Below, piece by piece: positions 1 through 56,611 of a DNA stretch of 56,611 nt (positions within the stretch are counted from its first letter, which is position 1; each line of letters starts with the position of its first letter). The stretch is from a virus (lineage: Duplodnaviria > Caudoviricetes). Below the pieces are notes generated by a model. The model was given only the letters and a program-made list of their open reading frames with translations. It searched no databases and had not been told where the DNA came from. The position numbers were made by a program, and so were the translations under genes. The stretch covers positions 1 through 56,611 of IMG/VR virus record IMGVR_UViG_3300018063_000015; one strand, 5' to 3'.

Positions 1-884
1 ACGTGCATAACTTGCATACTGTTCTCGAGCCATATGTCATTGACTCTAAATGCATCACGTGCACTTACATATGCCTTCTTATGCTCAGGCGTAAAGTTAA
101 CTCTAACGAAGTTGTTGATTATCTTTGGTAGATACAGCCCAACTTCATCATAAGTACATCTACGTCCGTAGCGATCCATTAAGCGCTTTAGCAGTGTCCC
201 ACGTTGACCATATACTTCCGTGCCGTAGCGTGAGGTATACGTTTGACAATAGGTGTTGATGAATTGCCAATAGCTTGTAAATGTTAATGGATCTATGATA
301 CTAAGCTGCATGAATAGATCATCAGCTTCCTTCATAATAGGTGTACCTGTCAGCAAAAAGACACGCTCACTAGCATGTGCTAATGCTTTAGCTGCACGTG
401 CTTGCTGTGACGACCTATTACGAAAGTGGTGTGATTCATCATATATCAAAGTATCAAATTCAGGGAATTGAAACTTGAGATCCTTACGTGTTGGCACTTC
501 ACGTGGTCCTAAAACACGATTGAAGCGCAACATTTGATGATTGAAGATAGTCCACTTAGCACGTTCTGCTACGTTGAGTGCACCCTGACGGTTGTTTCGT
601 GTACCAGATGCTAGCACTACACTATCATCTGGGAATTGTGCACGGATTTCATCCCACCAATGTTCTACAAGGTATGAGGGACAGGCTATACCTATGCTAT
701 CACCGTCGGCGGCTGCCATCATGGCACTAAGCGTCTTCCCAAGCCCTGGAGGATGTGCTATGATTGCTTTCTTCTTGTCACGCAAAAACTCAGCATCTTC
801 CCACTGATAGGGTCTGGGAGTTTGGTTGAGCTTGTCTGAATCAAACTCTTGCTGAATCGTAAACGTAGGAGATTCAGCTATCAT
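1..884 (-). CDS. SNF2/DEAD-like superfamily 2 helicase, 3' end truncated by the window edge
   Basis: Not in the ORF track. Manual translation from ATG 884 (overlaps the stop of the upstream ORF) gives the Q motif PRPYQ, Walker A HPPGLGKT, Walker B LIYDESH and motif III LLTGTP; the frame stays open to the edge. Confidence 0.9.
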   Translation of the reverse strand, partial: MIAESPTFTIQQEFDSDKLNQTPRPYQWEDAEFLRDKKKAIIAHPPGLGKTLSAMMAAADGDSIGIACPSYLVEHWWDEIRAQFPDDSVVLASGTRNNRQGALNVAERAKWTIFNHQMLRFNRVLGPREVPTRKDLKFQFPEFDTLIYDESHHFRNRSSQQARAAKALAHASERVFLLTGTPIMKEADDLFMQLSIIDPLTFTSYWQFINTYCQTYTSRYGTEVYGQRGTLLKRLMDRYGRRCTYDEVGLYLPKIINNFVRVNFTPEHKKAYVSARDAFRVNDIWLENSMQVMH

Positions 885-1192
885 TGTGTTCTATAGCTTC
901 TAGTAGCATACAATTCTATGGAATATGTTCCAGGCTCAAACTTCCATTTACTATCCCAAGATATCACTTGTGCATGTAACCTTAAATCGATTTTCCACAT
1001 CGTACGGCCAATTTCAGAGGTACGAATTGATACATAGCTTTCACTAGAGCTAACTTCAGCAACCCTGAATTTATCCTTGGCAGCAAGCGTTAGTGGACAG
1101 CATTGCGTAATTACGTAGGGCTCAACGTGCTCAGTGCGTATCCTATTTGCTTCTTCGATATGATCAAGTGTTACTGTTATTTGCTCAATCAT
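881..1192 (-). CDS. Hypothetical protein, paralog family VTxxHI...CPxxLA...xPxxF/Y
   Basis: ORF track; start moved to ATG 1192 after AGAGG. Shares motifs with 2643-2897 and 51516-51770. Confidence 0.75.
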   Translation of the reverse strand: MIEQITVTLDHIEEANRIRTEHVEPYVITQCCPLTLAAKDKFRVAEVSSSESYVSIRTSEIGRTMWKIDLRLHAQVISWDSKWKFEPGTYSIELYATRSYRTQ

Positions 1193-1328
1193 TGCATCCT
1201 CTGGTTGTCGTTGATTATTTGCTCTAAGCACTCTATAGCCTCTTTGCAACCCTGATGCTTGTCTATTTCATACAACGTTTGACAGACGCTTATGAATCTA
1301 GCTAGCTCTTTCTTTGAAAGTTTAGGAA

Positions 1329-1529
1329 CTAAGTGCACTTCACTTCTTCTAGACGCACCATTTTATCAGTATCCATATATAGTTCTAAAACTGTATCGTT
1401 AAACAATATACCTCGAGAATTCATGACATTTATCCACGAACTTGCCATAGCAATAGCTTTATCATATGTAATATCATCACTGTCTATTGTTAACCACACT
1501 TTTACAGAGAGTCCCATTTTAGCATACAC
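1329..1529 (-). CDS. Hypothetical protein
   Basis: ORF track; sits in a tightly packed minus-strand gene run. Confidence 0.55.
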   Translation of the reverse strand: MYAKMGLSVKVWLTIDSDDITYDKAIAMASSWINVMNSRGILFNDTVLELYMDTDKMVRLEEVKCT

Positions 1530-1789
1530 CTTCCGTGCTTTTGTGACGGTACCTCGATTACACTCGTCAGCGGTTGGCTACACACTAAGCATAACGGCAT
1601 AGGTTCTACGTTCAACGTTGGCAAGGGCAATGGATTTAACTGCGCTATTACTGGTAGCAGCTTTAGTTCCTTCGCTATTTCCACATGTTTGCACGTGCGG
1701 CGGAAGTAGAATCCTGGACATGAACAGTTACCATTGTCATCTATTACGTAGTATTTGCCCTTCTTATTAAAACTAGGAACTGTTAGCAT
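1502..1789 (-). CDS. SWIM zinc-finger protein
   Basis: CSCPGFYFRRTCKH fits the CxC-x(n)-CxH SWIM motif; second CxxC...HxxC finger near the C-terminus. Confidence 0.8.
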   Translation of the reverse strand: MLTVPSFNKKGKYYVIDDNGNCSCPGFYFRRTCKHVEIAKELKLLPVIAQLNPLPLPTLNVEPMPLCLVCSQPLTSVIEVPSQKHGRCMLKWDSL

Positions 1790-1921
1790 TTATTTCGTCC
1801 ATATCACTGTCTTCTATTGTGCGCTTTTCCCACTTAATCCACCAATAGTATCCCATTACTTGCATGTCTGTAGTAGATGGAGCCGCTATTGGCCATAATG
1901 GAACTGTGTTAGGAAATTTCA

Positions 1922-2140
1922 TTAGTTATGGTCTCCGTATGCTGATTCTATTTCCTTATCACAGCCGTCACAATACCTTGATGGACCTTCATAGAAGATA
2001 TCACAATCTTCTATCGGTGGCTCGGCGTCTTGACTAGCACAACCATTGCACCACTCACTACCATCATGGCTATAGTACAACACTGGATACCCTTCTACAT
2101 TAGAGGGAAATAGATTGTCTACTTTAGCTGGAAGTTTCAT
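1922..2140 (-). CDS. Small CxxC...CxxC zinc-binding protein
   Basis: GYPVLY..DG..WCNGCA and YCDGCDKEIESAYG. Confidence 0.75.
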   Translation of the reverse strand: MKLPAKVDNLFPSNVEGYPVLYYSHDGSEWCNGCASQDAEPPIEDCDIFYEGPSRYCDGCDKEIESAYGDHN

Positions 2141-2285
2141 TTTTCATAGCCTCTCTTGTGAGATACACGTTTTGACGCGCATCGTTTAGACGGTTAACAC
2201 TAGCAGTCATACCTAGATTCTCGTGATGTTTTTTTGCAGCTTTTAATTCACGCAGCGCTTTACGGTAGAGTGTAGCTGGTTTCAT
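2124..2285 (-). CDS. Hypothetical protein
   Basis: Start moved to ATG 2285 (MKPATLYRK), which is coupled to the stop of the upstream ORF and preceded by GAAGGA. Confidence 0.6.
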   Translation of the reverse strand: MKPATLYRKALRELKAAKKHHENLGMTASVNRLNDARQNVYLTREAMKNETSS

Positions 2286-2446
2286 TATAGTTCCTTCATC
2301 ATCTCGTCTATACACACTTTGCATAGACAGCCACCACGCTGCATGTTCCATACTACTTCGTGGAAAGCACCACAACTTGAACACCGGACTGGTACGTTAT
2401 ACTTGTACCAACGTGCACTTAAATGCTCAGCGTGCAATTCAATCAT
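2285..2446 (-). CDS. Small zinc-finger protein (53 aa)
   Basis: Below the track cutoff: MIELHAEHLSARWYKYNVPVRCSSCGAF...CLCKVCIDEMMKEL; GGGGAG RBS upstream. Confidence 0.65.
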   Translation of the reverse strand: MIELHAEHLSARWYKYNVPVRCSSCGAFHEVVWNMQRGGCLCKVCIDEMMKEL

Positions 2447-2450
2447 ACTA

Positions 2451-2642
2451 CTACTCCCCCCAGTAATAATATTTATCTGTTCTTGCGAGCCAGAAAACTA
2501 CTTTCCACTTCCACAGCAGAAGAACTACAGCTAGATCATTTAACTCAACATCGTGCAATAGAGCTAATTGAAGTCCTCTCTCATAATCTGGAACAGTTAC
2601 GCTTAGACGGTTTTTAATAGCTAATCTCATTTTGAGCTCCAC
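2451..2642 (-). CDS. Hypothetical protein
   Basis: ORF track; abuts its neighbours. Confidence 0.55.
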   Translation of the reverse strand: MELKMRLAIKNRLSVTVPDYERGLQLALLHDVELNDLAVVLLLWKWKVVFWLARTDKYYYWGE

Positions 2643-2897
2643 CTAAAGCAAACGTGTGGTATCAAGACGAAACTTGAATGGCTTTACTGCATGACGTGAA
2701 TCTAAGCGTCGTATAAACCGTTGTACACTGCGTGGTGGTAGAAATCCAATGGATTTTGCGTGAAGTTTTATTTCATAGCGACCCACTACAACGGCTGGTA
2801 CAGTAATGGCTTCCTTTATGGCTAAGGCTACTGGACATTCTGTGCTTGACTTACGATAGCCACGGTCGATGTGGTCTTGTGTTACACTAATTAGCAT
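2643..2897 (-). CDS. Hypothetical protein, same paralog family as 881-1192 and 51516-51770
   Basis: MLISVTQDHIDRG...ECPVALAI...FIRRLD...PFKFRL. Confidence 0.8.
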   Translation of the reverse strand: MLISVTQDHIDRGYRKSSTECPVALAIKEAITVPAVVVGRYEIKLHAKSIGFLPPRSVQRFIRRLDSRHAVKPFKFRLDTTRLL

Positions 2898-2947
2898 TTT
2901 GTGCTACCTTTGTTTTTGATTGCGCACTGAAGAGCCGTAGCTGTACA

Positions 2948-3787
2948 TCAAACTTGTACCACGCTACCACCTAAATGCTCAGTTTGCGACTTTACTTTAG
3001 ATTGAGCCCTCAAGGCATCCATGAACGTATCGAAACTAGAGAATCCAGCTTGCAAGAACGCCTTACATAGAACGCTGAGGGAATGTACGCCACCGTACTG
3101 TTGCACGAACGACGCAAACTGCTGTTGATTTGCACGTCCAAAGCAATCTATTAGGAGCTTGATTGTGTCAGTATCGGTATCATATGCTTCAGCTATCACC
3201 TCATAATAATCTTGCTCGCTGTCAGTATATGACTTGACGTTTGATGACCCACACAAGACGCAATACGCTGGGGTTATGAACGATGATGGCACTAGGGTCG
3301 TTATTCTAAACGTTGCTAGGCAATCCTTACACGTAATTGTCAGTCGCAGATTGTACTTCTGCATGGTTGAGGCTACTTTCTTATTTGATTGGTTATAGTT
3401 GGCTGCACGGTGCACCAGCGTTGTTGGCTTCAAACCTTTATCTTTGATCGTTGCTAGGAACGTTGTAAAGCTCACATGGTCCGATCGCTGGAATGCAGTA
3501 TATAGAAAAGTAGCTACGTCATATGGGAGATCATATGATGTAGCTATTCGCTCTATTCGATCACGTTGTGGGTCTATGTGTGGTATTGTTGGAACGCCAC
3601 ATTGTGGACAATGTGTCGGAATTGGAGCACTATCAGGCTGAACACTCGATATTTGAAATTGGCTACAACAATCTAAGCGCACGGTATCACTAGATAGTGC
3701 TGAGTCTGAATACTTATACGCCGTGCCGTGCCTTACTAGTGATAGGGATTGTTGCGTGATATTCCTCCCAGTTTGATGGCTCGACAT
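2948..3787 (-). CDS. Protein with two tandem zinc-ribbon plus helical modules
   Basis: RLDCCSQF...HCPQCG...IATSYD and RLTITCKDC...YCVLCGS...IAEAYD. The track start at 3826 lies in the -35 box, so the true start is 3787 or later. Confidence 0.7.
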   Translation of the reverse strand: MSSHQTGRNITQQSLSLVRHGTAYKYSDSALSSDTVRLDCCSQFQISSVQPDSAPIPTHCPQCGVPTIPHIDPQRDRIERIATSYDLPYDVATFLYTAFQRSDHVSFTTFLATIKDKGLKPTTLVHRAANYNQSNKKVASTMQKYNLRLTITCKDCLATFRITTLVPSSFITPAYCVLCGSSNVKSYTDSEQDYYEVIAEAYDTDTDTIKLLIDCFGRANQQQFASFVQQYGGVHSLSVLCKAFLQAGFSSFDTFMDALRAQSKVKSQTEHLGGSVVQV

Positions 3788-3796
3788 GCCTGATAC

Positions 3797-3826
3797 ATTA
3801 TACCACGCCCTAAAAAAATTCCGCAA
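3797..3826 (-). promoter_or_regulatory. Sigma70-type promoter
   Basis: Minus strand TTGCGG-18 bp-TATAAT with a TG extended -10 (GTGGTATAAT). Confidence 0.65.
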
Positions 3827-3832
3827 GTGTAA

Positions 3833-3859
3833 ATGGCAGGTTCTTTAGAAATCTGCCAT
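3833..3859 (-). terminator. Hairpin, probable terminator
   Basis: ATGGCAG..CTGCCAT inverted repeat, followed by a short T run on the minus strand. Confidence 0.5.
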
Positions 3860-3878
3860 CTCCATTAACGACTTCATT

Positions 3879-4002
3879 GACAAGGGCTAGTGTCTTACGA
3901 TTGGGGCGCACTTGCACGCCTTCACTCGACGGCTGGGCCGTATCGACTACTTAATAGGGTCGGGCGTTGGTTTTAACTAGCAAGCAGTCTCCAGCCCTGG
4001 TC
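3879..4002 (-). ncRNA. Candidate structured, tRNA-like RNA element (copy A)
   Basis: Intergenic. Closing stem AGGGCTGG/CTAGCCCT; internal hairpins CGAC/GTCG, ACGGC/GCCGT and GGCG-TGCAAGT-GCGCC; motif shared with 11894-11979. Confidence 0.4.
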
Positions 4003-4008
4003 CTTTTA

Positions 4009-4941
4009 TTACAGTGTGGGGCCATGTTGTAGAGTCTTTGTTGGACGTGTTACTGGCTTCAAGAACTCCAATCCTATAGCTTCTAGAACAGAACTAGTTA
4101 TACTTGTCTCTGTGAAGTTTCGTTGTGGTACTATTTCAAACCTGTGGGCTAAAACTATATACCTTGCTCTTGTTTCAATTGACAGTCTGAGGGGATGTGA
4201 ACTTTTCTTGAAGTCACGATCCATCCATTGCCAACGCATTCCTACATAGTCTCCTGGCTCTTGTGGTGGTCTAACATCTACAAAGTCGGAGTATGATAGT
4301 GTTTCTAGGTAATTCGATATTCCATAGGCTGCGTAGGATATCTTGCGTCTTGTGCCATCGCCCATTGGCTCTATATATCCATCCTCTAGCCCCATTGATA
4401 TTAACCTATTATGGGCAGGGCGTGATAGAGTATATGACAAAGTGTCCGTTAGATCCATTGGCACTAGTCTGTCAGGATCTACGTTACGCAATACTTCTGG
4501 TACAACTACGCTGGGAAAGCCCTGTAGTTTGTTGGGCCATGCTCCAGGTTGAATGAAGCCAAGGGCTACTGCGTTTAAGAAGTTGCTGATCGTGAAATAG
4601 ATTGTTCTATCCGCGAGGCCGTGAATGGTAGCTAATTCTACATATCGTGTGGTAGATGCTGTGACTAGATTTAGCATTACACTGTACTGATATGGGCGTC
4701 GTGCTATAACTTCTTCAAGCGACGATATAGTATACTTCTGTGGAACGTATTTTGATATCAGTCCAAGCAGTTCTATTGTTGGTGGTGGTTGTACTAGGGT
4801 GAATGATCGTTGTGCTAAATCGTTAACGAAATCGCTTAGGCCGTGTGCCCTACTACCCAGTGGATTTACGTAGCCCCCTTCCATCGCGTGTTTCAGGAGT
4901 GTTGTTCTCGTTGGCTTTAGCAAGTATAGGTGCAACCCCAT
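4009..4941 (-). CDS. Putative DNA-binding protein with four RHH-like repeats
   Basis: Internal duplication visible by eye (LYLLKP..GYVNP..GLSDFV versus YTLSRP..GYIEP..GISNYL); strand-helix-helix pattern four times. Confidence 0.6.
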   Translation of the reverse strand: MGLHLYLLKPTRTTLLKHAMEGGYVNPLGSRAHGLSDFVNDLAQRSFTLVQPPPTIELLGLISKYVPQKYTISSLEEVIARRPYQYSVMLNLVTASTTRYVELATIHGLADRTIYFTISNFLNAVALGFIQPGAWPNKLQGFPSVVVPEVLRNVDPDRLVPMDLTDTLSYTLSRPAHNRLISMGLEDGYIEPMGDGTRRKISYAAYGISNYLETLSYSDFVDVRPPQEPGDYVGMRWQWMDRDFKKSSHPLRLSIETRARYIVLAHRFEIVPQRNFTETSITSSVLEAIGLEFLKPVTRPTKTLQHGPTL

Positions 4942-5248
4942 AGGTGTCCTTGCCCTCCTTAATTGTTAGCAGATTGTGCGTTAAGACTTCTACGATTGCA
5001 CTTTGTAGACTTTGTGTTGATGTAGCTGGAAAGATCATGGACATCCAAGGTTTAGCCCACGGCCAATCAATACCTTTTTTTGCTACCCTTGTCTTATGAT
5101 TTATTATTGGTGAGCGAATAGGACGTGGAGATGGTTCATATTCTGTATTAAGTAATATGTTGAGAGCTTGTGAAAGCGTACATTGATACTCTAACATGAT
5201 TAGGTTTAACACTCTCGACGCTGTAGCTGATATGTTAAGCATTGTCAT
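4853..5248 (-). CDS. Putative RHH-like DNA-binding protein
   Basis: Start moved to ATG 5248 after GGGAGG; MTMLNISATASRVLNLIMLEYQCTLSQALNILL has an RHH-like pattern. Confidence 0.6.
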   Translation of the reverse strand: MTMLNISATASRVLNLIMLEYQCTLSQALNILLNTEYEPSPRPIRSPIINHKTRVAKKGIDWPWAKPWMSMIFPATSTQSLQSAIVEVLTHNLLTIKEGKDTYGVAPILAKANENNTPETRDGRGLRKSTG

Positions 5249-5268
5249 TGGACTGACCTCCCAGCTAA

Positions 5269-5279
5269 AGTATACCACA
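5269..5279 (-). promoter_or_regulatory. Extended -10 promoter for the leftward operon
   Basis: Minus strand TGTGGTATACT about 20 bp upstream of ATG 5248. Confidence 0.5.
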
Positions 5280-5648
5280 GATGGTGGAACATTTTTCCGA
5301 AATGTTACAACAAATTGGGTATTGGGGTATGGGTTTCGAATTTTTCGGTCCGAAATTCTACGGGGGTATCTCACATACCACTATTCTATAATTTATATAT
5401 TAATTGTATTAATCTTCCTAGTATGTTTTCCCTACAGATTTTCGGACCAAAAATTCACCAAAACATAGCACAATACATATTGGCTATCAATACCGCCATC
5501 TTGTGCGGGTAATCGCGTGCAAGCGGGGCGACAATGGACTTTAACTATGTGCAAGGGTAACGACTATAACAAGGTGCTACGTTAAGCACTCAACTAAGGC
5601 CCTCTGCTTTGTACTCCGAAATATATCATCTTTGATACATTTTGTAGT

Positions 5649-5662
5649 AGGACATATGTTCT
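5649..5662. promoter_or_regulatory. LexA (GAAC-N4-GTTC) box-like site
   Basis: AGGACATATGTTCT, one mismatch from AGAACATATGTTCT. Confidence 0.35.
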
Positions 5663-5673
5663 CTCATATCATC

Positions 5674-5739
5674 AATAAGACACGCCTAATAAGACACGCC
5701 TGTATTTGTATTAATAAGACACCCCTAATAAGACACCCG
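5674..5739 (+). repeat. Four direct repeats AATAAGACAC(G/C)C in two pairs
   Basis: Copies at 5674, 5688, 5713 and 5727; 14-bp spacing within each pair. Confidence 0.9.
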
Positions 5740-5778
5740 TAGGTTAGCTGGCTGGTTAGCTTAGGTAGCGCTGTACGC

Positions 5779-5981
5779 AAAGTTTCGTCTAAACTAACCC
5801 ATTAGCTTAGTCTATACTAACACATTAGTTTAGTCTAACCTAACCTCGGAGGTTAGACTATACTAACTTCAATGATTAGTCTATACTAATAGGTTAGTTT
5901 AGCCTGCACTAACTCGCGAGGTTAGTATAGGCTAACTCGTTAGTAGAGACTTTACTAATCCGTGAGGTTAGCCATGCTAAC
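5779..5981. repeat. Array of nine 19-bp DtxR/IdeR-box-like imperfect palindromes, 23-bp period
   Basis: Units start at 5779, 5802, 5825, 5848, 5871, 5894, 5917, 5940 and 5963; e.g. TTAGTTTAGTCTAACCTAA versus the DtxR consensus TTAGGTTAGSCTAACCTAA. Confidence 0.9.
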
Positions 5982-6077
5982 TTTACTATCAGCGATTGCT
6001 TATGATGCTATCAGAATAGTCTTATAGTAAATGAGCGGCTATGATAGGTTATGAGTAGATGAGTTTCTAGGCATACC

Positions 6078-6086
6078 TGCTAGGAT
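6078..6086 (+). promoter_or_regulatory. Extended -10 promoter for the early island
   Basis: TGC-TAGGAT directly upstream of the structured leader. Confidence 0.4.
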
Positions 6087-6130
6087 GTGAGTGTAGGCAG
6101 TTAACTGAATAAGCGATCCACAATCGAATA

Positions 6131-6506
6131 TCCCCTTGAAGAGTCACCTGGGTCGGACGTGAGGCAGCTTTACTGCTAGGGCGCATACCAGGGTACGGAG
6201 GCTAGTAGGGGGGGAAAGCGTAACAGGTAGCCAGAGGCAGTGAGACTCCGCGCGCAGTGCAAGCGGGTAACTGGCTACCTTAGAGCACAAGTAAGGCTAC
6301 TCTACAGGCGGTATCAGACAGTAAGTCTGGGCGGATTGACGCTGACCGTTTCAACGCTGTACGTTGCTAGTCACTACACACAAGTACCACGGATTGCACC
6401 GTAGTCACGGGCAGGGAACGTTGACGTGCTAGGGCCACTACAAGCAATGGGCGCAATCACCTAAAGTATCTTCAGCGGTCTGATACCGCCTATCGAGTAG
6501 CTTTGC
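6131..6506 (+). ncRNA. Candidate structured non-coding RNA or leader (three stem-closed domains)
   Basis: Stems TCCCC/GGGGA (6131-6215), AGGTAGCCAG/CTGGCTACCT (6225-6280) and an approximately 26-bp stem 6291-6319/6478-6506; no convincing ORF. Confidence 0.55.
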
Positions 6507-6523
6507 TAACAGGAGAGGGAACA

Positions 6524-6574
6524 ATGGAAATCTTCGTCGTTCTACTCGCGATCGCGTTCCTGTTCACAACGTGA
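6524..6574 (+). CDS. 16-aa hydrophobic peptide MEIFVVLLAIAFLFTT
   Basis: Strong RBS AGGAGAGGGA; first ORF after the structured leader. Confidence 0.5.
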   Translation: MEIFVVLLAIAFLFTT

Positions 6575-6575
6575 C

Positions 6576-6788
6576 GTGATGTTCAATCAACATCCCACCA
6601 CGTTCGACGTTCCAGGTCCAGCATGGGATAACCCATATTGGGACAGTTACGATGCCACCATTAGAGTAGCTGACCTGCTTCTAGGATTGCCTGTACGTCT
6701 CGTCGAGGCGATGATCCTAGAGCAGGATGGCTACTCCGTGGATGACGTGCTAGCAATGATTAGCGTGGAAGGAGAACTAGCAAAATGA
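6576..6788 (+). CDS. Hypothetical early protein (possible sigma-region-4-like helix bundle)
   Basis: ORF track; LLGLPVRLVEAMILEQDGYSVDDVLAM pattern. Confidence 0.6.
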   Translation: MMFNQHPTTFDVPGPAWDNPYWDSYDATIRVADLLLGLPVRLVEAMILEQDGYSVDDVLAMISVEGELAK

Positions 6789-6943
6789 GTAAACGTCAAT
6801 GGCATCAATACCATTGGCTAGCCGAGCAGTTAGAACGTATTGAAGCCTTGCTACAAGCTGGTGATGTTGAGACTGCTAAGCGGGCGGTAATCAACGCCCT
6901 TGTGCAGGCACGCACTTATCGTGCAGCAGAACTAGAGCTATGA
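6785..6943 (+). CDS. Hypothetical early protein (52 aa)
   Basis: ATGA overlap with the upstream ORF and GAAGGAG RBS; MSKRQWHQYHWLAEQLERIEALLQAG... Confidence 0.65.
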   Translation: MSKRQWHQYHWLAEQLERIEALLQAGDVETAKRAVINALVQARTYRAAELEL

Positions 6944-7074
6944 TGATTAGCGTCGGAGCATACCCAACGCGGTATGGTGGTCGCAAGGTGAGAATGTATG
7001 TCTTTGTGACCATCAAGCAAAGTAGCTTAGTCGGTAAGGTACTGACATGGCTATTCAGATGGGCAATGGAGTAA
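6940..7074 (+). CDS. Hypothetical early protein (44 aa)
   Basis: ATGA overlap with the upstream ORF; fills the gap exactly. Confidence 0.5.
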   Translation: MMISVGAYPTRYGGRKVRMYVFVTIKQSSLVGKVLTWLFRWAME

Positions 7075-7076
7075 CA

Positions 7077-7265
7077 ATGCGTGAACTATACAAGGGTATC
7101 AGGCGTGGTACGCTGGTAGAAATCGTTTCTGCTAACGCCTCGCGCGTAACGTTCTGCTGCGCGACTGTTCCCACCTCCGTCAAGCTATCCATGCCGCGCA
7201 AGCAATTCCTGTCGGCGTTTCGTGTCACAACCGTGGGAATTGTTCCACGGCGTATGGTAGACTAA
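7077..7265 (+). CDS. Hypothetical early protein
   Basis: ORF track 7047-7265; start moved to ATG 7077 after GGAG. Confidence 0.6.
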   Translation: MRELYKGIRRGTLVEIVSANASRVTFCCATVPTSVKLSMPRKQFLSAFRVTTVGIVPRRMVD

Positions 7266-7335
7266 TAGTAGGCCAGGAGAATACGCCGCAAGCTGAATAG
7301 GGGTTAGCTACCCGTTATGAAGTGTCCAGTGTCCA

Positions 7336-7830
7336 GTGTCCAGCGACCACAAATTCGATAGGAGAATCCAATTGTCAAAGACTGCTAACGTTCCCAGCGA
7401 GGCCGCTCCGTTTGACGGATCGTACGTACCGTTCAAGGACGGTAAGGTTGATACCGATGTCAAGTGGCGCGCCGATGACGGTACGCTTATGCACTACAAT
7501 AGTGAGGGCGTAGCCCTCGCCGTTGTGTTTAGCATAAGCGCCTCCTGTTCCGAGCCCATGAACGACCTAATCGACTCTGCTCTACGTGACTTCAACGACG
7601 GTAAGAAAAAGGAAGATCAGTCCAGTAGAGCCGAGTGGATACGTGTTGTAGTAGCCGACAAGATCGGCTATGATCTGTCGCAAGAGCCCGAACGCGAGCG
7701 CGGCAGTGGACTGGTAGTCTATCGCGAGAAGGTGGCGAAGGCTACAAAGACTCACGATGCACTAGTATCCGTGCTTGACAGTAATCCTGAACTGGCAGCT
7801 ACGCTGAAAGCTCTTGGCATCGAGCTCTAG
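7336..7830 (+). CDS. Hypothetical early protein with an RHH-like segment
   Basis: ORF track; FSISASCSEPMNDLIDSA...SRAEWIRVVV resembles ribbon-helix-helix. Confidence 0.7.
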   Translation: MSSDHKFDRRIQLSKTANVPSEAAPFDGSYVPFKDGKVDTDVKWRADDGTLMHYNSEGVALAVVFSISASCSEPMNDLIDSALRDFNDGKKKEDQSSRAEWIRVVVADKIGYDLSQEPERERGSGLVVYREKVAKATKTHDALVSVLDSNPELAATLKALGIEL

Positions 7831-7833
7831 AAG

Positions 7834-7878
7834 GGACTAGGCGAGGGGAGTAGCTAACCACTACTCCCCTCGCCGTCC
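7834..7878 (+). terminator. Perfect 14-bp hairpin after 7336-7830 (terminator or processing site)
   Basis: GGCGAGGGGAGTAG-CTAACCA-CTACTCCCCTCGCC; no U tract. Confidence 0.6.
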
Positions 7879-7967
7879 TCCATGGTAGTGTATCGTAACA
7901 GTCGAATGGGCGATGGTCGAGCAGTATGGCTACTGCGCCTAGCAAAGCTACTAGGATGGGTTAGCTA

Positions 7968-8141
7968 GTGCCACGCAAGCGTAAGGCTAAGGCTTTCAGC
8001 CTATGGCGAGCGTACCGACTGCTAGGGATGCTCAATACGTTGAGCATTCTACTGTCGGGTAACCCCAAGAGGATAGCTCGCCATTTCCTTCGCAAGTATC
8101 TGGTCAAGCGTAGTGGTCGCCTATTCAAGAATGGGAGATAA
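7968..8141 (+). CDS. Small basic protein (57 aa)
   Basis: GTG start; PRKRKAKAFSLWRAYRLLGMLNTLSILLSGNPKRIARHFLRKYLVKRSGRLFKNGR; below the track cutoff. Confidence 0.5.
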   Translation: MPRKRKAKAFSLWRAYRLLGMLNTLSILLSGNPKRIARHFLRKYLVKRSGRLFKNGR

Positions 8142-8144
8142 GTA

Positions 8145-8255
8145 ATGGCGCCTTACTTCGCACACATTCCGCTTAGGGCTACAGGCGGATGGTATCATCC
8201 TACAAGGCAAATGGGCTGGCTAATGTATTGGCCCGTCGTCTTGACCTCGCGCTAG
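8145..8255 (+). CDS. Small protein (36 aa)
   Basis: GGGAG RBS and ATG 8145; ends just before the terminator. Confidence 0.4.
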   Translation: MAPYFAHIPLRATGGWYHPTRQMGWLMYWPVVLTSR

Positions 8256-8261
8256 TGCTAT

Positions 8262-8301
8262 AGGATGGCGTACTGTCTACGGATGGTGCGCCATTCTTTT
8301 T
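8262..8301 (+). terminator. Rho-independent terminator closing the early island
   Basis: GGATGGCGTACTGTC-TACG-GATGGTGCGCCATTC followed by TTTTT; UNCG tetraloop. Confidence 0.85.
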
Positions 8302-8313
8302 GTCCCTGAAATA

Positions 8314-8385
8314 TACTTGCTTGTGCAAACAACTAAAATATTTGTTTGCACAAGCAAGTAACTTATTTGTTTGCGCACGCAAATA
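8314..8385. repeat. Three operator-like 16-bp imperfect palindromes, 25-bp period
   Basis: TTGCTTGTGCAAACAA (8317), its exact reverse complement TTGTTTGCACAAGCAA (8342), and TTGTTTGCGCACGCAA (8367). Confidence 0.85.
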
Positions 8386-8422
8386 AAAAATTTCTCATTT
8401 GTCTATTTTTTTGTGAAACGGA

Positions 8423-8530
8423 CCTCCCTTTATAAAAAAAGCAAAATTCCCTAAACACACTATATCAACAATAATAAATCCCCTCTTTATAGAAAAAACG
8501 AATTTTGAAAAACTGACCATATTAACAACA
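8423..8530 (+). repeat. Degenerate 57-bp direct repeat with A-tracts upstream of terS
   Basis: CTTTATA at 8428 and 8485; ATAT(C/T)AACA at 8462 and 8519. Confidence 0.55.
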
Positions 8531-8698
8531 AGCTAGTACCCCTGAAAAAGACACTCCTTCGGTTCCTCCCATAATATGGTATATTCAATGTAGGCGCTGG
8601 GAAGCTGCGTCCATAGCAAATTTGTGGCCAATAAAGCATAGGATAGTGTGTAATCGTTGTCACACCAGCGTGAACGGTAGGTTATATCATAACAGCCA

Positions 8699-9142
8699 GT
8701 GGATTTGTGTAAAGTGCTTCAAGTTGTTGACGACCCACAAGAAATAGAAGAAGCAATCATCACGTTTGCTGCTGCTAAGGGCAACATCCCTCTAGCTGCA
8801 GAGCGACTACACATACCACAAACACTACTCGTATCGTTAATCAGCAAGGACCAGGAGCTACTACTTCAACACTTGAAAATAATGGCCATCATCAATACTT
8901 TTGAATCACTAGGCACAGCCCATAACAACTTAAAGGTAGCCATACCCAACATGGAACCTTATGAGCAGGCTAAGACATACACAGCACTGCTTCAAATAGC
9001 AGAATCATTGACTCATGCACCACCACCTGCTGCAAGCAGCCATGTAAATATTCTACAGATCATGCAAGCGCTGCCGGTTGATGCACGCGAAGCCCTTACC
9101 TTTCTATTGAAGGACGGCCATGACAACGGCCATTCAGAATAA
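8699..9142 (+). CDS. Putative terminase small subunit (N-terminal HTH)
   Basis: Immediately upstream of and overlapping terL; KGNIPLAAERLHIPQTLL is HTH-like. Confidence 0.6.
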   Translation: MDLCKVLQVVDDPQEIEEAIITFAAAKGNIPLAAERLHIPQTLLVSLISKDQELLLQHLKIMAIINTFESLGTAHNNLKVAIPNMEPYEQAKTYTALLQIAESLTHAPPPAASSHVNILQIMQALPVDAREALTFLLKDGHDNGHSE

Positions 9143-11606
9143 AGAAGAAGCACTAGCTGCTTTAGCACGTTACGTACGTGCTAATACTCCTACTCCTCCA
9201 CGTATTCCTAGCTTTAAAGATTGGGCAGAGTCTAGTTTCTGGATACCACCAGATAGTACAGGCTCTACTCCACACTTAATACCTCTTGTAGAGCATCAAC
9301 CTATTATTGTGAATTATGCCCTTAATCCTGAGAATGAAATAACAACCATTATCTATAGTGCACCAAAAAAATCAGGGAAGACAGCAATAGCAGCTGCAAT
9401 GGCTAGATACATAGCAGAGACTTTTGGTCCATACTCAGAAGTATTCTGCCTAGCTAATGATATGGAACAGGCGCGTGGTCGTGTGTATCAAGCTGCTGTG
9501 CGATCGTTAGAGTTAGATCCTAGATACAACGCTGCTAAGCGTGAAATTCCTGGTTATTGGAACGTTGTACAACGTGAAGCAATACATACTCCTTCTTCAT
9601 CTATACTTCGTGCAGTGTCATCGGACTATAAGGGCGAAGCTGGTTCAAATCCAACAGCTACAGTGTGGTGTGTGGCAGGCGAAACGGAAATTCTAACAAA
9701 GCATGGTTGGATTGTCGCAACAGAATTAACAGAGAATGATGAAGTTGCTACATTGTCATCACGTGACACAGTACAGTATCAAAAGCCTACTGCTGTTAAC
9801 AAACAAGTATACAGCGGTAATATGATTAGATTTAATCATCGAAGAGTAGAATTTTTGGTTACACCCAATCACAGAGTATATGGTAAGTTTCTAGGCAATA
9901 GCAGAGACAAAGCGAAAGCAAAATGGTCGTTTGAATATGCTGATGTATTACTAAAAAGATATTCATCTGGCTACATAAAATCTGATGCTGCAGCCTATGA
10001 ATCCACCGATTATACAATTGTAACTCCAGAATTAGCAGCATTTTGGGGATATTATCTGTCAGAAGGTTGCTATAATGAAAACGGCTTTGTAACAATAGCC
10101 CAGTCCAAAGCAGCAAATCCAAAAACGTATTTTACGATTAAAGCAGTCATGGCATCTGTATTTGGTGAAAATAATATAAGACCAGATGCTAGAGGGCAAA
10201 AAGTATCAGTTAAGGAAGAAGTATTTGGCAGTGCAATTAACATAATGCAAGGTAAGCAAAACGTACGGTATGTTCCTGATTTAATAATGAATGCTCCAAC
10301 GGATATGCAAAGAATATTTTTGGCTGCATATCTAGAAGGTGATGGTTGGTTTGCTGGTAAAGAAGGTTTTCAATTTGAGACAATCTCATTAAAGCTAGCA
10401 AATCAATTGATGCAAGTTGGCCTCCATTGTGGATATGTACCAAGATATATGGGTAATAGAAAACGTGGAGATAATTACCAAGTAATACACAGGTGCTCGC
10501 TATCTACTGGTCCAATTTATTGGCAGCGCAGCGGTGGACATGGTACTTTTGAAGAAGAACACTATGAAGGCACTGTGGTATGTCCATCATTGCCAAATGG
10601 AATATTTTTCATTAGATACAATGGAAAATGTTGTTGGACAGGAAATAGTGAATTGTGGGGCTACAGCCTTGAAAAAGACCTTAGATTGTGGGAGGAACTA
10701 ACTCCAGTACCAACTAGGCGCAGTTTACGCATTGTAGAGACATACGCTGGGTATTCCGACGAGCCAGGCCCTTTATGGGATTTGTGGCAATTAGCTAAGG
10801 AAGGACAACAACTAACTGTTGACGACATAGCCTGGCCATTCCCAGGCCCAGTGCCAATATGGCATAACAAACGTGCACACCTCTTTGCTTACATAGATCA
10901 AGGCCCACTTGCACGCAGGATGTCTTGGCAAGATGAAGCCTATTATGAAGAACAAGCTAACACACTCTCACCACAAGCTTACCAGCGCCTTCACTTTAAC
11001 TATTGGACAACAAGCACTACTCAGTTTGTACCTATAGAGTGGTATAAGGCTTGCTTCGATCCAGCAATGCCACTGTTGGATCGAAATAAGATGTGTGTAT
11101 TAGGTGTAGACGCCGCTGTCAGTAGTGACTGTTGTGCAGTGTCATTAGTTTCCCGCAATGACAAAAGTGATCGTGAAGTAGATCATCATTTTAGTTTAGT
11201 GTGGGCACCACCAGCAGGTGGCACGATAGACTATAGTGAAACTTTAGAACCAGCTATACGTGAAATTTGCAGCAAATATAACGTAGTTGAAATAGCCTAT
11301 GACGCTTTTCAATTACATTACATGATGACTAACTTTAGGAACGAGGGCTTGGCCTACGTTTACTCGTTTAGCCAAGGTAACGATAGAGCTAAAGCAGACA
11401 AGCAGCTCTACGACATGATGAGAGACAGACGATACCACCACAACAACGACCCAAACATGGAGGAACACCTAAAGAACTGTGCAGCAAAGCAGAGCAAAGA
11501 TGAAGATACCAAAATGAGAATAGTTAAGAAAGCTAACGATCGTAAGATTGATGTCGTAGTGGCTGATTCAATGGCAGTTAGTGAATGCCTCCGTTTGCTT
11601 GTATAA
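9120..11606 (+). CDS. terL: Terminase large subunit with intein
   Basis: Walker A APKKSGKT; RNase H-like nuclease motifs LGVDAA..SD, IAYDAFQ and KIDVVVADSMA. Confidence 0.93.
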   Translation: MTTAIQNKEEALAALARYVRANTPTPPRIPSFKDWAESSFWIPPDSTGSTPHLIPLVEHQPIIVNYALNPENEITTIIYSAPKKSGKTAIAAAMARYIAETFGPYSEVFCLANDMEQARGRVYQAAVRSLELDPRYNAAKREIPGYWNVVQREAIHTPSSSILRAVSSDYKGEAGSNPTATVWCVAGETEILTKHGWIVATELTENDEVATLSSRDTVQYQKPTAVNKQVYSGNMIRFNHRRVEFLVTPNHRVYGKFLGNSRDKAKAKWSFEYADVLLKRYSSGYIKSDAAAYESTDYTIVTPELAAFWGYYLSEGCYNENGFVTIAQSKAANPKTYFTIKAVMASVFGENNIRPDARGQKVSVKEEVFGSAINIMQGKQNVRYVPDLIMNAPTDMQRIFLAAYLEGDGWFAGKEGFQFETISLKLANQLMQVGLHCGYVPRYMGNRKRGDNYQVIHRCSLSTGPIYWQRSGGHGTFEEEHYEGTVVCPSLPNGIFFIRYNGKCCWTGNSELWGYSLEKDLRLWEELTPVPTRRSLRIVETYAGYSDEPGPLWDLWQLAKEGQQLTVDDIAWPFPGPVPIWHNKRAHLFAYIDQGPLARRMSWQDEAYYEEQANTLSPQAYQRLHFNYWTTSTTQFVPIEWYKACFDPAMPLLDRNKMCVLGVDAAVSSDCCAVSLVSRNDKSDREVDHHFSLVWAPPAGGTIDYSETLEPAIREICSKYNVVEIAYDAFQLHYMMTNFRNEGLAYVYSFSQGNDRAKADKQLYDMMRDRRYHHNNDPNMEEHLKNCAAKQSKDEDTKMRIVKKANDRKIDVVVADSMAVSECLRLLV
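9669..10646 (+). mobile_element. Intein (326 aa) with LAGLIDADG homing endonuclease
   Basis: N-terminal splice block CVAGETEILT, block B VTPNHRV, LAGLIDADG motifs GYYLSEG and AYLEGDG, C-terminal WTGN followed by extein Ser. Confidence 0.92.
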
Positions 11607-11908
11607 AGAAAGGTGGTCTTATGATGAAAGTCTATGTGCTAGAGACGGGAGATGTTAGTGGTGTATATATGTCCCCAGAACTAGCAATGGGTACACTTCC
11701 TAATTTGGAATTTATTGCACAACTAAATAAAGATAAAAATAGAGTATGTAGCTGGTCCACATATAGTGGAAGTGCTCAAATACGTGAGTATACTATAGTG
11801 GAGGACGGCCCAACGGCGAGCCCTACAAAAGCGGCATTTTATAGTAAAGAGGCACCCACGTATCATGAAATTCCATATTTCGAGGCAGAGGCTCTGGTTG
11901 CTAGTTAA
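11585..11908 (+). CDS. Hypothetical protein inserted between terL and portal
   Basis: ORF track; likely start at MMKVYVL (ATG near 11620) after AAGGTGG. Confidence 0.65.
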   Translation: MPPFACIKKGGLMMKVYVLETGDVSGVYMSPELAMGTLPNLEFIAQLNKDKNRVCSWSTYSGSAQIREYTIVEDGPTASPTKAAFYSKEAPTYHEIPYFEAEALVAS

Positions 11909-11979
11909 AATTTAACGCCGCGCCCAGTAGAAGCAGTCTCAAGCGCCATATAGGCGCGTGCAAGTCGCGAAGCGACTGG
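11894..11979 (+). ncRNA. Candidate tRNA-like element (copy B)
   Basis: CTGGTTGC/GCGACTGG closing stem, TA, GTTA-AAATT-TAAC D-like arm, and CGCG-TGCAAGT-CGCG T-like arm. Confidence 0.35.
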
Positions 11980-12176
11980 ATGGCAAAGTGGAAGATCTAG
12001 GAATAATAGTAGATATTAAATTAGAAAATGAAACGGTAATTGGTACCATATTGGATTGTAAGCATTGTGAAATGTTAACTGTACAAATATTTAAGAAAGC
12101 AGTGTATGGTGACACTGCATTATTTGAGTGTAGTCTTTGCCATAAAGTGAAATTAGAGCAATGCAGCCTCCAGTAA
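11958..12176 (+). CDS. Small zinc-ribbon protein
   Basis: CKHC...CSLC. Confidence 0.55.
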   Translation: MQVAKRLDGKVEDLGIIVDIKLENETVIGTILDCKHCEMLTVQIFKKAVYGDTALFECSLCHKVKLEQCSLQ

Positions 12177-13420
12177 ATAATGGTTCAGTTATTGTTCATC
12201 CTTCTGATACTGGTATTGTGCCCAGTGAGTTTATTATTAACCTTGCACAAACTAGTGATGAATTTCTACCATGGGGTGCTCCTGGTAGAGATAGACAGTT
12301 ACGTGAATTTTGGCCAACTGAACCAGTATTAGCTGGCGCACTATTTACAACAATAGCTAAGTATGTGGCATTTGGTTATCAGTTTACAGGACCAGAATCT
12401 ACAATAAAGCGTGTACAAGAAGTATTTGCTAGTGCAAATAATGGTGCTGGTTTTGAAGATTTTGAGACAAAATTATTGCTTGATGCATTTACTCAAGACA
12501 ATGCTGCTTGGATTGAACTAATTAGAATAGATCGTAATGATCCAGCTAGTCCAGTAATTTCACTTAATAATTTGGATTCAGCTAGATGTTTTAGAACTGG
12601 TAATCCTTTAGCACCTGCACGTTACATAGATTTGAATGGTAGTATACATGAGCTTAAGTGGTTTCAGGCAATGTCTTACACGGAGTTTCCAAGTCCAATA
12701 GAGCATATGAGAGGGCTTCAATACTGTGCACTGACTAGATTACTGCGTGCTGCACAGATAATGCGTGATATTACAGTATATGAGCAAGAAAAGATTTCGG
12801 GTAGATTCTTGCGCGCCATACATATAGTAGGTGGAATTCTTACAAGAACTATTGATAGTGCTATAGAACGACATATGGCAAGTGCTAACAGTAGTGTGCT
12901 AACACGATACATTCAGCCTGCTATTGTTGGAGCAGTTGATCCTAATGCACGTGTAAGTCATGAAGTAATTGAGCTAGCATCATTGCCCGATCACTTTGAC
13001 AAAGAACAATTCATGCGTTGGTACATAAATGAGTTTGCACTAGCATTTGGTGCTGATTACCAGGACTACGCACCACTACCTGGTGGTAATCTAGGTACCG
13101 CGTCACAATCAACTGTTTTGCACGCTAAGGGTCGTGGTAAAGGCCCTGCGTTATTTATGTCAAAAATGGAAAACTTGTTCAATAGACATGGTATTATTCC
13201 TAAGAATGTTAAATTAGAGTTCTTGAAGCAGGATGTACAGCAGGAAACAGAAGAAGCTAAGTTGCGGCTAATTCGTGCACAAGAGCGTAAGGTAAGATTA
13301 GATAGCTTAGAAATAACACCTGATATTGCACGCCAGTTGGCCTTAGATCATGGTGATATCGAGGAAGCTTATCTAAAGTTGATAGGTGAGTCTAATGCTA
13401 CTTCAGACGTGACTATATGA
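12161..13420 (+). CDS. Portal protein
   Basis: Position after terL, about 420 aa, and portal-like features (LLLDAFTQDNAAWIELIR, FALAFG, N-terminal helices). Confidence 0.8.
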   Translation: MQPPVNNGSVIVHPSDTGIVPSEFIINLAQTSDEFLPWGAPGRDRQLREFWPTEPVLAGALFTTIAKYVAFGYQFTGPESTIKRVQEVFASANNGAGFEDFETKLLLDAFTQDNAAWIELIRIDRNDPASPVISLNNLDSARCFRTGNPLAPARYIDLNGSIHELKWFQAMSYTEFPSPIEHMRGLQYCALTRLLRAAQIMRDITVYEQEKISGRFLRAIHIVGGILTRTIDSAIERHMASANSSVLTRYIQPAIVGAVDPNARVSHEVIELASLPDHFDKEQFMRWYINEFALAFGADYQDYAPLPGGNLGTASQSTVLHAKGRGKGPALFMSKMENLFNRHGIIPKNVKLEFLKQDVQQETEEAKLRLIRAQERKVRLDSLEITPDIARQLALDHGDIEEAYLKLIGESNATSDVTI

Positions 13421-13587
13421 GGTGGCCACACCCAGTACGTTCTAGTATAATGTATTGCCCATTGTGTGATCAGCAAAGAGTGACGTACATAGATCATCAA
13501 GATTCTACTGACGACAAAGTACGTTGTTGTACTACTTGTAGTTATGTATTAGAGAGATTTGGTCCAGATGACGGCAAAAGATTATGA
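13417..13587 (+). CDS. Small zinc-ribbon protein (56 aa)
   Basis: Below the track cutoff; ATGA overlaps at both ends; YCPLC...RCCTTCS. Confidence 0.6.
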   Translation: MRWPHPVRSSIMYCPLCDQQRVTYIDHQDSTDDKVRCCTTCSYVLERFGPDDGKRL

Positions 13588-13823
13588 AATTATTTGTATG
13601 GAGTTCCGACTTCTTCCAAGGTTTAGCTGTAGCTGTTGCTGAAACAGTAGAGGAAGCTAGACAGTTGATTATAACTCATATGGAGGTTGGTGATGGTTGG
13701 CGTTCTGAACGCGAAAGGAATTATGCCATAAGCGAGTGCAAGCTCGCTTTAGATAATAATTCACCTGATAGTATACTAGACTTACCGACGGCCGTATATT
13801 TTAAGCATTATTATGATTATTAA
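13584..13823 (+). CDS. Hypothetical protein, paralog of 48189-48515
   Basis: Shared F(V/I)W...VAVAETVEEAR.LI...PD.ILDLP.AV. Confidence 0.75.
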   Translation: MKLFVWSSDFFQGLAVAVAETVEEARQLIITHMEVGDGWRSERERNYAISECKLALDNNSPDSILDLPTAVYFKHYYDY

Positions 13824-14252
13824 ATGGAAATAAGTTTCAAGCCTACTATCCCTAATATGGCCGAAGTAGATAGCGGTTTGTTAAGAGCAGGTGCTCAAAA
13901 AGCAGTAGAAGATCACATGAAGAAGCTACAAGAGGATGTTGCTAAATATCCACCTCCTGGACCTGCCTATGCCAGAACTAATATATTGTTCACAGCATGG
14001 CATCAAGTTACAGAGCATGTAGGTGACTCAATAGTTGTGACTATATGGAATGATGCTATAGATAAGTATGGAAAATTGTATCCTAGGTTTGTACATGGTG
14101 ATAGTGAGGGATTAGGTCAGCGTGCTTATCATGCACAACAAGGATGGCTAAATCTATATCAAACACACAAGCAGAGAGAGCAGGAATTGGTTGATGCTAC
14201 TCAAAACGTGATAGTACGCTTTCTGAAAGGTATATTTAAGGTGTTAGGATAA
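13824..14252 (+). CDS. Putative minor head/neck protein (HK97 gp10-like)
   Basis: Position in the head module; YPP..AYARTNIL..AW and YPRFVHG motifs typical of gp10-like proteins. Confidence 0.5.
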   Translation: MEISFKPTIPNMAEVDSGLLRAGAQKAVEDHMKKLQEDVAKYPPPGPAYARTNILFTAWHQVTEHVGDSIVVTIWNDAIDKYGKLYPRFVHGDSEGLGQRAYHAQQGWLNLYQTHKQREQELVDATQNVIVRFLKGIFKVLG

Positions 14253-14255
14253 ATT

Positions 14256-15632
14256 ATGCCATACGATAGTAATAAAGACGTTCCAAGTGCAGTCAAAAAG
14301 CTTCCAGCTAAGAAGCAATCACAATGGAGACACGTTTGGAACTCTACTTTTAAGAAAACTGGTGATGAATCACGTGCATTTGCTGCTGCTAATAGTGTAG
14401 CAGGTAAGAAAAAAGAGTATGGTACAATTGAAATAGATTTTACAGCTAAGGGCTACTTAGAAAGTATTTGGGATGTTGAAAAGCGTCAAATAGAGCAAGA
14501 TGACGCTGGCTATCAACCATTTGGTGGTACACCAGAAAAGTCTTGTTTGAATTGTCATTGGTATATTTTGCGTGATGATGCTTGTGTAATAGTTCACGGT
14601 GATATAGTACATACTGGTATATCTGACTATTGGATGGCTATTGAGGAACCAGAAATAGTGCCAATGCCAGTCTTTATTGTAAAGGATGAGAATAACAATG
14701 TGGTTTCTAAAATTGGTGATTGGATAACAAGAACCTTTACTTTTGCTCCTGAGTCGTCTGAGTCGAACTTTGTTCTTACAAAGCAAGCTAACGGTAGCTG
14801 GCGGTGGTTTAGTCGCTATAGTAATATGTTCAAAGACAGAGAAGGAGAGATACTAACTAACGCATCGCATAAGGAGTTTGCGGAATGGTGTACTAGCACG
14901 AATAATTATCCAGAGCTATGGTTATGGCATGCTAAAGGTAGTCGTATAGGCAAAGCGGATTTCATGGCATGTGTTGATGGATTTGCGTGCGCGTCGGGTT
15001 TGATTGATGAGAAGTCTCTTAGTATAGCTGAGAAACTCTCTGCTGGTAAGGCTGGAAGATTAGGTGCATCACATGGCTTCTTACCGCTTGCCCCTATGCA
15101 AAAGGGTGTATATTCACGGTATCGTAGCTTTGAGATAACAGTGTTGCCTTATGATAGAGCAGCAAATGGATACACAGACTATAATTTCCTAAAAGTAAAA
15201 GGAGAGGATATGCCATTCACAGATGCACACAAAGCGTTCTTTAAGAATGCTGGTGTACCAGACGAGCAAGTAACAGCATGGGAGGCGTCAACTGCACAGT
15301 TTGCTAAGTCATTGCAGGAAATGGGACTAGAGTATAAAGAAGATCCAACTACTGGTGATAATCCAATAGGTACACTACTAGGACAGCAGTCAGCAATGAC
15401 AAAGGCCATCACTGATCTTACTACAGTGGTAGCTGATCTGAAGAAAGCCGACAAAGAGAAGGTAGATGCTGCTGTAGCCAATGCGTTTACACCTATTGTA
15501 GCACCGACTGACGCGGTGCCAGCGTCCAAGGCAGACGATAACATAGTGGGTACAGCTGAAGTAAGCACTAGTCTAGAAAAAGAGCAAAAGGAGTTCTTTG
15601 AGAACGCTTTTGGAGTGAAGGTGACATGGTAG
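14256..15632 (+). CDS. ChaB domain + HiPIP-like domain + prohead protease + scaffold fusion
   Basis: MPYDSNKDVPSAVKKLP..Q..WRHVWNS...RAFAAANS is ChaB-like; protease-like DREGE..LWLWH..GASHGF..FEITVLP..AAN; internal RBS and ATG at 15210. Confidence 0.75.
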   Translation: MPYDSNKDVPSAVKKLPAKKQSQWRHVWNSTFKKTGDESRAFAAANSVAGKKKEYGTIEIDFTAKGYLESIWDVEKRQIEQDDAGYQPFGGTPEKSCLNCHWYILRDDACVIVHGDIVHTGISDYWMAIEEPEIVPMPVFIVKDENNNVVSKIGDWITRTFTFAPESSESNFVLTKQANGSWRWFSRYSNMFKDREGEILTNASHKEFAEWCTSTNNYPELWLWHAKGSRIGKADFMACVDGFACASGLIDEKSLSIAEKLSAGKAGRLGASHGFLPLAPMQKGVYSRYRSFEITVLPYDRAANGYTDYNFLKVKGEDMPFTDAHKAFFKNAGVPDEQVTAWEASTAQFAKSLQEMGLEYKEDPTTGDNPIGTLLGQQSAMTKAITDLTTVVADLKKADKEKVDAAVANAFTPIVAPTDAVPASKADDNIVGTAEVSTSLEKEQKEFFENAFGVKVTW

Positions 15633-17101
15633 TAGCACAGGCGGACCTTAAAAATAGCATCTTGCAGGTTCTTGCTGGACTTGCTGGTGACGCAACCAAA
15701 CAAAAGGCAGTAGGTGCTATATCAGGGCCATATATGTATGGCCCAGGTGGTCTATTTGGCACACCTGGCCTGAGCCGTGACGTAATTAGCACACGTATTC
15801 AGCCAGTTGGTCTAGCAGGCGCTTTGCCTGCACGTGGTACTAATCTAACTGATCCACTGTTTCCGTATATTACTGGTTTCTTGGCAGAAACTGGCACCAA
15901 TCCTAGTGGTGTGTGTGATGATCCAGTAACTGCTGGTGCTATCAAGAACTGTATTCAGACAGCACAGTTTGGTAGGTATTCAGCACAGACGCGCACGTTC
16001 GAGCTAAATAGGTTGGGCCAACAGACTAATAGAGGTGAATTCCAAGACCTAGTGCTTATGAATCCACCGTTGTATCAGCCTAATAGCACTACACCTAACA
16101 GTGCAGCCGCAGCTATGCTTGGCAATGAAGCTATGATGCGCTTCATGGAAGTAGGTGTATACTTCCAGCAGAAGCTAGCACAACAAGTATATGTCGGTAA
16201 CCCCGCTAACAATAGCGGTGGTGGCGGTTATGAGGAATTTCCTGGACTAGATATTCTAATTGGTACCACTAAGGTAGACGCTCTTACTGGTACACCGTGC
16301 CCAACGCTTCGTTCAGATATCAAAGACTTCAACTATAATGCAGTGACTTCGTCTCACGCTGGTGGTATTGTCAACGTAGTTACTTATATGATGCGCTTCT
16401 TGATGCACAACGCATCACGTATGAATTTTGGCGAGACACGTTGGGCTATTGTTATGCGTCAGGATTTGTTCTACGAGCTAACTGCTGTCTGGCCATGCTC
16501 TTATCTCACATATCGTTGTACGACTGGTGTGACAGCTAACACTAACATCGAGACATTCGATGCTAATGATGCCATTCAGATGCGTGATGATATGCGTAAT
16601 GGTTCGTATCTACTCATTGATGGCGTGCGAGTGCCTGTTATTGTAGACGACGCTATTATAGAAGAGTCTAGTGGTGATACTAACCGTGTACCACTAGCTA
16701 GCTTCGCCTCCGACATTTACTTCCTCCCGCTTTCAGTGCGTGGCGGTATTGCTACTACGTTCTGGGAGTATTTCGATTATAGTGGAAACAACGCTGCAAT
16801 GTCAGCGTTGCGTGATACTGCGTTTGGTGGTATGGATACATCGTTCTGGACAGATGGTGGTAAGTTCTTGTGGGGTCGTAAGCCAATGAACAACTGGTGT
16901 CTACAGTGGTTATCTAAAACTGAACCTAGACTTATATTATTGACGCCACATCTAGCAGGCCGTCTGCTTAATGTAGTTTATACTCCGCTTCAGCACACGC
17001 GTGATCCATTCACCAACGACGACTACTTTGTCGATGGTGGGGTTACTAGTCGTGGTGCTCCGCTACACTATAGTGACTGGGCATCTACAACTCCTGCGTA
17101 G
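15626..17101 (+). CDS. Major capsid protein
   Basis: 491 aa, follows the protease/scaffold gene, EFPGLDILI motif, followed by a strong hairpin. Confidence 0.8.
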   Translation: MVVAQADLKNSILQVLAGLAGDATKQKAVGAISGPYMYGPGGLFGTPGLSRDVISTRIQPVGLAGALPARGTNLTDPLFPYITGFLAETGTNPSGVCDDPVTAGAIKNCIQTAQFGRYSAQTRTFELNRLGQQTNRGEFQDLVLMNPPLYQPNSTTPNSAAAAMLGNEAMMRFMEVGVYFQQKLAQQVYVGNPANNSGGGGYEEFPGLDILIGTTKVDALTGTPCPTLRSDIKDFNYNAVTSSHAGGIVNVVTYMMRFLMHNASRMNFGETRWAIVMRQDLFYELTAVWPCSYLTYRCTTGVTANTNIETFDANDAIQMRDDMRNGSYLLIDGVRVPVIVDDAIIEESSGDTNRVPLASFASDIYFLPLSVRGGIATTFWEYFDYSGNNAAMSALRDTAFGGMDTSFWTDGGKFLWGRKPMNNWCLQWLSKTEPRLILLTPHLAGRLLNVVYTPLQHTRDPFTNDDYFVDGGVTSRGAPLHYSDWASTTPA

Positions 17102-17113
17102 GAGTCATAGTAG

Positions 17114-17144
17114 TGGGGTAGGGAGCAATGGACTCCCTACCCCA
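17114..17144 (+). terminator. Hairpin after the capsid gene
   Basis: TGGGGTAGGGAG-CAATGGA-CTCCCTACCCCA, 12-bp stem. Confidence 0.7.
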
Positions 17145-17155
17145 GAGGGTAATAA

Positions 17156-17590
17156 ATGCCATTAACTGGTCAACCTGTCATTTCTACAAACGTAGACCCA
17201 CTTGCTAATGCTTTTGCTGTACCAGTAAGACAAATAGGTGGGGCATCTGCATCTAGTAGTGGGCCTGCTGTTAGTAGTGGAGTTGGCAAGCGTAATCCTG
17301 TAACAGCTAACATATCTGCTGCTGGTCAGACTGTAATACCAGCACAAGGTGTGGGACGGCGTATAGTTATACGTAAACTATCGGTACATGATCGTGGTGT
17401 TGAACAGGTAGTTAGTCTACGTGATGGTGTAGGTGGTTATATAGGTTGGACTGCTGATCTTGCACCTGATGGTGGTGGTTCATTGGGAGATTTTGGTTCT
17501 GGTTGGTATCTAACCGATAATGGTGCATTTGCTGCTGATGCTACGGCAGCTAGTGTAGATATAAACGTAACTGATTGGGGCGTTGAATAA
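17156..17590 (+). CDS. Putative capsid decoration or virion protein
   Basis: Small, beta-rich, directly after the capsid gene. Confidence 0.55.
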   Translation: MPLTGQPVISTNVDPLANAFAVPVRQIGGASASSSGPAVSSGVGKRNPVTANISAAGQTVIPAQGVGRRIVIRKLSVHDRGVEQVVSLRDGVGGYIGWTADLAPDGGGSLGDFGSGWYLTDNGAFAADATAASVDINVTDWGVE

Positions 17591-17640
17591 ATAGTGTGGC
17601 AGTAATCGGCGTTGATGTTAGTATTACACTTGGAGTATAG

Positions 17641-18369
17641 ATGCCTAATCTTCTTACGTTGGGTGTAGGTGGAGCTATACTTATACCACCTACGGGTTTG
17701 TCTGGACTGCAATATTGGTTTCAAGGTGATCAAATTGTAGGTTTAAGTGATGGTGATCTTGTTGCAACGTGGCCAGATGGAAGTGGTTTTGGTCTAAATG
17801 CAACTCAATCTTCGGATATAAAAAAGGCAACGTGGCAAACTAATGAAGTTAATGGTTTGTCAATTGTACGTTTTGATGGTGTAGACGATTCTATGGTTTC
17901 GCCTGCGTCTGCTGCTATGAAGCCATGTACATTATTTTCGTTAGTTAAATTTGTATCTGGTGGAATAACGGCTCAGACCATACATGGTGGTACTATTGTT
18001 GTTGGTCCACTACAATGGAGAGCAGATAATAGTGCTGGTACTAGATTTCAGCGAATAATTAAACAAGTAACATCGGTTATTGGTGATGGACCAGTAAACA
18101 TCTTGCATGATGCATATAATGTTTTGATTATTACATATAGTAGCATTGGCGAGTGGGCAATTTACAAAAATGGAGCACTTGATGCTAGTGGTACTAACAA
18201 TGTCGCACTTACAGCCTCTACACTGCAAATTGGTGCAAATGCAGGACTCGCGGAATTTGCAAAGATGGATCTAGAAGAATTGGGTGGTTACAATAGAGTC
18301 CTTAATGATACAGAACGTAGACAACTTGTTACATATTTAGGTACTCGTGGAGGCATAGCTGTCGTATGA
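17641..18369 (+). CDS. Concanavalin A/LamG-like domain virion protein
   Basis: GLQYWF..D..DGDLVATWPDGSG..NG...VRFDGVDD...YNRVLND.ER. Confidence 0.75.
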   Translation: MPNLLTLGVGGAILIPPTGLSGLQYWFQGDQIVGLSDGDLVATWPDGSGFGLNATQSSDIKKATWQTNEVNGLSIVRFDGVDDSMVSPASAAMKPCTLFSLVKFVSGGITAQTIHGGTIVVGPLQWRADNSAGTRFQRIIKQVTSVIGDGPVNILHDAYNVLIITYSSIGEWAIYKNGALDASGTNNVALTASTLQIGANAGLAEFAKMDLEELGGYNRVLNDTERRQLVTYLGTRGGIAVV

Positions 18370-18378
18370 GATATAACT

Positions 18379-18831
18379 GTGGCTAATAGCTACGTAGAAG
18401 TACAAGAGCCAACAATAGTAACTACTCGTTTGGCATCACAGGCATTCGTGCGTGATGCTGTAACTGTAGAGCGTGAAGAAGTAATACAAGCCGATCCTAC
18501 TGATCCTAATGCTCTTGCTAGAGTAGTCAATACTTCACCAGGGGCTACTGATTATGGTGCTGTTACTCGTACTCCTGGTGGTGCTCCTACTGATGGAACA
18601 TTAGCCGCGGCTGTTGGGGCTGCTGCGTTAAGTGCTGGATTAGCATGTAGATGGTTAATTGCACAAGCTGATCCTGATAATGTTGCTGATTGTTTCATAG
18701 GTGATTCTGCTAATCAACGTTTTCAATTAGTACCTGGGCAAGGAGTTGGATTGCCAGTTAGTAATGTTGGTTTGGTGTTTGGTCGTATGGCATCTGGTAC
18801 TGGTAGTATTAACTGGGTGGCGTTTGCGTAA
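18379..18831 (+). CDS. Putative virion structural protein
   Basis: Beta-rich C-terminus (LIAQADPDN...IGDS....LVPGQ); position in the head module. Confidence 0.55.
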   Translation: MANSYVEVQEPTIVTTRLASQAFVRDAVTVEREEVIQADPTDPNALARVVNTSPGATDYGAVTRTPGGAPTDGTLAAAVGAAALSAGLACRWLIAQADPDNVADCFIGDSANQRFQLVPGQGVGLPVSNVGLVFGRMASGTGSINWVAFA

Positions 18832-20438
18832 TGTATCCTAGTGTAGCTAATCCACTTGATAGAATACAACGCGGCGGTGGTCGTGTTAAAGTAGAATCTG
18901 ATGGTGATACTACTGTTAGTAAATCACTTGAAATAACTGGACCACGGCCGTGGATTGACGTACGGGCCTATGGTGCGACTGGAGATGGCGTTACTGATGA
19001 TACCGCCGCAATTCAAGCGGCTATTACAGCATTGCCGAATGGTGGTCGTATACGCTTTCCAGCTGGTACTTATGCTCTTACCGATGAATTAAACTTTCGC
19101 GACAAGCTAAACATTATTTGTGATTGTGATTTAAACGCGAGATTCATTCCACGTACAGGCTCCAACTTTACGGGCAAGGCACTTGTAGACTTTGCGGGTA
19201 CACGTCGCTCTGTGTGGAATGGTGGTTATTTCTCTGGCACTTTGGCTGTAAATGTTCCATCTGCTGCTATGGTCATTAGCAGAACTGCCAATGATGGGGC
19301 CTATAACAGGTTCCAAGACATCTATACAGATGGCAACTGGACTGTGGCTGCTGTGTACAACGCGGGTGGTGAGATAGAATACTTCATTAACTGTGCATTC
19401 CAGAATGCGCTGGGTCCTGGTTATTACGACACTCATGATGATTCAGTACGTCAGTTGGGCGGCGGCGGGTCGTACTCTAATACTCGTAAGTATTTCTGGG
19501 GTTGCCAATTCGGTAACTTTGCGCTTACTGGCCAGCAAGATGTTGTGACGTTAGCAGGCAACACACAGGAAGTAGTCTTCCGCGACTGCTACTTCGCGAA
19601 AACCAGCACAGGTATCACGAGGATCATAGCGCTGGTGGACGAAGTGGCTGGGACAGGAGTCACACACCGGCTGACAGTAGATAACTGTAGGGTGGAAGGG
19701 AATCTAGCAACCAATATCGGTAATCTTTTCATCTATAGTAGCAAAACCTCTGGTATGACTACTTTAAACCTACGGACACTGAACTGGACACAAACGGACA
19801 ATACCTATCTCATTGACCTCCTGACAAGTGCGTCTGAACTAGATATTGTCCAAGACAGCCAGCCTGGTGGAGTTAAGTTATTTCAGGTGCGCAGCCCAGC
19901 CATCTTGCGTCTCTGTAGGATACGTGGACAGTTAGGTGGCATGATTCAAATGGATGTTGGAGCGACAGCCACGGAGAATATCCTCCAATCCACAAATGGG
20001 TATCCATTTGTGGGCGCAGGTCTATATAGAGTTAGCGGGCAAGAAGTTAATGTAATCAATGGTAATATGGCTACTGGCTTGATTTTTGATTATTTTGGTA
20101 CTGGTTCACCTGAAGGGGTTGTTACAGCAGGTGTTGGTAATATATATCGTGATATAGCAGGTAGCGGTACTTATCGTAAGAATACTGGAATAGGAAGTAC
20201 GGGATGGATAGGTGGAGAAGTAGCTGATATAGGTGCACTTGTTGATAATACTGGGGGAGTAGTAGACAATACATTACAAGCGATAATTGATCCTACTGAC
20301 GCACCTGGTACGGCAGATATTCTACGTGATGATTTAGTACTTAATACGTTGCCAGCAATACGTAACGATCTTGCTGATCTTGCAGAACAATGTAATGCTT
20401 TACGCACAGCAATGCGTAATCATGGAGATATGTTATAA
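18831..20438 (+). CDS. Pectate-lyase-3-type beta-helix spike/fibre protein
   Basis: WIDVRAYGATGDGVTDDTAAIQAAI...FPAGTY; C-terminal GTGSPEGVVTA..G.IY. Confidence 0.85.
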   Translation: MYPSVANPLDRIQRGGGRVKVESDGDTTVSKSLEITGPRPWIDVRAYGATGDGVTDDTAAIQAAITALPNGGRIRFPAGTYALTDELNFRDKLNIICDCDLNARFIPRTGSNFTGKALVDFAGTRRSVWNGGYFSGTLAVNVPSAAMVISRTANDGAYNRFQDIYTDGNWTVAAVYNAGGEIEYFINCAFQNALGPGYYDTHDDSVRQLGGGGSYSNTRKYFWGCQFGNFALTGQQDVVTLAGNTQEVVFRDCYFAKTSTGITRIIALVDEVAGTGVTHRLTVDNCRVEGNLATNIGNLFIYSSKTSGMTTLNLRTLNWTQTDNTYLIDLLTSASELDIVQDSQPGGVKLFQVRSPAILRLCRIRGQLGGMIQMDVGATATENILQSTNGYPFVGAGLYRVSGQEVNVINGNMATGLIFDYFGTGSPEGVVTAGVGNIYRDIAGSGTYRKNTGIGSTGWIGGEVADIGALVDNTGGVVDNTLQAIIDPTDAPGTADILRDDLVLNTLPAIRNDLADLAEQCNALRTAMRNHGDML

Positions 20439-21367
20439 TGCACGGTCGTATTCTTATTACTGGTGGGTCTGGCTTCTTGGGTCGTGGTATATTGCATATA
20501 GCCAAACGTGATAATTGGAATGCTGATTTTACTTGTTTGAGCAGAGATGAACATAAACAAGATTTGTTAAAACGTAGATATCCTGGCGTAAGACGCATAC
20601 TAGGTGATGTAACCGATCCAGAGCGTCTACGAAGTGCGTTTCAGCATCAGGATACTATAATTCATGCAGCAGCAGTTAAATATATACCAGAAGCTGAATT
20701 TAACGTAGATGAAACCATTAAAATAAACATGGTAGGTTCTAAAAATGTTTTAGAGGCAGCATCGCACGCTAATGCCAATGTCATATGCATTAGCACTGAT
20801 AAAGCAGCTAGTCCTGTGAATGTATATGGCATGACTAAGGCGCTTATGGAGCGTCTATGTGGAGAATTTGCTAGGTTACATGACGCAGGACCAAGGTTTA
20901 CGTGCGTTCGCTATGGTAACGTTGTGGGTAGCACTGGCAGCGTTATACCTTTATTTGAGAGACAGGTAGCAGAGCAAGGACATTTGACTATAACTGATCC
21001 AGATATGACAAGGTTTTGGATTAGTATAGAACAAGCTGTATCTCTAATAGAATTAGCAAGCGAGACTGGAAACGGTAATACAGTAATACCTATGGCTTCC
21101 AGTATGAACCTTTTAGACCTGGCTAATACTATAGCAGATGGACATAAGGTTAAAGTATTGGGTATGAGACCTGGTGAAAAGAGACATGAGACTCTTATAA
21201 ACTATGAAGAATCCGTGCGTGCTGTACGTTGTGGTAGTTTCTATCAACTAGCACCAGCTACTAGTTTACCAACTTGTGATCCATTTGTAGTTACTAGTAA
21301 TACACCATCTTCATTTATAACGAAAGATGAAATGCGTGAAATGATCGAGATGAGCAAATGTATATAG
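20438..21367 (+). CDS. UDP-GlcNAc 4,6-dehydratase (PseB/FlaA1/CapE/WbvB-like, polysaccharide biosynthesis SDR)
   Basis: TGGSGFLG, SRDEHKQ, IHAAAVK, STDKA, YGMTK, RYGNVVGSTGSVIP, MTRF and RPGEK. Confidence 0.92.
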   Translation: MHGRILITGGSGFLGRGILHIAKRDNWNADFTCLSRDEHKQDLLKRRYPGVRRILGDVTDPERLRSAFQHQDTIIHAAAVKYIPEAEFNVDETIKINMVGSKNVLEAASHANANVICISTDKAASPVNVYGMTKALMERLCGEFARLHDAGPRFTCVRYGNVVGSTGSVIPLFERQVAEQGHLTITDPDMTRFWISIEQAVSLIELASETGNGNTVIPMASSMNLLDLANTIADGHKVKVLGMRPGEKRHETLINYEESVRAVRCGSFYQLAPATSLPTCDPFVVTSNTPSSFITKDEMREMIEMSKCI

Positions 21368-22140
21368 GTGTATTAGGCACTGGTGGCATGCTAGGCAAAG
21401 CAGTAGTAGAGGCGTGTATCGAAAAAGGAATGGTATGTCATGGATATGATCGAGAACAAATAGATATATGCGACGCGAATCTAATAGTTACACTTAACGC
21501 TGATGTTGTTATAAATTGTGCTGGTGTTATTGATAAGGCTAATACCTTGGGTATGGTAAAGACCAATGCTTTGGGGCCACACGTTCTTGCTACATGGTTT
21601 AGTGGACCGATTATTCATGTATCTACTGATTGTGTATTCAGTGGTATATATGACGATCCTTATCCAGTACATTTCAACCCCGATCCTGTTGACTTATATG
21701 GTCGTACTAAATTGGTTGGTGAAGTTAAGGCAGACCACGTGCTTAATGTACGCACTAGTTTTATTGGCTTCGATCATGGATTCTTGCGATGGCTTATAGA
21801 TAATCGTAATGGCCAAATAGAAGGCTGGGCTAATGCAATGTGGTCAGGTTCAACTGTATATGCAGTTGCACGCGGCTTAGTGGACATGGCTGTAAACTTT
21901 AAGAATGGTGGTATAGCTCACTTAGCTACGTTAAAGGGTGTGGATAAATGTATGTTGGCTTTTGGACTTGGTAACTTACTTGACTTGCATTTATCTATCA
22001 CAAGGTCAATGATGCCCGTTATTGACAGAACGTTAGAACCTACTCACATACTACCTGATGTATCAGAAGTATCAGATGAACTCCGCAGCAAGTTCGTGGC
22101 TGCTGGTTTGCATGAAAGGCATGTCAACGTTGGCAACTGA
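21358..22140 (+). CDS. NDP-4-keto-6-deoxy-hexose reductase (RmlD-like)
   Basis: GTGGMLG, VINCAG, HVSTDCVFSG, YGRTK and RTSFIG. Confidence 0.9.
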   Translation: MYIGVLGTGGMLGKAVVEACIEKGMVCHGYDREQIDICDANLIVTLNADVVINCAGVIDKANTLGMVKTNALGPHVLATWFSGPIIHVSTDCVFSGIYDDPYPVHFNPDPVDLYGRTKLVGEVKADHVLNVRTSFIGFDHGFLRWLIDNRNGQIEGWANAMWSGSTVYAVARGLVDMAVNFKNGGIAHLATLKGVDKCMLAFGLGNLLDLHLSITRSMMPVIDRTLEPTHILPDVSEVSDELRSKFVAAGLHERHVNVGN

Positions 22141-22822
22141 AATTAGTGTAGTTATTCCAGTAGGGCCTTATCCAGGTAACGTGCAATGGTTAGATGAGTG
22201 CATAAATAGTGCGCTGGATCAAACTCATCAACCAGCACAACTTATTATCATAGATGATGGTGCTGATCTTAAAAGAGAAGATTTACCACATGGTACTAAA
22301 TTGTGGCATTCACCGTGGCAATTAGGAGTAGCTGCTGCTTTTAATGTTGGAATAGGACTAAGTTCGACTAATTGTGTATTCATGCTTGGATCAGATGATA
22401 CATTAGAACAACAATGCTTAGCAGCTTGTGCTGATAAGTATGAGCGAACTGATCGACGTGATTTAGCTTACTTCTGGACTGGTGTTAGATATAGTGATGG
22501 GCGAGAAGATCAATATTTACCATGTCATGCTGCTATGGTAACGCAAACATTATGGCATCATTGTGGTGGCTTCCCGCCTGAGTCTGCTTCTGGTGCTCCT
22601 GATGCAGCACTAATAAGTATTCTACTCGGCAATAAAGATGCTGGTGATTTAGTATGTGTTAATCCACATATGCCATTATATAACTACCGCGTGCACGATG
22701 ATACCGATACAGCAAGGCGTGCAGAGTGGCAGGGCGTTATTCTCAGTACTAGAGATATATTAACAAGGACGTGGAATGCTAAGCATTATACTTTTAACCT
22801 ACAACCGTCCAATGTACGCTGA
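22121..22822 (+). CDS. Glycosyltransferase family 2
   Basis: ISVVIP, LDECINSAL.Q, IIIDDG, AFNVG, MLGSDD and LYNYRVH. Confidence 0.88.
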   Translation: MSTLATEISVVIPVGPYPGNVQWLDECINSALDQTHQPAQLIIIDDGADLKREDLPHGTKLWHSPWQLGVAAAFNVGIGLSSTNCVFMLGSDDTLEQQCLAACADKYERTDRRDLAYFWTGVRYSDGREDQYLPCHAAMVTQTLWHHCGGFPPESASGAPDAALISILLGNKDAGDLVCVNPHMPLYNYRVHDDTDTARRAEWQGVILSTRDILTRTWNAKHYTFNLQPSNVR

Positions 22823-23432
22823 GAAAACTCTTAAGAGCGTATTGAGGAACTTAAAGTATAGCGGTGAACGACACGTACATATAGCAGATGATGGTACACC
22901 AATGCCTAATTACATACAATGGTTATGTGATATAGCACAGGATTGTGGTGCAGATCATGTAACATGGTCAAATGCTGAACGTTCAGGCTATGGTGGTAAC
23001 TATAACCTAGCCTGTCAGACAGCACATAGAGGCGCAACAGCAGTATTGCCACTTGAAGATGACTGGGAATTAACAAGGGAATTTAACATTGATCCAATTG
23101 TTGCGGCGCTTGACGTGTTCGGTTGCATTAGGTGTGGTTATGTGGGTTATACACAGCAGTTACGAGGAGAATTTGTATCGCATGGTGGTTATCATTGGCT
23201 TAAGTTTGATCCCGATAGTCCTGAGCCACACATTTTCGCTGGTCATCCAAGAATCGAAACAGTAGAATGGGCACGTAGTGTAGGACCGTGGCCAGTTGGT
23301 ATGGACCCTGGTGCTACTGAATTTGCAGTGGCACACAGGCCAGCAGCACGACAGAACGTAGCATGGCCAGTCGATTTGATACCACCAAGTGGTGGATTGT
23401 TTGCCCACGTTGGAACAATAAGAAGTTATTAA
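22776..23432 (+). CDS. Glycosyltransferase family 2 (GT-A)
   Basis: IILLTYNR, HIADDG, LPLEDDW and FAHVG. Confidence 0.85.
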   Translation: MLSIILLTYNRPMYAEKTLKSVLRNLKYSGERHVHIADDGTPMPNYIQWLCDIAQDCGADHVTWSNAERSGYGGNYNLACQTAHRGATAVLPLEDDWELTREFNIDPIVAALDVFGCIRCGYVGYTQQLRGEFVSHGGYHWLKFDPDSPEPHIFAGHPRIETVEWARSVGPWPVGMDPGATEFAVAHRPAARQNVAWPVDLIPPSGGLFAHVGTIRSY

Positions 23433-23927
23433 ATGACTGCCTTAGCTTGTGAAATTACTAATGCTGAATTAGTACAAGTACGTGTATTGACCAGTTTATT
23501 ACCAGTAGATCGTAAGGTGTTTGTGGCTGACACACGTGGGCCAGACTTCTCTGATACTGCTGTGTTAGCTGTATTATATGAACGACAACAAATGTTTCCT
23601 AAGCGAACGGCACTAGTCAACGTTCACACGATTAGCTTGGACAATGATGATGTAAAGTGGACTAGTGTAGCAGTAAAGGGAGCTAACTTTAGTCATTATT
23701 GGTCTGGTATAGTGCGTGATCCTTGTGAGTCAGCATTTAGAGTAGATATGTTGCTTATAAGTGCTATGTCAGATGAAGCTACCTTGAATGTATTAAAAGC
23801 ATGGGTACCTCATATGCGTACAAATGCTCCAGTGTGGATTCACAATTCAGATGCGTATACACAATATCCTCATATTAGGTTAATTGGTTGTATAGAGAAG
23901 GGGGCAGCATGTCTAGTAACGGATTAA
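23433..23927 (+). CDS. Possible degenerate class I SAM methyltransferase
   Basis: VDMLLIS...LKAWVPHMRTNAPVWIHN resembles the C-terminal half of Methyltransf_24; the glycine-rich SAM motif is eroded. Confidence 0.4.
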   Translation: MTALACEITNAELVQVRVLTSLLPVDRKVFVADTRGPDFSDTAVLAVLYERQQMFPKRTALVNVHTISLDNDDVKWTSVAVKGANFSHYWSGIVRDPCESAFRVDMLLISAMSDEATLNVLKAWVPHMRTNAPVWIHNSDAYTQYPHIRLIGCIEKGAACLVTD

Positions 23928-24586
23928 CTGTAGTAATGACTACTTATCTTCCAGATGGTCCAGTGGGCGAAGCACGATTAGGATATGCAAAGCACACAAT
24001 TGACGCTCTATATGATGTAGTCGATCACGGATTAGGATTGTTAGTTGTTACGCATGACGGGCCGCAAAATAATTGGCTGCATAACTTGTCCAGACATATG
24101 GATGCAATTAGGCTTAATTCTGTAATATACTACGGACCTCGTAATGGAATTGGTGCCAGCTTGAATCGTGCTATGCATGCTATTACTGGTAATTGGATGT
24201 ACATTACAGACGATTGGTTGCTACAGAAACCGATTGACTTCGGTAAAGCAATAGCTTTGCTCAAAGATTATGACTATGTTAGACTTGGGCCCCTACATCC
24301 GAACCTAGCGTGCACAACTAAATTCAACAAAGAACTTGGATGGTGGTTAGAATTGCATACTGGCAGCGGTTTTACATTTGCTACTAGGCCATTTGTAGCC
24401 ACCAAGACTTTTTACAATTACATAGGTCCATTTGATGAAGGCTTAGACGCATACGAGACAGAACGTTTATATAATAAACGTGTTAGCATGTTTAGTCCTA
24501 AGATGGCTGCATTGTTATCTGACGGTACTGAGTGGGAACACATTGGAGCCGTAGAGGTCGGGCGTGAAGCTATTTATACTACCTAA
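23909..24586 (+). CDS. Glycosyltransferase family 2 (GT-A)
   Basis: VVMTTY, VTHDG, GIGASLN, YITDDW and WEHIG; paralog of 22776-23432. Confidence 0.8.
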   Translation: MSSNGLTVVMTTYLPDGPVGEARLGYAKHTIDALYDVVDHGLGLLVVTHDGPQNNWLHNLSRHMDAIRLNSVIYYGPRNGIGASLNRAMHAITGNWMYITDDWLLQKPIDFGKAIALLKDYDYVRLGPLHPNLACTTKFNKELGWWLELHTGSGFTFATRPFVATKTFYNYIGPFDEGLDAYETERLYNKRVSMFSPKMAALLSDGTEWEHIGAVEVGREAIYTT

Positions 24587-27131
24587 TTTTCGCGGTGAAG
24601 ATAGCGGTGATGGTGGGATTAGACGTGTAGTTGAGGCTCAACGTCAACACTTACCAACATACGGTATAGAATGTGTTAATACACCCGAGGAAGCTGATGT
24701 AATTGCTGTTCATGCAGGATTATGGACTGATACTGACAAACCTGTAGTAACACATTGTCATGGTTTATATTGGAATGAATATCAATGGATGAATTGGGCC
24801 ATTGGTATGAATAAACAAGTAATAGATGCTATGCACAAGGCTGACATGGTTACGGCGCCGTCAGAATGGATAGCCAACATACTAAGACGTGGAATGTGGC
24901 TTAATCCTATTATACTCGGTCACGGTGTGGATATAAATGATTGGGTACCAGGTTCTAATGAAGGCTACGTTCTATGGAATAAGACACGTACTGATCCAGT
25001 ATGTGATCCAGTTCATTTAGATGAATTAGCTAATAGAGCACTTGATACTAAATTTGTTACTACATTTGGTCAGGTTGGGCCTAATGTTAACGTCACTGGT
25101 AAATTGCCATTTTGGGAAGCTAAACAGCACATTCAGAATGCTGGTGTTTATCTATGTACTTCCAGAGAAACGTTTGGGATCGGTACACTTGAGGCAATGG
25201 CGTGTGGAGTGCCAATACTAGCATTCAACTGGGGTGGACAGCGAGAATTTGTTAAGCATAAAGTACACGGATATCTTGCTGCTCCGTACAATTATGACGA
25301 TTTGCTACAAGGTTTATATTACTGCATAGAGCATCGTACTGAATTAGGACAAGCTGCACGAGCCTGTGTGCAAAACGAACATACGTGGCAAAAAGTTATG
25401 GGTAAATACGCTTCTATGTATAGAGCTTTGGCCATGCGACCTAATTATACGCCAAAAGTAAGTATAGTAATACCATGCTACAAACTTGAACAATATCTGC
25501 CTGATGCAGTAAACAGTATATTGAATCAGGAAGATTTTGATGACCTTGAAATAATAATAGTGGATGATGCATCGCCTACATGGAATGAAGCTAAATTGCC
25601 AGGTGACGCTAGAATACATGTAATTCATAACGAAACAAATCAGTATTTAGCTGGCTCTCTTAATACTGGCGTAGCAACCGCTAAGGGCAAATATATATTG
25701 CCACTCGACGCCGATAACATGATAGGACCGCGCACCTTGCGTGTATTGAGTGAAGCGTTGGATAAAGATAGAAACCTAGACATTACATATGGTAAAATAC
25801 TATTTGTCCATGAAGATGGTCACACACCAGATGGTACTGTTAGTCCAGATGGTATATCAACATGGCCACCAGCTAAATTCGATTTCAGATATCAAATGAT
25901 GCATCGTAATCAGGTACCAAGCACTAGCATGTATAGACGACAAGTGTGGCAGCGTGCAGGTGGATATCGAAAGCGTTGTCTTACTGCTGAAGATGCTGAC
26001 TTCTGGTGTCGTACTACACGATTAGGATTTAGGCCAGCACAAGTTACTGATGCAGTTACATTTATATATAGACAACGCCAAGGCTCAATGAGCCGCGTGC
26101 AAAGTGATTGGGCATGGAACGACTGGTATCCAGAAGCACACAATACACAGGCTACACCATTCGGTGTAGAAGGCATGCATAATAACGTACCAACGTATGA
26201 GCCTACACTTGTTAGTGTGGTCATACCTTGTGGACCTGGTCATCAGGAATATGTGTTAGATGCTGTAGATAGTGTTGTGTCACAGTCGTTTCAGCAATGG
26301 GAGTGCATAGTTGTTAATGACACTGGCGCGCCATTACCTTGGATACATCCTTTTGTTAGGCTTGTTAACACTAGTGGTGGGACAGGGCCTGCGAATGCTA
26401 GGAATGAAGGTATCAAAGAGGCGAGAGCAAAAGCTGTCATCCTATTGGATGCAGATGACTACCTACAACCTAACGCCATAGAACTGTTGTATGATACCTA
26501 TAAACGAAATGGTGGATATGTTTATAGTGACTTCTTTGCTCAAGGAGAAATTAAGCATACTCCAGACTACAGTTGTGAATCAGTATTGCGTAACATGCCA
26601 CATCCTATAATAGGATTGTATCCACGCGACGCTGCTAAATTTGACGCTACAATAGATGCTTGGGAGGATTGGGACTACTTAATTTCACTTAATGTCGCTG
26701 GTTATTGTGGCACTCGCGTGCCAGTACCACTATTTCATTACAGATTTAATACAGGTAATAGGCGAGAAGCATTTTATGCACGACAAGATGATATTAAAGA
26801 AGCTGTGCGTGCAAAATGGTATGATTACATACATGGAGGTAGGCAACTAATGGCCTGTAGTAGTTGTCCTGGTGGCGGTGGTGGACAGTGGGCTGGAAGT
26901 TCTAGTAGTATAGTAGCTCCAGATGGTGATGCAGTAATGTTAGAGTTCGTTGGTGCTCACAATGAACCACGTAGCTATAGAGGAAGTTCTGGACGTACAT
27001 ATAGATTTGGTGGTGATTCTGGGCATAAGATGAAGTTCGTTCTTAAAGGTGATATAGAAGGTTTAGTACAGAAAGGTATATTCAAAGTATATGAGACAGC
27101 TCAATCTATGCAACCGCTTGTTGCTAACTAG
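24564..27131 (+). CDS. Tri-domain glycosyltransferase GT4-GT2-GT2 with a C-terminal CxxC-led module
   Basis: GT4 motif ETFGIGTLEAMACGVP; GT2 motifs VSIVIPCY..VDDAS..LDAD and VSVVIP..VVND..LDADD..EDWD; internal RBS and ATG at 26850. Confidence 0.92.
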   Translation: MKLFILPNFRGEDSGDGGIRRVVEAQRQHLPTYGIECVNTPEEADVIAVHAGLWTDTDKPVVTHCHGLYWNEYQWMNWAIGMNKQVIDAMHKADMVTAPSEWIANILRRGMWLNPIILGHGVDINDWVPGSNEGYVLWNKTRTDPVCDPVHLDELANRALDTKFVTTFGQVGPNVNVTGKLPFWEAKQHIQNAGVYLCTSRETFGIGTLEAMACGVPILAFNWGGQREFVKHKVHGYLAAPYNYDDLLQGLYYCIEHRTELGQAARACVQNEHTWQKVMGKYASMYRALAMRPNYTPKVSIVIPCYKLEQYLPDAVNSILNQEDFDDLEIIIVDDASPTWNEAKLPGDARIHVIHNETNQYLAGSLNTGVATAKGKYILPLDADNMIGPRTLRVLSEALDKDRNLDITYGKILFVHEDGHTPDGTVSPDGISTWPPAKFDFRYQMMHRNQVPSTSMYRRQVWQRAGGYRKRCLTAEDADFWCRTTRLGFRPAQVTDAVTFIYRQRQGSMSRVQSDWAWNDWYPEAHNTQATPFGVEGMHNNVPTYEPTLVSVVIPCGPGHQEYVLDAVDSVVSQSFQQWECIVVNDTGAPLPWIHPFVRLVNTSGGTGPANARNEGIKEARAKAVILLDADDYLQPNAIELLYDTYKRNGGYVYSDFFAQGEIKHTPDYSCESVLRNMPHPIIGLYPRDAAKFDATIDAWEDWDYLISLNVAGYCGTRVPVPLFHYRFNTGNRREAFYARQDDIKEAVRAKWYDYIHGGRQLMACSSCPGGGGGQWAGSSSSIVAPDGDAVMLEFVGAHNEPRSYRGSSGRTYRFGGDSGHKMKFVLKGDIEGLVQKGIFKVYETAQSMQPLVAN

Positions 27132-27375
27132 TCTTGCAACATGGCGTATATCGTATATGTTAGTTCACGAGGAAGGTCCGTTTGGTATATTTGAAAGGAT
27201 GCGCGGAGATAGCTTTGCAATTGGTAATCCATTAGTATGTGTATGGTGTACGAGTGTGTGGGTGGCACTAGCCTTGTTAGTATTGCCACAATGGGTAAGT
27301 AGATGGTTTGCAATAAGTGCTTTGGCGGTAATTTTAGATGGCAAGATCAGCAGTAAGAACCCTTTTACCTCTTGA
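27091..27375 (+). CDS. DUF1360-like membrane protein
   Basis: LATWRISYMLVHEEGPF..F..R...L.CVWCTSVW. Confidence 0.75.
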   Translation: MRQLNLCNRLLLTSLATWRISYMLVHEEGPFGIFERMRGDSFAIGNPLVCVWCTSVWVALALLVLPQWVSRWFAISALAVILDGKISSKNPFTS

Positions 27376-28549
27376 TAGGTTTGCTCGTATAGTGGGATTG
27401 AATCCACTACACTTTAATCAAGTGGCTGTAACTGCATCGGAGGCAGCCACTTGTGGTGCTATATTGTTTCAGGAATCGTGGCAAAATGCTGACCATATGG
27501 GACGTGATGAAGTAGCACATGCTATAGCCGAAGCAGAAGGTAATTTAGCTAGACAATTAGGCTATAAACTATTACCTACATGGGAAGTAGCAGAATCTCT
27601 AAACTTTAAGTCTAATAAGCCATATCGTAATCCGATGTGGATGGCTCCTGATTACGGATTAAATTGGGGCAACATAATAAGTGGCGGTGTAGAAGCAAAG
27701 TTGGTTATACAGGCTGGTGCAGCCATTGTATACACTGACGTAGATAGTGACGGTTATTCTGAAACTGCTACTATTATTGTGGCTACTACTGTTACTGATG
27801 CAGAAGAAATAGCTATTTATTATCCAAGTCAATCTGGATCTGATGACTGGGAGATACGACCAATAACTGTAAGTATAAGTGGTGGTACGGCTACCATAAT
27901 AGCTCGTCGAGAGCAATTTGTACTAGCTAACTTGCTTACTAGATTGGCACCAGAAGAAGTAGAAGGTACTGATAATGCTAGTTTTCTGACTACTGTTGAC
28001 GTTTATAGACACTATAACGATCCTCAGACGCAAATACAGTTCATGTGGGAGGGAGGTTGTAACTGCGGAGACAGTTCGTGTTATGCATGTACATACGAGG
28101 TACAGACTGGTTGTCTAACAGTGCGCAATCACAGAGAAGGTATAATAGCTGCACATCCTGCTAATTGGAATGCTACCGTGTCAGCGTTTGATAGCACAGT
28201 ATTCACCGCGTGCAGAACGCCTGATAAATCACGCGTGTGGTATCGTGCAGGATTACGCCATAGAGAATCTGTCCTAGTAATGGACTCAAATTGGGAGCGT
28301 ATAGTAGCTTACTATGCACTTACAATGATGGATCGCCCAATCTGTCAGTGTAATTCTATTGAAAATGTTACTGCACATTATAAAACTGATTTTGCACTGC
28401 GTAGCTCGACTCAAGCGGCCAGCACGCAATTTAGAATAACTGATCGATTATTGGACAATCCATTTGGTACAACATTAGGTGCCGTGAATGCTTGGCGTGC
28501 AGTACAACGTGAAGCACTTGGTGAAGCAGTAGTAAACGTACATGCGTGA
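27338..28549 (+). CDS. Putative head-tail adaptor/connector
   Basis: 403 aa between head and tail modules; AIAEAE..L...LGY and V.YRAG motifs. Confidence 0.6.
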   Translation: MARSAVRTLLPLDRFARIVGLNPLHFNQVAVTASEAATCGAILFQESWQNADHMGRDEVAHAIAEAEGNLARQLGYKLLPTWEVAESLNFKSNKPYRNPMWMAPDYGLNWGNIISGGVEAKLVIQAGAAIVYTDVDSDGYSETATIIVATTVTDAEEIAIYYPSQSGSDDWEIRPITVSISGGTATIIARREQFVLANLLTRLAPEEVEGTDNASFLTTVDVYRHYNDPQTQIQFMWEGGCNCGDSSCYACTYEVQTGCLTVRNHREGIIAAHPANWNATVSAFDSTVFTACRTPDKSRVWYRAGLRHRESVLVMDSNWERIVAYYALTMMDRPICQCNSIENVTAHYKTDFALRSSTQAASTQFRITDRLLDNPFGTTLGAVNAWRAVQREALGEAVVNVHA

Positions 28550-28832
28550 AGTAACTTATACAGATTCTCGCGGTCGTATGTTCAAGGTAGAGATACCAAA
28601 CGACGAGCCTGACGATATGGCCCAATTTGGAATACTAATTGGACCACCAGATTGTTTAGACTTACTGGACTATCCAGAACAGTTTACGACAAGACTGCAC
28701 AATGAACTATTTCACAGACGTTTGTATACGTTAGAAGATATCAACCACAGGCGTGTAGATGCACAAGCGGCTATACAATCAGCATTGAGGGTAGACACTG
28801 AGAACATAATTAGAGCATATGGAGCACAATAG
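28542..28832 (+). CDS. Hypothetical virion assembly protein
   Basis: ORF track; coupled to its neighbours. Confidence 0.65.
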   Translation: MREVTYTDSRGRMFKVEIPNDEPDDMAQFGILIGPPDCLDLLDYPEQFTTRLHNELFHRRLYTLEDINHRRVDAQAAIQSALRVDTENIIRAYGAQ

Positions 28833-28915
28833 TGCCCCTACTAGATGTACTGTTCAATACAACGACGTTACTATCGAACGTGTTACCATTTTTAGCAGAT
28901 TGGAGAATAACAGAC

Positions 28916-30418
28916 ATGAGTAGGCGACCACAGCAAACAGGTTTTTCAAGAGTGTTTGTCATACAGAATTCGGCAGGACCAGCTTATGTACCTGTGTATC
29001 AGGGACTATGGATGGCTGGTCCACTAACATGGCCACAGGGTGACATTACTACTATCAAGGTACCGTCTGAAACGCAATACGACCGATTCGACGTAGTGGA
29101 CAAGGTAGCTGGCGATCAAGGTGATCCTAGTATGCCAATTACTGCACGATATACAATGGATCGTAGTGAATTGCTGCGACTGACTAAGATCGGTTGTGAT
29201 AACGATCTACAAGTACATATGGGCCAGTGTGGTGATCCACGTGACTTCAATGCTGGCTGGGAAAAGATAGTAGTTCTAGAAAAAGCACGTATCACAAACT
29301 ATAGTACTGGTGCTCTAGGTGCATTGCAGCCAGCAGATCGTGCAATGATAAATGAAGAAGTACCATTTACTGGTGAGCGTGCATTTGAGATTTTACGTCA
29401 AACTGTAGCACAGCAAGCAGCAGCTCAAGTCGTGCAAGAGGTCTTGGATATAACTGTATGCGATGCTGTTACTTGTGGTGCTTGTGGTATTGCGAGCGAT
29501 GGCTGTCAAATCGTATTTGCACTTACTATTAGCGCAGGTGGTTCTCCTGGATTGCCTGCTGAAATAGTGTTTACGCGTAACGGTGGCTCTACGTGGTCTG
29601 ATACTCTAATTGATACACTAGCACCATCCGAGGATCCTGTTAGACTGGCATGTGTAGGTTCACGGTTGGTGGTTACCAATCAGACACCTGGTGGCATTCA
29701 CTATGCACCAATAGCTGATATACTAGCTGGTACAGAAGTATGGGTCGAGTCTACTGCTGGTCTTACTATTCCAACTGGTGGCCCGCGTGCAATTCTAAGT
29801 GTATCGCCAGCACATACATGGGTATTCGGTGCTGGTGGATATATCTACTTCTATTCCGATATCACAGGTACTGCTGCAACACAAAGTCCTGGCGATGTTA
29901 CCACTCAGCAATTCAACGCTGCACACGCAACTGACGTACTTAATCTAGTAGCGGTGGGTAACTCAAATGCTGTTGTCTACACACGTAATGGGGGTTCTAC
30001 TTGGGTTAGCGTTACTGGACCTGCACCAGCAGTCAACCTGAATGCTGTATGGATGAAGTCTCGTACTGAGTGGTTGGTTGGTACTGCTGGCGGTAGACTA
30101 TTCTACACTCAGAATAGTGGAACTACGTGGACTGAAAAAGCGTTTCCTGGTAGTGGTGCTGGTGTGGTGCGTGATCTTAGCTTCACTAACAACACTGTTG
30201 GTTATATGACGCATGACACTGCTGCTGTATTGGGTAGAGTTCTTCGTACTATAGATGGAGGTAATAGTTGGTATATCGCACCTGAGTCAGGTCAAGGCAC
30301 AACTCCAGATAACGATAGACTTAATGCTGTATCAGCTTGTAAAGATGATCCTAATGTGGCGTTCGTTGGTGGTCTAGGTGCAAATGCAATAGACGGAATA
30401 ATTCTAAAGGCGGCATAA
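28916..30418 (+). CDS. Putative major tail protein fused to an Asp-box (BNR/Ycf48-like) beta-propeller, copy 1
   Basis: Start moved to ATG 28916 after GGAGAA; repeats TRNGGSTW, TQNSGTTW and TIDGGNSW; lies before the chaperone and TMP genes. Confidence 0.7.
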   Translation: MSRRPQQTGFSRVFVIQNSAGPAYVPVYQGLWMAGPLTWPQGDITTIKVPSETQYDRFDVVDKVAGDQGDPSMPITARYTMDRSELLRLTKIGCDNDLQVHMGQCGDPRDFNAGWEKIVVLEKARITNYSTGALGALQPADRAMINEEVPFTGERAFEILRQTVAQQAAAQVVQEVLDITVCDAVTCGACGIASDGCQIVFALTISAGGSPGLPAEIVFTRNGGSTWSDTLIDTLAPSEDPVRLACVGSRLVVTNQTPGGIHYAPIADILAGTEVWVESTAGLTIPTGGPRAILSVSPAHTWVFGAGGYIYFYSDITGTAATQSPGDVTTQQFNAAHATDVLNLVAVGNSNAVVYTRNGGSTWVSVTGPAPAVNLNAVWMKSRTEWLVGTAGGRLFYTQNSGTTWTEKAFPGSGAGVVRDLSFTNNTVGYMTHDTAAVLGRVLRTIDGGNSWYIAPESGQGTTPDNDRLNAVSACKDDPNVAFVGGLGANAIDGIILKAA

Positions 30419-30419
30419 A

Positions 30420-31919
30420 GTGATTCAGCAAACTGGGTATAGTAGAGTATTTCTAATAGAAAATCGTGCTGGTCCTATTAATATACCTTCTTATGAAGGG
30501 TTCTGGATGGCTGGATCAATTTCATGGCCACAGGGCGATATAATTCCAACGTTGTCTCCAGTGGAGAATAGTGAAAACGAATTTATTATTACAGGCATAG
30601 AACGTGGTGCAAAAGGACTGCCATCTATTCCAATAACAGCTAGATATACACAAGACAGAAGTAAACTATTACAATTGGCACGAACTGGATGTCCATTTGA
30701 TCTACAAATACATATGGGGAACTGTAATAATCCTAGCGACTTTAACGGTGGCTGGGAAAAGATAGTAGTTCTAGAAAATGCTTTTATAGAATCATATACC
30801 ACTGGTGATCTTGGTACTCTTTCTCCGAGTGGACGTGCTACAGTAGACGAAGTGGTACCTATGGTTGGAGAAAACCTATTCGAAATTCTAAAACAGTCAT
30901 TTGAGATAAAAGCAGCCTCGCAAATTGTGCAAGAAATAAGAAGTGTAGTAATATGTGATGCTATTACGTGTGCAGCGTGTGGTCTTTCTAGTAGTGGTTG
31001 CGATATAGTGTTTGCTGTTACTGTTTCAGCGGGCGGCTCTCCTGGACTGCCAGGAGAAATTATTTTTACTAGCGATGGAGGAGAAACATGGCGTGATACT
31101 CTAATAGATACTCTAGCTCCTTCTGAAGATGCTTCTGGTTCTCCATCATTGGCATGTGTTGGACAACGTCTAGTTGTCGTAAGCCAAACTGCGGGCAGTA
31201 TTCATTATGCACCAATAGCAGGCATATTGGCTGGTACAGAAGTATGGACTGAAAATGCGTCAGGTCTTACTGTACCAACTGGTAGTCCAAGACGTATTTT
31301 TAGTTTAAGTCCTGCTCATACGTGGGTATTTGGCGCTGGTGGATATATCTATTTCTATGAAAATATCACTGGCTCTCCCGTTACACAAAGTGCTGGAACA
31401 GTTACTACACAATTATTTAGTGGTGTACATGGAATAGACATACTCAATCTAGTGGCAGTAGGTACTAGTAATGCTGTAGTCTATACACGAGACGGTGGCC
31501 AAACATGGACTGCTATAGTTGGACCAACTCCTGGCTTTAATTTAAATACAATATGGATGCAAAGCAGAGACGTATGGTTTGTTGGTTCTGAGAATGGTAG
31601 ATTGTATTATACCTACAATGCTGGAATAACATGGACGGAAAAACTGGTTCCCAATAATGGTATTGGTGGAATTATATATATAGTGTTTGCTAATAGAACA
31701 ATCGGTTATATGGCAAGAAATACTGGAACGATTAGTATGTTGTATAGAACCATTGATGGAGGTAATAGTTGGTATATCGCACCTGAAATGGGTACAATGC
31801 CTGCATCAGCTTTACTACGCTCAATAGCAGTTTGTGAACGAAATTCAAATGTTGTATATTTGGGTGGTCTTGCTATAGGTAGTGTAGATGGTATTCTAAT
31901 TAAAGGAGATGTACTGTAA
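30420..31919 (+). CDS. Paralogous tail protein with beta-propeller, copy 2
   Basis: Colinear with copy 1 (QQTG.SRVF, GWEKIVVLE, DTLIDTLAPSED, PAHTWVFGAGGYIYFY, TIDGGNSWYIAPE). Confidence 0.75.
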   Translation: MIQQTGYSRVFLIENRAGPINIPSYEGFWMAGSISWPQGDIIPTLSPVENSENEFIITGIERGAKGLPSIPITARYTQDRSKLLQLARTGCPFDLQIHMGNCNNPSDFNGGWEKIVVLENAFIESYTTGDLGTLSPSGRATVDEVVPMVGENLFEILKQSFEIKAASQIVQEIRSVVICDAITCAACGLSSSGCDIVFAVTVSAGGSPGLPGEIIFTSDGGETWRDTLIDTLAPSEDASGSPSLACVGQRLVVVSQTAGSIHYAPIAGILAGTEVWTENASGLTVPTGSPRRIFSLSPAHTWVFGAGGYIYFYENITGSPVTQSAGTVTTQLFSGVHGIDILNLVAVGTSNAVVYTRDGGQTWTAIVGPTPGFNLNTIWMQSRDVWFVGSENGRLYYTYNAGITWTEKLVPNNGIGGIIYIVFANRTIGYMARNTGTISMLYRTIDGGNSWYIAPEMGTMPASALLRSIAVCERNSNVVYLGGLAIGSVDGILIKGDVL

Positions 31920-32539
31920 TGGAAGACAGGACTTATTATAAAGCACAAAACGGTGTTGAGCTTAGGCTAAAACAAGTACCAGATCAGTTTGTATTCGATG
32001 CACAAGCTAGGCTTAAGCCACCGAAGGTACCGTCTGTTTATATATCAGAGAAAGACCGTGTAGAAGAAAATCCTAATCATCCAGATTATAAGAATGCACT
32101 AGACGAATATAGAACTAAGCAGAATCAGGTAGTATTCAACACATATTTTGTGTTGGGTATAACTGTGATATCACTGCCTGATGACGTACCACCACTAGAG
32201 AGTAGCGATTGGGTAGATACATTACAGGGTAGTTTATATGGCTTGGATGGCGTTCAAGTAGACATACCAGATAACGGTCCAGGCCGTAAACTAGCTTGGG
32301 TCAAATACGTATTGCTACCAACTATGGAAGAACAAGGTATTATTATACCCAAAATAGCTGCTCTCAGTGGTGGTACTGTTGCTGCTGAAGTGGAGCTAGC
32401 AGTAGATTCCTTTCGGGGTGACGAGAGCGGGTCTACTACTGAGCGAGTGGACGCTACCGCACAAGCTCCAGTTAGAGATAATGATGGAGCCACTATGCAA
32501 CTTCCTAATTCCAGAGTACGAAGCACGAGAAGCAGCTAG
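31919..32539 (+). CDS. Tail assembly chaperone (G)
   Basis: Between the tail protein and TMP genes; contains TCC TTT CGG at 32408-32416. Confidence 0.7.
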   Translation: MEDRTYYKAQNGVELRLKQVPDQFVFDAQARLKPPKVPSVYISEKDRVEENPNHPDYKNALDEYRTKQNQVVFNTYFVLGITVISLPDDVPPLESSDWVDTLQGSLYGLDGVQVDIPDNGPGRKLAWVKYVLLPTMEEQGIIIPKIAALSGGTVAAEVELAVDSFRGDESGSTTERVDATAQAPVRDNDGATMQLPNSRVRSTRSS

Positions 32540-32675
32540 ATTTAATCTATATAAATGGAGTGAATGGATAGAGCTAGATGGCATGGATCGTGCTAGGTGT
32601 GTAGCATACTATAGAATACACCTTTCAATAGAGGAGCACATTAGTCATGAAGCGTCAAAACCAACGGTAGAATAG
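32412..32675 (+). CDS. Tail assembly chaperone extension (T), probably reached by +1 frameshift
   Basis: The +1 frame opens after TAG at 32403-32405, has no good RBS, and ends directly before the TMP ATG. Confidence 0.65.
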   Translation, partial: FGVTRAGLLLSEWTLPHKLQLEIMMEPLCNFLIPEYEAREAARFNLYKWSEWIELDGMDRARCVAYYRIHLSIEEHISHEASKPTVE

Positions 32676-35600
32676 ATGGCGTTACCAGCGGTAGGTGCAG
32701 CAGCAGTATTAACAGGTGTTACAGCCTTTGCTGCTGGTGCACGTACAGTAGTAGCAGCTACAACAGGAATAAGTGCAGGACTACACGCACTAGGCGGTGT
32801 TGGACATATAGCCAGTGCTGCGCTGGGTGTACTAGGCCACGGTGTAGGTATATTAGGCACCGTAATGAAGGTTGCCGTTGCACCTATCGCAATACTTACT
32901 ACAGCTATTGTAGCATTACAAGCAGTAGCTGCTACAGCACTAGCTACCATCATCGTTCATTCAGTTAAGATAGCTAGTGAATTTCAGACTAACATGCAAT
33001 CGGTGGCTGCTGTTACTGATTCCACACGTGAACAATTAGAATTACTGCGTGATGAAGTAGAGAAGGTTTCTATAGTTACAGGTACAAATTTACGTGAAGT
33101 AAGCGCTGCCGCCTTTGAGCTTGCCAAAGGCGGCGTAGAAATAGAAACACAACTAGGTGGTGCGCTTAAAAGCGTAGTCGATCTTACTATTGCGTCTGGT
33201 GGTGAATTAGGGTTAGGCAACGCGGTTAAATTTGTTGCTGCTGGAATTAAGGCGTTTAACTTAGACGCTTCACAAGCTCATATAGTAGCTGATGCATTAA
33301 CGAATGCCGCACAACGTAGCTTGTCATCGTTTACAGATTTAGGTGTTGCATTTACCTATGCAGCTTCAACTGCTGTTACTCTTGGCATAGACATAGACCA
33401 GCTTTCTGCTCTACTTGGTGTATTAGCTAATGCTAACATTCGCGGTAGCATCGCTGGTACTGGTCTGCGCCAAGCGTTTGTATCGCTAATCAATCCATCC
33501 GGTGAAGCTAGTAAGGCGCTAGCTAAATATAATATCAATCTTTATGATTCCGATAAAGCAACACGACCCGTACTAGATGTATTAAAAGACTTGGAAGATA
33601 GGTTTGGTACTGCTGCTATTGCATCAAAAAAGATAACGGAGCAAGAACGTAATCGCGCTATTCAGGATATATTTACTTCACGTGGTGCTAATGTTGTATT
33701 GGCGATCTTGGGCCAGACTGTAGCAGCATATGAAGAATTTCTTGATGTTCAACAGAGACTAACTGCTTCTGAAGTAGCTACAAGAATGCTACTTCCTCTA
33801 GCAAAGCAGTTTGAGATACTCAAAAACACTGTAGATGTTGCTGCTAATAGATTCGGTGAAGGCTTTATACCAGCATTAAGTGAGGCCACTAGAGCTGGCC
33901 TTAGATTCATGAGTGAGGCTGGCGAGCCCCTACGTAAGAGTTTAACCGCTATAGCATTAGCAATAACTGATGTAGTAGCAGGTAGGGGCTTAGGCGAAGT
34001 ATTCCAGCTACTTGGTAAAGCTGGTGTAGAAGCTGGCAGTTCTGTCGAAAAAGCTATACGTGCTGTGCTCAATATAATGTTAGCGATGCGCGATGCTATC
34101 ACTAAGGATATAGCTCCTGCTCTAGGTACACTAGGTGAAGCATTAGCAAGTACATTGCCAACAGATGAAGCCGAAGACCGTTGGACAAGTTTCGGCACGG
34201 TAGTATCTACAGTAATTAGAACTATAAGTACGTGGATTGCTAATGCTATTATTCAAGTAGCTGGACTTATAACTATAACCCAAATAATGGGAGAAGCATT
34301 TGGTGCTACTGGAACAATAATTGGTGCCTTCTTCCAAGCTGTAGGAGCATCTTTCCAAGCTATTGGTAGCTTTGCTGTGGACATGGCTGAAGCAGTTATT
34401 GGTGGACTTAGAGCAATAGTTGATGGACTTGGCTTCTTAGTAAGTGCCTCTGACGAAGCAATTACCAATATAATACCAGGATTTGGCAGTTTCCGTGAAG
34501 CTGCACGCTTGGCAGCAACAGGTATACTACAATCACTTGCTACTATTGCTACTGGTACTGGTGCTACTGCTGATGCTTCTGCTGATGCTGCTGATCGTTG
34601 GAGTATAAACTGGTCTGAAATACAACGTATTACTGTTGAAATAGCTAACGCTACATTACGTGCTATAGGTAATTTCTTACGTGGTGTTGGCAATGCTATA
34701 GCTAATGCTGCCGATGCTGATATACCAGTGCTTAGTGGCATAGCTAGAGGCTTTCAAGCTGGTGCTAATGCAGCCGCTGGATTTGCTGGTGCAGTAGTAA
34801 GTATGCGTGCTAACGTGCAGCGTGGTATAGGTGACGCGGGCGCACGCATACAAGCATTGATTGGTGACGTTGGTGGTGCGTGGGAAGAATTTGGCACTAC
34901 TACGCGTAGAGTAGTGGATAATACTGGTGCTAAATTTGATGAACTAAATGCACGATTAGATAGACTACGTGCATTGATGTCTAAACCAATAGATTTATCT
35001 GATACATTCCAGTTTCCTGAACGTGGATTCAATTTAGATAATTTAATTCAAGGCTTTGGTGATGCAAAGAAGAGTGCCGAGGAACTAAATGAGGAAGTAG
35101 AACGTACTGATCCTGGTCCTATTGATGATTTAGGAAAAGCAGGTAAGGAAGCTGCTGATAAGTTAAGTGACGCTGTTGGTGATGTAGAACAGGCTCTTAA
35201 TAAGCTACTTCAAGACTTCTTAGAATTACACCGTAATATGATAAGCAAGTTTGAAGAAATAGCTATTAAGGCTGAGACACGTGTAGCTGAGGCTATAGCT
35301 GATGCAGCTAAGTCTATAGAAGAAGCTAACAGAAAAGCCTCAGATTCTATTAGAGATTTAAATGAACAGTATAGCTTAGAGCGAGTTATACAAGAACGTA
35401 AAGATACTTTAGAATATGCATTAGAACAAGAAGCATTAACTTACAGACGCTATTTAGATGCTTTAGAGTACGCTGAACGTCAACACGCCGATCGTATAGC
35501 TTTGATGCGAAAACGTATTGCAGAGGATACAGAGACAGCTATCTCGCGTGCACAGGACGCTGCGGCACAAACTAGTCGTGATGCACTAGACGACGAGAAA

Positions 35601-36722
35601 CAAGCAAGGCGTGATGCACTAGATGATGAACGTGAACGGCGTAAGCGACAGGAAGATTTAATAGTTGGTCAATTTAAGGATCGACAAGAAGCCGAATTAC
35701 TCACACTTAAAGAGAGCGGGGCAGACCAGAAAACACAAGATGCCCTAAAGCGTAAGCAAGAATTAGAGTTTACAGCATTTAAGCAGCAATTAGACGATCA
35801 AGAAAAGCAACGTAAGCGCGCAGAGGATAAAGCTACACGTGATCGTGAGCGTGCAGAAGCAGCAGCGGAACGTACATTTAGGCAAAAACAAGAGGATGAA
35901 GAAAGAAAGCGTAAGCGTGGACTAGAAGACATTGAGATCAAGTACAAGCAATCACAAGATGCTGCTGCAATGGTCAAGAAACAGCAGATGGAAGAACAAG
36001 ATAGACAGTTTACTGAGCAGCAAAACATAAAGAAGCGTACTTTAGACTTCCAGCTAGAGCACGAAGCACTAGAACGCCGCCTACAAAGCATAGAAGAAGA
36101 ACGTAAGGCACGTGTTAAGGCTATTAACGACGCGCTAGAAGAAAAGAAGAGAGAGATAGCTAAAGATGCTGAAGATGAAGTGCGCAAATATAAGAAAGTT
36201 ATAGAAGAACGTTTAGCCGACTTGTTGGATGCTCTTACAATCAAAGCACCACAGATATATGAAAAGGGTGGAGAGGCTGTACAACCGTTCATAGACGCTT
36301 TGTTTGATCGCTTTAACAGTGAAGCTGAATTTACACTCAATCTATATCGTAGGCTGACAGACGAGCTACAAAATATAACTAATCTACAGACTAGGGTAGC
36401 CCAAACTACACCATATGGTGCACCACGACAAGCTGCTCCACGTGCTTTTCAACAAGGTGGTATAGTACCTGGACCGTGGGGTCAACCACAACTAATACAA
36501 GCACACGGGCAAGAGATAATCTCGGGGTTAAATAACGAATTTATTAACATGGTTGCATCAAAGCTAATACCAATTTTAATGCCATATATTCATGTACCAA
36601 CTAATCGTGGTACAGTAGTGAATAATACTAACTTCACTGTAAATGCTGATTATGCAGAGACGCAAAGTCCAGTAACGTTACGTCAAGATATGCAAGCACT
36701 TATTATGTTGAGTTCTCGATAA
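32676..36722 (+). CDS. Tape measure protein (TP901-like core)
   Basis: 1348 aa; FQTNMQSVAAVT..LRD, LGVLANANIRGSIAGTGLR; Ala/Gly-rich helices; C-terminal FQQGGIVPG..G.PQLIQAHGQE. Confidence 0.93.
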   Translation: MALPAVGAAAVLTGVTAFAAGARTVVAATTGISAGLHALGGVGHIASAALGVLGHGVGILGTVMKVAVAPIAILTTAIVALQAVAATALATIIVHSVKIASEFQTNMQSVAAVTDSTREQLELLRDEVEKVSIVTGTNLREVSAAAFELAKGGVEIETQLGGALKSVVDLTIASGGELGLGNAVKFVAAGIKAFNLDASQAHIVADALTNAAQRSLSSFTDLGVAFTYAASTAVTLGIDIDQLSALLGVLANANIRGSIAGTGLRQAFVSLINPSGEASKALAKYNINLYDSDKATRPVLDVLKDLEDRFGTAAIASKKITEQERNRAIQDIFTSRGANVVLAILGQTVAAYEEFLDVQQRLTASEVATRMLLPLAKQFEILKNTVDVAANRFGEGFIPALSEATRAGLRFMSEAGEPLRKSLTAIALAITDVVAGRGLGEVFQLLGKAGVEAGSSVEKAIRAVLNIMLAMRDAITKDIAPALGTLGEALASTLPTDEAEDRWTSFGTVVSTVIRTISTWIANAIIQVAGLITITQIMGEAFGATGTIIGAFFQAVGASFQAIGSFAVDMAEAVIGGLRAIVDGLGFLVSASDEAITNIIPGFGSFREAARLAATGILQSLATIATGTGATADASADAADRWSINWSEIQRITVEIANATLRAIGNFLRGVGNAIANAADADIPVLSGIARGFQAGANAAAGFAGAVVSMRANVQRGIGDAGARIQALIGDVGGAWEEFGTTTRRVVDNTGAKFDELNARLDRLRALMSKPIDLSDTFQFPERGFNLDNLIQGFGDAKKSAEELNEEVERTDPGPIDDLGKAGKEAADKLSDAVGDVEQALNKLLQDFLELHRNMISKFEEIAIKAETRVAEAIADAAKSIEEANRKASDSIRDLNEQYSLERVIQERKDTLEYALEQEALTYRRYLDALEYAERQHADRIALMRKRIAEDTETAISRAQDAAAQTSRDALDDEKQARRDALDDERERRKRQEDLIVGQFKDRQEAELLTLKESGADQKTQDALKRKQELEFTAFKQQLDDQEKQRKRAEDKATRDRERAEAAAERTFRQKQEDEERKRKRGLEDIEIKYKQSQDAAAMVKKQQMEEQDRQFTEQQNIKKRTLDFQLEHEALERRLQSIEEERKARVKAINDALEEKKREIAKDAEDEVRKYKKVIEERLADLLDALTIKAPQIYEKGGEAVQPFIDALFDRFNSEAEFTLNLYRRLTDELQNITNLQTRVAQTTPYGAPRQAAPRAFQQGGIVPGPWGQPQLIQAHGQEIISGLNNEFINMVASKLIPILMPYIHVPTNRGTVVNNTNFTVNADYAETQSPVTLRQDMQALIMLSSR

Positions 36723-37642
36723 TGCCGCAAGTAGAATCGTTAACATACATAACTCCAGGTGGCACCATTGTTCCTGTTAACTACGACTTGCACGCGCCTG
36801 GTGTGCGTACCGTATTGAGTTACGAAGGTACAGGTATGCCACCTATAGAGTACGTTACACAGCGCGGTCCAGCACAGCATGGTGAATCACTAATAGATTT
36901 CTTCTTGAAACCACGTATTATACAATTGTTAATTCGTGGCAAGAATTGCAGCAGAACCGATTATTGGGCCAGCCGTGCTGAGTTACTAGAGCGCATTAGA
37001 CCTAATAGACAGGGTTTAAACTCGTTAAACATGGGTACTTTAAGATGGTGCCAAAGCGATGGTACGTTTAGAAGTATAGATTGCCTTATACAGGATGGTC
37101 CTGCGTTTGTAGCACGCAATCCACGTCAGTGGGCTGAGTGGTCGTGGCAAGAAGTGCTACGATTCATTGCGTTTAACCCCATATTCTATAATCCTACATT
37201 GAATCAATTTACATATGTTGCAACAGCGTCACAACTTCTTTTTCCTATTACATTTCCAATTCAGTTTAGTGCAACCAATTCGAGTAGCAACTTTACATAT
37301 AATGGCACTTGGCCTGAATACCCACAATTTATAGTTAGTGGCCCATTTGATAGTTTTACTGTAACAAACAATACTACTGGTGAACACTTAACGCTTGCCT
37401 GTCAAGTTTTAGCTGGTGAAAACATAACTATAACTCTTACATATGGTGCTAAGACCGTAATACTGGGTGCTGATACCAATAAAATTGGATGCCTAACACT
37501 AGACAGCGATCTAGACACATTTCACTTGGAACCGCATCCAGGCGCAAATAATGGAGTTAATAATTTAACATTTACATTTGCTGGTGCTGGCGGTAGCACA
37601 AGTGTATTCATGTTTTGGCGCGATCGCTACATAGGAATGTGA
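36722..37642 (+). CDS. Distal tail protein (Dit)
   Basis: Directly after TMP; GTGMPP, KPRIIQL, F.AFNPIFY, LFPITFPI, NGT..EYP and L.PG.N.LTF. Confidence 0.8.
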   Translation: MPQVESLTYITPGGTIVPVNYDLHAPGVRTVLSYEGTGMPPIEYVTQRGPAQHGESLIDFFLKPRIIQLLIRGKNCSRTDYWASRAELLERIRPNRQGLNSLNMGTLRWCQSDGTFRSIDCLIQDGPAFVARNPRQWAEWSWQEVLRFIAFNPIFYNPTLNQFTYVATASQLLFPITFPIQFSATNSSSNFTYNGTWPEYPQFIVSGPFDSFTVTNNTTGEHLTLACQVLAGENITITLTYGAKTVILGADTNKIGCLTLDSDLDTFHLEPHPGANNGVNNLTFTFAGAGGSTSVFMFWRDRYIGM

Positions 37643-37643
37643 A

Positions 37644-38564
37644 ATGACGGAACGCAGTCGCTTCTGGGATGGTACAGCTACAGGCGATGCTACAATAGCA
37701 CCGTATGATGCTGGTACAGAATTTGCACAAGTATTAATGTCAATTAGTCAAGCTAATGGTATACCGACAGATCGCAGTTATGTATTTACTGATGAATTAA
37801 ATGAATTGGTGCCTACGGGGGCAGCTAGCCCAGTTAGTATAGGTACTGGTCGTGCGTTAGTATATGGTAACTGGTACGAAAACGACTCTGCTGTATCAGT
37901 AGTTATTCCTACACCTGCTGCATCTACAAGAATAGATAGAATAGTTGCACGTAAAGGATGGGCGGCACAAACTGTACGTATTACACGTATAGCTGGTACA
38001 GAAGGTGGCGGTGCACCAGCTATAACACAAACTGCTGGCACAACGTGGGATATGCCAATTTGTCAAGCTAGTATTACAACTGGTGGTGTGATAACAATAA
38101 CGGATGAACGCGATTTTTTAACCACTAGTCGTGAAATAGTGCCGTGTGCAAGGGCATATCATAATGTCTCCCAATCTATTGCAAATAGTACGATTACCGT
38201 ATTAGCACTTAATTCAGAAGATTTTGATACAAATGGATTTCATAGTACTACTAGTCGAATGACTATTCCATCAGATATGGCTGGTGTCTATTTGATAATT
38301 GCAAATATGCAGTGGGCTGCAAATACAACTGGTCTGCGGCAATGTTTTATATTATTAAATGGTGCAAATCAAATTGCTAAATCCGAAATGGAACCAGCCA
38401 CAACTGGCTTTACAACACACGCATTAAGTACAATTTATAATGCTGCCGTTGGAGATTATTTTGAAATACAAGTTCAACAAGCTAGTGGTGGTCCATTAGA
38501 TGCAAGAGGTGACGCTCCCGCAGCACCAATGCTACAGATTGTACGATTGGGGACATTATCATAA
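37644..38564 (+). CDS. Minor tail / receptor-binding protein with a C1q/TNF-like C-terminus
   Basis: RIDRIVAR baseplate-type N-terminus; ARAYH..Q...FDTNG...MTIP..AGVYLI C-terminal head. Confidence 0.7.
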   Translation: MTERSRFWDGTATGDATIAPYDAGTEFAQVLMSISQANGIPTDRSYVFTDELNELVPTGAASPVSIGTGRALVYGNWYENDSAVSVVIPTPAASTRIDRIVARKGWAAQTVRITRIAGTEGGGAPAITQTAGTTWDMPICQASITTGGVITITDERDFLTTSREIVPCARAYHNVSQSIANSTITVLALNSEDFDTNGFHSTTSRMTIPSDMAGVYLIIANMQWAANTTGLRQCFILLNGANQIAKSEMEPATTGFTTHALSTIYNAAVGDYFEIQVQQASGGPLDARGDAPAAPMLQIVRLGTLS

Positions 38565-39226
38565 TGCCTGAATTTGGTAGACTAGAAGCAATTGATCAAC
38601 GTGATCGACTACATGCAATGCCATCGTTAATAGCTACTAGAACTAAGATGTTCTGGATAACTGGTCCTGTGCTTAATCAAGGTAGCTATCCGCACTGCGT
38701 TGGATACGCTTGGAAACAGTTTCTACAGACTACACCACGTCGCACACTAGTGGGGCCTAATGGCACCGATATATACAGAGAAGCACAATACATAGATGAA
38801 TGGCCTGGTGAGAGTTATGACGGCACTAGCGTGCGTGCTGGAGCTAAAGTCTTAAATAATCGTAGTTATTTGAGCGAATACGTTTGGGGCTATAGCGTAG
38901 ATGTTATACGTGACTTTGTGCTAATGCGTGGACCCGCCGTATTAGGCTCAGCGTGGCATCAAGGTATGATGAATCCAGACGTAAATGGTTGGGTGTATCC
39001 AGTTGGTCCTATAATGGGTGGTCATGCTTACGTGGCATGTGGTTATTCTGCGGTACGCAACGCATTTAGATGTATAAATAGTTGGGGCCTACAATGGGGG
39101 CAGAAAGGTAAGTTCTGGTTGCATAGAGATGACTTACAGGTACTATTAAATTCAGGCGGAGAAGCGTGCTCCGCAATAGAGAAGAAAAGTGCTTTGCCTA
39201 GCTTTAGCAATGTTAATGCTGGTTAA
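38564..39226 (+). CDS. Papain-like (C1) cysteine peptidase
   Basis: NQGSYPHCVGYAW, GGHAY and NSWG..WG..G motifs (catalytic Cys/His/Asn). Confidence 0.88.
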   Translation: MPEFGRLEAIDQRDRLHAMPSLIATRTKMFWITGPVLNQGSYPHCVGYAWKQFLQTTPRRTLVGPNGTDIYREAQYIDEWPGESYDGTSVRAGAKVLNNRSYLSEYVWGYSVDVIRDFVLMRGPAVLGSAWHQGMMNPDVNGWVYPVGPIMGGHAYVACGYSAVRNAFRCINSWGLQWGQKGKFWLHRDDLQVLLNSGGEACSAIEKKSALPSFSNVNAG

Positions 39227-39500
39227 TAGCATACGTGAAGAGCCGTTACAGTTTGATTACAGTATGCTAGACTACGCAAATGCTAGAGCAGAAGCACAAT
39301 CAGGTCCACTCTTTTCACACGAAGGCGCTTTATATGCTGAAACTATAGTTGGCTCTATGACTGTAGAAGGTGCATTTGAGGCCCTAACTAACAGCCCAGA
39401 ACACCACAATATCCTTGTAGACAATCGGTTCACAAGAATAGCAATAGGAGTAGCACAACGTGATGGTTATATTGTGTTCGTACAGGTACTACTAGAGTGA
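39189..39500 (+). CDS. CAP (SCP) domain protein with a signal-like N-terminus
   Basis: FSH, AETI, NSPEHHNIL...FTRIAIGVA and VQVL. Confidence 0.75.
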   Translation: MLCLALAMLMLVNSIREEPLQFDYSMLDYANARAEAQSGPLFSHEGALYAETIVGSMTVEGAFEALTNSPEHHNILVDNRFTRIAIGVAQRDGYIVFVQVLLE

Positions 39501-39841
39501 CACCAGAATTTATGAGTACAGTTCTAGCTCCATTACTTAACTTTGGTGCAATAGGTATTCTTGCCATATTGTTATGGTTTCAACTTGGACAGGCAAGAGA
39601 AGAACGTATAAAAATACAAGAGCAACATAATATTACAATGGAAAAGCAGTCTAATACTTATGCCGATATGGTAAAAGAAGGCACTAAAGCAACTATGGAA
39701 GCAGCTATGTCAACACGCGAAGCTGCAACTGCTATGCACGAACTTGCAGCAAGCGTAAAGGAGTTGTCAACCACTCAAGTACAAGAACGCAAGGAAGTTT
39801 TAGAAGAAATAAGACGAGCAGTGAAAGGAAACGGAAGATGA
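39497..39841 (+). CDS. Holin-like protein (one N-terminal TM helix plus coiled coil, BhlA/UviB-like)
   Basis: LLNFGAIGILAILLWF followed by a charged helix; lies in the lysis cassette. Confidence 0.55.
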   Translation: MTPEFMSTVLAPLLNFGAIGILAILLWFQLGQAREERIKIQEQHNITMEKQSNTYADMVKEGTKATMEAAMSTREAATAMHELAASVKELSTTQVQERKEVLEEIRRAVKGNGR

Positions 39842-40050
39842 CCTATTCAATACAGTATGGACTAGCTGTAGGAGTCTCACTAGCAAGCGTAGCAGTGGGT
39901 GTTATCTTGAATACACCTGCCGCTAATTTAGGGATAAGCCCAATTGTGGCAGAATGGTTTAAGGTAATACTGCCTGTATTGTCTGTACTAGCTGGTATTT
40001 TACCATCAGTACGTCGCCCCCCAGAAGAAGCACGTAGAGGCAAAGATTAG
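39838..40050 (+). CDS. Putative holin (2 TM)
   Basis: Two hydrophobic helices and a basic C-terminus, directly before the lysin genes. Confidence 0.6.
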   Translation: MTYSIQYGLAVGVSLASVAVGVILNTPAANLGISPIVAEWFKVILPVLSVLAGILPSVRRPPEEARRGKD

Positions 40051-40920
40051 TTGTTAGGAACTAATGTAGATCATAGGCATTGGACTAACATGCGTGCACT
40101 TGCACGCGATGTAGCTGCTAGCGGTGCTAAAGTAGTACGCACTGTGCTAAAGCCTGACGACCATTTAATAATACCCTGGATAACTGCGTGCCGTAGCCGT
40201 GATATTAAAGTATTAGGTGTACTTGCTCGTGAAAGTGGTGACTTCAATCAATATATACATTTACCATTGGACTACTGGCAGATTGGTAACGAGACTGACA
40301 ATCCTGATGGTGAGGCGTCGTGGTACCAGACTCATGACGAGATAAACGATCTAATACGCGCTGTGCGGCTCGCTTTGCCTCACGCCTACCTAATCGGTCC
40401 AGGACTCGTGACAGGCGCCCCAGCGTGGCTAAATGGCCTTGATCTGACGGTACTGGACGCAATCGCGGCGCACTTCTACGGCGACATCCTGATAGATGTC
40501 TACAAAGACGCGGCGCCGCATTTAGACTTATGGGTAACTGAGTTTCCATGGGCTGAAACAGCGTATGATATAGCAAGTCATCCTAGCGTTAAAGGTGCCT
40601 GTCACTTTTGTTGGTCAAACGTAATGCACCCTGATTATGGACTTATTGAGCGACCAGAAGCATATAGTGTGTTCAAGCAAGCGACTTACAAGCTAATGGA
40701 GGGCAAAATGGCTGGATTAAACGTCGGACAAGGTTTGTGGGATTATGTACTAAGTAAGGGTGATCAGGCTAATCGTGATAGTAGATTTACAACTAATCAA
40801 AATGGTACTACGCTAGAAGAAGTGTGGGGTTCGTTAGGCTACTATTATTGTAGTAACGCTACTGGTAGCGATGGTGAACTTGGTGACTTGGAGTATTACG
40901 GCCCTTTTGGGGGACAGTAG
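40051..40920 (+). CDS. Clan GH-A glycoside hydrolase, probable endolysin, with a C-terminal 70-aa module
   Basis: WQIGNE acid/base and LWVTEF nucleophile motifs, DAIAAHFY; internal GGAGG RBS and ATG at 40708. Confidence 0.75.
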   Translation: MLGTNVDHRHWTNMRALARDVAASGAKVVRTVLKPDDHLIIPWITACRSRDIKVLGVLARESGDFNQYIHLPLDYWQIGNETDNPDGEASWYQTHDEINDLIRAVRLALPHAYLIGPGLVTGAPAWLNGLDLTVLDAIAAHFYGDILIDVYKDAAPHLDLWVTEFPWAETAYDIASHPSVKGACHFCWSNVMHPDYGLIERPEAYSVFKQATYKLMEGKMAGLNVGQGLWDYVLSKGDQANRDSRFTTNQNGTTLEEVWGSLGYYYCSNATGSDGELGDLEYYGPFGGQ

Positions 40921-40936
40921 GAATTACGCCTACTGT
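40902..40936 (+). other. -1 programmed ribosomal frameshift signal
   Basis: Slippery heptamer C CCT TTT (40902-40908) in the GH frame, 5-nt spacer, then stem-loop ACAGTAGG-AATTACG-CCTACTGT. Confidence 0.7.
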
Positions 40937-41393
40937 ATTATACGTACCTGGTAACGTGTTGCACACGTTTGCACACCCACCTCAAGGTATTATATTTCAT
41001 TCTACACGTAGTGGCCAATCATGGGATGTAAATAAAGAATTTGAAGTTACTGTTAATTATGTTAAGAATGGTGCGGCAGGATTAGGATGGAATGCAACTA
41101 TAGGCAACAATGTAGTTGCGATACATGGTCCATCTGACAAATGGGGTTGGAATGCACGAATGCATAGCCGAGACTATCTAGCTATAGAGTTTGCTCAAGC
41201 TAAACTGGGCGATACAATTACCGATGCACAAATAGAAGCGGCAGCTTATTACATTAAGAATTACTGCCAAGGTGTTCCATATTACTTCCCAGAACATAGA
41301 GAATTGCCAGCAGGTATAGCTGACGGTAAATCAGACATAGGTGCAGATCAACACGTACCGGAACGTGTTAAGCTAAAGCTACTGCAAACATAA
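40908..41393 (+). CDS. N-acetylmuramoyl-L-alanine amidase (Amidase_2) domain, probably expressed as a -1 frameshift fusion
   Basis: GIIFHSTRS, WNA, LAIEFAQ, ITDAQIEAAA, EHRE and GKSD Zn-amidase motifs. The frame is open from 40887; there is no RBS before GTG 40956. Confidence 0.8.
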   Translation, partial: WGTVGITPTVLYVPGNVLHTFAHPPQGIIFHSTRSGQSWDVNKEFEVTVNYVKNGAAGLGWNATIGNNVVAIHGPSDKWGWNARMHSRDYLAIEFAQAKLGDTITDAQIEAAAYYIKNYCQGVPYYFPEHRELPAGIADGKSDIGADQHVPERVKLKLLQT

Positions 41394-41655
41394 GTCTACA
41401 AAACGCATGCCCTAAATGGTCATCTTCTTTATTGCCAGATAAGTAAGCGAATATATGTGTCATAGCATGGTCTAAGTGGTCATCCACTGATATCTTACGC
41501 CAGTTGCCTTTGCCATACTTTTCACGTCCTGTATATAAGATATTAGCCAATCGAAACATAGCACTTGCGTCTAGTTCCGTAAATGCAAAGTGCAATTCAG
41601 ATTGAGAGCCACCCTGTTCATTAATGACTATTGATGTATCTGGGCCTAAATTCAT
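41368..41655 (-). CDS. dATP/dGTP diphosphohydrolase-like domain protein (DUF5664)
   Basis: LA.IL..G.EKYG..NWRK....HLDHA..H..AY..G..EDDHLGHA.C.LMF. Confidence 0.8.
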   Translation of the reverse strand: MNLGPDTSIVINEQGGSQSELHFAFTELDASAMFRLANILYTGREKYGKGNWRKISVDDHLDHAMTHIFAYLSGNKEDDHLGHAFCRLMFAVALA

Positions 41656-41966
41656 CCGTTATATACCAATCTGTAGTTGCCCTTTGGCACGTTGTGTATG
41701 GTAAATCCCTTTGGTAATACCTTTCGCAATATCCATACCCTTTTCAACATAATAGTATAATCTATGTCTATATCCTCAAACGATATACAAGCTGGATATT
41801 TGAAGATTAAGGCAACAAGCAGCCTCCTTATTCTTGATTCTAAATGTATTTGTTCGTTTATATACCATATATCACCGTATATGTCACTGTATAATGGACC
41901 TACACTCCAACAGCCACGTGTGGCAGCAAGTAGCTGTCTATTAGTTGGTTCAAAGCTGGACGACAC
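41652..41966 (-). CDS. OmpR-like winged-helix protein
   Basis: LLVALI......ISFEDI....VWILRKVL....IHNVPKGNYRL. Confidence 0.6.
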   Translation of the reverse strand: MSSSFEPTNRQLLAATRGCWSVGPLYSDIYGDIWYINEQIHLESRIRRLLVALIFKYPACISFEDIDIDYTIMLKRVWILRKVLPKGFTIHNVPKGNYRLVYNG

Positions 41967-42213
41967 CTAAAAATGTCCAATCTTCATTCTTGTTTCCAAT
42001 TGGATTCAACCCTTCTTTAACACGTTCAATATTCATTTTTATTGCATCAATCCAAGTTTCACCGTGTATGTCTGCATACTTTTGTGACTTTTCTAGTAGA
42101 TTTAGCGCAGCTTCCTTAGTACCTAGTAAAGCCCATGCTTGTAGTGCTAGTGTTTCTAGCTGAACAGCCAGCTCAAGAGAATTGTAGTCTCTTAAATCTA
42201 ATATGTTATCCAC
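41950..42213 (-). CDS. Hypothetical protein
   Basis: ORF track; coupled to its neighbours. Confidence 0.6.
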   Translation of the reverse strand: MDNILDLRDYNSLELAVQLETLALQAWALLGTKEAALNLLEKSQKYADIHGETWIDAIKMNIERVKEGLNPIGNKNEDWTFLGVVQL

Positions 42214-42312
42214 AAATCACTGGCCTCGTTAGCATTATCACCTTTTCTATCACGAATGCAATGCCCAGAACCACAAATCCTACTATACCTATTGCATACC
42301 CTTGTGTCTTTG

Positions 42313-42648
42313 TCATAATTGCCCCCTATTGGCTACAGACAAAGTGTTCAATTCATCAAGCAGGTTTAATACTACTTCTGGAGTCTCTTTATCCTCTGAA
42401 TACGGATGCTCTATTGGATCAACTAATCCTAATATTATCATGGCTAGCCACCGCCAGTGATTTGCTGTACCTTCTATTTGACATGACTCGTCTTTCCCGT
42501 ATCCTGTCCACCACCAGTCATAGTCAGTTCGCTGCAAATGTACACGTTTAGCAGCATTTATGTGTTCTGGCATTTGTTCTTTAGCTTTTATATAACGTTC
42601 TCGTATTGCCTCTCGCTCTCTTGGGCTCATTGAAGTTACTCCGATCAT
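42313..42648 (-). CDS. Hypothetical protein
   Basis: ORF track; ATGA coupling. Confidence 0.6.
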   Translation of the reverse strand: MIGVTSMSPREREAIRERYIKAKEQMPEHINAAKRVHLQRTDYDWWWTGYGKDESCQIEGTANHWRWLAMIILGLVDPIEHPYSEDKETPEVVLNLLDELNTLSVANRGQL

Positions 42649-43844
42649 GGTGGAGATAAATCCTGTCTTACTTCTATAGATCTTAGCCTGCTATTGATAT
42701 TCATGAGTATTTGACGCAACGAATCTGGGTCTGTTGATGTATCACTATGTTGGAAAGTGATTTTCTCTTTACCTTCTGCTACGTGTACTGAGGCTTCAAC
42801 TAGTCTCTTATTATGATCCTCCCTTTCATCAAATTTAAATGTTGTTATATCGCCAAAGAAGTAATCACGTCCATAACGAGAACCACCAGTTTGTAACACC
42901 TCAAATGAGCAATTATCCTTAGCTGCTAATGTAATTAGCTCTGAATCTCCTTCTAATTGTAATGCTGTTACTGTACTACTATTGCGTGCATCGTGCGTTT
43001 TCTCTATTTTATTCCAAGGACTTAATCCTTGTGCTGTCAAATTATCACGTATTTCAACTGCACGAGCTAAGTCTTGTCCTTGACCCAATACTATTATGCT
43101 ATTGACTTCCTCCGTGCGACTTACGATGAAGTTTGGATTAACCATGTTACCAAAACCTGTACTAAATATTACAGGTGGTAATACTGATTGTTGAGTTGAT
43201 CTGTCGGATGCAAACGTGCTACTACATTGAAATGTGAATATTATACCATCTTTAGTTATCCAAAAGAATACACCAGTAGCTTCTGTAATCTTTCTAAGCA
43301 CGTCAAGTAAGTTTTGATAAGACACGGAACCATTCCATGTGTCTCCTGTGCCAACGTCTGGTGAAATAACTAGCCCTGGCGTTATACCATCTTGTAATCT
43401 ACCTCCACTTACTAATGCATTTGGACCAGCATTCTCGTCTACAAATGACTTTATTACAGTTTCTGCTGGTCCTGACTTTGTGGCACGTGCATGGGTGACT
43501 TTATATAGAATAGATCGTCTATTTAATAAATCTTCATAAGTCCTACCATAGCTAGTATATAGCTTTAATCCTCGTGCAGATATTGTACGTTGTAATGTGC
43601 GATGGAAGCCACTATAATCTAAGTATTCAGCTATACCAGCAGCAAGATCACTACGATGTACTTCAATAAAGTTGTCTGGTGCCAATGTTATTTCTGGATC
43701 AGGCATGGAATTAGCATGAAAGCTAATTGTATGTGACCCAAAGCCGTTGATGGTTCTACTATAGTTTAAGGCATTGAAATCATTGGTTTCAAAGAGCAGA
43801 GTGTTAGCAGTATTTAGTATGCGTACCTTATATCTAACAGGCAT
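42645..43844 (-). CDS. Siphovirus minor tail / baseplate hub protein (ReqiPepy6 Gp37-like)
   Basis: L.Y.R.ING.G, YEDLL.RR, GPAETVIK..V, YQNLLDVL, VIFS..FGNM, V.GQG...R and YGRDYF.GDI. Confidence 0.8.
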   Translation of the reverse strand: MPVRYKVRILNTANTLLFETNDFNALNYSRTINGFGSHTISFHANSMPDPEITLAPDNFIEVHRSDLAAGIAEYLDYSGFHRTLQRTISARGLKLYTSYGRTYEDLLNRRSILYKVTHARATKSGPAETVIKSFVDENAGPNALVSGGRLQDGITPGLVISPDVGTGDTWNGSVSYQNLLDVLRKITEATGVFFWITKDGIIFTFQCSSTFASDRSTQQSVLPPVIFSTGFGNMVNPNFIVSRTEEVNSIIVLGQGQDLARAVEIRDNLTAQGLSPWNKIEKTHDARNSSTVTALQLEGDSELITLAAKDNCSFEVLQTGGSRYGRDYFFGDITTFKFDEREDHNKRLVEASVHVAEGKEKITFQHSDTSTDPDSLRQILMNINSRLRSIEVRQDLSPP

Positions 43845-43845
43845 T

Positions 43846-43987
43846 TCATTTCCTTATAATTGCTATTACAGATATCCCTCTTTTTATTTCCAACAGAGTT
43901 GCGTTATGATTGGCCTCAAATACCACCAGAGCTGCAAATCTGCATTGTGCTATACCAGAATAATCCCCACCAGCAGCAACTGTCATG
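43846..43987 (-). CDS. Small hypothetical protein
   Basis: 3' part of track ORF 43846-44139; the upstream portion overlaps dcd, so the start is uncertain. Confidence 0.3.
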
Positions 43988-44011
43988 CCATAATAATTAG
44001 TCATTCTAAAG

Positions 44012-44581
44012 TTAAACTCTTGCGGGAGTGATTCCAGTTGTGGATTGATATTTTCCATGTTTATCAGCGTAGCTCCTTTCACATACACTATCAGACTCAA
44101 AAAAGCAAAGTGATATAATACCCTCGTTGGCATAAACACGTGCGGGTAGTTGTGTAGTATTTGTAATTTCTATTGTTATTACACCCTCCCATTCTGGTTC
44201 TAGTGGAGTAACATTTGCTATGATTGCACAGCGTGCATATGTACTCTTTCCAATACACAGTACACGCACGCTTCTAGGAATGCGAAAATATTCCACACTA
44301 CGAGCAAGTACAAATGCATGTGGTGGAATTAAGCATATCTCTCCAACAAATGACGCTGTATATCTATATCCATTGTTTTTAGGATCAATCTCTGAAGTGT
44401 GGATATAATCAGGCTGAAATATTTCAAATGTATTACCTAATCTAACATCATATCCATAGCTATCTAAACCATAACTAATGACACCTTTTGGACACTCATC
44501 GTAATCCACAAAAGGACTAATCATGCGATTAGTGAGAACTTGTTCTCGTATCCAAGTATCATTCTTAATCACGTACTGCAA
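44012..44581 (-). CDS. dcd: dCTP deaminase
   Basis: ISYGLDSYGYDVRL, GKSTYARC, VTPLEPEWEG.ITIE, YANEGI and GKYQ. Confidence 0.95.
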   Translation of the reverse strand: MQYVIKNDTWIREQVLTNRMISPFVDYDECPKGVISYGLDSYGYDVRLGNTFEIFQPDYIHTSEIDPKNNGYRYTASFVGEICLIPPHAFVLARSVEYFRIPRSVRVLCIGKSTYARCAIIANVTPLEPEWEGVITIEITNTTQLPARVYANEGIISLCFFESDSVCERSYADKHGKYQSTTGITPARV

Positions 44582-44798
44582 CCTCGATTATGTGATACCA
44601 AACGTCAGATGTACCATTATCAAAATGGCATACAACATCCATAAATCTATCCCCCATAGCAGGAAGTGGTGTCAAGACCTCTATACGTTCAATCGTATGC
44701 CATTTGTTGCTGCGTGTAAGTTTTACTTTATCTCCAACCTTAATTGACTGTCGATTCATTCCGTCTGTTTCACGACCTATAAGTGCTTGTGCTTTCAT
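44565..44798 (-). CDS. Hypothetical protein (SH3/YopX-like)
   Basis: D.MNRQSIKVGDKVK pattern. Confidence 0.55.
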   Translation of the reverse strand: MKAQALIGRETDGMNRQSIKVGDKVKLTRSNKWHTIERIEVLTPLPAMGDRFMDVVCHFDNGTSDVWYHIIEVAVRD

Positions 44799-45178
44799 TT
44801 TCCTGTAGCCTCGTAATAAAATAAATGAGCCAAGGCATCAACTTCATGGACCATAAACTTAGTTTTCAAACCTTTAAGATGATCGTGTGCTCTTTGTTGC
44901 ATAGGCTTTCTATCTCCTGGCATATGTCTAATACACTTTACTCCAAAGTAGTGTGCAAGTGCACATATAGCTCCCACCAGCTCTACAGTATATAGACCGT
45001 ATTTGTCGATTGTAGTTCCGAAAGGCTTGAACTGTTCCACAACGATTACATCGGCAAATCTTATATTATCAGCCAACCACTGATGCTGGTGTTCCTTGAC
45101 CACGCACGTATGTATATCACCATTGTCATTCTTTGCAGCACCCATCGTAAGTCCAGGGTCGAGGGCTAAAACAACCAT
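44795..45178 (-). CDS. RuvC-like Holliday junction resolvase
   Basis: VLALDPG..G, VIVVEQF, ELVGAI and HEVDAL.H. Confidence 0.8.
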   Translation of the reverse strand: MVVLALDPGLTMGAAKNDNGDIHTCVVKEHQHQWLADNIRFADVIVVEQFKPFGTTIDKYGLYTVELVGAICALAHYFGVKCIRHMPGDRKPMQQRAHDHLKGLKTKFMVHEVDALAHLFYYEATGK

Positions 45179-45645
45179 GATCTGTTTTTCACTATATTAA
45201 ACATGGTACTTTCACTTACATTGTATAGCCTTGATAATGGTAGGACTCCATATTGTCGATGTCCAGCTATATATATGGATCGTATCTTCTTTATTTCTTC
45301 CTTTGAAAATTTGCCTCTTGGGTACCACCATCCTTTATTTGCTATTCTTGCATCTGTGGTGTTCTCTTTAGCTGTTCCTACATACACATGTTGCTCGTCA
45401 ATTCTAACACAATTCTCGGTATTGCATTTATGGTTTAACTGTTTTCCTATTGGAATTGGGCCATAATCTAATTCATAGGCAAGAATATGAGCAGATATCC
45501 ATTTTCTTTTTACATATAGTCTCCCATATCCTTCTCGCATAGAACCATGATATAACCAACATAAATCAGTTTTTGTTACATGCCAATAAAACCTTTCTCT
45601 AAGTAAATTTAACTCTTTAGCAGTTAAATCCAGAGCTAGAATCAT
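45166..45645 (-). CDS. HNH homing endonuclease with a C-terminal HTH
   Basis: CWLY.G....GYG, SAHILAYEL..GPIP, LNHKCNTENCV..H...GT.KEN..D; start moved to ATG 45645. Confidence 0.88.
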   Translation of the reverse strand: MILALDLTAKELNLLRERFYWHVTKTDLCWLYHGSMREGYGRLYVKRKWISAHILAYELDYGPIPIGKQLNHKCNTENCVRIDEQHVYVGTAKENTTDARIANKGWWYPRGKFSKEEIKKIRSIYIAGHRQYGVLPLSRLYNVSESTMFNIVKNRSWLF

Positions 45646-45885
45646 CCAAATAGCCATGAAATATAAAATGCCATAAATATCACAATTCCAATCATGGTTA
45701 ATAAAACACACCCACACCCTTTCATAAATGTAAATTATAAGTAAAAGACAAATTTCTCACTATCCAATCCTCAATTGCTACTGTAATTTCTTTATTCATA
45801 CTTCTTCTATTTTTCTCAGCCAAATCTCTTAGTTGTCTAGCTAGATCGCTAGGCACTCGTAATGCATACCTGTATGTAGATTTAC

Positions 45886-48189
45886 TCACGCTATAAGCTC
45901 CAAATCTCCTTCGGTCGGAGAATGTGCTTCATACCAGTTGCTTCCAACTTTCATGTCTACTTTGATACTAGGAATCCAAGATATCCATTGCGTTTCCATA
46001 ACCTCTCTTGTTAGATCCATCACTTGCTGTAGATATTTCCTATTAACCTCCATCAAAATACTATCATGAATAAGGAGTAAAATATGGCTGTTAAAATTAC
46101 CCAACAAATTATGGATGCGTAAAGCACTAGAAAGTGTATAATCAGACGCCGTGGACTGGATCGGAAAATTGACCGCTTGACGCAATTGTCTATGAGACAT
46201 AACGATAGGAAACCTACGTTTGCGGTCGAACGGCGAAACCAATTCTCCATTAGCCATAACCTCTTTGTCTATTTTCTTCTGCCACTCTATGAACTCTCTA
46301 TTATGCACATCCCATCTAGCACTAAATGCGGCTGCTTCCGCTTTTGTGCATCCTATACCAACACGCTTTTTCGATAGCTTATCTATACCTTCACGATACA
46401 TCTTGCCAAATGTAATCTTCTTAGCATTAATACGTTTATCTTCCCAATCATTATCAGTAGGGCTTGCTCCTAACACATCCATAGCAATTACACTGTGATA
46501 GTTGTTGGCTAAATCGGCAAACATAGTTGGACATTCTGAAAAGGTCGCACCAATCCAAATTTCTATCTGTTGATAATCAGCCTCAAGTAAAACATAATCA
46601 TCATTAGTCGGGACAAAAATTTTACGCACTAAACCAATTGGATGGCCTTTAACTTTATCTCGCGGAATTTGGTGCATAGGTGGATTTTTAAACGACCATC
46701 TACCTGTTCTAGTGCTGTGCAATACTGGTATTGCATGGAGTCGTTTATCATCCTTAATATCATCCCATACACCAGTAATATACGTGCCAATAGCCTTGTT
46801 TAACTCACGATGATCCAATACAAGATCAACAAATTCTATGTCAAAAGTATCTAACACTTCACGATCAACGGAATTACCTGTTTTTGTTTTCTTTACTGGT
46901 TTATATTTCATCAAGTCAAATAGTACGTTTGCTGTTTGTTGATTACTAGCTGGATTATATATACCTTTGAAGCCAACCTCATTTGCTAACTCTTGTAGGC
47001 GTTCCTCCATACGCTTCTTACGTGGCAACCAGTCTACTAGTAGTTCTCCCATTGCTTTAGTATCAACTGCCATTCCATACCACTGTGCTTCTGCTGCCAT
47101 TTTAGCACCTGGAATCATTAACTTATTGTAGACATCATAAACATTATCATCTATTTGCTTTTGTTTTAGGGTGTGATGCAATTCATGAGTAAATACTACA
47201 TCGTATGCACAACGTTTATAGTTAGCTTCGCGTGGTGGAGTTTTATGATGCTTATAGAATTCTCTCGTCTCATCTTTGTACTGTCCAGCTCCACAATATT
47301 CTGCTGATAAACTCTCCAACCTATGTATGCCTGTTTGCTCGTTTAGGGTATAAGATTGGTACATCGTGTCGTGCTTAAAAGTTAAATCAACTCCAATGTA
47401 CTTTCTTAGACCATTACGATCAAACAAGCAAGCGTTATGACCAAGCCATTCTACGTTAGTTGGCCAGTTAAGCTCCATTGCATACTCTACTGGGACGATG
47501 CACGCGGGGCCACGGCCGTCGTAAAGTCCAATGCAAATTAGTCTATCAGTCCAAATGTCAGTTTCATCTTCGTCTGCTGGTTTGTTTGTAGTCTCTATAT
47601 CTAATGAGACCAAACCCTGTAGGCTATCCAACATAGTTTGAGCTTCATCTATAGATCGTGCAACACGCCAATCAATTGGGGGATGCTCTTGCCAATTTAG
47701 TAAAGATGGTATTTTTTGTAAATCACGTACTATTAGTGCTGGTATTCGTTCATTAGTAGTATCGTGCAAGATAGCAGCGGGATGATACGTTGGCATAGTG
47801 ATCCAGTTACCAGTTTTAATTGGCAGGCCCCTTACATCCTTAAGTTGTTTATGTAATAAAGCCTGACATGGAATATCTCCGAGAGTAATCACAAGTTTAG
47901 GTTGAATTTCATCTAACTCACGCTGAAACCTAGGCCAACAAACTTCTATTTCAGAAGCTTCTGGGCTATCGTTCCATTGACAACAGACATTAGTAGCGTA
48001 ACACTTATCACGAGGCCAGTCAACAGCAGCCAAAATATTATCCAATAGTTTACCTGCTGGCCCTGTAAATGGCTTACCAGAAGTATTATATTCGTCCCTG
48101 CCAGGAGCAATACCAACGAAAACAATTCCATTATCAGTATTACCATAACCGCGAACACCTCCAGGACAACATTGTGGGCCTTGATACAT
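45886..48189 (-). CDS. polA: Family A DNA polymerase with an N-terminal uracil-DNA glycosylase domain and 3'-5' exonuclease
   Basis: UDG motifs VFVGIAPG.DE..GKPFTGPAG.LL and YHPAAIL; exonuclease SLDIET; polymerase TRTGRWS, EADYQQIE, R..AK..TFG.MY, NFPIQSTA and IHDS. Confidence 0.93.
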   Translation of the reverse strand: MYQGPQCCPGGVRGYGNTDNGIVFVGIAPGRDEYNTSGKPFTGPAGKLLDNILAAVDWPRDKCYATNVCCQWNDSPEASEIEVCWPRFQRELDEIQPKLVITLGDIPCQALLHKQLKDVRGLPIKTGNWITMPTYHPAAILHDTTNERIPALIVRDLQKIPSLLNWQEHPPIDWRVARSIDEAQTMLDSLQGLVSLDIETTNKPADEDETDIWTDRLICIGLYDGRGPACIVPVEYAMELNWPTNVEWLGHNACLFDRNGLRKYIGVDLTFKHDTMYQSYTLNEQTGIHRLESLSAEYCGAGQYKDETREFYKHHKTPPREANYKRCAYDVVFTHELHHTLKQKQIDDNVYDVYNKLMIPGAKMAAEAQWYGMAVDTKAMGELLVDWLPRKKRMEERLQELANEVGFKGIYNPASNQQTANVLFDLMKYKPVKKTKTGNSVDREVLDTFDIEFVDLVLDHRELNKAIGTYITGVWDDIKDDKRLHAIPVLHSTRTGRWSFKNPPMHQIPRDKVKGHPIGLVRKIFVPTNDDYVLLEADYQQIEIWIGATFSECPTMFADLANNYHSVIAMDVLGASPTDNDWEDKRINAKKITFGKMYREGIDKLSKKRVGIGCTKAEAAAFSARWDVHNREFIEWQKKIDKEVMANGELVSPFDRKRRFPIVMSHRQLRQAVNFPIQSTASDYTLSSALRIHNLLGNFNSHILLLIHDSILMEVNRKYLQQVMDLTREVMETQWISWIPSIKVDMKVGSNWYEAHSPTEGDLELIA

Positions 48190-48450
48190 TAAGCACCACC
48201 GAATTTATGGACTGCTGCTGGTAAATCTAATATCTTATCTGGTGGGGCAACTAGATCTATTTGTGCTTGGTAGTGTCTACTATAGGTACATTCATAATCT
48301 AAATTAGAAAAATCTATTCCAAGTATTTCTTCATCGTAAACCTTACAGGATTCTAGTATTAAATCTCTAGCTTCTTCCACTGTTTCAGCAACAGCCACGC
48401 CTATACCTGACGAATAATCACGCAAGAATTCTTGATCCCATATAAACATT
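48189..48450 (-). CDS. Hypothetical protein, paralog of 13584-13823
   Basis: Track ORF 48189-48515; likely start at MKMFIW; shared VAVAETVEEAR motif. Confidence 0.65.
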
Positions 48451-48451
48451 T

Positions 48452-48694
48452 TCATTTTGCACTTATCATTCGCGATATTGTCATGTGAGACACACCATAC
48501 TTCTTTGCAATCCATCGAGCACTATAATTTCTCTCATGATAATTCAACACTTCCTCAAGTGGAGCTTTATGACGTTTGCAAACACACATCAGTTGTTCGG
48601 CTAGTTCTCTTGCTTCTCTCTTTGTTAAAATTAACACAAGTTCATCATTGCCATCATATATTCTTATCAAATTAGACTGTTGTCGCACTTTCAT
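48452..48694 (-). CDS. HTH DNA-binding protein
   Basis: YSARWIAKKYGVSHMTISRMI. Confidence 0.75.
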   Translation of the reverse strand: MKVRQQSNLIRIYDGNDELVLILTKREARELAEQLMCVCKRHKAPLEEVLNYHERNYSARWIAKKYGVSHMTISRMISAK

Positions 48695-48869
48695 GTAGAC
48701 CGTATATCTCCTTGAAGACCTTTTCTGTTATAAGACCGCGACTAGCTAGATCAGTCACTATTAGATCACGGACATACTGGGCAGTATTACCTTTGTCCAC
48801 TCTACGAACCAAGTCAAAGAATGCTGGTTCTATTCCAATAACAAGCTGCTTTTCTTTTTTCTGAGCCAT
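48672..48869 (-). CDS. RHH/CopG-like DNA-binding protein
   Basis: QLVIGIEPAFFDLVRR...NTAQYVRDLIVTDL. Confidence 0.65.
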   Translation of the reverse strand: MAQKKEKQLVIGIEPAFFDLVRRVDKGNTAQYVRDLIVTDLASRGLITEKVFKEIYGLHESATTV

Positions 48870-48876
48870 TTTCTAT

Positions 48877-51213
48877 CTACTCCTTACTTCCTATCCACCA
48901 TAATCGTCTGTCATCGCTATCTTGCCATCTTACCTCGAACACTGTATTTAGTGCATCCTGCAAAGTGTGTAACTTGCGCGCTAATATAGTCGCGTTTCTA
49001 TACTTCTTCGAGAAACCCATTGGGTCTTGTGAAATTAACTCTAATTCAGACCATATATCTGTTATACTACTCCATTCATTGGTGACTTTGTTGCGTGCCA
49101 TCGCACGATGCAGAGCATCAACTAACAACGCTTCATCTTCTAAAATAAAAGCTTTTTGCTCGTGTCTTATTGAAGTGATGCTAGATCTAAATTGAGCCTC
49201 TATATTCAGGGCACGCGATATCCATAGACCAATTGTTGCAAAGTCTTGAATTCTAAATTGAAGACTATTGTCAACGAATCGCGGAGTCTTTACTATTGTT
49301 AGTATATCATCTATTATTGCTCCCCAGATATAGTTTCTTTTCTCTAGAACTTCACGGTACATAGATGCTTCATCTTTGAACTCAGGAATACGAGTTAAGC
49401 TAAGTATCAATAATCTATCTACTACATCTGCACGTCCGAACTTTGGATCGTGGGCAGTAAGTGCAACCATCGCTTGCCGTTTAACACTGTAAATTTCGTT
49501 GTCGGTATAAAGCTTTCGTCTGTCAATGTCAGTATTATTGACGACTTGAGCGAGTCTATCTGGAAGCCATCCTTCCCAAGTATCCACATTATCAAATACC
49601 ACAAAAGGAAAATTAGATGTTTGCGTATCAAAATCATTAGAACTACTTATACCTCCTATCTTCTTTTCTGTGCCATAAAATACAGCAAATACACGTCTCA
49701 GCATAGCACTCTTACCACTACCTGGCTGGCCAAATATAGCAAGGATTGGGCGTGCTTCGGCTAAATCTCTAAACAGAATGAATAGCAACCACACGCGCAG
49801 GAGAGCTAGTGATTCTTCATAGCTTAAACCTATCACGTCTGATAGTGAATCTCCAAACAGGGCTTGGGCCCAGTTAATATCACTGGCAAGAGGCACGAAA
49901 GGCTCAAACGATAAATGCCAAGGAAAAATCAGTCCATTAGAACCATTTAATACATGACTTATTCCTTTAGCACTTATCTGTAGCACTTGTTTCCTGCCAG
50001 TATGCAAGTAAAGGGTATTGGTTGCTATGTCATAATGAGATAGCGCCCCTATCGTGGCTACTGGTGGCAATGCTGCTGCATAGCTTATTAGTCCACTCAA
50101 TACATAGTGCTGTTCTGGTTCTGTGTAATTAAGGCCAAGAGTGTTTTCTAAGAATGCAGTCAATTCACTACTCTTTGGTGCTATTGGTATTGGCTTACCT
50201 TGATGTACATACCAGCCAACTGTATCTTTTCCACGTGCAAAAGTTCCACTAGCCTTCATGATGGCTATTGATGTATCCTTTATTGCTAACTTCTTTTCTA
50301 CTACACCTAGCTTCATTTGTCTAATGGCGGTTATTGCACTCTTTGGATCATATACTCCAGCACGTTCAGCACGTAGTACGTCTTTAGCTAGCTCTCGACT
50401 TGCGTTGATCTTAAGTGATGCAAACTTGTTGTTTGCACAATTCTTGGCTAAATAATAGACCTCGTATTTATTGAGCCCAGCCCTAAATAATGCACATTCC
50501 AACGCCCATAATGCCGCACTTCTATCCTCTGCAACAACATTGTATTGAGCTACCACCTTGGGTGGTAAGTTATCTCTTACGTTTTCTAGAAACTCTTGTG
50601 GTCCTACTGTAAATTCTTGGTCTGGATAGTATATAAATTCTTCATCACCTATCTCGCCGTTAACTTCTACTTCATTTGTTATAAATCCTAGTTCTAATTC
50701 ACCTCTCGTATATATTTTGTCAGACACGTGAGCTACAGTTACACGCTGCTTGTCACCATATTTACAATTGTTCGTATTTGGTAAACGTACCTTTCTACCA
50801 ACTGCCCAACCGCTATGGTCACATTCTGGAATTCCATATGTTATCTTTTTACTAAGTCTTTCGTGCGCCTCCAAGTCAAGTGATTCACCCAATAACCAAT
50901 ATCCTTGGTGTCTAGCCCTAGAGGTTTGTACCAATATAGATGGACTAAGTTCGAGTGTGAGTATGTCAGCGTTATCAAGATCAGCTTGAATCGTCTTGGA
51001 AGGAAGTGTGTTAGCTTTAAGCGACCTAGGAGAGTCAAAGAGATACGAGCTAAAGTAGCAATCACATTCAACAATTGCTGCCTCATTGATAATTGAGGGA
51101 ACGTCTTTTGGCCACTCATACCATTGTTCCTTCCAATTACCGTCATAGGTTGCTAATACAAAATAGCCTTGTGGGGTCGTTACTACCTTGTTTAGAAAGT
51201 CGATTGTTTCCAT
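48877..51213 (-). CDS. Primase (RepB/AEP-like) - helicase fusion
   Basis: ADLD, VQTS..RHQGYW, RLPNT.N.KY, PriCT-like DRSAALW, P-loop GQPGSGKS and VVFDN. Confidence 0.88.
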   Translation of the reverse strand: METIDFLNKVVTTPQGYFVLATYDGNWKEQWYEWPKDVPSIINEAAIVECDCYFSSYLFDSPRSLKANTLPSKTIQADLDNADILTLELSPSILVQTSRARHQGYWLLGESLDLEAHERLSKKITYGIPECDHSGWAVGRKVRLPNTNNCKYGDKQRVTVAHVSDKIYTRGELELGFITNEVEVNGEIGDEEFIYYPDQEFTVGPQEFLENVRDNLPPKVVAQYNVVAEDRSAALWALECALFRAGLNKYEVYYLAKNCANNKFASLKINASRELAKDVLRAERAGVYDPKSAITAIRQMKLGVVEKKLAIKDTSIAIMKASGTFARGKDTVGWYVHQGKPIPIAPKSSELTAFLENTLGLNYTEPEQHYVLSGLISYAAALPPVATIGALSHYDIATNTLYLHTGRKQVLQISAKGISHVLNGSNGLIFPWHLSFEPFVPLASDINWAQALFGDSLSDVIGLSYEESLALLRVWLLFILFRDLAEARPILAIFGQPGSGKSAMLRRVFAVFYGTEKKIGGISSSNDFDTQTSNFPFVVFDNVDTWEGWLPDRLAQVVNNTDIDRRKLYTDNEIYSVKRQAMVALTAHDPKFGRADVVDRLLILSLTRIPEFKDEASMYREVLEKRNYIWGAIIDDILTIVKTPRFVDNSLQFRIQDFATIGLWISRALNIEAQFRSSITSIRHEQKAFILEDEALLVDALHRAMARNKVTNEWSSITDIWSELELISQDPMGFSKKYRNATILARKLHTLQDALNTVFEVRWQDSDDRRLWWIGSKE

Positions 51214-51515
51214 GATTAGCGCGCATCATAAAGCACCGCAATAATCCCACGCTTCTTTAATTTCATGGCGACTCCAATAATCTAGTGGTCGCTCATCGTA
51301 TCTACGTTCTCTAGTGATCCTACTACTAGCACAAATTGGACAGTATAGTTCATAAATAAAATACCAATATTTATGCATAATCATGCTTATTAATGTTGAA
51401 TTTTAGAAACATTTGGACTATTTCTTTATCTGATTTATTCGGGTCTTTTATTGAAATTCTTACAACTTGCGCTACAGCAAACTGTGATGGTGTAATTAAA
51501 GGCCACTGTGTTCTA

Positions 51516-51770
51516 TTAGACAAGATCAAACTCAAATGGTTCACCTTTACCAGTAGAATCAAATTCACGAATGAAATGTGTTACCTCTAGTGGAAGATGC
51601 CAATTACGCTTTAGGGCTGTAACTAAATAAGCAGTGGTATGTGCTAGTGTAGTATCTAATGCACGAGCTATTGCTAAAGCTACTGGACATTGGCATTCAT
51701 AATCTTTGTTACCAGGCCCACGTGCGTTACGTCCAGCGATAATGTCTTCTTGTGTAACTTGTACTCTCAT
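51516..51770 (-). CDS. Hypothetical protein, third member of the VTxxxI...CPVALA family
   Basis: MRVQVTQEDIIAG...CPVALAIARA...LP.EV..FI..FD....PFEFDL. Confidence 0.8.
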   Translation of the reverse strand: MRVQVTQEDIIAGRNARGPGNKDYECQCPVALAIARALDTTLAHTTAYLVTALKRNWHLPLEVTHFIREFDSTGKGEPFEFDLV

Positions 51771-51964
51771 CCTTTTATAATCCTTGCATCTTTAACTGCG
51801 TGTCTACCAACATGCGAAACTATTGACATCGGATAACTGCTACGCTTGCGTATCTTCTTTGGTGTAGGACCACCCCTAATTGCAGTGTGTGGATCATCCA
51901 TTCCTCTTGTTGAGTTGCTAAAAAATGCACTTAGCAATCCAGCTAAATTCATTCGTTCTCCCAC
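51767..51964 (-). CDS. Hypothetical protein
   Basis: ORF track; coupled to its neighbours. Confidence 0.5.
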   Translation of the reverse strand: MGERMNLAGLLSAFFSNSTRGMDDPHTAIRGGPTPKKIRKRSSYPMSIVSHVGRHAVKDARIIKG

Positions 51965-52254
51965 TTATGCTTATGTGTACATTTACTATTAGGCAATAAA
52001 TCTGCTATTTGATTAAGAAGCACAAAAACGTCTTCTTCAGTAAGGTTCCCCTCTACATCATGTGTTACTGATGTTGCATAACATAGTTGTCCATCGTGAA
52101 GAACTGCTAATTCGTACAATCCTTCTTTACCACCATACGACCATGGATTGCATATAACGCTCGCCCCATAGCTATTAGGAAACTCATGTATGGCTTGTGA
52201 ACCTTCACCCACTGGATGTACACCAGCTTTTATTGGAATCATGCCTTCACGCAT
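51949..52254 (-). CDS. Hypothetical phage protein
   Basis: F.N.YGASVI....SYGG..GLYELAVL...T.DV.G.L motif typical of a recurrent phage family. Confidence 0.75.
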   Translation of the reverse strand: MREGMIPIKAGVHPVGEGSQAIHEFPNSYGASVICNPWSYGGKEGLYELAVLHDGQLCYATSVTHDVEGNLTEEDVFVLLNQIADLLPNSKCTHKHKWENE

Positions 52255-52387
52255 TATATAAGCTTTCCCCTTTTAATTTAACCAGGCCAGTGTGCGCTAC
52301 CTAGTTTGCAAGCGTCTAGTCACCAGGGCCAGAAGGGAGCCCTGTAGCTCACACTCGTTACTGCTTGCTACAGCCTGGTTATCTATC

Positions 52388-52819
52388 TTACCAGCTTCCA
52401 CCTTTCTTGGCTTTACCTGTTGCTGCTACGCTGTCACGTGACCTTACTGCTTTCACATCATCCTGTGTTTCACCTTCATAATCACGATGTCGCACAAGAA
52501 TCCTGCACTTCGTTCCATACAACGGTGGAAACAAGTCGTCGGTGTCCCATGGTCCCTCTAGTACAGTTGGATCGGCACCTAGCTCTACCGCTGCACCCTT
52601 GATGTACGGCAGTGCTTTAGCACTAAGGCTATAGAATCTCCAACACTTGTGGCCGTCCTCGCGTGGGTCTTCGATAGTGAATTCTAGTGTAGCACCAGCT
52701 TCGCCCTTTTTACCAGCACTATCGACTGATTTACAACCAGTTAGTACTGCATCATACCAATCGGGTTCTGCTACTGGCTTAAAACCTGTCGCTACGCCTT
52801 GTGTATTTACAGTAACCAT
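52388..52819 (-). CDS. Single-stranded DNA-binding protein (DUF669-like)
   Basis: OB-like strand pattern, AGAAAGG RBS, and position between the AAA ATPase and primase. Confidence 0.65.
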   Translation of the reverse strand: MVTVNTQGVATGFKPVAEPDWYDAVLTGCKSVDSAGKKGEAGATLEFTIEDPREDGHKCWRFYSLSAKALPYIKGAAVELGADPTVLEGPWDTDDLFPPLYGTKCRILVRHRDYEGETQDDVKAVRSRDSVAATGKAKKGGSW

Positions 52820-52849
52820 GGTTCTTGTTATCCTTTCTTGTTTTACGTC

Positions 52850-52878
52850 AGAGTTAGAGTTAGAGTTAGAGTTAGAGC
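52850..52878. repeat. Hexamer tandem repeat (AGAGTT)x4.8
   Basis: AGAGTTAGAGTTAGAGTTAGAGTTAGAGC in the leader of the SSB-like gene. Confidence 0.9.
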
Positions 52879-53071
52879 TCTGGCCTCACACAAGCAACTA
52901 TATCACCCCCCTTCCGCAAACTTATTATGAAACGCCTGTTCTTGTTCTAATCGCTTTATTCCATCTGGTATATCACGAAGTCTCATGACAAAATCTATAT
53001 TCGATGATTCACCATATTTATATACAAGTCTGTCTGCCATCCAATTTAAGAATTCATAATCTAACATTGTG

Positions 53072-53273
53072 TTACGTAGGCCAAGGCTTACTCCTTTCTA
53101 TCATTTCTGTTCTGTTAAACGTCCAATAATCACGATATTCTGCTGGACAAGCATTACATATCCAAAGTCTTAAGAATCCTACGTCTGGTGAATACTGCAA
53201 GCCTCTCCAATTATCTGTGTCATAGCTGCCACACACTGGACAGCGAGACTCAGCAGGCTTTACTTCGGCCATT
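53072..53273 (-). CDS. Small zinc-ribbon protein
   Basis: MAEVKPAESRCPVCGS...WICNACP; start moved to ATG near 53273. Confidence 0.6.
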
Positions 53274-54066
53274 TTTTGTCTCCCCTTACAACGTCTATCA
53301 CGGTACCCAAGTGTGGGCCATTTGCTATATCTATTACGAAAGTAAGAGGTACAGTGGCAGCAGCGTCTGATGGGCTGCATTGCCACTTGCTGACATGCTT
53401 GTTACTATACTCAAAATGCAAAACTCTAGACTGATCTTTTTCATCGGTCTCAATATAACCTATAAATGGCAAAATTCCTGGTATTTTGTCGTAGAGTGCT
53501 GGATTTGCTTGGATCGTAGCGTAGTAAGGCTTCTTTTTATCGGCCATATCCCACGCCGTGAATATGATGTTTATACCATCACGACGAGATACGTTTCTTA
53601 GGTCACGTATTTTAGCTAAAACATCACGAGTGACTCTATTCCATTGAGGCCATGATACTTGTTCTTCTATATCTAATTTGTCTGTACCAAATACATCACG
53701 AATTTTAATGTCTATCAATTCACTAATGTTATCTACAGTAATTGTATGATAATGACCGCGTGTTTCACCAGCTATTACTGCATCGACTACTACTTCAAAC
53801 TTGTCCCAATCTGCTATTGGTACAAACTCACAATCTGTACGATGTCTGATTGATTGTATATTACCTTCTATATCTAAATAGAGGTTCTTTTGATCATGTG
53901 GTACAAATTCACTATCACATACTGTAGCTGCTAACGTAGTCTTTCCACCACCGCCTCGTGACACAAGTAATAGACAAGTACCTTGGACCTGTGACGCACT
54001 GACTGGAAATACATCAATACCGCCCAATTTACGCACTGACTGAGGGGTTAATACCATCGGTTTCAT
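53260..54066 (-). CDS. AAA_24 / Sak4-like ATPase
   Basis: SRGGGGKTTLA, YLDIEG, ITVDNISE and NIIFTAW. Confidence 0.82.
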   Translation of the reverse strand: MKPMVLTPQSVRKLGGIDVFPVSASQVQGTCLLLVSRGGGGKTTLAATVCDSEFVPHDQKNLYLDIEGNIQSIRHRTDCEFVPIADWDKFEVVVDAVIAGETRGHYHTITVDNISELIDIKIRDVFGTDKLDIEEQVSWPQWNRVTRDVLAKIRDLRNVSRRDGINIIFTAWDMADKKKPYYATIQANPALYDKIPGILPFIGYIETDEKDQSRVLHFEYSNKHVSKWQCSPSDAAATVPLTFVIDIANGPHLGTVIDVVRGDKKWPK

Positions 54067-54302
54067 CGAGTAAATACGTCAGGAATAGGATTAGCTAGCT
54101 CTTTAAGAACTTCTGTCAGAAGGCTACTAAACTCGTCAAATGGCATTTTAACATCAAAACCTTCCACTCTACAATCACACAATGTAATTGCAGCTTCTAA
54201 TGCTACTGGTGTTACTTTGTTGCCATTGCTTGTAGCTTCACTGACCATGATAGCTATTAGCAAGGCTTCTTCTACAGTTTTTGGGCCAGTTTTTATTTTC
54301 AT
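54063..54302 (-). CDS. Hypothetical protein
   Basis: ORF track; coupled to its neighbours. Confidence 0.55.
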   Translation of the reverse strand: MKIKTGPKTVEEALLIAIMVSEATSNGNKVTPVALEAAITLCDCRVEGFDVKMPFDEFSSLLTEVLKELANPIPDVFTR

Positions 54303-54307
54303 TTACT

Positions 54308-54562
54308 TTAATTCCTTGAGAAATTCATCCAGACTTTACTCTCATTTATACTTTCAAACAACTGAACTAACACTTCCTGTTGTTCCTCGTTTGACATAGC
54401 TGCCACTACTTGGTAGTCATCTTTGTTTACTAACCTGTTAAAGAGTAGATAAGCCACTGCGATCTTCTGTACTCCAAAATTGGGAGCTATCTGAAACGCA
54501 GTTATATTCATTTCATCTGACGTATCTGTAGGGTCTAGCCTAAACTTAAATTTAATCACCAT
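54308..54562 (-). CDS. Hypothetical protein
   Basis: ORF track. Confidence 0.55.
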   Translation of the reverse strand: MVIKFKFRLDPTDTSDEMNITAFQIAPNFGVQKIAVAYLLFNRLVNKDDYQVVAAMSNEEQQEVLVQLFESINESKVWMNFSRN

Positions 54563-54695
54563 TTGTGTGGTCTATTGAGCATGAAATCAAATATTCGGGT
54601 TGCTGTTTCTACAGCTGTAAGCAATAATACTGTAAGTACTACCAATGCAATCCATGCACTAACAATCAACAAAGGTACATGATACCATTCAATCA

Positions 54696-55676
54696 CTATG
54701 ATACCTCAGTCTCAAAAGCTGGAGTCCTTTCTCGTTTCTTATACTTGGTTGACAGGATAAAATCATAGTCTTCTCCGAAACTGTCGCTCTCACACAAATC
54801 ATATACTCCACAATTTGGGCAGGTCCAATCTATAGACTTAGTTATTGCTGGAAGAGACGCTGCTTCATTTACATCTTGTGCTAGATATTCTCCTGTTTGA
54901 TCTATAAAATGCTGATTAACTGTGATTAGTCTGCGTAAGAACAAGTCCTCAAATTTCTTACCGGTTGGTACAGTTGCACGACTCCACAAACCATCATAAG
55001 CAATTCCTTGTGGATTTAATCCCAATTGCTGTCCTATCCACATATAGCGGGCAAATTGTGGATTCCTATATAATTGTCGCATATCAGGGTGTCTGTCCCA
55101 CGTTTTATGTTCTAGAATCCATATGTCACCACGCTCGTTAGCTACAAGGCCATCTAGCGTGCCCTCTAGCTGATGCCAACAACAACAAACACAGTCTTCA
55201 CTCTCACAGTCCAGACCAAGCTCGTGAGTGTAACACTTACTGCACAAACAAGGCCCTATACAATTATGATAAGTACCTGGTATTTTAACTAGACATGGCT
55301 GCTCCGCACTGATTAGTGTCCATCCTGGTGAGAGTGGTGTGGTGTACATGGCCTGATAATTAGCCATCATAGCTGCACCAATACGTACTGCTTCGCCGTA
55401 TGGTATCAATTCTTCACGTGACATTCCAGCACCTACAGCTTCTTTATAAGCTGTAGCCATTTCAACTAAACGTATCTGTGCACGCTTATTGAAGAATTCA
55501 ACTGGATCACCGTCTGGTTGTGTAATCCAATCAAATAATGCTTGATGCATTAAAGAACCTAAGTCAAGTGGACGCTTTGTAACTATAGCAGTTAGTCCCT
55601 CACGGCTGAAGGACATCTTATCCCACTTCCATCTACAACGTTTTAGGATTTCTAATTCTGTAACACTCATTATCAC
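54696..55676 (-). CDS. PD-(D/E)XK Cas4/RecB-like exonuclease
   Basis: S.TEL...KRC, LGSLMH.AL, LEGTLDGL, ILEHKT, QFARY and C-terminal CPNC...DLC. Confidence 0.85.
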   Translation of the reverse strand: MIMSVTELEILKRCRWKWDKMSFSREGLTAIVTKRPLDLGSLMHQALFDWITQPDGDPVEFFNKRAQIRLVEMATAYKEAVGAGMSREELIPYGEAVRIGAAMMANYQAMYTTPLSPGWTLISAEQPCLVKIPGTYHNCIGPCLCSKCYTHELGLDCESEDCVCCCWHQLEGTLDGLVANERGDIWILEHKTWDRHPDMRQLYRNPQFARYMWIGQQLGLNPQGIAYDGLWSRATVPTGKKFEDLFLRRLITVNQHFIDQTGEYLAQDVNEAASLPAITKSIDWTCPNCGVYDLCESDSFGEDYDFILSTKYKKRERTPAFETEVS

Positions 55677-55882
55677 GGTTCGTTAGCCCTAATATATCTA
55701 CCATGACGAAACACTCCTACTGAGTAGCCATGCTTATCGCGAAATTCCTCTACTTGATCCATTACTTCATGTCTCTCATTGCCATCATCAAGTGCTAGAA
55801 TTGTTGCCATACACCACTCCAATGGATCGTCTAAGTTACCTTTGTTCAGATAATCCTGGAACTTCATTATACGACCTCCCAC
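55673..55882 (-). CDS. Hypothetical protein
   Basis: ORF track; GGAGG precedes the internal ATG (MKFQDY). Confidence 0.55.
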   Translation of the reverse strand: MGGRIMKFQDYLNKGNLDDPLEWCMATILALDDGNERHEVMDQVEEFRDKHGYSVGVFRHGRYIRANEP

Positions 55883-56130
55883 ACATTAAACAATAGCAAT
55901 TGTTGTTCTCGTCCAATATTATGTTACCTTTACATATTGGACATCTTGGTTCTGTTAGCAGTACTTCACCGCGCCGCTGTTTCAGCTTTAACATTTAGCA
56001 ATGATTCCATACATTCATCACAAATTGAAAAACTATTTATTTTACCTTGAATTGCATACTTTCCTTCTCTATGGCCGCAAAACTCACACCACATCCTATC
56101 GCCGTCGTCTCTATCTTTTATCTTAATCAT

Positions 56131-56514
56131 CTAAAAACAACTCCATTGGTGTCTTAATCGTAGTGGTGCTTCTCTACCAAACGCCCACGCAAACATATCT
56201 ATATCATAATAGACGGCGTGCTCGTGGCGTTCGACGTATACTTGTATTATATTTATACCCTGTTCTCTGTATGCTGGTGTGCTAAACCATGCTCCACGTG
56301 GGTGCCATTGTGCTACACCACGCTCACCAGAAGCACCTATTAGATTAGGATTGAATCCTGACTCGCATCGTGCTACTCGTAATAAAAGCTGTGGGTTAGC
56401 ACCATGTATTATTGCTCGATCAACTATTAGCTGTTCTATATCCATCCTTTCTTGTTGTGCATAACTGCTACTGCTGCCTGCAAAGATTAACAGCAGTATT
56501 GTGAACCATATCAA
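56131..56514 (-). CDS. Secreted lysozyme-like lytic transglycosylase (SLT/Rpf-like)
   Basis: Signal peptide; LLRVARCESGFNP...GERGVAQW with catalytic Glu; C-terminal HQWSC. Confidence 0.78.
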   Translation of the reverse strand: MIWFTILLLIFAGSSSSYAQQERMDIEQLIVDRAIIHGANPQLLLRVARCESGFNPNLIGASGERGVAQWHPRGAWFSTPAYREQGINIIQVYVERHEHAVYYDIDMFAWAFGREAPLRLRHQWSCF

Positions 56515-56611
56515 CTACTTCCTACAAAGTAATCACAGGTTAGCATACCACACACGCTGCACGTTCCGTCTGGTAACTTATGTACTGCTTCCTGTTTGCA
56601 ATTAGGATTTA

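What the first reader, a model, noticed from the sequence alone, without database searches (positions are those of the whole stretch)
5650..8560. Candidate system: an insulated pre-early island bracketed by batteries of regulator-like sites
Seen: a 2.2-kb plus-strand unit (promoter near 6080 to a clean terminator at 8262-8301) that is visibly GC-richer and more C-ending in codons than the rest of the window. It holds a structured leader and about nine tiny ORFs. It is flanked on the left by direct repeats, a LexA-like site and the 23-bp array, and on the right by the 25-bp array and A-tract repeats just before terS. Established: T5 and SPO1 carry host-takeover genes in long terminal repeats, and the T5 injection-stop region is rich in repeats. 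Inference: this is a terminal repeat or first-injected segment whose borders recruit several different DNA-binding proteins, possibly host transcription factors, to gate DNA entry, protect ends or sense host state.
Basis: inference. Interest (0 to 1): 0.75.

Follow-up and report, generated by a model that had tools for sequence, protein, structure and literature searches.

The report
Foreign small-gene cassette in phage control region
An uncultured freshwater-sediment phage carries, in the one large gap between its replication genes and its packaging genes, a GC-rich block of tiny genes that looks imported from another phage and is flanked by several arrays of likely protein-binding repeats; whether this block is also the repeated end of the phage chromosome remains open.

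Summary
The core observation holds. Window 6080-8301 has 52.3% GC against 41.6% elsewhere, the highest of 1089 sliding 2.2-kb windows, and its codon third-position GC is 0.38-0.62 against 0.31 in 25 large genes. It ends in the strongest terminator-like hairpin I scanned. On the left lie 4x14-bp repeats and a 23-bp array of TTAGT-N4-ACTAA palindromes. On the right lie three 25-bp TTGC-N4-GCAA palindromes and two 52-nt A-tract repeats.

Three sub-claims fail or are weak: the promoter near 6080, the LexA site, and a structured leader over its whole length.

A 2094-bp metagenome relative (L006) shows that four small ORFs are real genes (dN/dS 0.13-0.18). It also shows the gene set is mosaic, and that a non-coding block upstream of the 152-aa gene is more conserved than the genes.

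None of the six island ORFs scanned (of nine) matches a known family above its cut-off.

My best reading is a horizontally acquired accessory or early gene cassette inside the phage's origin and packaging control region.

The terminal-repeat idea is neither shown nor refuted. Contig depth over the block is about 2x its flanks in one run, at most 1.6x, 1.4x and about 1x in three others. T5 hallmarks such as DnaA boxes are absent.

The parts
5338..5456 (.). Two near-palindromes (TTTCGGWCCRAAA at 5343-5355 and 5440-5452) flanking a leftward promoter-like site (5412 to 5383, TTAATA-18-TAGAAT). Probably the early-left promoter with paired operators.
   Evidence: (4 matches seen, 0.10 expected; 0 of 100 shuffles reach 4).
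5632..5661 (+). Rightward promoter-like site TTGATA-17-TATGTT. Its -10 element is overlapped by a 1-mismatch Cheo-type box, GGACATATGTTC (5650-5661).
   Evidence: Neither is above chance on its own.
5674..5738 (.). Four copies of a 14-bp direct repeat, AATAAGACAC(G/C)CCT, arranged as two tandem pairs.
   Evidence: Of 6 exact AATAAGACAC hits in the window, 4 are here.
5742..5981 (.). Zone of GTTAG/CTAAC half-sites. It includes about eight 23-bp units (5781-5964) with the palindromic core TTAGT-N4-ACTAA. A ninth, degenerate unit is seen by eye at 5966-5981. Iteron-like.
   Evidence: 15 half-sites in 250 bp; the next best 250-bp window elsewhere has 5.
6080..6523 (+). GC-rich stretch (53.7%) with no convincing ORF. 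A 30-nt imperfect inverted repeat (6290-6319 with 6478-6507) ends 4 nt before the ribosome-binding site of the first ORF.
   Evidence: No Rfam family matched.
6524..6574 (+). 16-aa hydrophobic peptide ORF (MEIFVVLLAIAFLFTT) behind AGGAGAGGG. Conserved in L006 at 12 of 16 residues.
   Evidence: dN/dS 0.15.
6579..6788 (+). 69-aa ORF, conserved in L006 (66% aa identity).
   Evidence: dN/dS 0.13. No Pfam or PHROG hit.
6785..7074 (+). 52-aa and 44-aa ORFs joined by ATGA overlaps. L006 has different ORFs in this position, so this is a mosaic slot.
7047..7265 (+). 72-aa ORF whose core from 7077 is conserved in L006 (81% aa identity). It has a sub-threshold resemblance to DUF4222.
   Evidence: 16.7 bits against a cut-off of 27; dN/dS 0.17.
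7229..7371 (+). Conserved non-coding control block. It holds 39 nt identical to L006 (7233-7271, including the near-palindrome GTGGGAATTGTTCCAC), a GGTTAGCT site (7302) and AGTGTCC heptads (7321-7343; 3.3 copies here, 2 in L006).
   Evidence: 87% identity over 173 columns, while synonymous sites of the neighbouring genes differ at pS 0.5-0.7.
7372..7830 (+). 152-aa ORF with a TTG start behind AGGAGAA. It is the only island protein with a wider family: six small viral hypothetical proteins.
   Evidence: dN/dS 0.18. No Pfam, PDB or fold match.
7840..7874 (+). Perfect 14-bp GC-rich hairpin just after the 152-aa gene, with no T run. L006 has a different GC-rich stem at the same place.
   Evidence: z -3.36 for 7830-7975.
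7882..8255 (+). 28-aa ORF (its core is conserved in L006; all 3 changes in the 52-nt block are synonymous), followed by 57-aa and 36-aa ORFs that have ribosome-binding sites but no comparative support.
8262..8297 (+). Intrinsic terminator-like hairpin of 16 pairs followed by a T run. It marks the end of the GC-rich unit.
8310..8384 (.). Three 25-bp units, each holding a TTGC-N4-GCAA palindrome. The first is inverted relative to the other two.
   Evidence: (4 matches seen, 0.40 expected; 3 of the 4 are here).
8423..8576 (.). Two 52-nt A-tract-rich repeats (8423-8474 and 8480-8531), and a third CCTCCC box at 8565 that partly overlaps a promoter-like site (8548-8575). The 300 bp starting at 8293 are the second most AT-rich in the window.
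8699..9142 (+). 147-aa ORF overlapping the start of TerL. It is a small-terminase candidate by position and size only.

Best explanation
The finding lies in the single large control region of an uncultured siphovirus that looks lytic. Replication genes run leftward from about 5374. The terS candidate, TerL and the structural genes run rightward from 8699.

Into this gap a cassette of small accessory genes (about 6080-8300) has been brought in from a phage of higher GC.

How I think it works (inferred, not shown):
- The cassette is read rightward, probably early.
- Its first product is a 16-aa membrane-type peptide behind a long leader that can pair with itself.
- An internal promoter/operator block (7229-7371) controls the 152-aa gene. 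That protein is the best candidate for the cassette's own regulator.
- The strong terminator at 8262-8297 keeps this transcription out of the packaging and late genes.

The flanking arrays belong to the phage's own machinery rather than to the cassette:
- The 23-bp palindrome array acts like origin iterons.
- The three 25-bp palindromes plus the A-tract repeats just upstream of terS act like a terminase-recognition (cos/pac-type) or late-operator site.
- The paired palindromes and 14-bp repeats act as operators of the divergent early promoters.

The extra depth of the block in some runs comes from co-occurring relatives that share parts of this region.
For: SHOWN
- Genome layout: SNF2 helicase, PolA, primase, Sak4 and exonuclease on the minus strand; TerL and tail genes on the plus strand.
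- Sharp GC and GC3 step confined to 6080-8301. AT-rich arrays lie directly on both sides.
- L006 is collinear in 5 blocks but has other ORFs in two slots. That is a mosaic gene set, as in accessory regions.
- dN/dS is 0.13-0.18 for four ORFs.
- The non-coding block 7215-7385 is 87% identical, with 39 nt unchanged, although synonymous sites differ at pS 0.5-0.7.
- All 5 GGTTAGCT sites of the window lie in 5742-7966.
- The repeat arrays are unique to this region.
- Terminator at 8262-8297.
- Contigs of three runs bridge the borders: X1 2000-8383, X2 4998-5797 and 5830-8389, X3 5371-6277 and 7367-8415. So the island is not an assembly chimera (X1 may be the source sample).
- Divergent relatives (about 87% identical contigs at depth 2-3.9) are present in runs X1 and X2, within the block as well as in TerL.
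- In X4 a short stretch near 5509-5527 has depth 8.8-10.9 while the island contigs have 2.9-4.1. This is uneven, sample-specific sharing.

INFERRED
- The roles assigned to each array, the early timing, and the regulator role of the 152-aa protein.
Against: - No donor was found. There is no match in 50,697 phage records or 72,556 plasmids, in IMG/VR, or in 185,579 species genomes.
- There are no flanking repeats at the island borders (no shared 8-mer) and no integrase or transposase. The mode of acquisition is therefore unknown.
- No promoter was found for the cassette.
- No function is known for any island protein.
- In run X2 the exact-match island contig has 10.4x depth against 3.9-7.0x for seven exact-match flank contigs. 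The relatives seen in that run have a divergent island, so they do not explain this excess. A terminal repeat would.
- No initiator or other array-binding protein was identified.
Confidence: 0.45

Rival explanations
1. The roughly 3-kb unit (about 5371-8400) is the direct terminal repeat of a linear genome. It carries pre-early, host-takeover genes that enter first, and the border arrays serve packaging, end protection or an injection stop, as in T5 or SPO1.
For: - In X2 the island contig (5830-8389) has depth 10.4 against a mean of about 4.9 for the flank contigs. The contig that spans 5371 (4998-5797) has an intermediate 6.96.
- In X3 the two long block contigs have depth 5.1-5.2 against 3.0-3.2 in the flank contigs.
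- The position, right upstream of terS and between two divergent arms, is where ends often lie (my own knowledge).
- Small ORFs with unknown function plus large untranslated repeat regions match the description of the T5 left terminal repeat (bioRxiv 10.1101/866236; abstract and passages read).
- PolA carries the uracil-DNA-glycosylase-like N-terminal domain, which I recall is also found in the SPO1 polymerase.
Against: - The depth ratio is not constant. X4 block contigs have 2.9-4.1 against flanks of 2.8-4.5.
- In X1 one contig covers -336..8383 at mean 23.3 against 20.5 for the next contig. If the flanks are equal, that allows at most about 1.4x over the block.
- These depths are per-contig means from assemblies, not reads, and no termini can be seen.
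- 0 of 7 DnaA-box matches lie in the region.
- 0 of the 6 island ORFs scanned hit any PHROG family, so none hits a PHROG family of T5 pre-early or SPO1 takeover proteins.
- A 10-point GC jump is not a known property of terminal repeats (recalled).
- TerL is too distant (at most 27% identity) to predict the packaging type.
Confidence: 0.25
2. The unit is native to this phage lineage rather than imported. Its GC richness would reflect selection, for example for high expression in a host with other codon preferences or for RNA structure. It is simply the early operon of the phage.
For: - The only relative, L006, is also about 49% GC over its whole 2094 bp.
- The GGTTAGCT sites link the island to the left array zone. 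This suggests regulation is integrated with the resident control region.
Against: - GC3 differs by about 0.25 from all 25 large genes, including the neighbouring leftward early genes. Selection on expression rarely shifts non-coding parts too, yet the untranslated stretch 6080-6520 is 53.7% GC.
- The rest of the genome that L006 comes from is unknown.
Confidence: 0.15
3. The extra depth reflects local over-replication, or a small defective replicon that holds the origin-like array and the packaging-side repeats. It would not reflect genome ends or sharing.
For: An iteron-like array and a terS-proximal repeat set lie within the same 3 kb. Depth excess is seen in X2.
Against: - The depth step looks abrupt in X2: 10.4 against a bin mean of 3.5 just to the right (a bin mean counts uncovered bases). 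It is not a gradient.
- No contig joins 8400 back to 5371; table 5 lists a single joint, at 5984-5988.
Confidence: 0.05

Closest known systems
T5 left terminal repeat: pre-early genes plus the untranslated injection-stop (iss) repeat regions (bioRxiv 10.1101/866236; abstract and passages read)
   Same: [quoted passage not shown] They sit in a siphovirus that carries its own replication genes.
   Different: - T5's hallmark paired DnaA boxes are absent here (0 of 7 window hits fall in the region).
- No homologue of known pre-early proteins was found by PHROGs.
- The unit is 3 kb against about 10 kb in T5.
- Terminal repetition is not shown.
- There is a strong GC contrast here.
Lambda cosB with its R sites and bend, upstream of the small-terminase gene Nu1 (recalled textbook knowledge; no call)
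   Same: Three similar sites, one of them inverted, followed by A-tract-rich, very AT-rich DNA. They lie 315-390 bp upstream of the terS candidate.
   Different: No sequence similarity. Each site here is itself a palindrome, which is more typical of an operator. No cohesive end has been mapped, and terS itself is unverified.
Iteron-type origins of phages and plasmids, e.g. lambda ori (recalled)
   Same: About eight regularly spaced (23-bp) units with internal dyad symmetry, next to AT-rich DNA.
   Different: The array is not inside an initiator gene, and no initiator has been identified. A role as a centromere-like or regulatory array is equally possible.
Accessory or anti-defence gene cassettes of phages with a conserved regulator gene and operator, such as acr-aca operons (recalled; an analogy only)
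   Same: Small ORFs of unknown function whose set differs between relatives. A better-conserved gene sits behind a highly conserved operator-like block with repeats.
   Different: - No match to any known anti-defence or Aca family. Only Pfam and PHROGs were searched.
- A DNA-binding fold for the 152-aa protein is not supported.

Membership tests
Direct terminal repeat (terminal redundancy) | Exactly twofold depth over the repeat in every sample | tested here: inconclusive
   Contig mean depths: X2 10.4 against about 4.9; X3 5.1-5.2 against 3.0-3.2; X4 2.9-4.1 against 2.8-4.5; X1 at most about 1.4x, inferred. These come from assemblies only.
Direct terminal repeat (terminal redundancy) | Molecule ends (read starts) at the repeat borders | not testable with these tools
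   All four runs are kept as contigs. Table 6 is empty because of how the runs are stored.
T5-type first-step-transfer / iss region | Paired DnaA boxes in inverted repeats | tested here: not met
   TTWTNCACA has 7 matches in the window and 0 in 5300-8700. The consensus was taken from the paper.
T5-type first-step-transfer / iss region | Homologues of the pre-early proteins (dmp, A1, A2) | tested here: not met
   0 of the 6 island ORFs scanned hit any PHROG or Pfam family above its cut-off.
T5-type first-step-transfer / iss region | Large untranslated region dense in repeats and palindromes | tested here: met
cos/pac site with terminase-binding repeats | Repeated sites and bent or AT-rich DNA next to the terS gene | tested here: met
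   The terS call rests on position alone.
cos/pac site with terminase-binding repeats | Mapped cleavage site or ends | not testable with these tools
   No raw reads were available.
Iteron origin | Three or more regularly spaced repeats of about 20 bp | tested here: met
   Units at 23-bp steps across 5781-5964.
Iteron origin | A cognate initiator that binds them | not testable with these tools
   The neighbouring leftward ORFs (173, 310 and 292 aa) have no family hit.
Horizontally acquired genomic island | Composition and codon usage unlike the host genome | tested here: met
Horizontally acquired genomic island | Mobility gene or flanking attachment repeats | tested here: not met
   No shared 8-mer, direct or inverted, between 5950-6200 and 8200-8450. 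No integrase or transposase hit among the 6 island ORFs scanned.
LexA (SOS) operator | CTGT-N8-ACAG or GAAC-N4-GTTC palindrome (consensus recalled) | tested here: inconclusive
   No E. coli-type hit in the region. One 1-mismatch Cheo-type hit at 5650-5661; such hits number 10 in the window against 15 expected.
Ribbon-helix-helix regulator (for the 152-aa protein; my guess by eye) | Match to an RHH family or fold | tested here: inconclusive
   - No RHH family among 7 members scanned at E up to 10.
- The model has pLDDT 61.4.
- The best fold match has Z 4.4, and none reaches Z 5.
Known structured RNA family (for the leader) | Rfam match | tested here: not met
   0 matches at gathering score for the whole window. 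The 16 sub-threshold matches are hairpin look-alikes: 13 at 8259-8392, 2 at the 7831-7882 hairpin and 1 at 6670-6730.

The most novel reading that the evidence does not exclude
A phage lineage with no cultured relative has independently evolved a T5-like arrangement. In this reading a roughly 3-kb direct terminal repeat (about 5371-8400) carries an imported set of pre-early genes. Three or more classes of protein-binding arrays bracket it and act as packaging and DNA-entry checkpoints. Such checkpoints could support stepwise injection without DnaA boxes.
Probability: 0.1. Interest if true: 0.7.

Novelty: new member of a known kind. Interest (0 to 1): 0.4.

Why it matters
- If the cassette is an imported early or accessory module, it is a clean natural example of how phages swap small host-interaction genes into their control regions. 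It also supplies several short, conserved genes to test: a 16-aa membrane-type peptide, and a 152-aa family found only in viruses.
- The unusually conserved non-coding block gives a defined regulator-operator pair to look for.
- If instead the unit is a terminal repeat, it would extend the pattern of takeover genes in the repeated ends to a new, uncultured siphovirus lineage from freshwater sediment.
- Either way the region locates the likely origin and packaging signals of this genome. That helps to finish and orient such metagenomic phage assemblies.

Tried and rejected
- Known RNA family for the leader or arrays: none at gathering score. The sub-threshold hits are hairpin look-alikes, 13 of 16 at the 25-bp array region (8259-8392). 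No tRNA or tmRNA.
- Close relatives:
  - blastn of 5200-9200 against phages found none.
  - blastn against plasmids found none.
  - IMG/VR found none by the 152-aa ORF, the terS candidate, TerL, the family alignment, or two exact conserved strings.
  - Species genomes found none.
  - The portal-position ORF had no match in phages.
  - Only one metagenome contig, L006, was found.
- Packaging type from TerL: the best matches are at most 27% identical, to temperate Streptococcus phages. That is too distant to use.
- RHH fold for the 152-aa protein was my guess from the pattern FSISAS...SRAEWIR. It is not supported. The 15 long proteins among the 21 hits match only residues 22-66. The 3 of them that I scanned (3 of 3) are FG-GAP repeat proteins, so I left these 15 out of alignment A1.
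- Insertion element or integrative island: no border repeats.
- DnaA boxes: none in the region.
- LexA: see the membership test.
- Expression: no RNA holder was listed.
- Cover in low-depth runs. In X3 and X4 most of the flanks (2000-5339 and 8680-12000) have little or no contig cover while 5340-8680 is covered. At depths of 2-5 this may only reflect the assembler's threshold and the way the runs were chosen (they were found with 4500-10000). I do not use it as evidence.
- Cluster look-ups: island proteins were seen on 4 contigs and TerL on 1. This comparison is biased by gene length and was not used.
- Supplementary files of the T5 paper were not seen.

Full report
WHAT THE WINDOW IS

The window is one IMG/VR virus record of 56,611 bp. 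It is classed as linear and estimated 75% complete.

Genes run leftward from about 5374 to the left end, where an SNF2-type helicase is cut by the contig end. They also run leftward from 56,514 down to 41,368. That stretch holds an exonuclease, a Sak4-like protein, a primase, a family-A polymerase with a uracil-DNA-glycosylase-like N-terminal domain, an HNH endonuclease and a dCTP deaminase.

Genes run rightward from 8699 to 41,393. They comprise a 147-aa ORF, an 828-aa TerL and the structural genes. The finding therefore sits in the only large divergent gap of the genome.

The phage has no near relative:
- No blastn match in 50,697 phage records.
- PolA is at most 27.6% identical to any of them.
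- TerL's C-terminal part is at most 27% identical.
- Nothing was found in IMG/VR.

CHECK OF THE OBSERVATION

The GC island is real and sharp. Positions 6080-8301 have 52.3% GC against 41.6% elsewhere. Only 1 of 1089 sliding 2.2-kb windows reaches that value, and it is the island itself.

Third-position GC of the nine island ORFs is 0.38-0.62. In 25 large ORFs it is 0.31 +/- 0.06, maximum 0.41. C-ending codons are about twice as frequent in most island ORFs.

The unit ends in a 16-pair hairpin with a T run at 8262-8297.

The arrays are real and local:
- Four 14-bp repeats at 5674-5738.
- About eight 23-bp units at 5781-5964 whose cores are TTAGT-N4-ACTAA palindromes. Of 10 window hits, 8 fall here, and 7 of those sit at exact 23-bp steps.
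- Three 25-bp units at 8310-8384, each with a TTGC-N4-GCAA palindrome.
- Two 52-nt A-tract repeats at 8423-8531.

(Repeat coordinates come.) Six of the nine tandem-repeat rows for the whole window fall in 5674-8393.

- Paired TTTCGGWCCRAAA palindromes around a leftward promoter-like site.
- GGTTAGCT, whose 5 window-wide copies all lie in 5742-7966.

Three sub-claims did not hold:
- The scan finds no promoter-like site near 6080.
- The whole leader folds like shuffled sequence (z -1.08). A sub-stretch that I chose after seeing its 30-nt inverted repeat gives z -2.88.
- The 'LexA-like site' is at best a 1-mismatch Cheo-type box at 5650-5661, of a quality that chance supplies.

ARE THE SMALL ORFS GENES?

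One relative exists: L006, a 2094-bp metagenome contig. It is collinear with the island in five blocks.

Four ORFs are under purifying selection, with dN/dS 0.13-0.18 while synonymous sites differ at pS 0.5-0.7:
- the 16-aa hydrophobic peptide,
- the 69-aa ORF,
- the 72-aa ORF core,
- the 152-aa ORF.

A 28-aa ORF shares a 52-nt block with L006, and its 3 changes are all synonymous.

Between the conserved genes the two sequences carry different ORFs. The window has 52- and 44-aa ORFs where L006 has 62- and 31-aa ORFs. L006 also has an extra 87-aa ORF. The gene set is mosaic.

The last two ORFs (57 and 36 aa) have ribosome-binding sites but no comparative support.

CONSERVED NON-CODING PARTS

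The stretch upstream of the 152-aa gene is 87% identical over 173 columns. It holds a run of 39 unchanged bases (7233-7271) that contains a near-palindrome. It also holds a GGTTAGCT site and AGTGTCC heptads present in 3.3 copies here and 2 in L006. That is far more conserved than neutral sites nearby, so it is a functional cis element, most simply a promoter with operator.

After the 152-aa gene both sequences have a GC-rich stem of different sequence.

WHAT THE PROTEINS ARE

- None of the six island ORFs I scanned matches a PHROG family.
- The only Pfam signal is DUF4222, below its cut-off.
- The 72-aa ORF is known only from this phage and L006.
- The 152-aa ORF has six full-length relatives of 153-189 aa among 1.84 billion representatives. 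The protein atlas places it among viral hypothetical proteins.
- My guess that the 152-aa protein is a ribbon-helix-helix regulator found no support. There is no such Pfam family in 7 members, no PDB sequence match, a weak model (pLDDT 61.4) and no fold match above Z 4.4.

IS IT A TERMINAL REPEAT?

Only assembled contigs of four freshwater-sediment runs could be laid, so molecule ends are invisible and depth is one mean per contig.

- X2: the exact-match island contig (5830-8389) has depth 10.4. Seven exact-match flank contigs have 3.9-7.0.
- X3: the two long block contigs have 5.1-5.2 against 3.0-3.2 for the flank contigs.
- X4: 2.9-4.1 against 2.8-4.5.
- X1: one contig spans from beyond the window's left end to 8383 at mean 23.3, and the next contig has 20.5. 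If the flanks are equal, that allows at most about 1.4x over the block.

A true repeat should give 2.0 everywhere. These figures do not, but they are too coarse to exclude it.

Divergent relatives (about 87% identical pieces, depth 2-3.9) are present in the runs, inside the block as well as in TerL. A short stretch near 5509-5527 reaches 8.8-10.9 in X4. Parts of this region are therefore shared unevenly among co-occurring phages.

The contigs do bridge the borders of the GC island, so it is not a chimera.

T5's hallmarks are missing: no DnaA boxes in the region (consensus from bioRxiv 10.1101/866236, abstract and passages read) and no pre-early homologues.

MOST LIKELY EXPLANATION

I read the block as a horizontally acquired cassette of small accessory, probably early, genes. 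It has its own internal control element and a terminator that shields the packaging genes. It is lodged in the phage's control region.

The arrays fit resident functions:
- iteron-like origin repeats on the left,
- a terminase-recognition or late-operator set with bent DNA in front of the terS candidate,
- operators around the divergent early promoters.

These roles are inferences from form and position. None is shown. Confidence is 0.45.

The terminal-repeat reading stays at 0.25. A native, not imported, early operon gets 0.15, and local over-replication or a mini-replicon 0.05.

No donor, no insertion scars and no promoter for the cassette were found. This weakens the acquisition story.

NOVELTY AND VERDICT

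Clusters of small genes of unknown function next to repeat-rich control or end regions are a known kind of thing in phages. This one is a new member with unusual clarity: a sharp composition step, several distinct arrays and a strongly conserved operator-like block, in a lineage without cultured relatives. Interest is moderate. It would rise if raw reads showed a terminal repeat.

Noticed in passing
window 9120-11606 (TerL), residues about 184-513 = 9669-10659: - TerL is 828 aa and carries an intein-like insertion.
- The best phage matches cover only residues 184-513, in megaphages and mycobacteriophages.
- A LAGLIDADG_3 hit falls just below its cut-off: 20.9 against 22.5 bits.
- In X1 low-depth contigs diverge at 9624 and 9672, next to the insertion point. 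In X4 depth is higher over the insertion than over the rest of TerL. This may mean alleles without it, or sharing of the element.
   Followed up: partly
window 45886-48189 (-) and 44012-44581 (-): The family-A DNA polymerase has an N-terminal uracil-DNA-glycosylase-superfamily domain, and a dCTP deaminase lies nearby. This combination is recalled from SPO1-type phages and hints at uracil-derived or otherwise modified DNA.
   Followed up: no
window 1-884 and left contig end: The SNF2-type helicase gene is cut by the contig end. The Logan contig of run X1 continues about 336 bases further left, and another public assembly of 57,299 bp exists. So the record is a fragment, not a genome end.
   Followed up: partly
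window 42645-43844 (-): A Sipho_Gp37-like minor tail protein is encoded on the minus strand, opposite to the structural module that ends at 41,393.
   Followed up: no
window 3001-5500: GC skew is positive here (+0.03 to +0.075) although the three ORFs (292, 310 and 173 aa, none with a family hit) lie on the minus strand. Other minus-strand gene blocks have negative skew. This may be a second block with a separate history next to the island.
   Followed up: no
window 5480-5570: Two copies of a GTGCAAG-type 19-nt repeat (5517, 5549), and a related GTGCAAGCGGGTAA inside the island leader at 6257. In X2 a divergent relative's contig covers 5460-5603, so this non-coding stretch is kept among relatives. 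It folds no better than shuffles (z -0.63 and -1.22).
   Followed up: partly
window 45166-45717 (-): A free-standing HNH endonuclease lies next to the polymerase gene. With the TerL insertion, it is a second homing-type element in the window.
   Followed up: no

What the first reader, a model, noticed from the sequence alone, without database searches (positions are those of the whole stretch)
40051..41393. Recoded endolysin locus: a -1 frameshift plus an internal start could give four proteins sharing one 70-aa module
Seen: the GH-A hydrolase ORF ends ...GGC CCT TTT GGG GGA CAG TAG. C_CCT_TTT is a perfect X_XXY_YYZ heptamer, followed after 5 nt by an 8-bp perfect stem-loop. The -1 frame is open from 40887 straight into the amidase, which lacks its own RBS. 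An in-frame GGAGG-ATG at 40708 starts a 70-aa module X. Predicted products: GH-X (289 aa), GH-X-amidase (447 aa), X (70 aa) and X-amidase (228 aa). Established: internal starts yield multimeric endolysins (CTP1L, Lys170), and -1 frameshifts are common in tail genes. Combining both to set the stoichiometry of a two-enzyme lysin complex is not something I recognise as described.
Basis: partly seen in the sequence, partly recalled or inferred. Interest (0 to 1): 0.8.

Follow-up and report, generated by a model that had tools for sequence, protein, structure and literature searches.

The report
Frameshift-joined two-enzyme phage lysin
In this uncultured phage, the cell-wall amidase gene most likely has no start of its own and is made only when ribosomes slip back one base at the end of the preceding glycosidase gene, a way of joining two lysis enzymes that also appears in distant relatives and that I could not find described.

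Summary
The ORF 40051-40920 ends in an in-phase C_CCT_TTT heptamer (40902-40908). A perfect 8-bp hairpin follows 5 nt later. The -1 frame is open from 40887 into an Amidase_2 domain.

The -1 frameshift reading is supported by several results:
- The 16 codons between the heptamer and GTG 40956 match the N-terminus of the amidase family. They add 9.1 bits, more than any of 200 shuffles. They include a confidently modelled beta-strand.
- Of 34 non-redundant related loci fetched by amidase homology alone, 10 carry an in-phase CCCTTTN or CCCAAAA at the same junction (Fisher p = 5.5e-7).
- Three of those 10 have no canonical start before the catalytic motif.
- One deep clade of 8 loci is entirely frameshift-type.
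- Other relatives encode the same glycosidase and amidase families in one ORF.
- Contigs from three sequencing runs are identical across the site.

The internal start at 40708, and therefore the four-product model, is not beyond chance. A stand-alone 72-aa homologue of module X does begin exactly at that position. Self-association of X could not be judged.

The main rival is separate initiation at GTG 40956.

I put the probability of a programmed -1 frameshift at about 0.68. Six literature searches found no such case in an endolysin.

The parts
40051..40920 (+). 0-frame gene: glycosidase plus module X, 289 aa, TTG start directly after the stop of the preceding gene
   Evidence: The homologues' N-termini (MIGINVDHRHW) align with the TTG-started N-terminus, not with ATG 40090, which the public gene call uses (P0003, 276 aa).
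40051..40701 (+). Clan GH-A-like (beta/alpha)8 catalytic domain (residues 1-217)
   Evidence: AF2 pLDDT is 95-98 over this range. Foldseek matches GH30, GH39 (PslG), GH5, GH26 and GH128 at E 1e-9 to 1e-7. N80-E81 follows strand 4 and E164 lies in strand 7, both nearly invariant. Relatives hit PF11790. The window protein itself has no Pfam hit.
40708..40917 (+). Module X (residues 220-289): one helix and three strands, then a disordered tail. Begins at an in-frame ATG.
   Evidence: AF2 gives helix 227-235 and strands 245-268, with pLDDT below 50 at 276-280 and 282-289. The stand-alone homologue P0135 (72 aa, 59% identity) matches residues 220-288. No Pfam or PHROG hit.
40698..40702 (+). GGAGG, 5 nt upstream of ATG 40708 (candidate internal ribosome-binding site)
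   Evidence: It is one of 8 GGAGG-N(3-9)-start combinations on the + strand, most at non-genic places, so it is not beyond chance.
40884..40886 (+). TGA that closes the -1 frame upstream. The shift must occur between here and the 0-frame stop.
40902..40908 (+). Slippery heptamer C_CCT_TTT, in phase with the 0 frame (codons G284-P285-F286)
   Evidence: The same or equivalent in-phase heptamers occur in 10 of 34 related loci.
40914..40936 (+). Perfect 8-bp stem with a 7-nt loop, 5 nt after the heptamer. The stem contains the 0-frame stop codon.
   Evidence: -10.1 kcal/mol, positional chance about 0.003. No covariation test was possible because no close relative's DNA is available.
40918..40920 (+). 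TAG stop of the 0-frame product, 3 codons after the heptamer
40908..41393 (+). -1 frame continuation: linker, N-terminal strand and Amidase_2 domain (161 codons plus stop). With residues 1-286 it gives a 447-aa trans-frame product.
   Evidence: Pfam Amidase_2 scores 26.6 bits against a cut-off of 26. AF2 pLDDT is 93.7. Foldseek matches AmiA, AmpD, PlyL, XlyA, PGRPs and T7 lysozyme. The extension adds 9.1 bits.
40923..40925 (+). ATT codon in the -1 frame (Ile of ITPTV), preceded by GGGGGA 8 nt upstream. Possible non-canonical start (rival).
   Evidence: The family HMM alignment begins at this residue.
40956..40958 (+). GTG (followed by TTG 40959), the only canonical start for a free-standing 145-aa amidase (rival, or an additional route)
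   Evidence: There is no SD-like motif upstream, but most genes of this phage lack one too. This is the public gene call (P0012).
39497..40050 (+). Two small genes (114 aa and 70 aa) directly upstream with long hydrophobic stretches. Candidate holins, which would make this a lysis cassette.
   Evidence: Translations, with hydrophobic runs read by eye. No informative Pfam or PHROG hit. The function is inferred from position only.

Best explanation
The locus is the endolysin module of an uncultured siphovirus-like phage from freshwater sediment.

Most ribosomes translate 40051-40920 and stop at TAG. That yields a 289-aa protein with a clan GH-A-type glycosidase barrel, the small module X and a disordered tail.

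A fraction of ribosomes slip back one base on C_CCT_TTT (40902-40908). The peptidyl tRNA-Pro re-pairs from CCU to CCC, and the aminoacyl tRNA-Phe from UUU to UUU. The 8-bp hairpin 5 nt downstream probably helps. These ribosomes read on through a short linker into an Amidase_2 (N-acetylmuramoyl-L-alanine amidase) domain and produce a 447-aa glycosidase-X-amidase protein.

The amidase therefore has no, or no adequate, start of its own. Its amount relative to the glycosidase is set by the slip frequency.

Shown here: the sequence signals, the homology and predicted structure of the codons between the slip site and GTG 40956, recurrence of in-phase slip sites at the same junction in distant relatives, and the existence of one-ORF versions.

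Inferred: that slippage actually occurs, how efficient it is, the role of the hairpin, that X binds the cell wall, and what the glycosidase cleaves.
For: 1. The signals in the window are beyond chance. Expected in-phase heptamers in the 34-nt overlap: 0.0125. Hairpin at the right spacing: about 0.003. It is the only one of 16 in-phase heptamers in + strand genes followed by a long -1 ORF.

2. The -1 frame codons before GTG 40956 look translated.
- A family HMM built without the window scores 218.1 bits with the 16-residue extension against 209.0 without it.
- 200 shuffles of the extension give a mean of 210.2 (sd 1.0, max 214.3). The other two frames give 210.4 and 209.4.
- AF2 (pLDDT 93.7) places a strand at residues 16-19 of P0001, upstream of V24. 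The mean pLDDT of residues 11-20 is 90.
- 25 of 36 homologues have all four residues there.

3. Family-level recurrence. Loci were fetched by amidase homology only. Of 34 non-redundant loci:
- 10 have an in-phase heptamer in the window where a shift must occur: CCCTTTT in 4, CCCTTTC in 1, CCCTTTA in 2, CCCAAAA in 3.
- There are 11 in-phase and 2 out-of-phase heptamers in 3,655 nt, with 0.90 expected (Poisson 3e-9, binomial 2e-4).
- 11 heptamers fall in 1,158 codons inside the windows and 9 in 10,667 codons of the same genes outside (odds ratio 11.4, Fisher p = 5.5e-7).
- 9 of the 17 occurrences of CCCTTTT, CCCTTTA and CCCAAAA on both strands of 96 kb sit at this junction.

4. The constraint is on nucleotides, not on the peptide. 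The dipeptide varies (P-F, P-L, P-K) while the X_XXY_YYZ pattern is kept. It uses rare codons: CCT is 43 of 198 Pro codons, TTT 32 of 96 Phe, TTA 9 of 260 Leu.

5. No alternative start in several loci. 3 of the 10 heptamer loci (L004, L011, L031) have no ATG, GTG or TTG between the heptamer and the catalytic motif. L006 and L009 have none in 57 and 73 upstream codons.

6. Persistence. A well-supported deep clade (98/94) of 8 loci is entirely frameshift-type (6 with a -1 heptamer, 2 with a +1 T6 run), with different heptamers and different upstream partners.

7. The fused product is a natural design.
- P0168, P0177 and P0202 (432-433 aa) and L014 encode the same glycosidase and amidase families in one ORF.
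- P0034, P0015, P0031 and L040 encode X-amidase in one ORF.
- L002 has glycosidase-X followed by the amidase in the -1 frame, as in the window.

8. The slip codons lie in a disordered tail after X, with pLDDT below 50. In all 11 cases the -1 frame sequence after the site is linker-like.

9. The amidase is intact and keeps all 23 family-invariant positions.

10. The sequence is identical in contigs of 3 runs.

11. C_CC.U_UU.U, C_CC.U_UU.C and C_CC.A_AA.A belong to the classes reported as most efficient in E. coli, H_HH.U_UU.Y and V_VV.A_AA.R (passages of PMC4066793).
Against: - A canonical GTG/TTG (40956/40959) lies 10 codons before the catalytic motif. 11 of 36 homologue gene calls begin at or after the equivalent position, so a short free-standing amidase is conceivable.
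- The amidase relative nearest by tree path whose DNA I could read (L039, 52% identity) has its own GTG overlapping the upstream stop (GTGA).
- P0022 probably lies next to the stand-alone X homologue P0135. This rests only on their equal longest-contig length of 31,645. P0022 is called from an ATG three residues before the PGN motif.
- 8 of 34 loci use a separate or coupled start. 3 loci in the -1 arrangement have only a U_UUU tetramer.
- The hairpin has no covariation support. Downstream folding in the 11 heptamer loci is not consistently strong: z ranges from +1.06 to -2.52, and only 3 of 11 are at or below -1.8.
- Most genes of this phage lack a Shine-Dalgarno motif, so its absence before GTG 40956 says little.
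- There are no RNA or protein data. The host and its tRNA set are unknown.
- The read check used contigs at low depth in the two independent runs.
Confidence: 0.68

Rival explanations
1. There are two ordinary genes. The glycosidase-X protein ends at TAG 40920. The amidase is started separately at GTG 40956 or TTG 40959, 36 nt downstream, by re-initiation or direct initiation. The heptamer and hairpin are coincidental or a relic.
For: - These are the only canonical starts in the frame, and GTG 40956 is the public gene call (P0012, 145 aa).
- Pfam's Amidase_2 match begins 6 residues after V24.
- 11 of 36 homologue calls start at or after this point.
- Relatives L039, L028, L017, L024 and L003 use starts that overlap the upstream stop.
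- This phage often starts genes without an SD, and its glycosidase gene starts at a TTG abutting the previous stop.
Against: - It discards 16 codons that add 9.1 bits of family homology, more than any of 200 shuffles.
- It discards a strand modelled at about pLDDT 90 that 25 of 36 homologues keep.
- It does not explain the in-phase heptamer plus hairpin.
- It does not explain the enrichment of in-phase heptamers at the same junction in 10 of 34 loci, 3 of which lack any canonical start.
- Short gene calls in homologues may themselves be forced choices, as in the window.
Confidence: 0.2
2. The amidase starts at the non-canonical ATT 40923, with GGGGGA 8 nt upstream as ribosome-binding site. This gives a free 156-aa amidase that keeps the N-terminal strand.
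For: - The family HMM alignment begins exactly at this Ile.
- A purine-rich GGGGGA lies at a suitable distance.
- Some homologues begin a few residues before the TP motif (P0040, P0049, P0065).
Against: - ATT starts are very rare in bacteria (recalled, not tested).
- The ATT sits in the loop of the hairpin and its upstream motif abuts the stem.
- There is no comparable conserved non-canonical start in the other loci, while slip heptamers recur.
- It does not explain the phase of the heptamer.
Confidence: 0.03
3. A formerly fused glycosidase-X-amidase gene carries a recent 1-nt deletion in the C3T4G5 run, either a real mutation or an assembly error. In that case the amidase is silent, decaying, or rescued only by background slippage.
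For: - The site is a homopolymer-rich run where indels arise.
- One extra T or G would fuse the frames.
- One related locus (L015) is a fused form broken by an apparent short duplication, which I read by eye in the output.
Against: - Contigs of 3 runs from 3 studies are identical with no gaps.
- The amidase keeps all 23 family-invariant residues over 145 or more codons.
- The 0-frame product ends where X-bearing homologues end, 0-4 codons after PF or PK.
- The same arrangement recurs with different heptamers in distant loci and throughout one deep clade.
Confidence: 0.06
4. In addition to the frameshift, translation starts internally at ATG 40708, so free X (70 aa) and X-amidase (228 aa) are made. 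These assemble through X with the long forms into a multimeric lysin of set stoichiometry.
For: - GGAGG lies 5 nt before an in-frame ATG at the domain boundary.
- The stand-alone homologue P0135 (72 aa) starts at the equivalent Met with the same first four residues.
- A Met stands at or next to this position in 3 other glycosidase-X proteins (P0101, P0126, P0004).
- One-ORF X-amidase proteins start at the same boundary (P0034, L040).
Against: - GGAGG-N(3-9)-start occurs 8 times on the + strand, mostly at non-genic places. GGAGG is not the usual start signal of this phage.
- The Met may be a relic of a gene fusion.
- No data bear on oligomers.
Confidence: 0.25

Closest known systems
Tail assembly chaperone G/GT-type -1 frameshift of tailed phages (Xu, Hendrix and Duda 2004; seen only as a cited reference in passages, otherwise recalled)
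   Same: - A phage late-gene pair in which the second ORF lies in the -1 frame and lacks its own start.
- An X_XXY_YYZ heptamer near the end of the first ORF.
- Short and long products that share an N-terminal part.
- The position is conserved while the sequences diverge.
   Different: The gene products are lysis enzymes, not assembly chaperones. The extension is a complete catalytic domain. In the same family, fused, coupled and frameshifted versions coexist. No evident frameshift was seen at the one ORF pair I examined in the window as a possible tail-chaperone pair (its identity was not established): ATG 23910 has its own purine-rich motif.
dnaX and IS3-family transposase -1 frameshifts (passages of PMC4066793; details of dnaX recalled)
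   Same: A heptamer plus a downstream structure. The 0-frame stop lies a few codons after the slip site. The slip frequency sets the ratio of two proteins.
   Different: Different heptamers (C_CCU_UUN or C_CCA_AAA instead of A_AAA_AAG). An upstream SD-like stimulator was not shown. Here the frameshift adds a domain, as in IS3, rather than truncating, as in dnaX.
Endolysins that give two products from one gene by an internal in-frame start (Ms6 lysA, PMC3111421: search listing and start of abstract only; CTP1L, CD27L and Lys170: recalled)
   Same: One lysis locus gives several polypeptides that share a module. A candidate in-frame start exists at the boundary of X (40708).
   Different: The mechanism proposed here is a change of frame at the 3' end, not a second start. 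The internal start is unproven here. Self-association of X could not be judged.
Alteromonas phage vB_AspP-H4/4 genes 39/40 (PMC5658483, passage read)
   Same: A genome announcement states that a putative slippery sequence lies in the overlap of an endolysin gene and the next gene, which would be read by a -1 frameshift.
   Different: There the downstream product is an internal virion protein of a podovirus, not a second lytic domain. No comparative or experimental support is given in the passage I saw. The proteins are unrelated to these.
Split lysin A genes of actinobacteriophages (PMC11556095, passage 'split lysin A gene'; general knowledge recalled)
   Same: The catalytic domains of one lysin are distributed over two adjacent genes.
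   Different: Those are annotated as separately started genes. This amidase subfamily has no match in 50,697 phage records, so I could not test whether any split lysin A uses a frameshift.

Membership tests
Programmed -1 ribosomal frameshift cassette (X_XXY_YYZ type) | In-phase slippery heptamer inside the overlap of the 0 and -1 frames | tested here: met
   C_CCT_TTT at 40902-40908 is the only heptamer in the 34-nt overlap. 0.0125 are expected.
Programmed -1 ribosomal frameshift cassette (X_XXY_YYZ type) | The downstream -1 ORF encodes real protein from the slip site on, with no start of its own upstream of that sequence | tested here: met
   The extension adds 9.1 bits, more than any of 200 shuffles. 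A strand is modelled at residues 16-19 with pLDDT about 90. There is no ATG, GTG or TTG between 40887 and 40955. A GTG lies further downstream, so an additional start is not excluded.
Programmed -1 ribosomal frameshift cassette (X_XXY_YYZ type) | Stimulatory RNA structure 5-9 nt downstream | tested here: inconclusive
   An 8-bp perfect hairpin follows after 5 nt (-10.1 kcal/mol, positional chance about 0.003). No covariation test was possible. Related loci show no common structure: z from +1.06 to -2.52, 3 of 11 at or below -1.8.
Programmed -1 ribosomal frameshift cassette (X_XXY_YYZ type) | Conservation of the signal at the same junction in homologues | tested here: met
   10 of 34 non-redundant loci carry it. 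Fisher p = 5.5e-7 and Poisson 3e-9. A clade of 8 is entirely frameshift-type. 8 of 34 use their own starts and 8 of 34 are fused.
Programmed -1 ribosomal frameshift cassette (X_XXY_YYZ type) | Trans-frame protein observed | not testable with these tools
   No RNA-holding run is listed and no proteomics are available.
Amidase_2 / PGRP-type N-acetylmuramoyl-L-alanine amidase (PF01510) | Profile match at or above the curated cut-off | tested here: met
   26.6 bits against a cut-off of 26, E = 8.3e-6, residues 30-129 of P0001. This is borderline. A PDB sequence search with the family profile found nothing.
Amidase_2 / PGRP-type N-acetylmuramoyl-L-alanine amidase (PF01510) | Fold | tested here: met
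   AF2 pLDDT is 93.7. Foldseek matches AmiA 4knl (E = 1.9e-6), AmpD, PlyL, XlyA, PGRPs and T7 lysozyme 1aro_L.
Amidase_2 / PGRP-type N-acetylmuramoyl-L-alanine amidase (PF01510) | Metal-binding and catalytic residues | tested here: inconclusive
   The family-invariant H38, H137, K148 and D150 are present in the window. Their identification as zinc ligands or catalytic residues rests on recall of T7 lysozyme, not on a superposition done here.
Clan GH-A glycoside hydrolases | (beta/alpha)8 barrel with Asn-Glu after strand 4 and Glu in strand 7 | tested here: met
   Strands lie at 75-78 and 159-165. N80-E81 and T163-E164 are invariant or nearly so. Foldseek matches are to GH-A families.
Clan GH-A glycoside hydrolases | Assignment to one family or substrate | tested here: inconclusive
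   The window protein has no Pfam hit. Relatives hit PF11790 weakly. The best folds span GH30, GH39, GH5, GH26 and GH128 at 11-16% identity. It is not one of the usual muramidase families. In relatives it is fused to GH25, GH19+M23, GH19+NlpC/P60 or Amidase_2.
LGFP repeat (PF08310), as identity of module X | Profile match | tested here: not met
   The window's X has no hit. The junction modules of L017 and L024 do match (26.2 and 30.1 bits against a cut-off of 22). L004 is below the cut-off at 20.4 bits. A profile-profile comparison of window-type X with those modules gives probability 14.7%.
Multimeric endolysin made by an internal translation start (CTP1L/Lys170 type) | Functional in-frame start with ribosome-binding site at the boundary of the shared module | tested here: inconclusive
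   GGAGG-N5-ATG is present at 40708 but is not beyond chance. The stand-alone homologue P0135 begins at the same Met.
Multimeric endolysin made by an internal translation start (CTP1L/Lys170 type) | Self-association of the shared module | not testable with these tools
   The single complex job returned no verdict.

The most novel reading that the evidence does not exclude
A whole family of uncultured, probably actinobacterial, phage lysis cassettes may use ribosomal frameshifting as a standard connector. The slip is usually -1 on C_CCU_UUN or C_CCA_AAA, and in one branch +1 or -2 on a U6 run. A slip site sits in the disordered tail of a small wall-associated module, and this module-plus-slip-site cassette attaches interchangeable upstream partners (GH-A glycosidase, transglycosylase-like domains, small coiled-coil proteins) to one Amidase_2 domain. 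The phage would then make a one-enzyme and a two-enzyme lysin in a fixed ratio from one message. In this phage an internal start at 40708 would add free X and X-amidase. This would be the first recoding signal described in endolysins and a new way of tuning lysin composition.
Probability: 0.55. Interest if true: 0.85.

Novelty: new variant of a known kind. Interest (0 to 1): 0.72.

Why it matters
Endolysins are modular, and known ways of making several products from one lysin locus are internal starts, separate genes and proteolysis. A conserved frameshift that appends a second catalytic domain would add recoding to that list.

It would give phages a translational control over the ratio of two wall-cleaving activities. 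It would also mean that gene callers systematically mis-annotate these amidases as short, oddly started ORFs; the window's own public call is 145 aa.

The finding supplies a set of natural slip sites (C_CCU_UUU, C_CCU_UUC, C_CCU_UUA, C_CCA_AAA) in high- and low-GC backgrounds. The same amidase occurs in fused, coupled and frameshifted states, which makes it a compact system for studying how frameshift signals arise and are lost.

For enzyme engineering, the 447-aa trans-frame protein, not the annotated pieces, may be the active lysin.

Tried and rejected
- Public phage genomes: blastn of 39800-41700 and tblastn of the amidase against 50,697 phage records found no match.
- IMG/VR scans with the amidase alignment, the amidase alone and P0135 confirmed no relative. 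The scan with the glycosidase alignment gave only L041 (a one-ORF glycosidase-amidase of another Amidase_2 type) and L042 (glycosidase-X followed by an ATGA-coupled gene).
- The word-based search with module X alone found no candidates.
- The earlier-findings tool was not open.
- RNA: no RNA holder is listed, so expression could not be examined.
- Self-association of X (2 copies, residues 220-289): the job gave no verdict (score 0.00 against a mark of 0.42) and the partner's own fold was uncertain. This is not evidence either way.
- In-genome comparison with a tail-chaperone frameshift: the ORF pair 23433-23927 and 23888-24586, which I took to be a possible tail-chaperone pair, shows an ordinary ATG (23910) with a purine-rich motif and no heptamer, so no comparison was possible.
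- X as an LGFP repeat: not supported for the window.
- PDB sequence search with the amidase profile: nothing at E of 0.01 or better.
- An upstream SD-like stimulator (GGAG 8 nt before the heptamer) was read by eye only. No consistent pattern appeared in the other loci and I did not pursue it.
- One literature query was rejected for syntax and not re-sent.
- The DNA of the most informative Logan and JGI relatives (P0014, P0135/P0022, P0101, P0126, P0004-6) could not be fetched.


Full report
THE OBSERVATION

The + strand ORF from 40051 (TTG) to 40920 encodes 289 aa and ends GGC CCT TTT GGG GGA CAG TAG. C_CCT_TTT at 40902-40908 is a formally perfect, in-phase X_XXY_YYZ heptamer. Five nucleotides later, ACAGTAGG, a 7-nt loop and CCTACTGT (40914-40936) form a perfect 8-bp hairpin of -10.1 kcal/mol.

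The -1 frame is closed by TGA 40884-40886. From 40887 it runs without a stop to 41393. Its only canonical starts before the catalytic core are GTG 40956 and TTG 40959. GGAGG (40698-40702) lies 5 nt before the in-frame ATG 40708.

Comparison with chance in the window:
- 16 in-phase heptamers (Y = A/T) occur in 10,585 codons of + strand genes.
- Only the one at 40902 is followed by a long -1 ORF (163 codons; the others at most 49).
- 0.0125 in-phase heptamers are expected in the 34-nt overlap.
- A perfect 8-bp hairpin starting 4-9 nt after a given site has a chance of about 0.003.
- The wider 81-nt fold is unremarkable (z = -1.53).

Contigs from three runs of freshwater sediment metagenomes (three studies) carry the slip region with no difference and no gap. 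One of the three may be the source of this DNA. The two others have depths of 4.45 and 2.2. An assembly indel in the C3T4G5 run is therefore unlikely. These are contigs, not raw reads.

WHAT THE PARTS ARE

The glycosidase. The N-terminal 217 residues fold with high confidence (pLDDT 89.9 for the whole protein) into a (beta/alpha)8 barrel. Foldseek finds clan GH-A enzymes (GH30 xylanases, PslG, GH5, GH26, GH128) at E of 1e-9 to 1e-7 and 11-16% identity. Asn80-Glu81 after strand 4 and Glu164 in strand 7 are invariant or nearly so. The window protein has no Pfam hit, while relatives weakly hit PF11790. In other proteins this domain is fused to GH25, GH19+M23, GH19+NlpC/P60 or Amidase_2. It therefore belongs to lysins, but its substrate is open. 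The homologues' N-termini show that the gene starts at TTG 40051, not at ATG 40090 as publicly called.

Module X. Residues 220-289 form a helix and three strands followed by a disordered tail, and the slip codons lie in that tail. X is portable:
- It ends glycosidase proteins (P0004-6, P0008, P0101, P0126).
- It begins one-ORF X-amidase proteins (P0034, P0015, P0031, L040).
- It exists alone (P0135, 72 aa, 59% identical).

In some related loci the module at this position is a Pfam LGFP repeat (L017 and L024, 26-30 bits). For the window's X that link is not supported.

The amidase. The downstream ORF is an Amidase_2. Pfam scores 26.6 bits against a cut-off of 26. AF2 gives pLDDT 93.7. Foldseek matches AmiA, AmpD, PlyL, XlyA, PGRPs and T7 lysozyme. 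All 23 family-invariant positions are kept.

Context. Upstream lie two small hydrophobic proteins that are holin candidates by position only, a peptidase (phrog_16701) and a CAP-domain protein. Further marks are siphovirus-type (Dit, Sipho_Gp37).

IS THE STRETCH BEFORE GTG 40956 TRANSLATED?

- In the alignment of 36 homologues, the window's -1 frame residues ITPTVLYVPGN align with the family's N-terminal motif.
- A family HMM built without the window scores 218.1 bits with the 16-residue extension and 209.0 without it. 200 shuffles give a mean of 210.2 (sd 1.0, max 214.3). The other two frames give 210.4 and 209.4.
- AF2 places a strand at residues 16-19 of the -1 ORF, with mean pLDDT of 90 for residues 11-20. 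This is upstream of V24, which is GTG 40956.
- 25 of 36 homologues have all four residues there, and 11 start later.

So codons without a canonical start encode a conserved, structured part of the domain.

COMPARATIVE TEST

Loci were fetched by amidase homology alone: 38 from metagenomes and 2 from genomes. After I dropped 6 near-duplicates (L007, L010, L018, L021, L025, L034), 34 remained. They fall into these classes:

| Class | Count | Loci |
|---|---|---|
| -1 overlap with an in-phase heptamer | 10 | L004, L011, L012, L020, L029, L031, L035, L036, L037, L038 |
| -1 overlap with only a U_UUU tetramer | 3 | L002, L006, L009 |
| +1 overlap on a T6 run | 2 | L032, L033 |
| Own or stop-overlapping start | 8 | L001, L003, L013, L016, L017, L024, L028, L039 |
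| One fused ORF | 8 | L005, L014, L019, L022, L023, L026, L030, L040 |
| Fused form broken by an apparent duplication | 1 | L015 |
| Cut at the 5' end | 2 | L008, L027 |

The heptamers are CCCTTTT (4 loci), CCCTTTC (1), CCCTTTA (2) and CCCAAAA (3).

Statistics on the windows where a shift would have to occur (3,655 nt in total):
- 11 in-phase and 2 out-of-phase heptamers, with 0.90 expected (Poisson 3e-9, binomial 2e-4).
- Against the same genes outside those windows: 11 in 1,158 codons versus 9 in 10,667 codons (odds ratio 11.4, Fisher p = 5.5e-7).
- 9 of 17 occurrences of CCCTTTT, CCCTTTA and CCCAAAA on both strands of 96 kb lie at this junction.

The encoded dipeptide changes (P-F, P-L, P-K) while the nucleotide pattern is kept. 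It uses rare codons: CCT is 43 of 198 Pro codons, TTT 32 of 96 Phe, and TTA 9 of 260 Leu. This points to selection on the RNA rather than the peptide.

L004, L011 and L031 have no ATG, GTG or TTG between the heptamer and the catalytic motif. L006 and L009 have none in 57 and 73 upstream codons.

On a tree of 33 amidase cores, the heptamer class needs at least 3 changes. One deep clade of 8 (support 98/94) is entirely frameshift-type, with different heptamers and different partners. This fits long-term maintenance, not decay.

The sequences after the slip sites are linker-like in all 11 cases.

Proteins that carry the same glycosidase and the same amidase families in one ORF (P0168, P0177, P0202, L014) show that the fused polypeptide is a normal design. 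L002 has the window's architecture of glycosidase-X followed by the amidase in the -1 frame.

RESULTS AGAINST THE READING

- The amidase relative nearest by tree path whose DNA I could read (L039, 52% identity) starts its amidase at a GTG overlapping the upstream stop.
- The amidase that probably lies next to the stand-alone X homologue is called from its own ATG close to the PGN motif. The link between the two rests only on an equal longest-contig length of 31,645.
- The window has GTG/TTG 10 codons before the catalytic motif. This phage starts many genes without an SD.
- An ATT (40923) with GGGGGA 8 nt upstream sits exactly where the HMM alignment begins.
- The hairpin could not be tested by covariation. 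Downstream folds in the 11 heptamer loci are not consistently strong: z from +1.06 to -2.52, with 3 of 11 at or below -1.8.
- There are no RNA or protein data.

THE INTERNAL START

GGAGG-N5-ATG at 40708 is in frame at the domain boundary. P0135 begins at the same Met. P0101, P0126 and P0004 also have a Met at or next to it.

However, GGAGG-N(3-9)-start occurs 8 times on the + strand, mostly where no gene starts, and GGAGG is not this phage's usual start signal. The Met may be a fusion relic.

The four-product scheme therefore stays a hypothesis, at about 0.25. Self-association of X could not be judged.

MECHANISM I COMMIT TO

Most ribosomes finish the 289-aa glycosidase-X protein. A fraction slip -1 on C_CCU_UUU (Pro CCU to CCC, Phe UUU to UUU), probably aided by the hairpin, and make the 447-aa glycosidase-X-amidase.

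The heptamer classes found here belong to those reported as most efficient in E. coli (passages of PMC4066793).

The efficiency, the role of the hairpin, wall binding by X and the glycosidase substrate are all inferred.

My probabilities are:
- Frameshift functional in this phage: 0.68.
- Separate GTG start only: 0.20.
- Mutation or error: 0.06.
- ATT start: 0.03.
- Other: the remainder.

COMPARISON WITH WHAT IS KNOWN, AND NOVELTY

The logic is that of phage G/GT tail chaperones, IS3 transposases and dnaX. The biological setting resembles endolysins that give several products by internal starts.

Six full-text searches found no frameshift joining lysin domains. So did term look-ups in two recoding papers. 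One was the Atkins 2016 review, with 0 occurrences of 'endolysin' and 0 of 'amidase' in the held 300,000 of 449,034 characters. The other was a 2025 preprint.

The nearest statement in print is a genome announcement. It proposes a -1 shift from an endolysin gene into an internal virion protein of an Alteromonas podovirus (PMC5658483, passage). Supplements were closed, and subscription journals are not covered by the searches.

I rate the finding a new variant of a known kind.

Noticed in passing
L032:1692-1801, L033:419-537, L034:1146-1264: In one branch of the amidase family the amidase lies in the +1 (or -2) frame of the upstream gene. The overlap holds TAC TTT TTT CGC, a U6 run on which tRNA-Phe could shift +1 or -2. 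The upstream protein ends with an X-like module.
   Followed up: partly
L015:371-530: A transglycosylase-like-amidase gene that is one ORF in its relatives (L022, L005, L023) is interrupted here by what looks like a short tandem duplication (repeated CCTCCATCG). This is an example of an unprogrammed frame break in the same family. I read it by eye only.
   Followed up: no
window 40051-40092: The public gene call for the glycosidase starts at ATG 40090 (276 aa). The homologues' N-termini match a start at TTG 40051, which directly abuts the stop of the preceding gene.
   Followed up: yes
window 38564-39500: Just upstream of the candidate holins lie a peptidase (phrog_16701, E = 1e-43) and an overlapping small CAP/SCP-domain protein (PF00188, 21.3 bits). 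These are unusual neighbours for a lysis cassette.
   Followed up: no
window 24564-27131: The 855-aa ORF that I first took for a tape measure matches glycosyltransferase PHROGs (GtrB-like, E about 3e-11) over residues 170-515.
   Followed up: no
window, whole: Most genes lack a clear Shine-Dalgarno motif. Several start at GTG or TTG abutting or overlapping the previous stop. GC content is 0.42. Relatives of the lysis genes come from high-GC, partly actinobacterial, sequences, and Sipho_Gp37 (a Rhodococcus-phage family) is present. A low-GC freshwater actinobacterial host is a guess.
   Followed up: no
L001, L003, L006, L011, L020 (ORFs just upstream of the amidase): In five loci the upstream partner is not an enzyme but a 60-110-aa protein with a coiled-coil-like N-terminus (LE..I..LE.QQ pattern) and no Pfam hit. 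In L011 and L020 it ends at an in-phase CCCAAAA.
   Followed up: partly
window 41368-41655 (-) and 42645-43844 (-): Directly after the amidase the coding strand switches. The first minus-strand genes are a dATP/dGTP diphosphohydrolase N-terminal domain protein (PF18909) and, further on, a Sipho_Gp37-like protein encoded on the minus strand.
   Followed up: no
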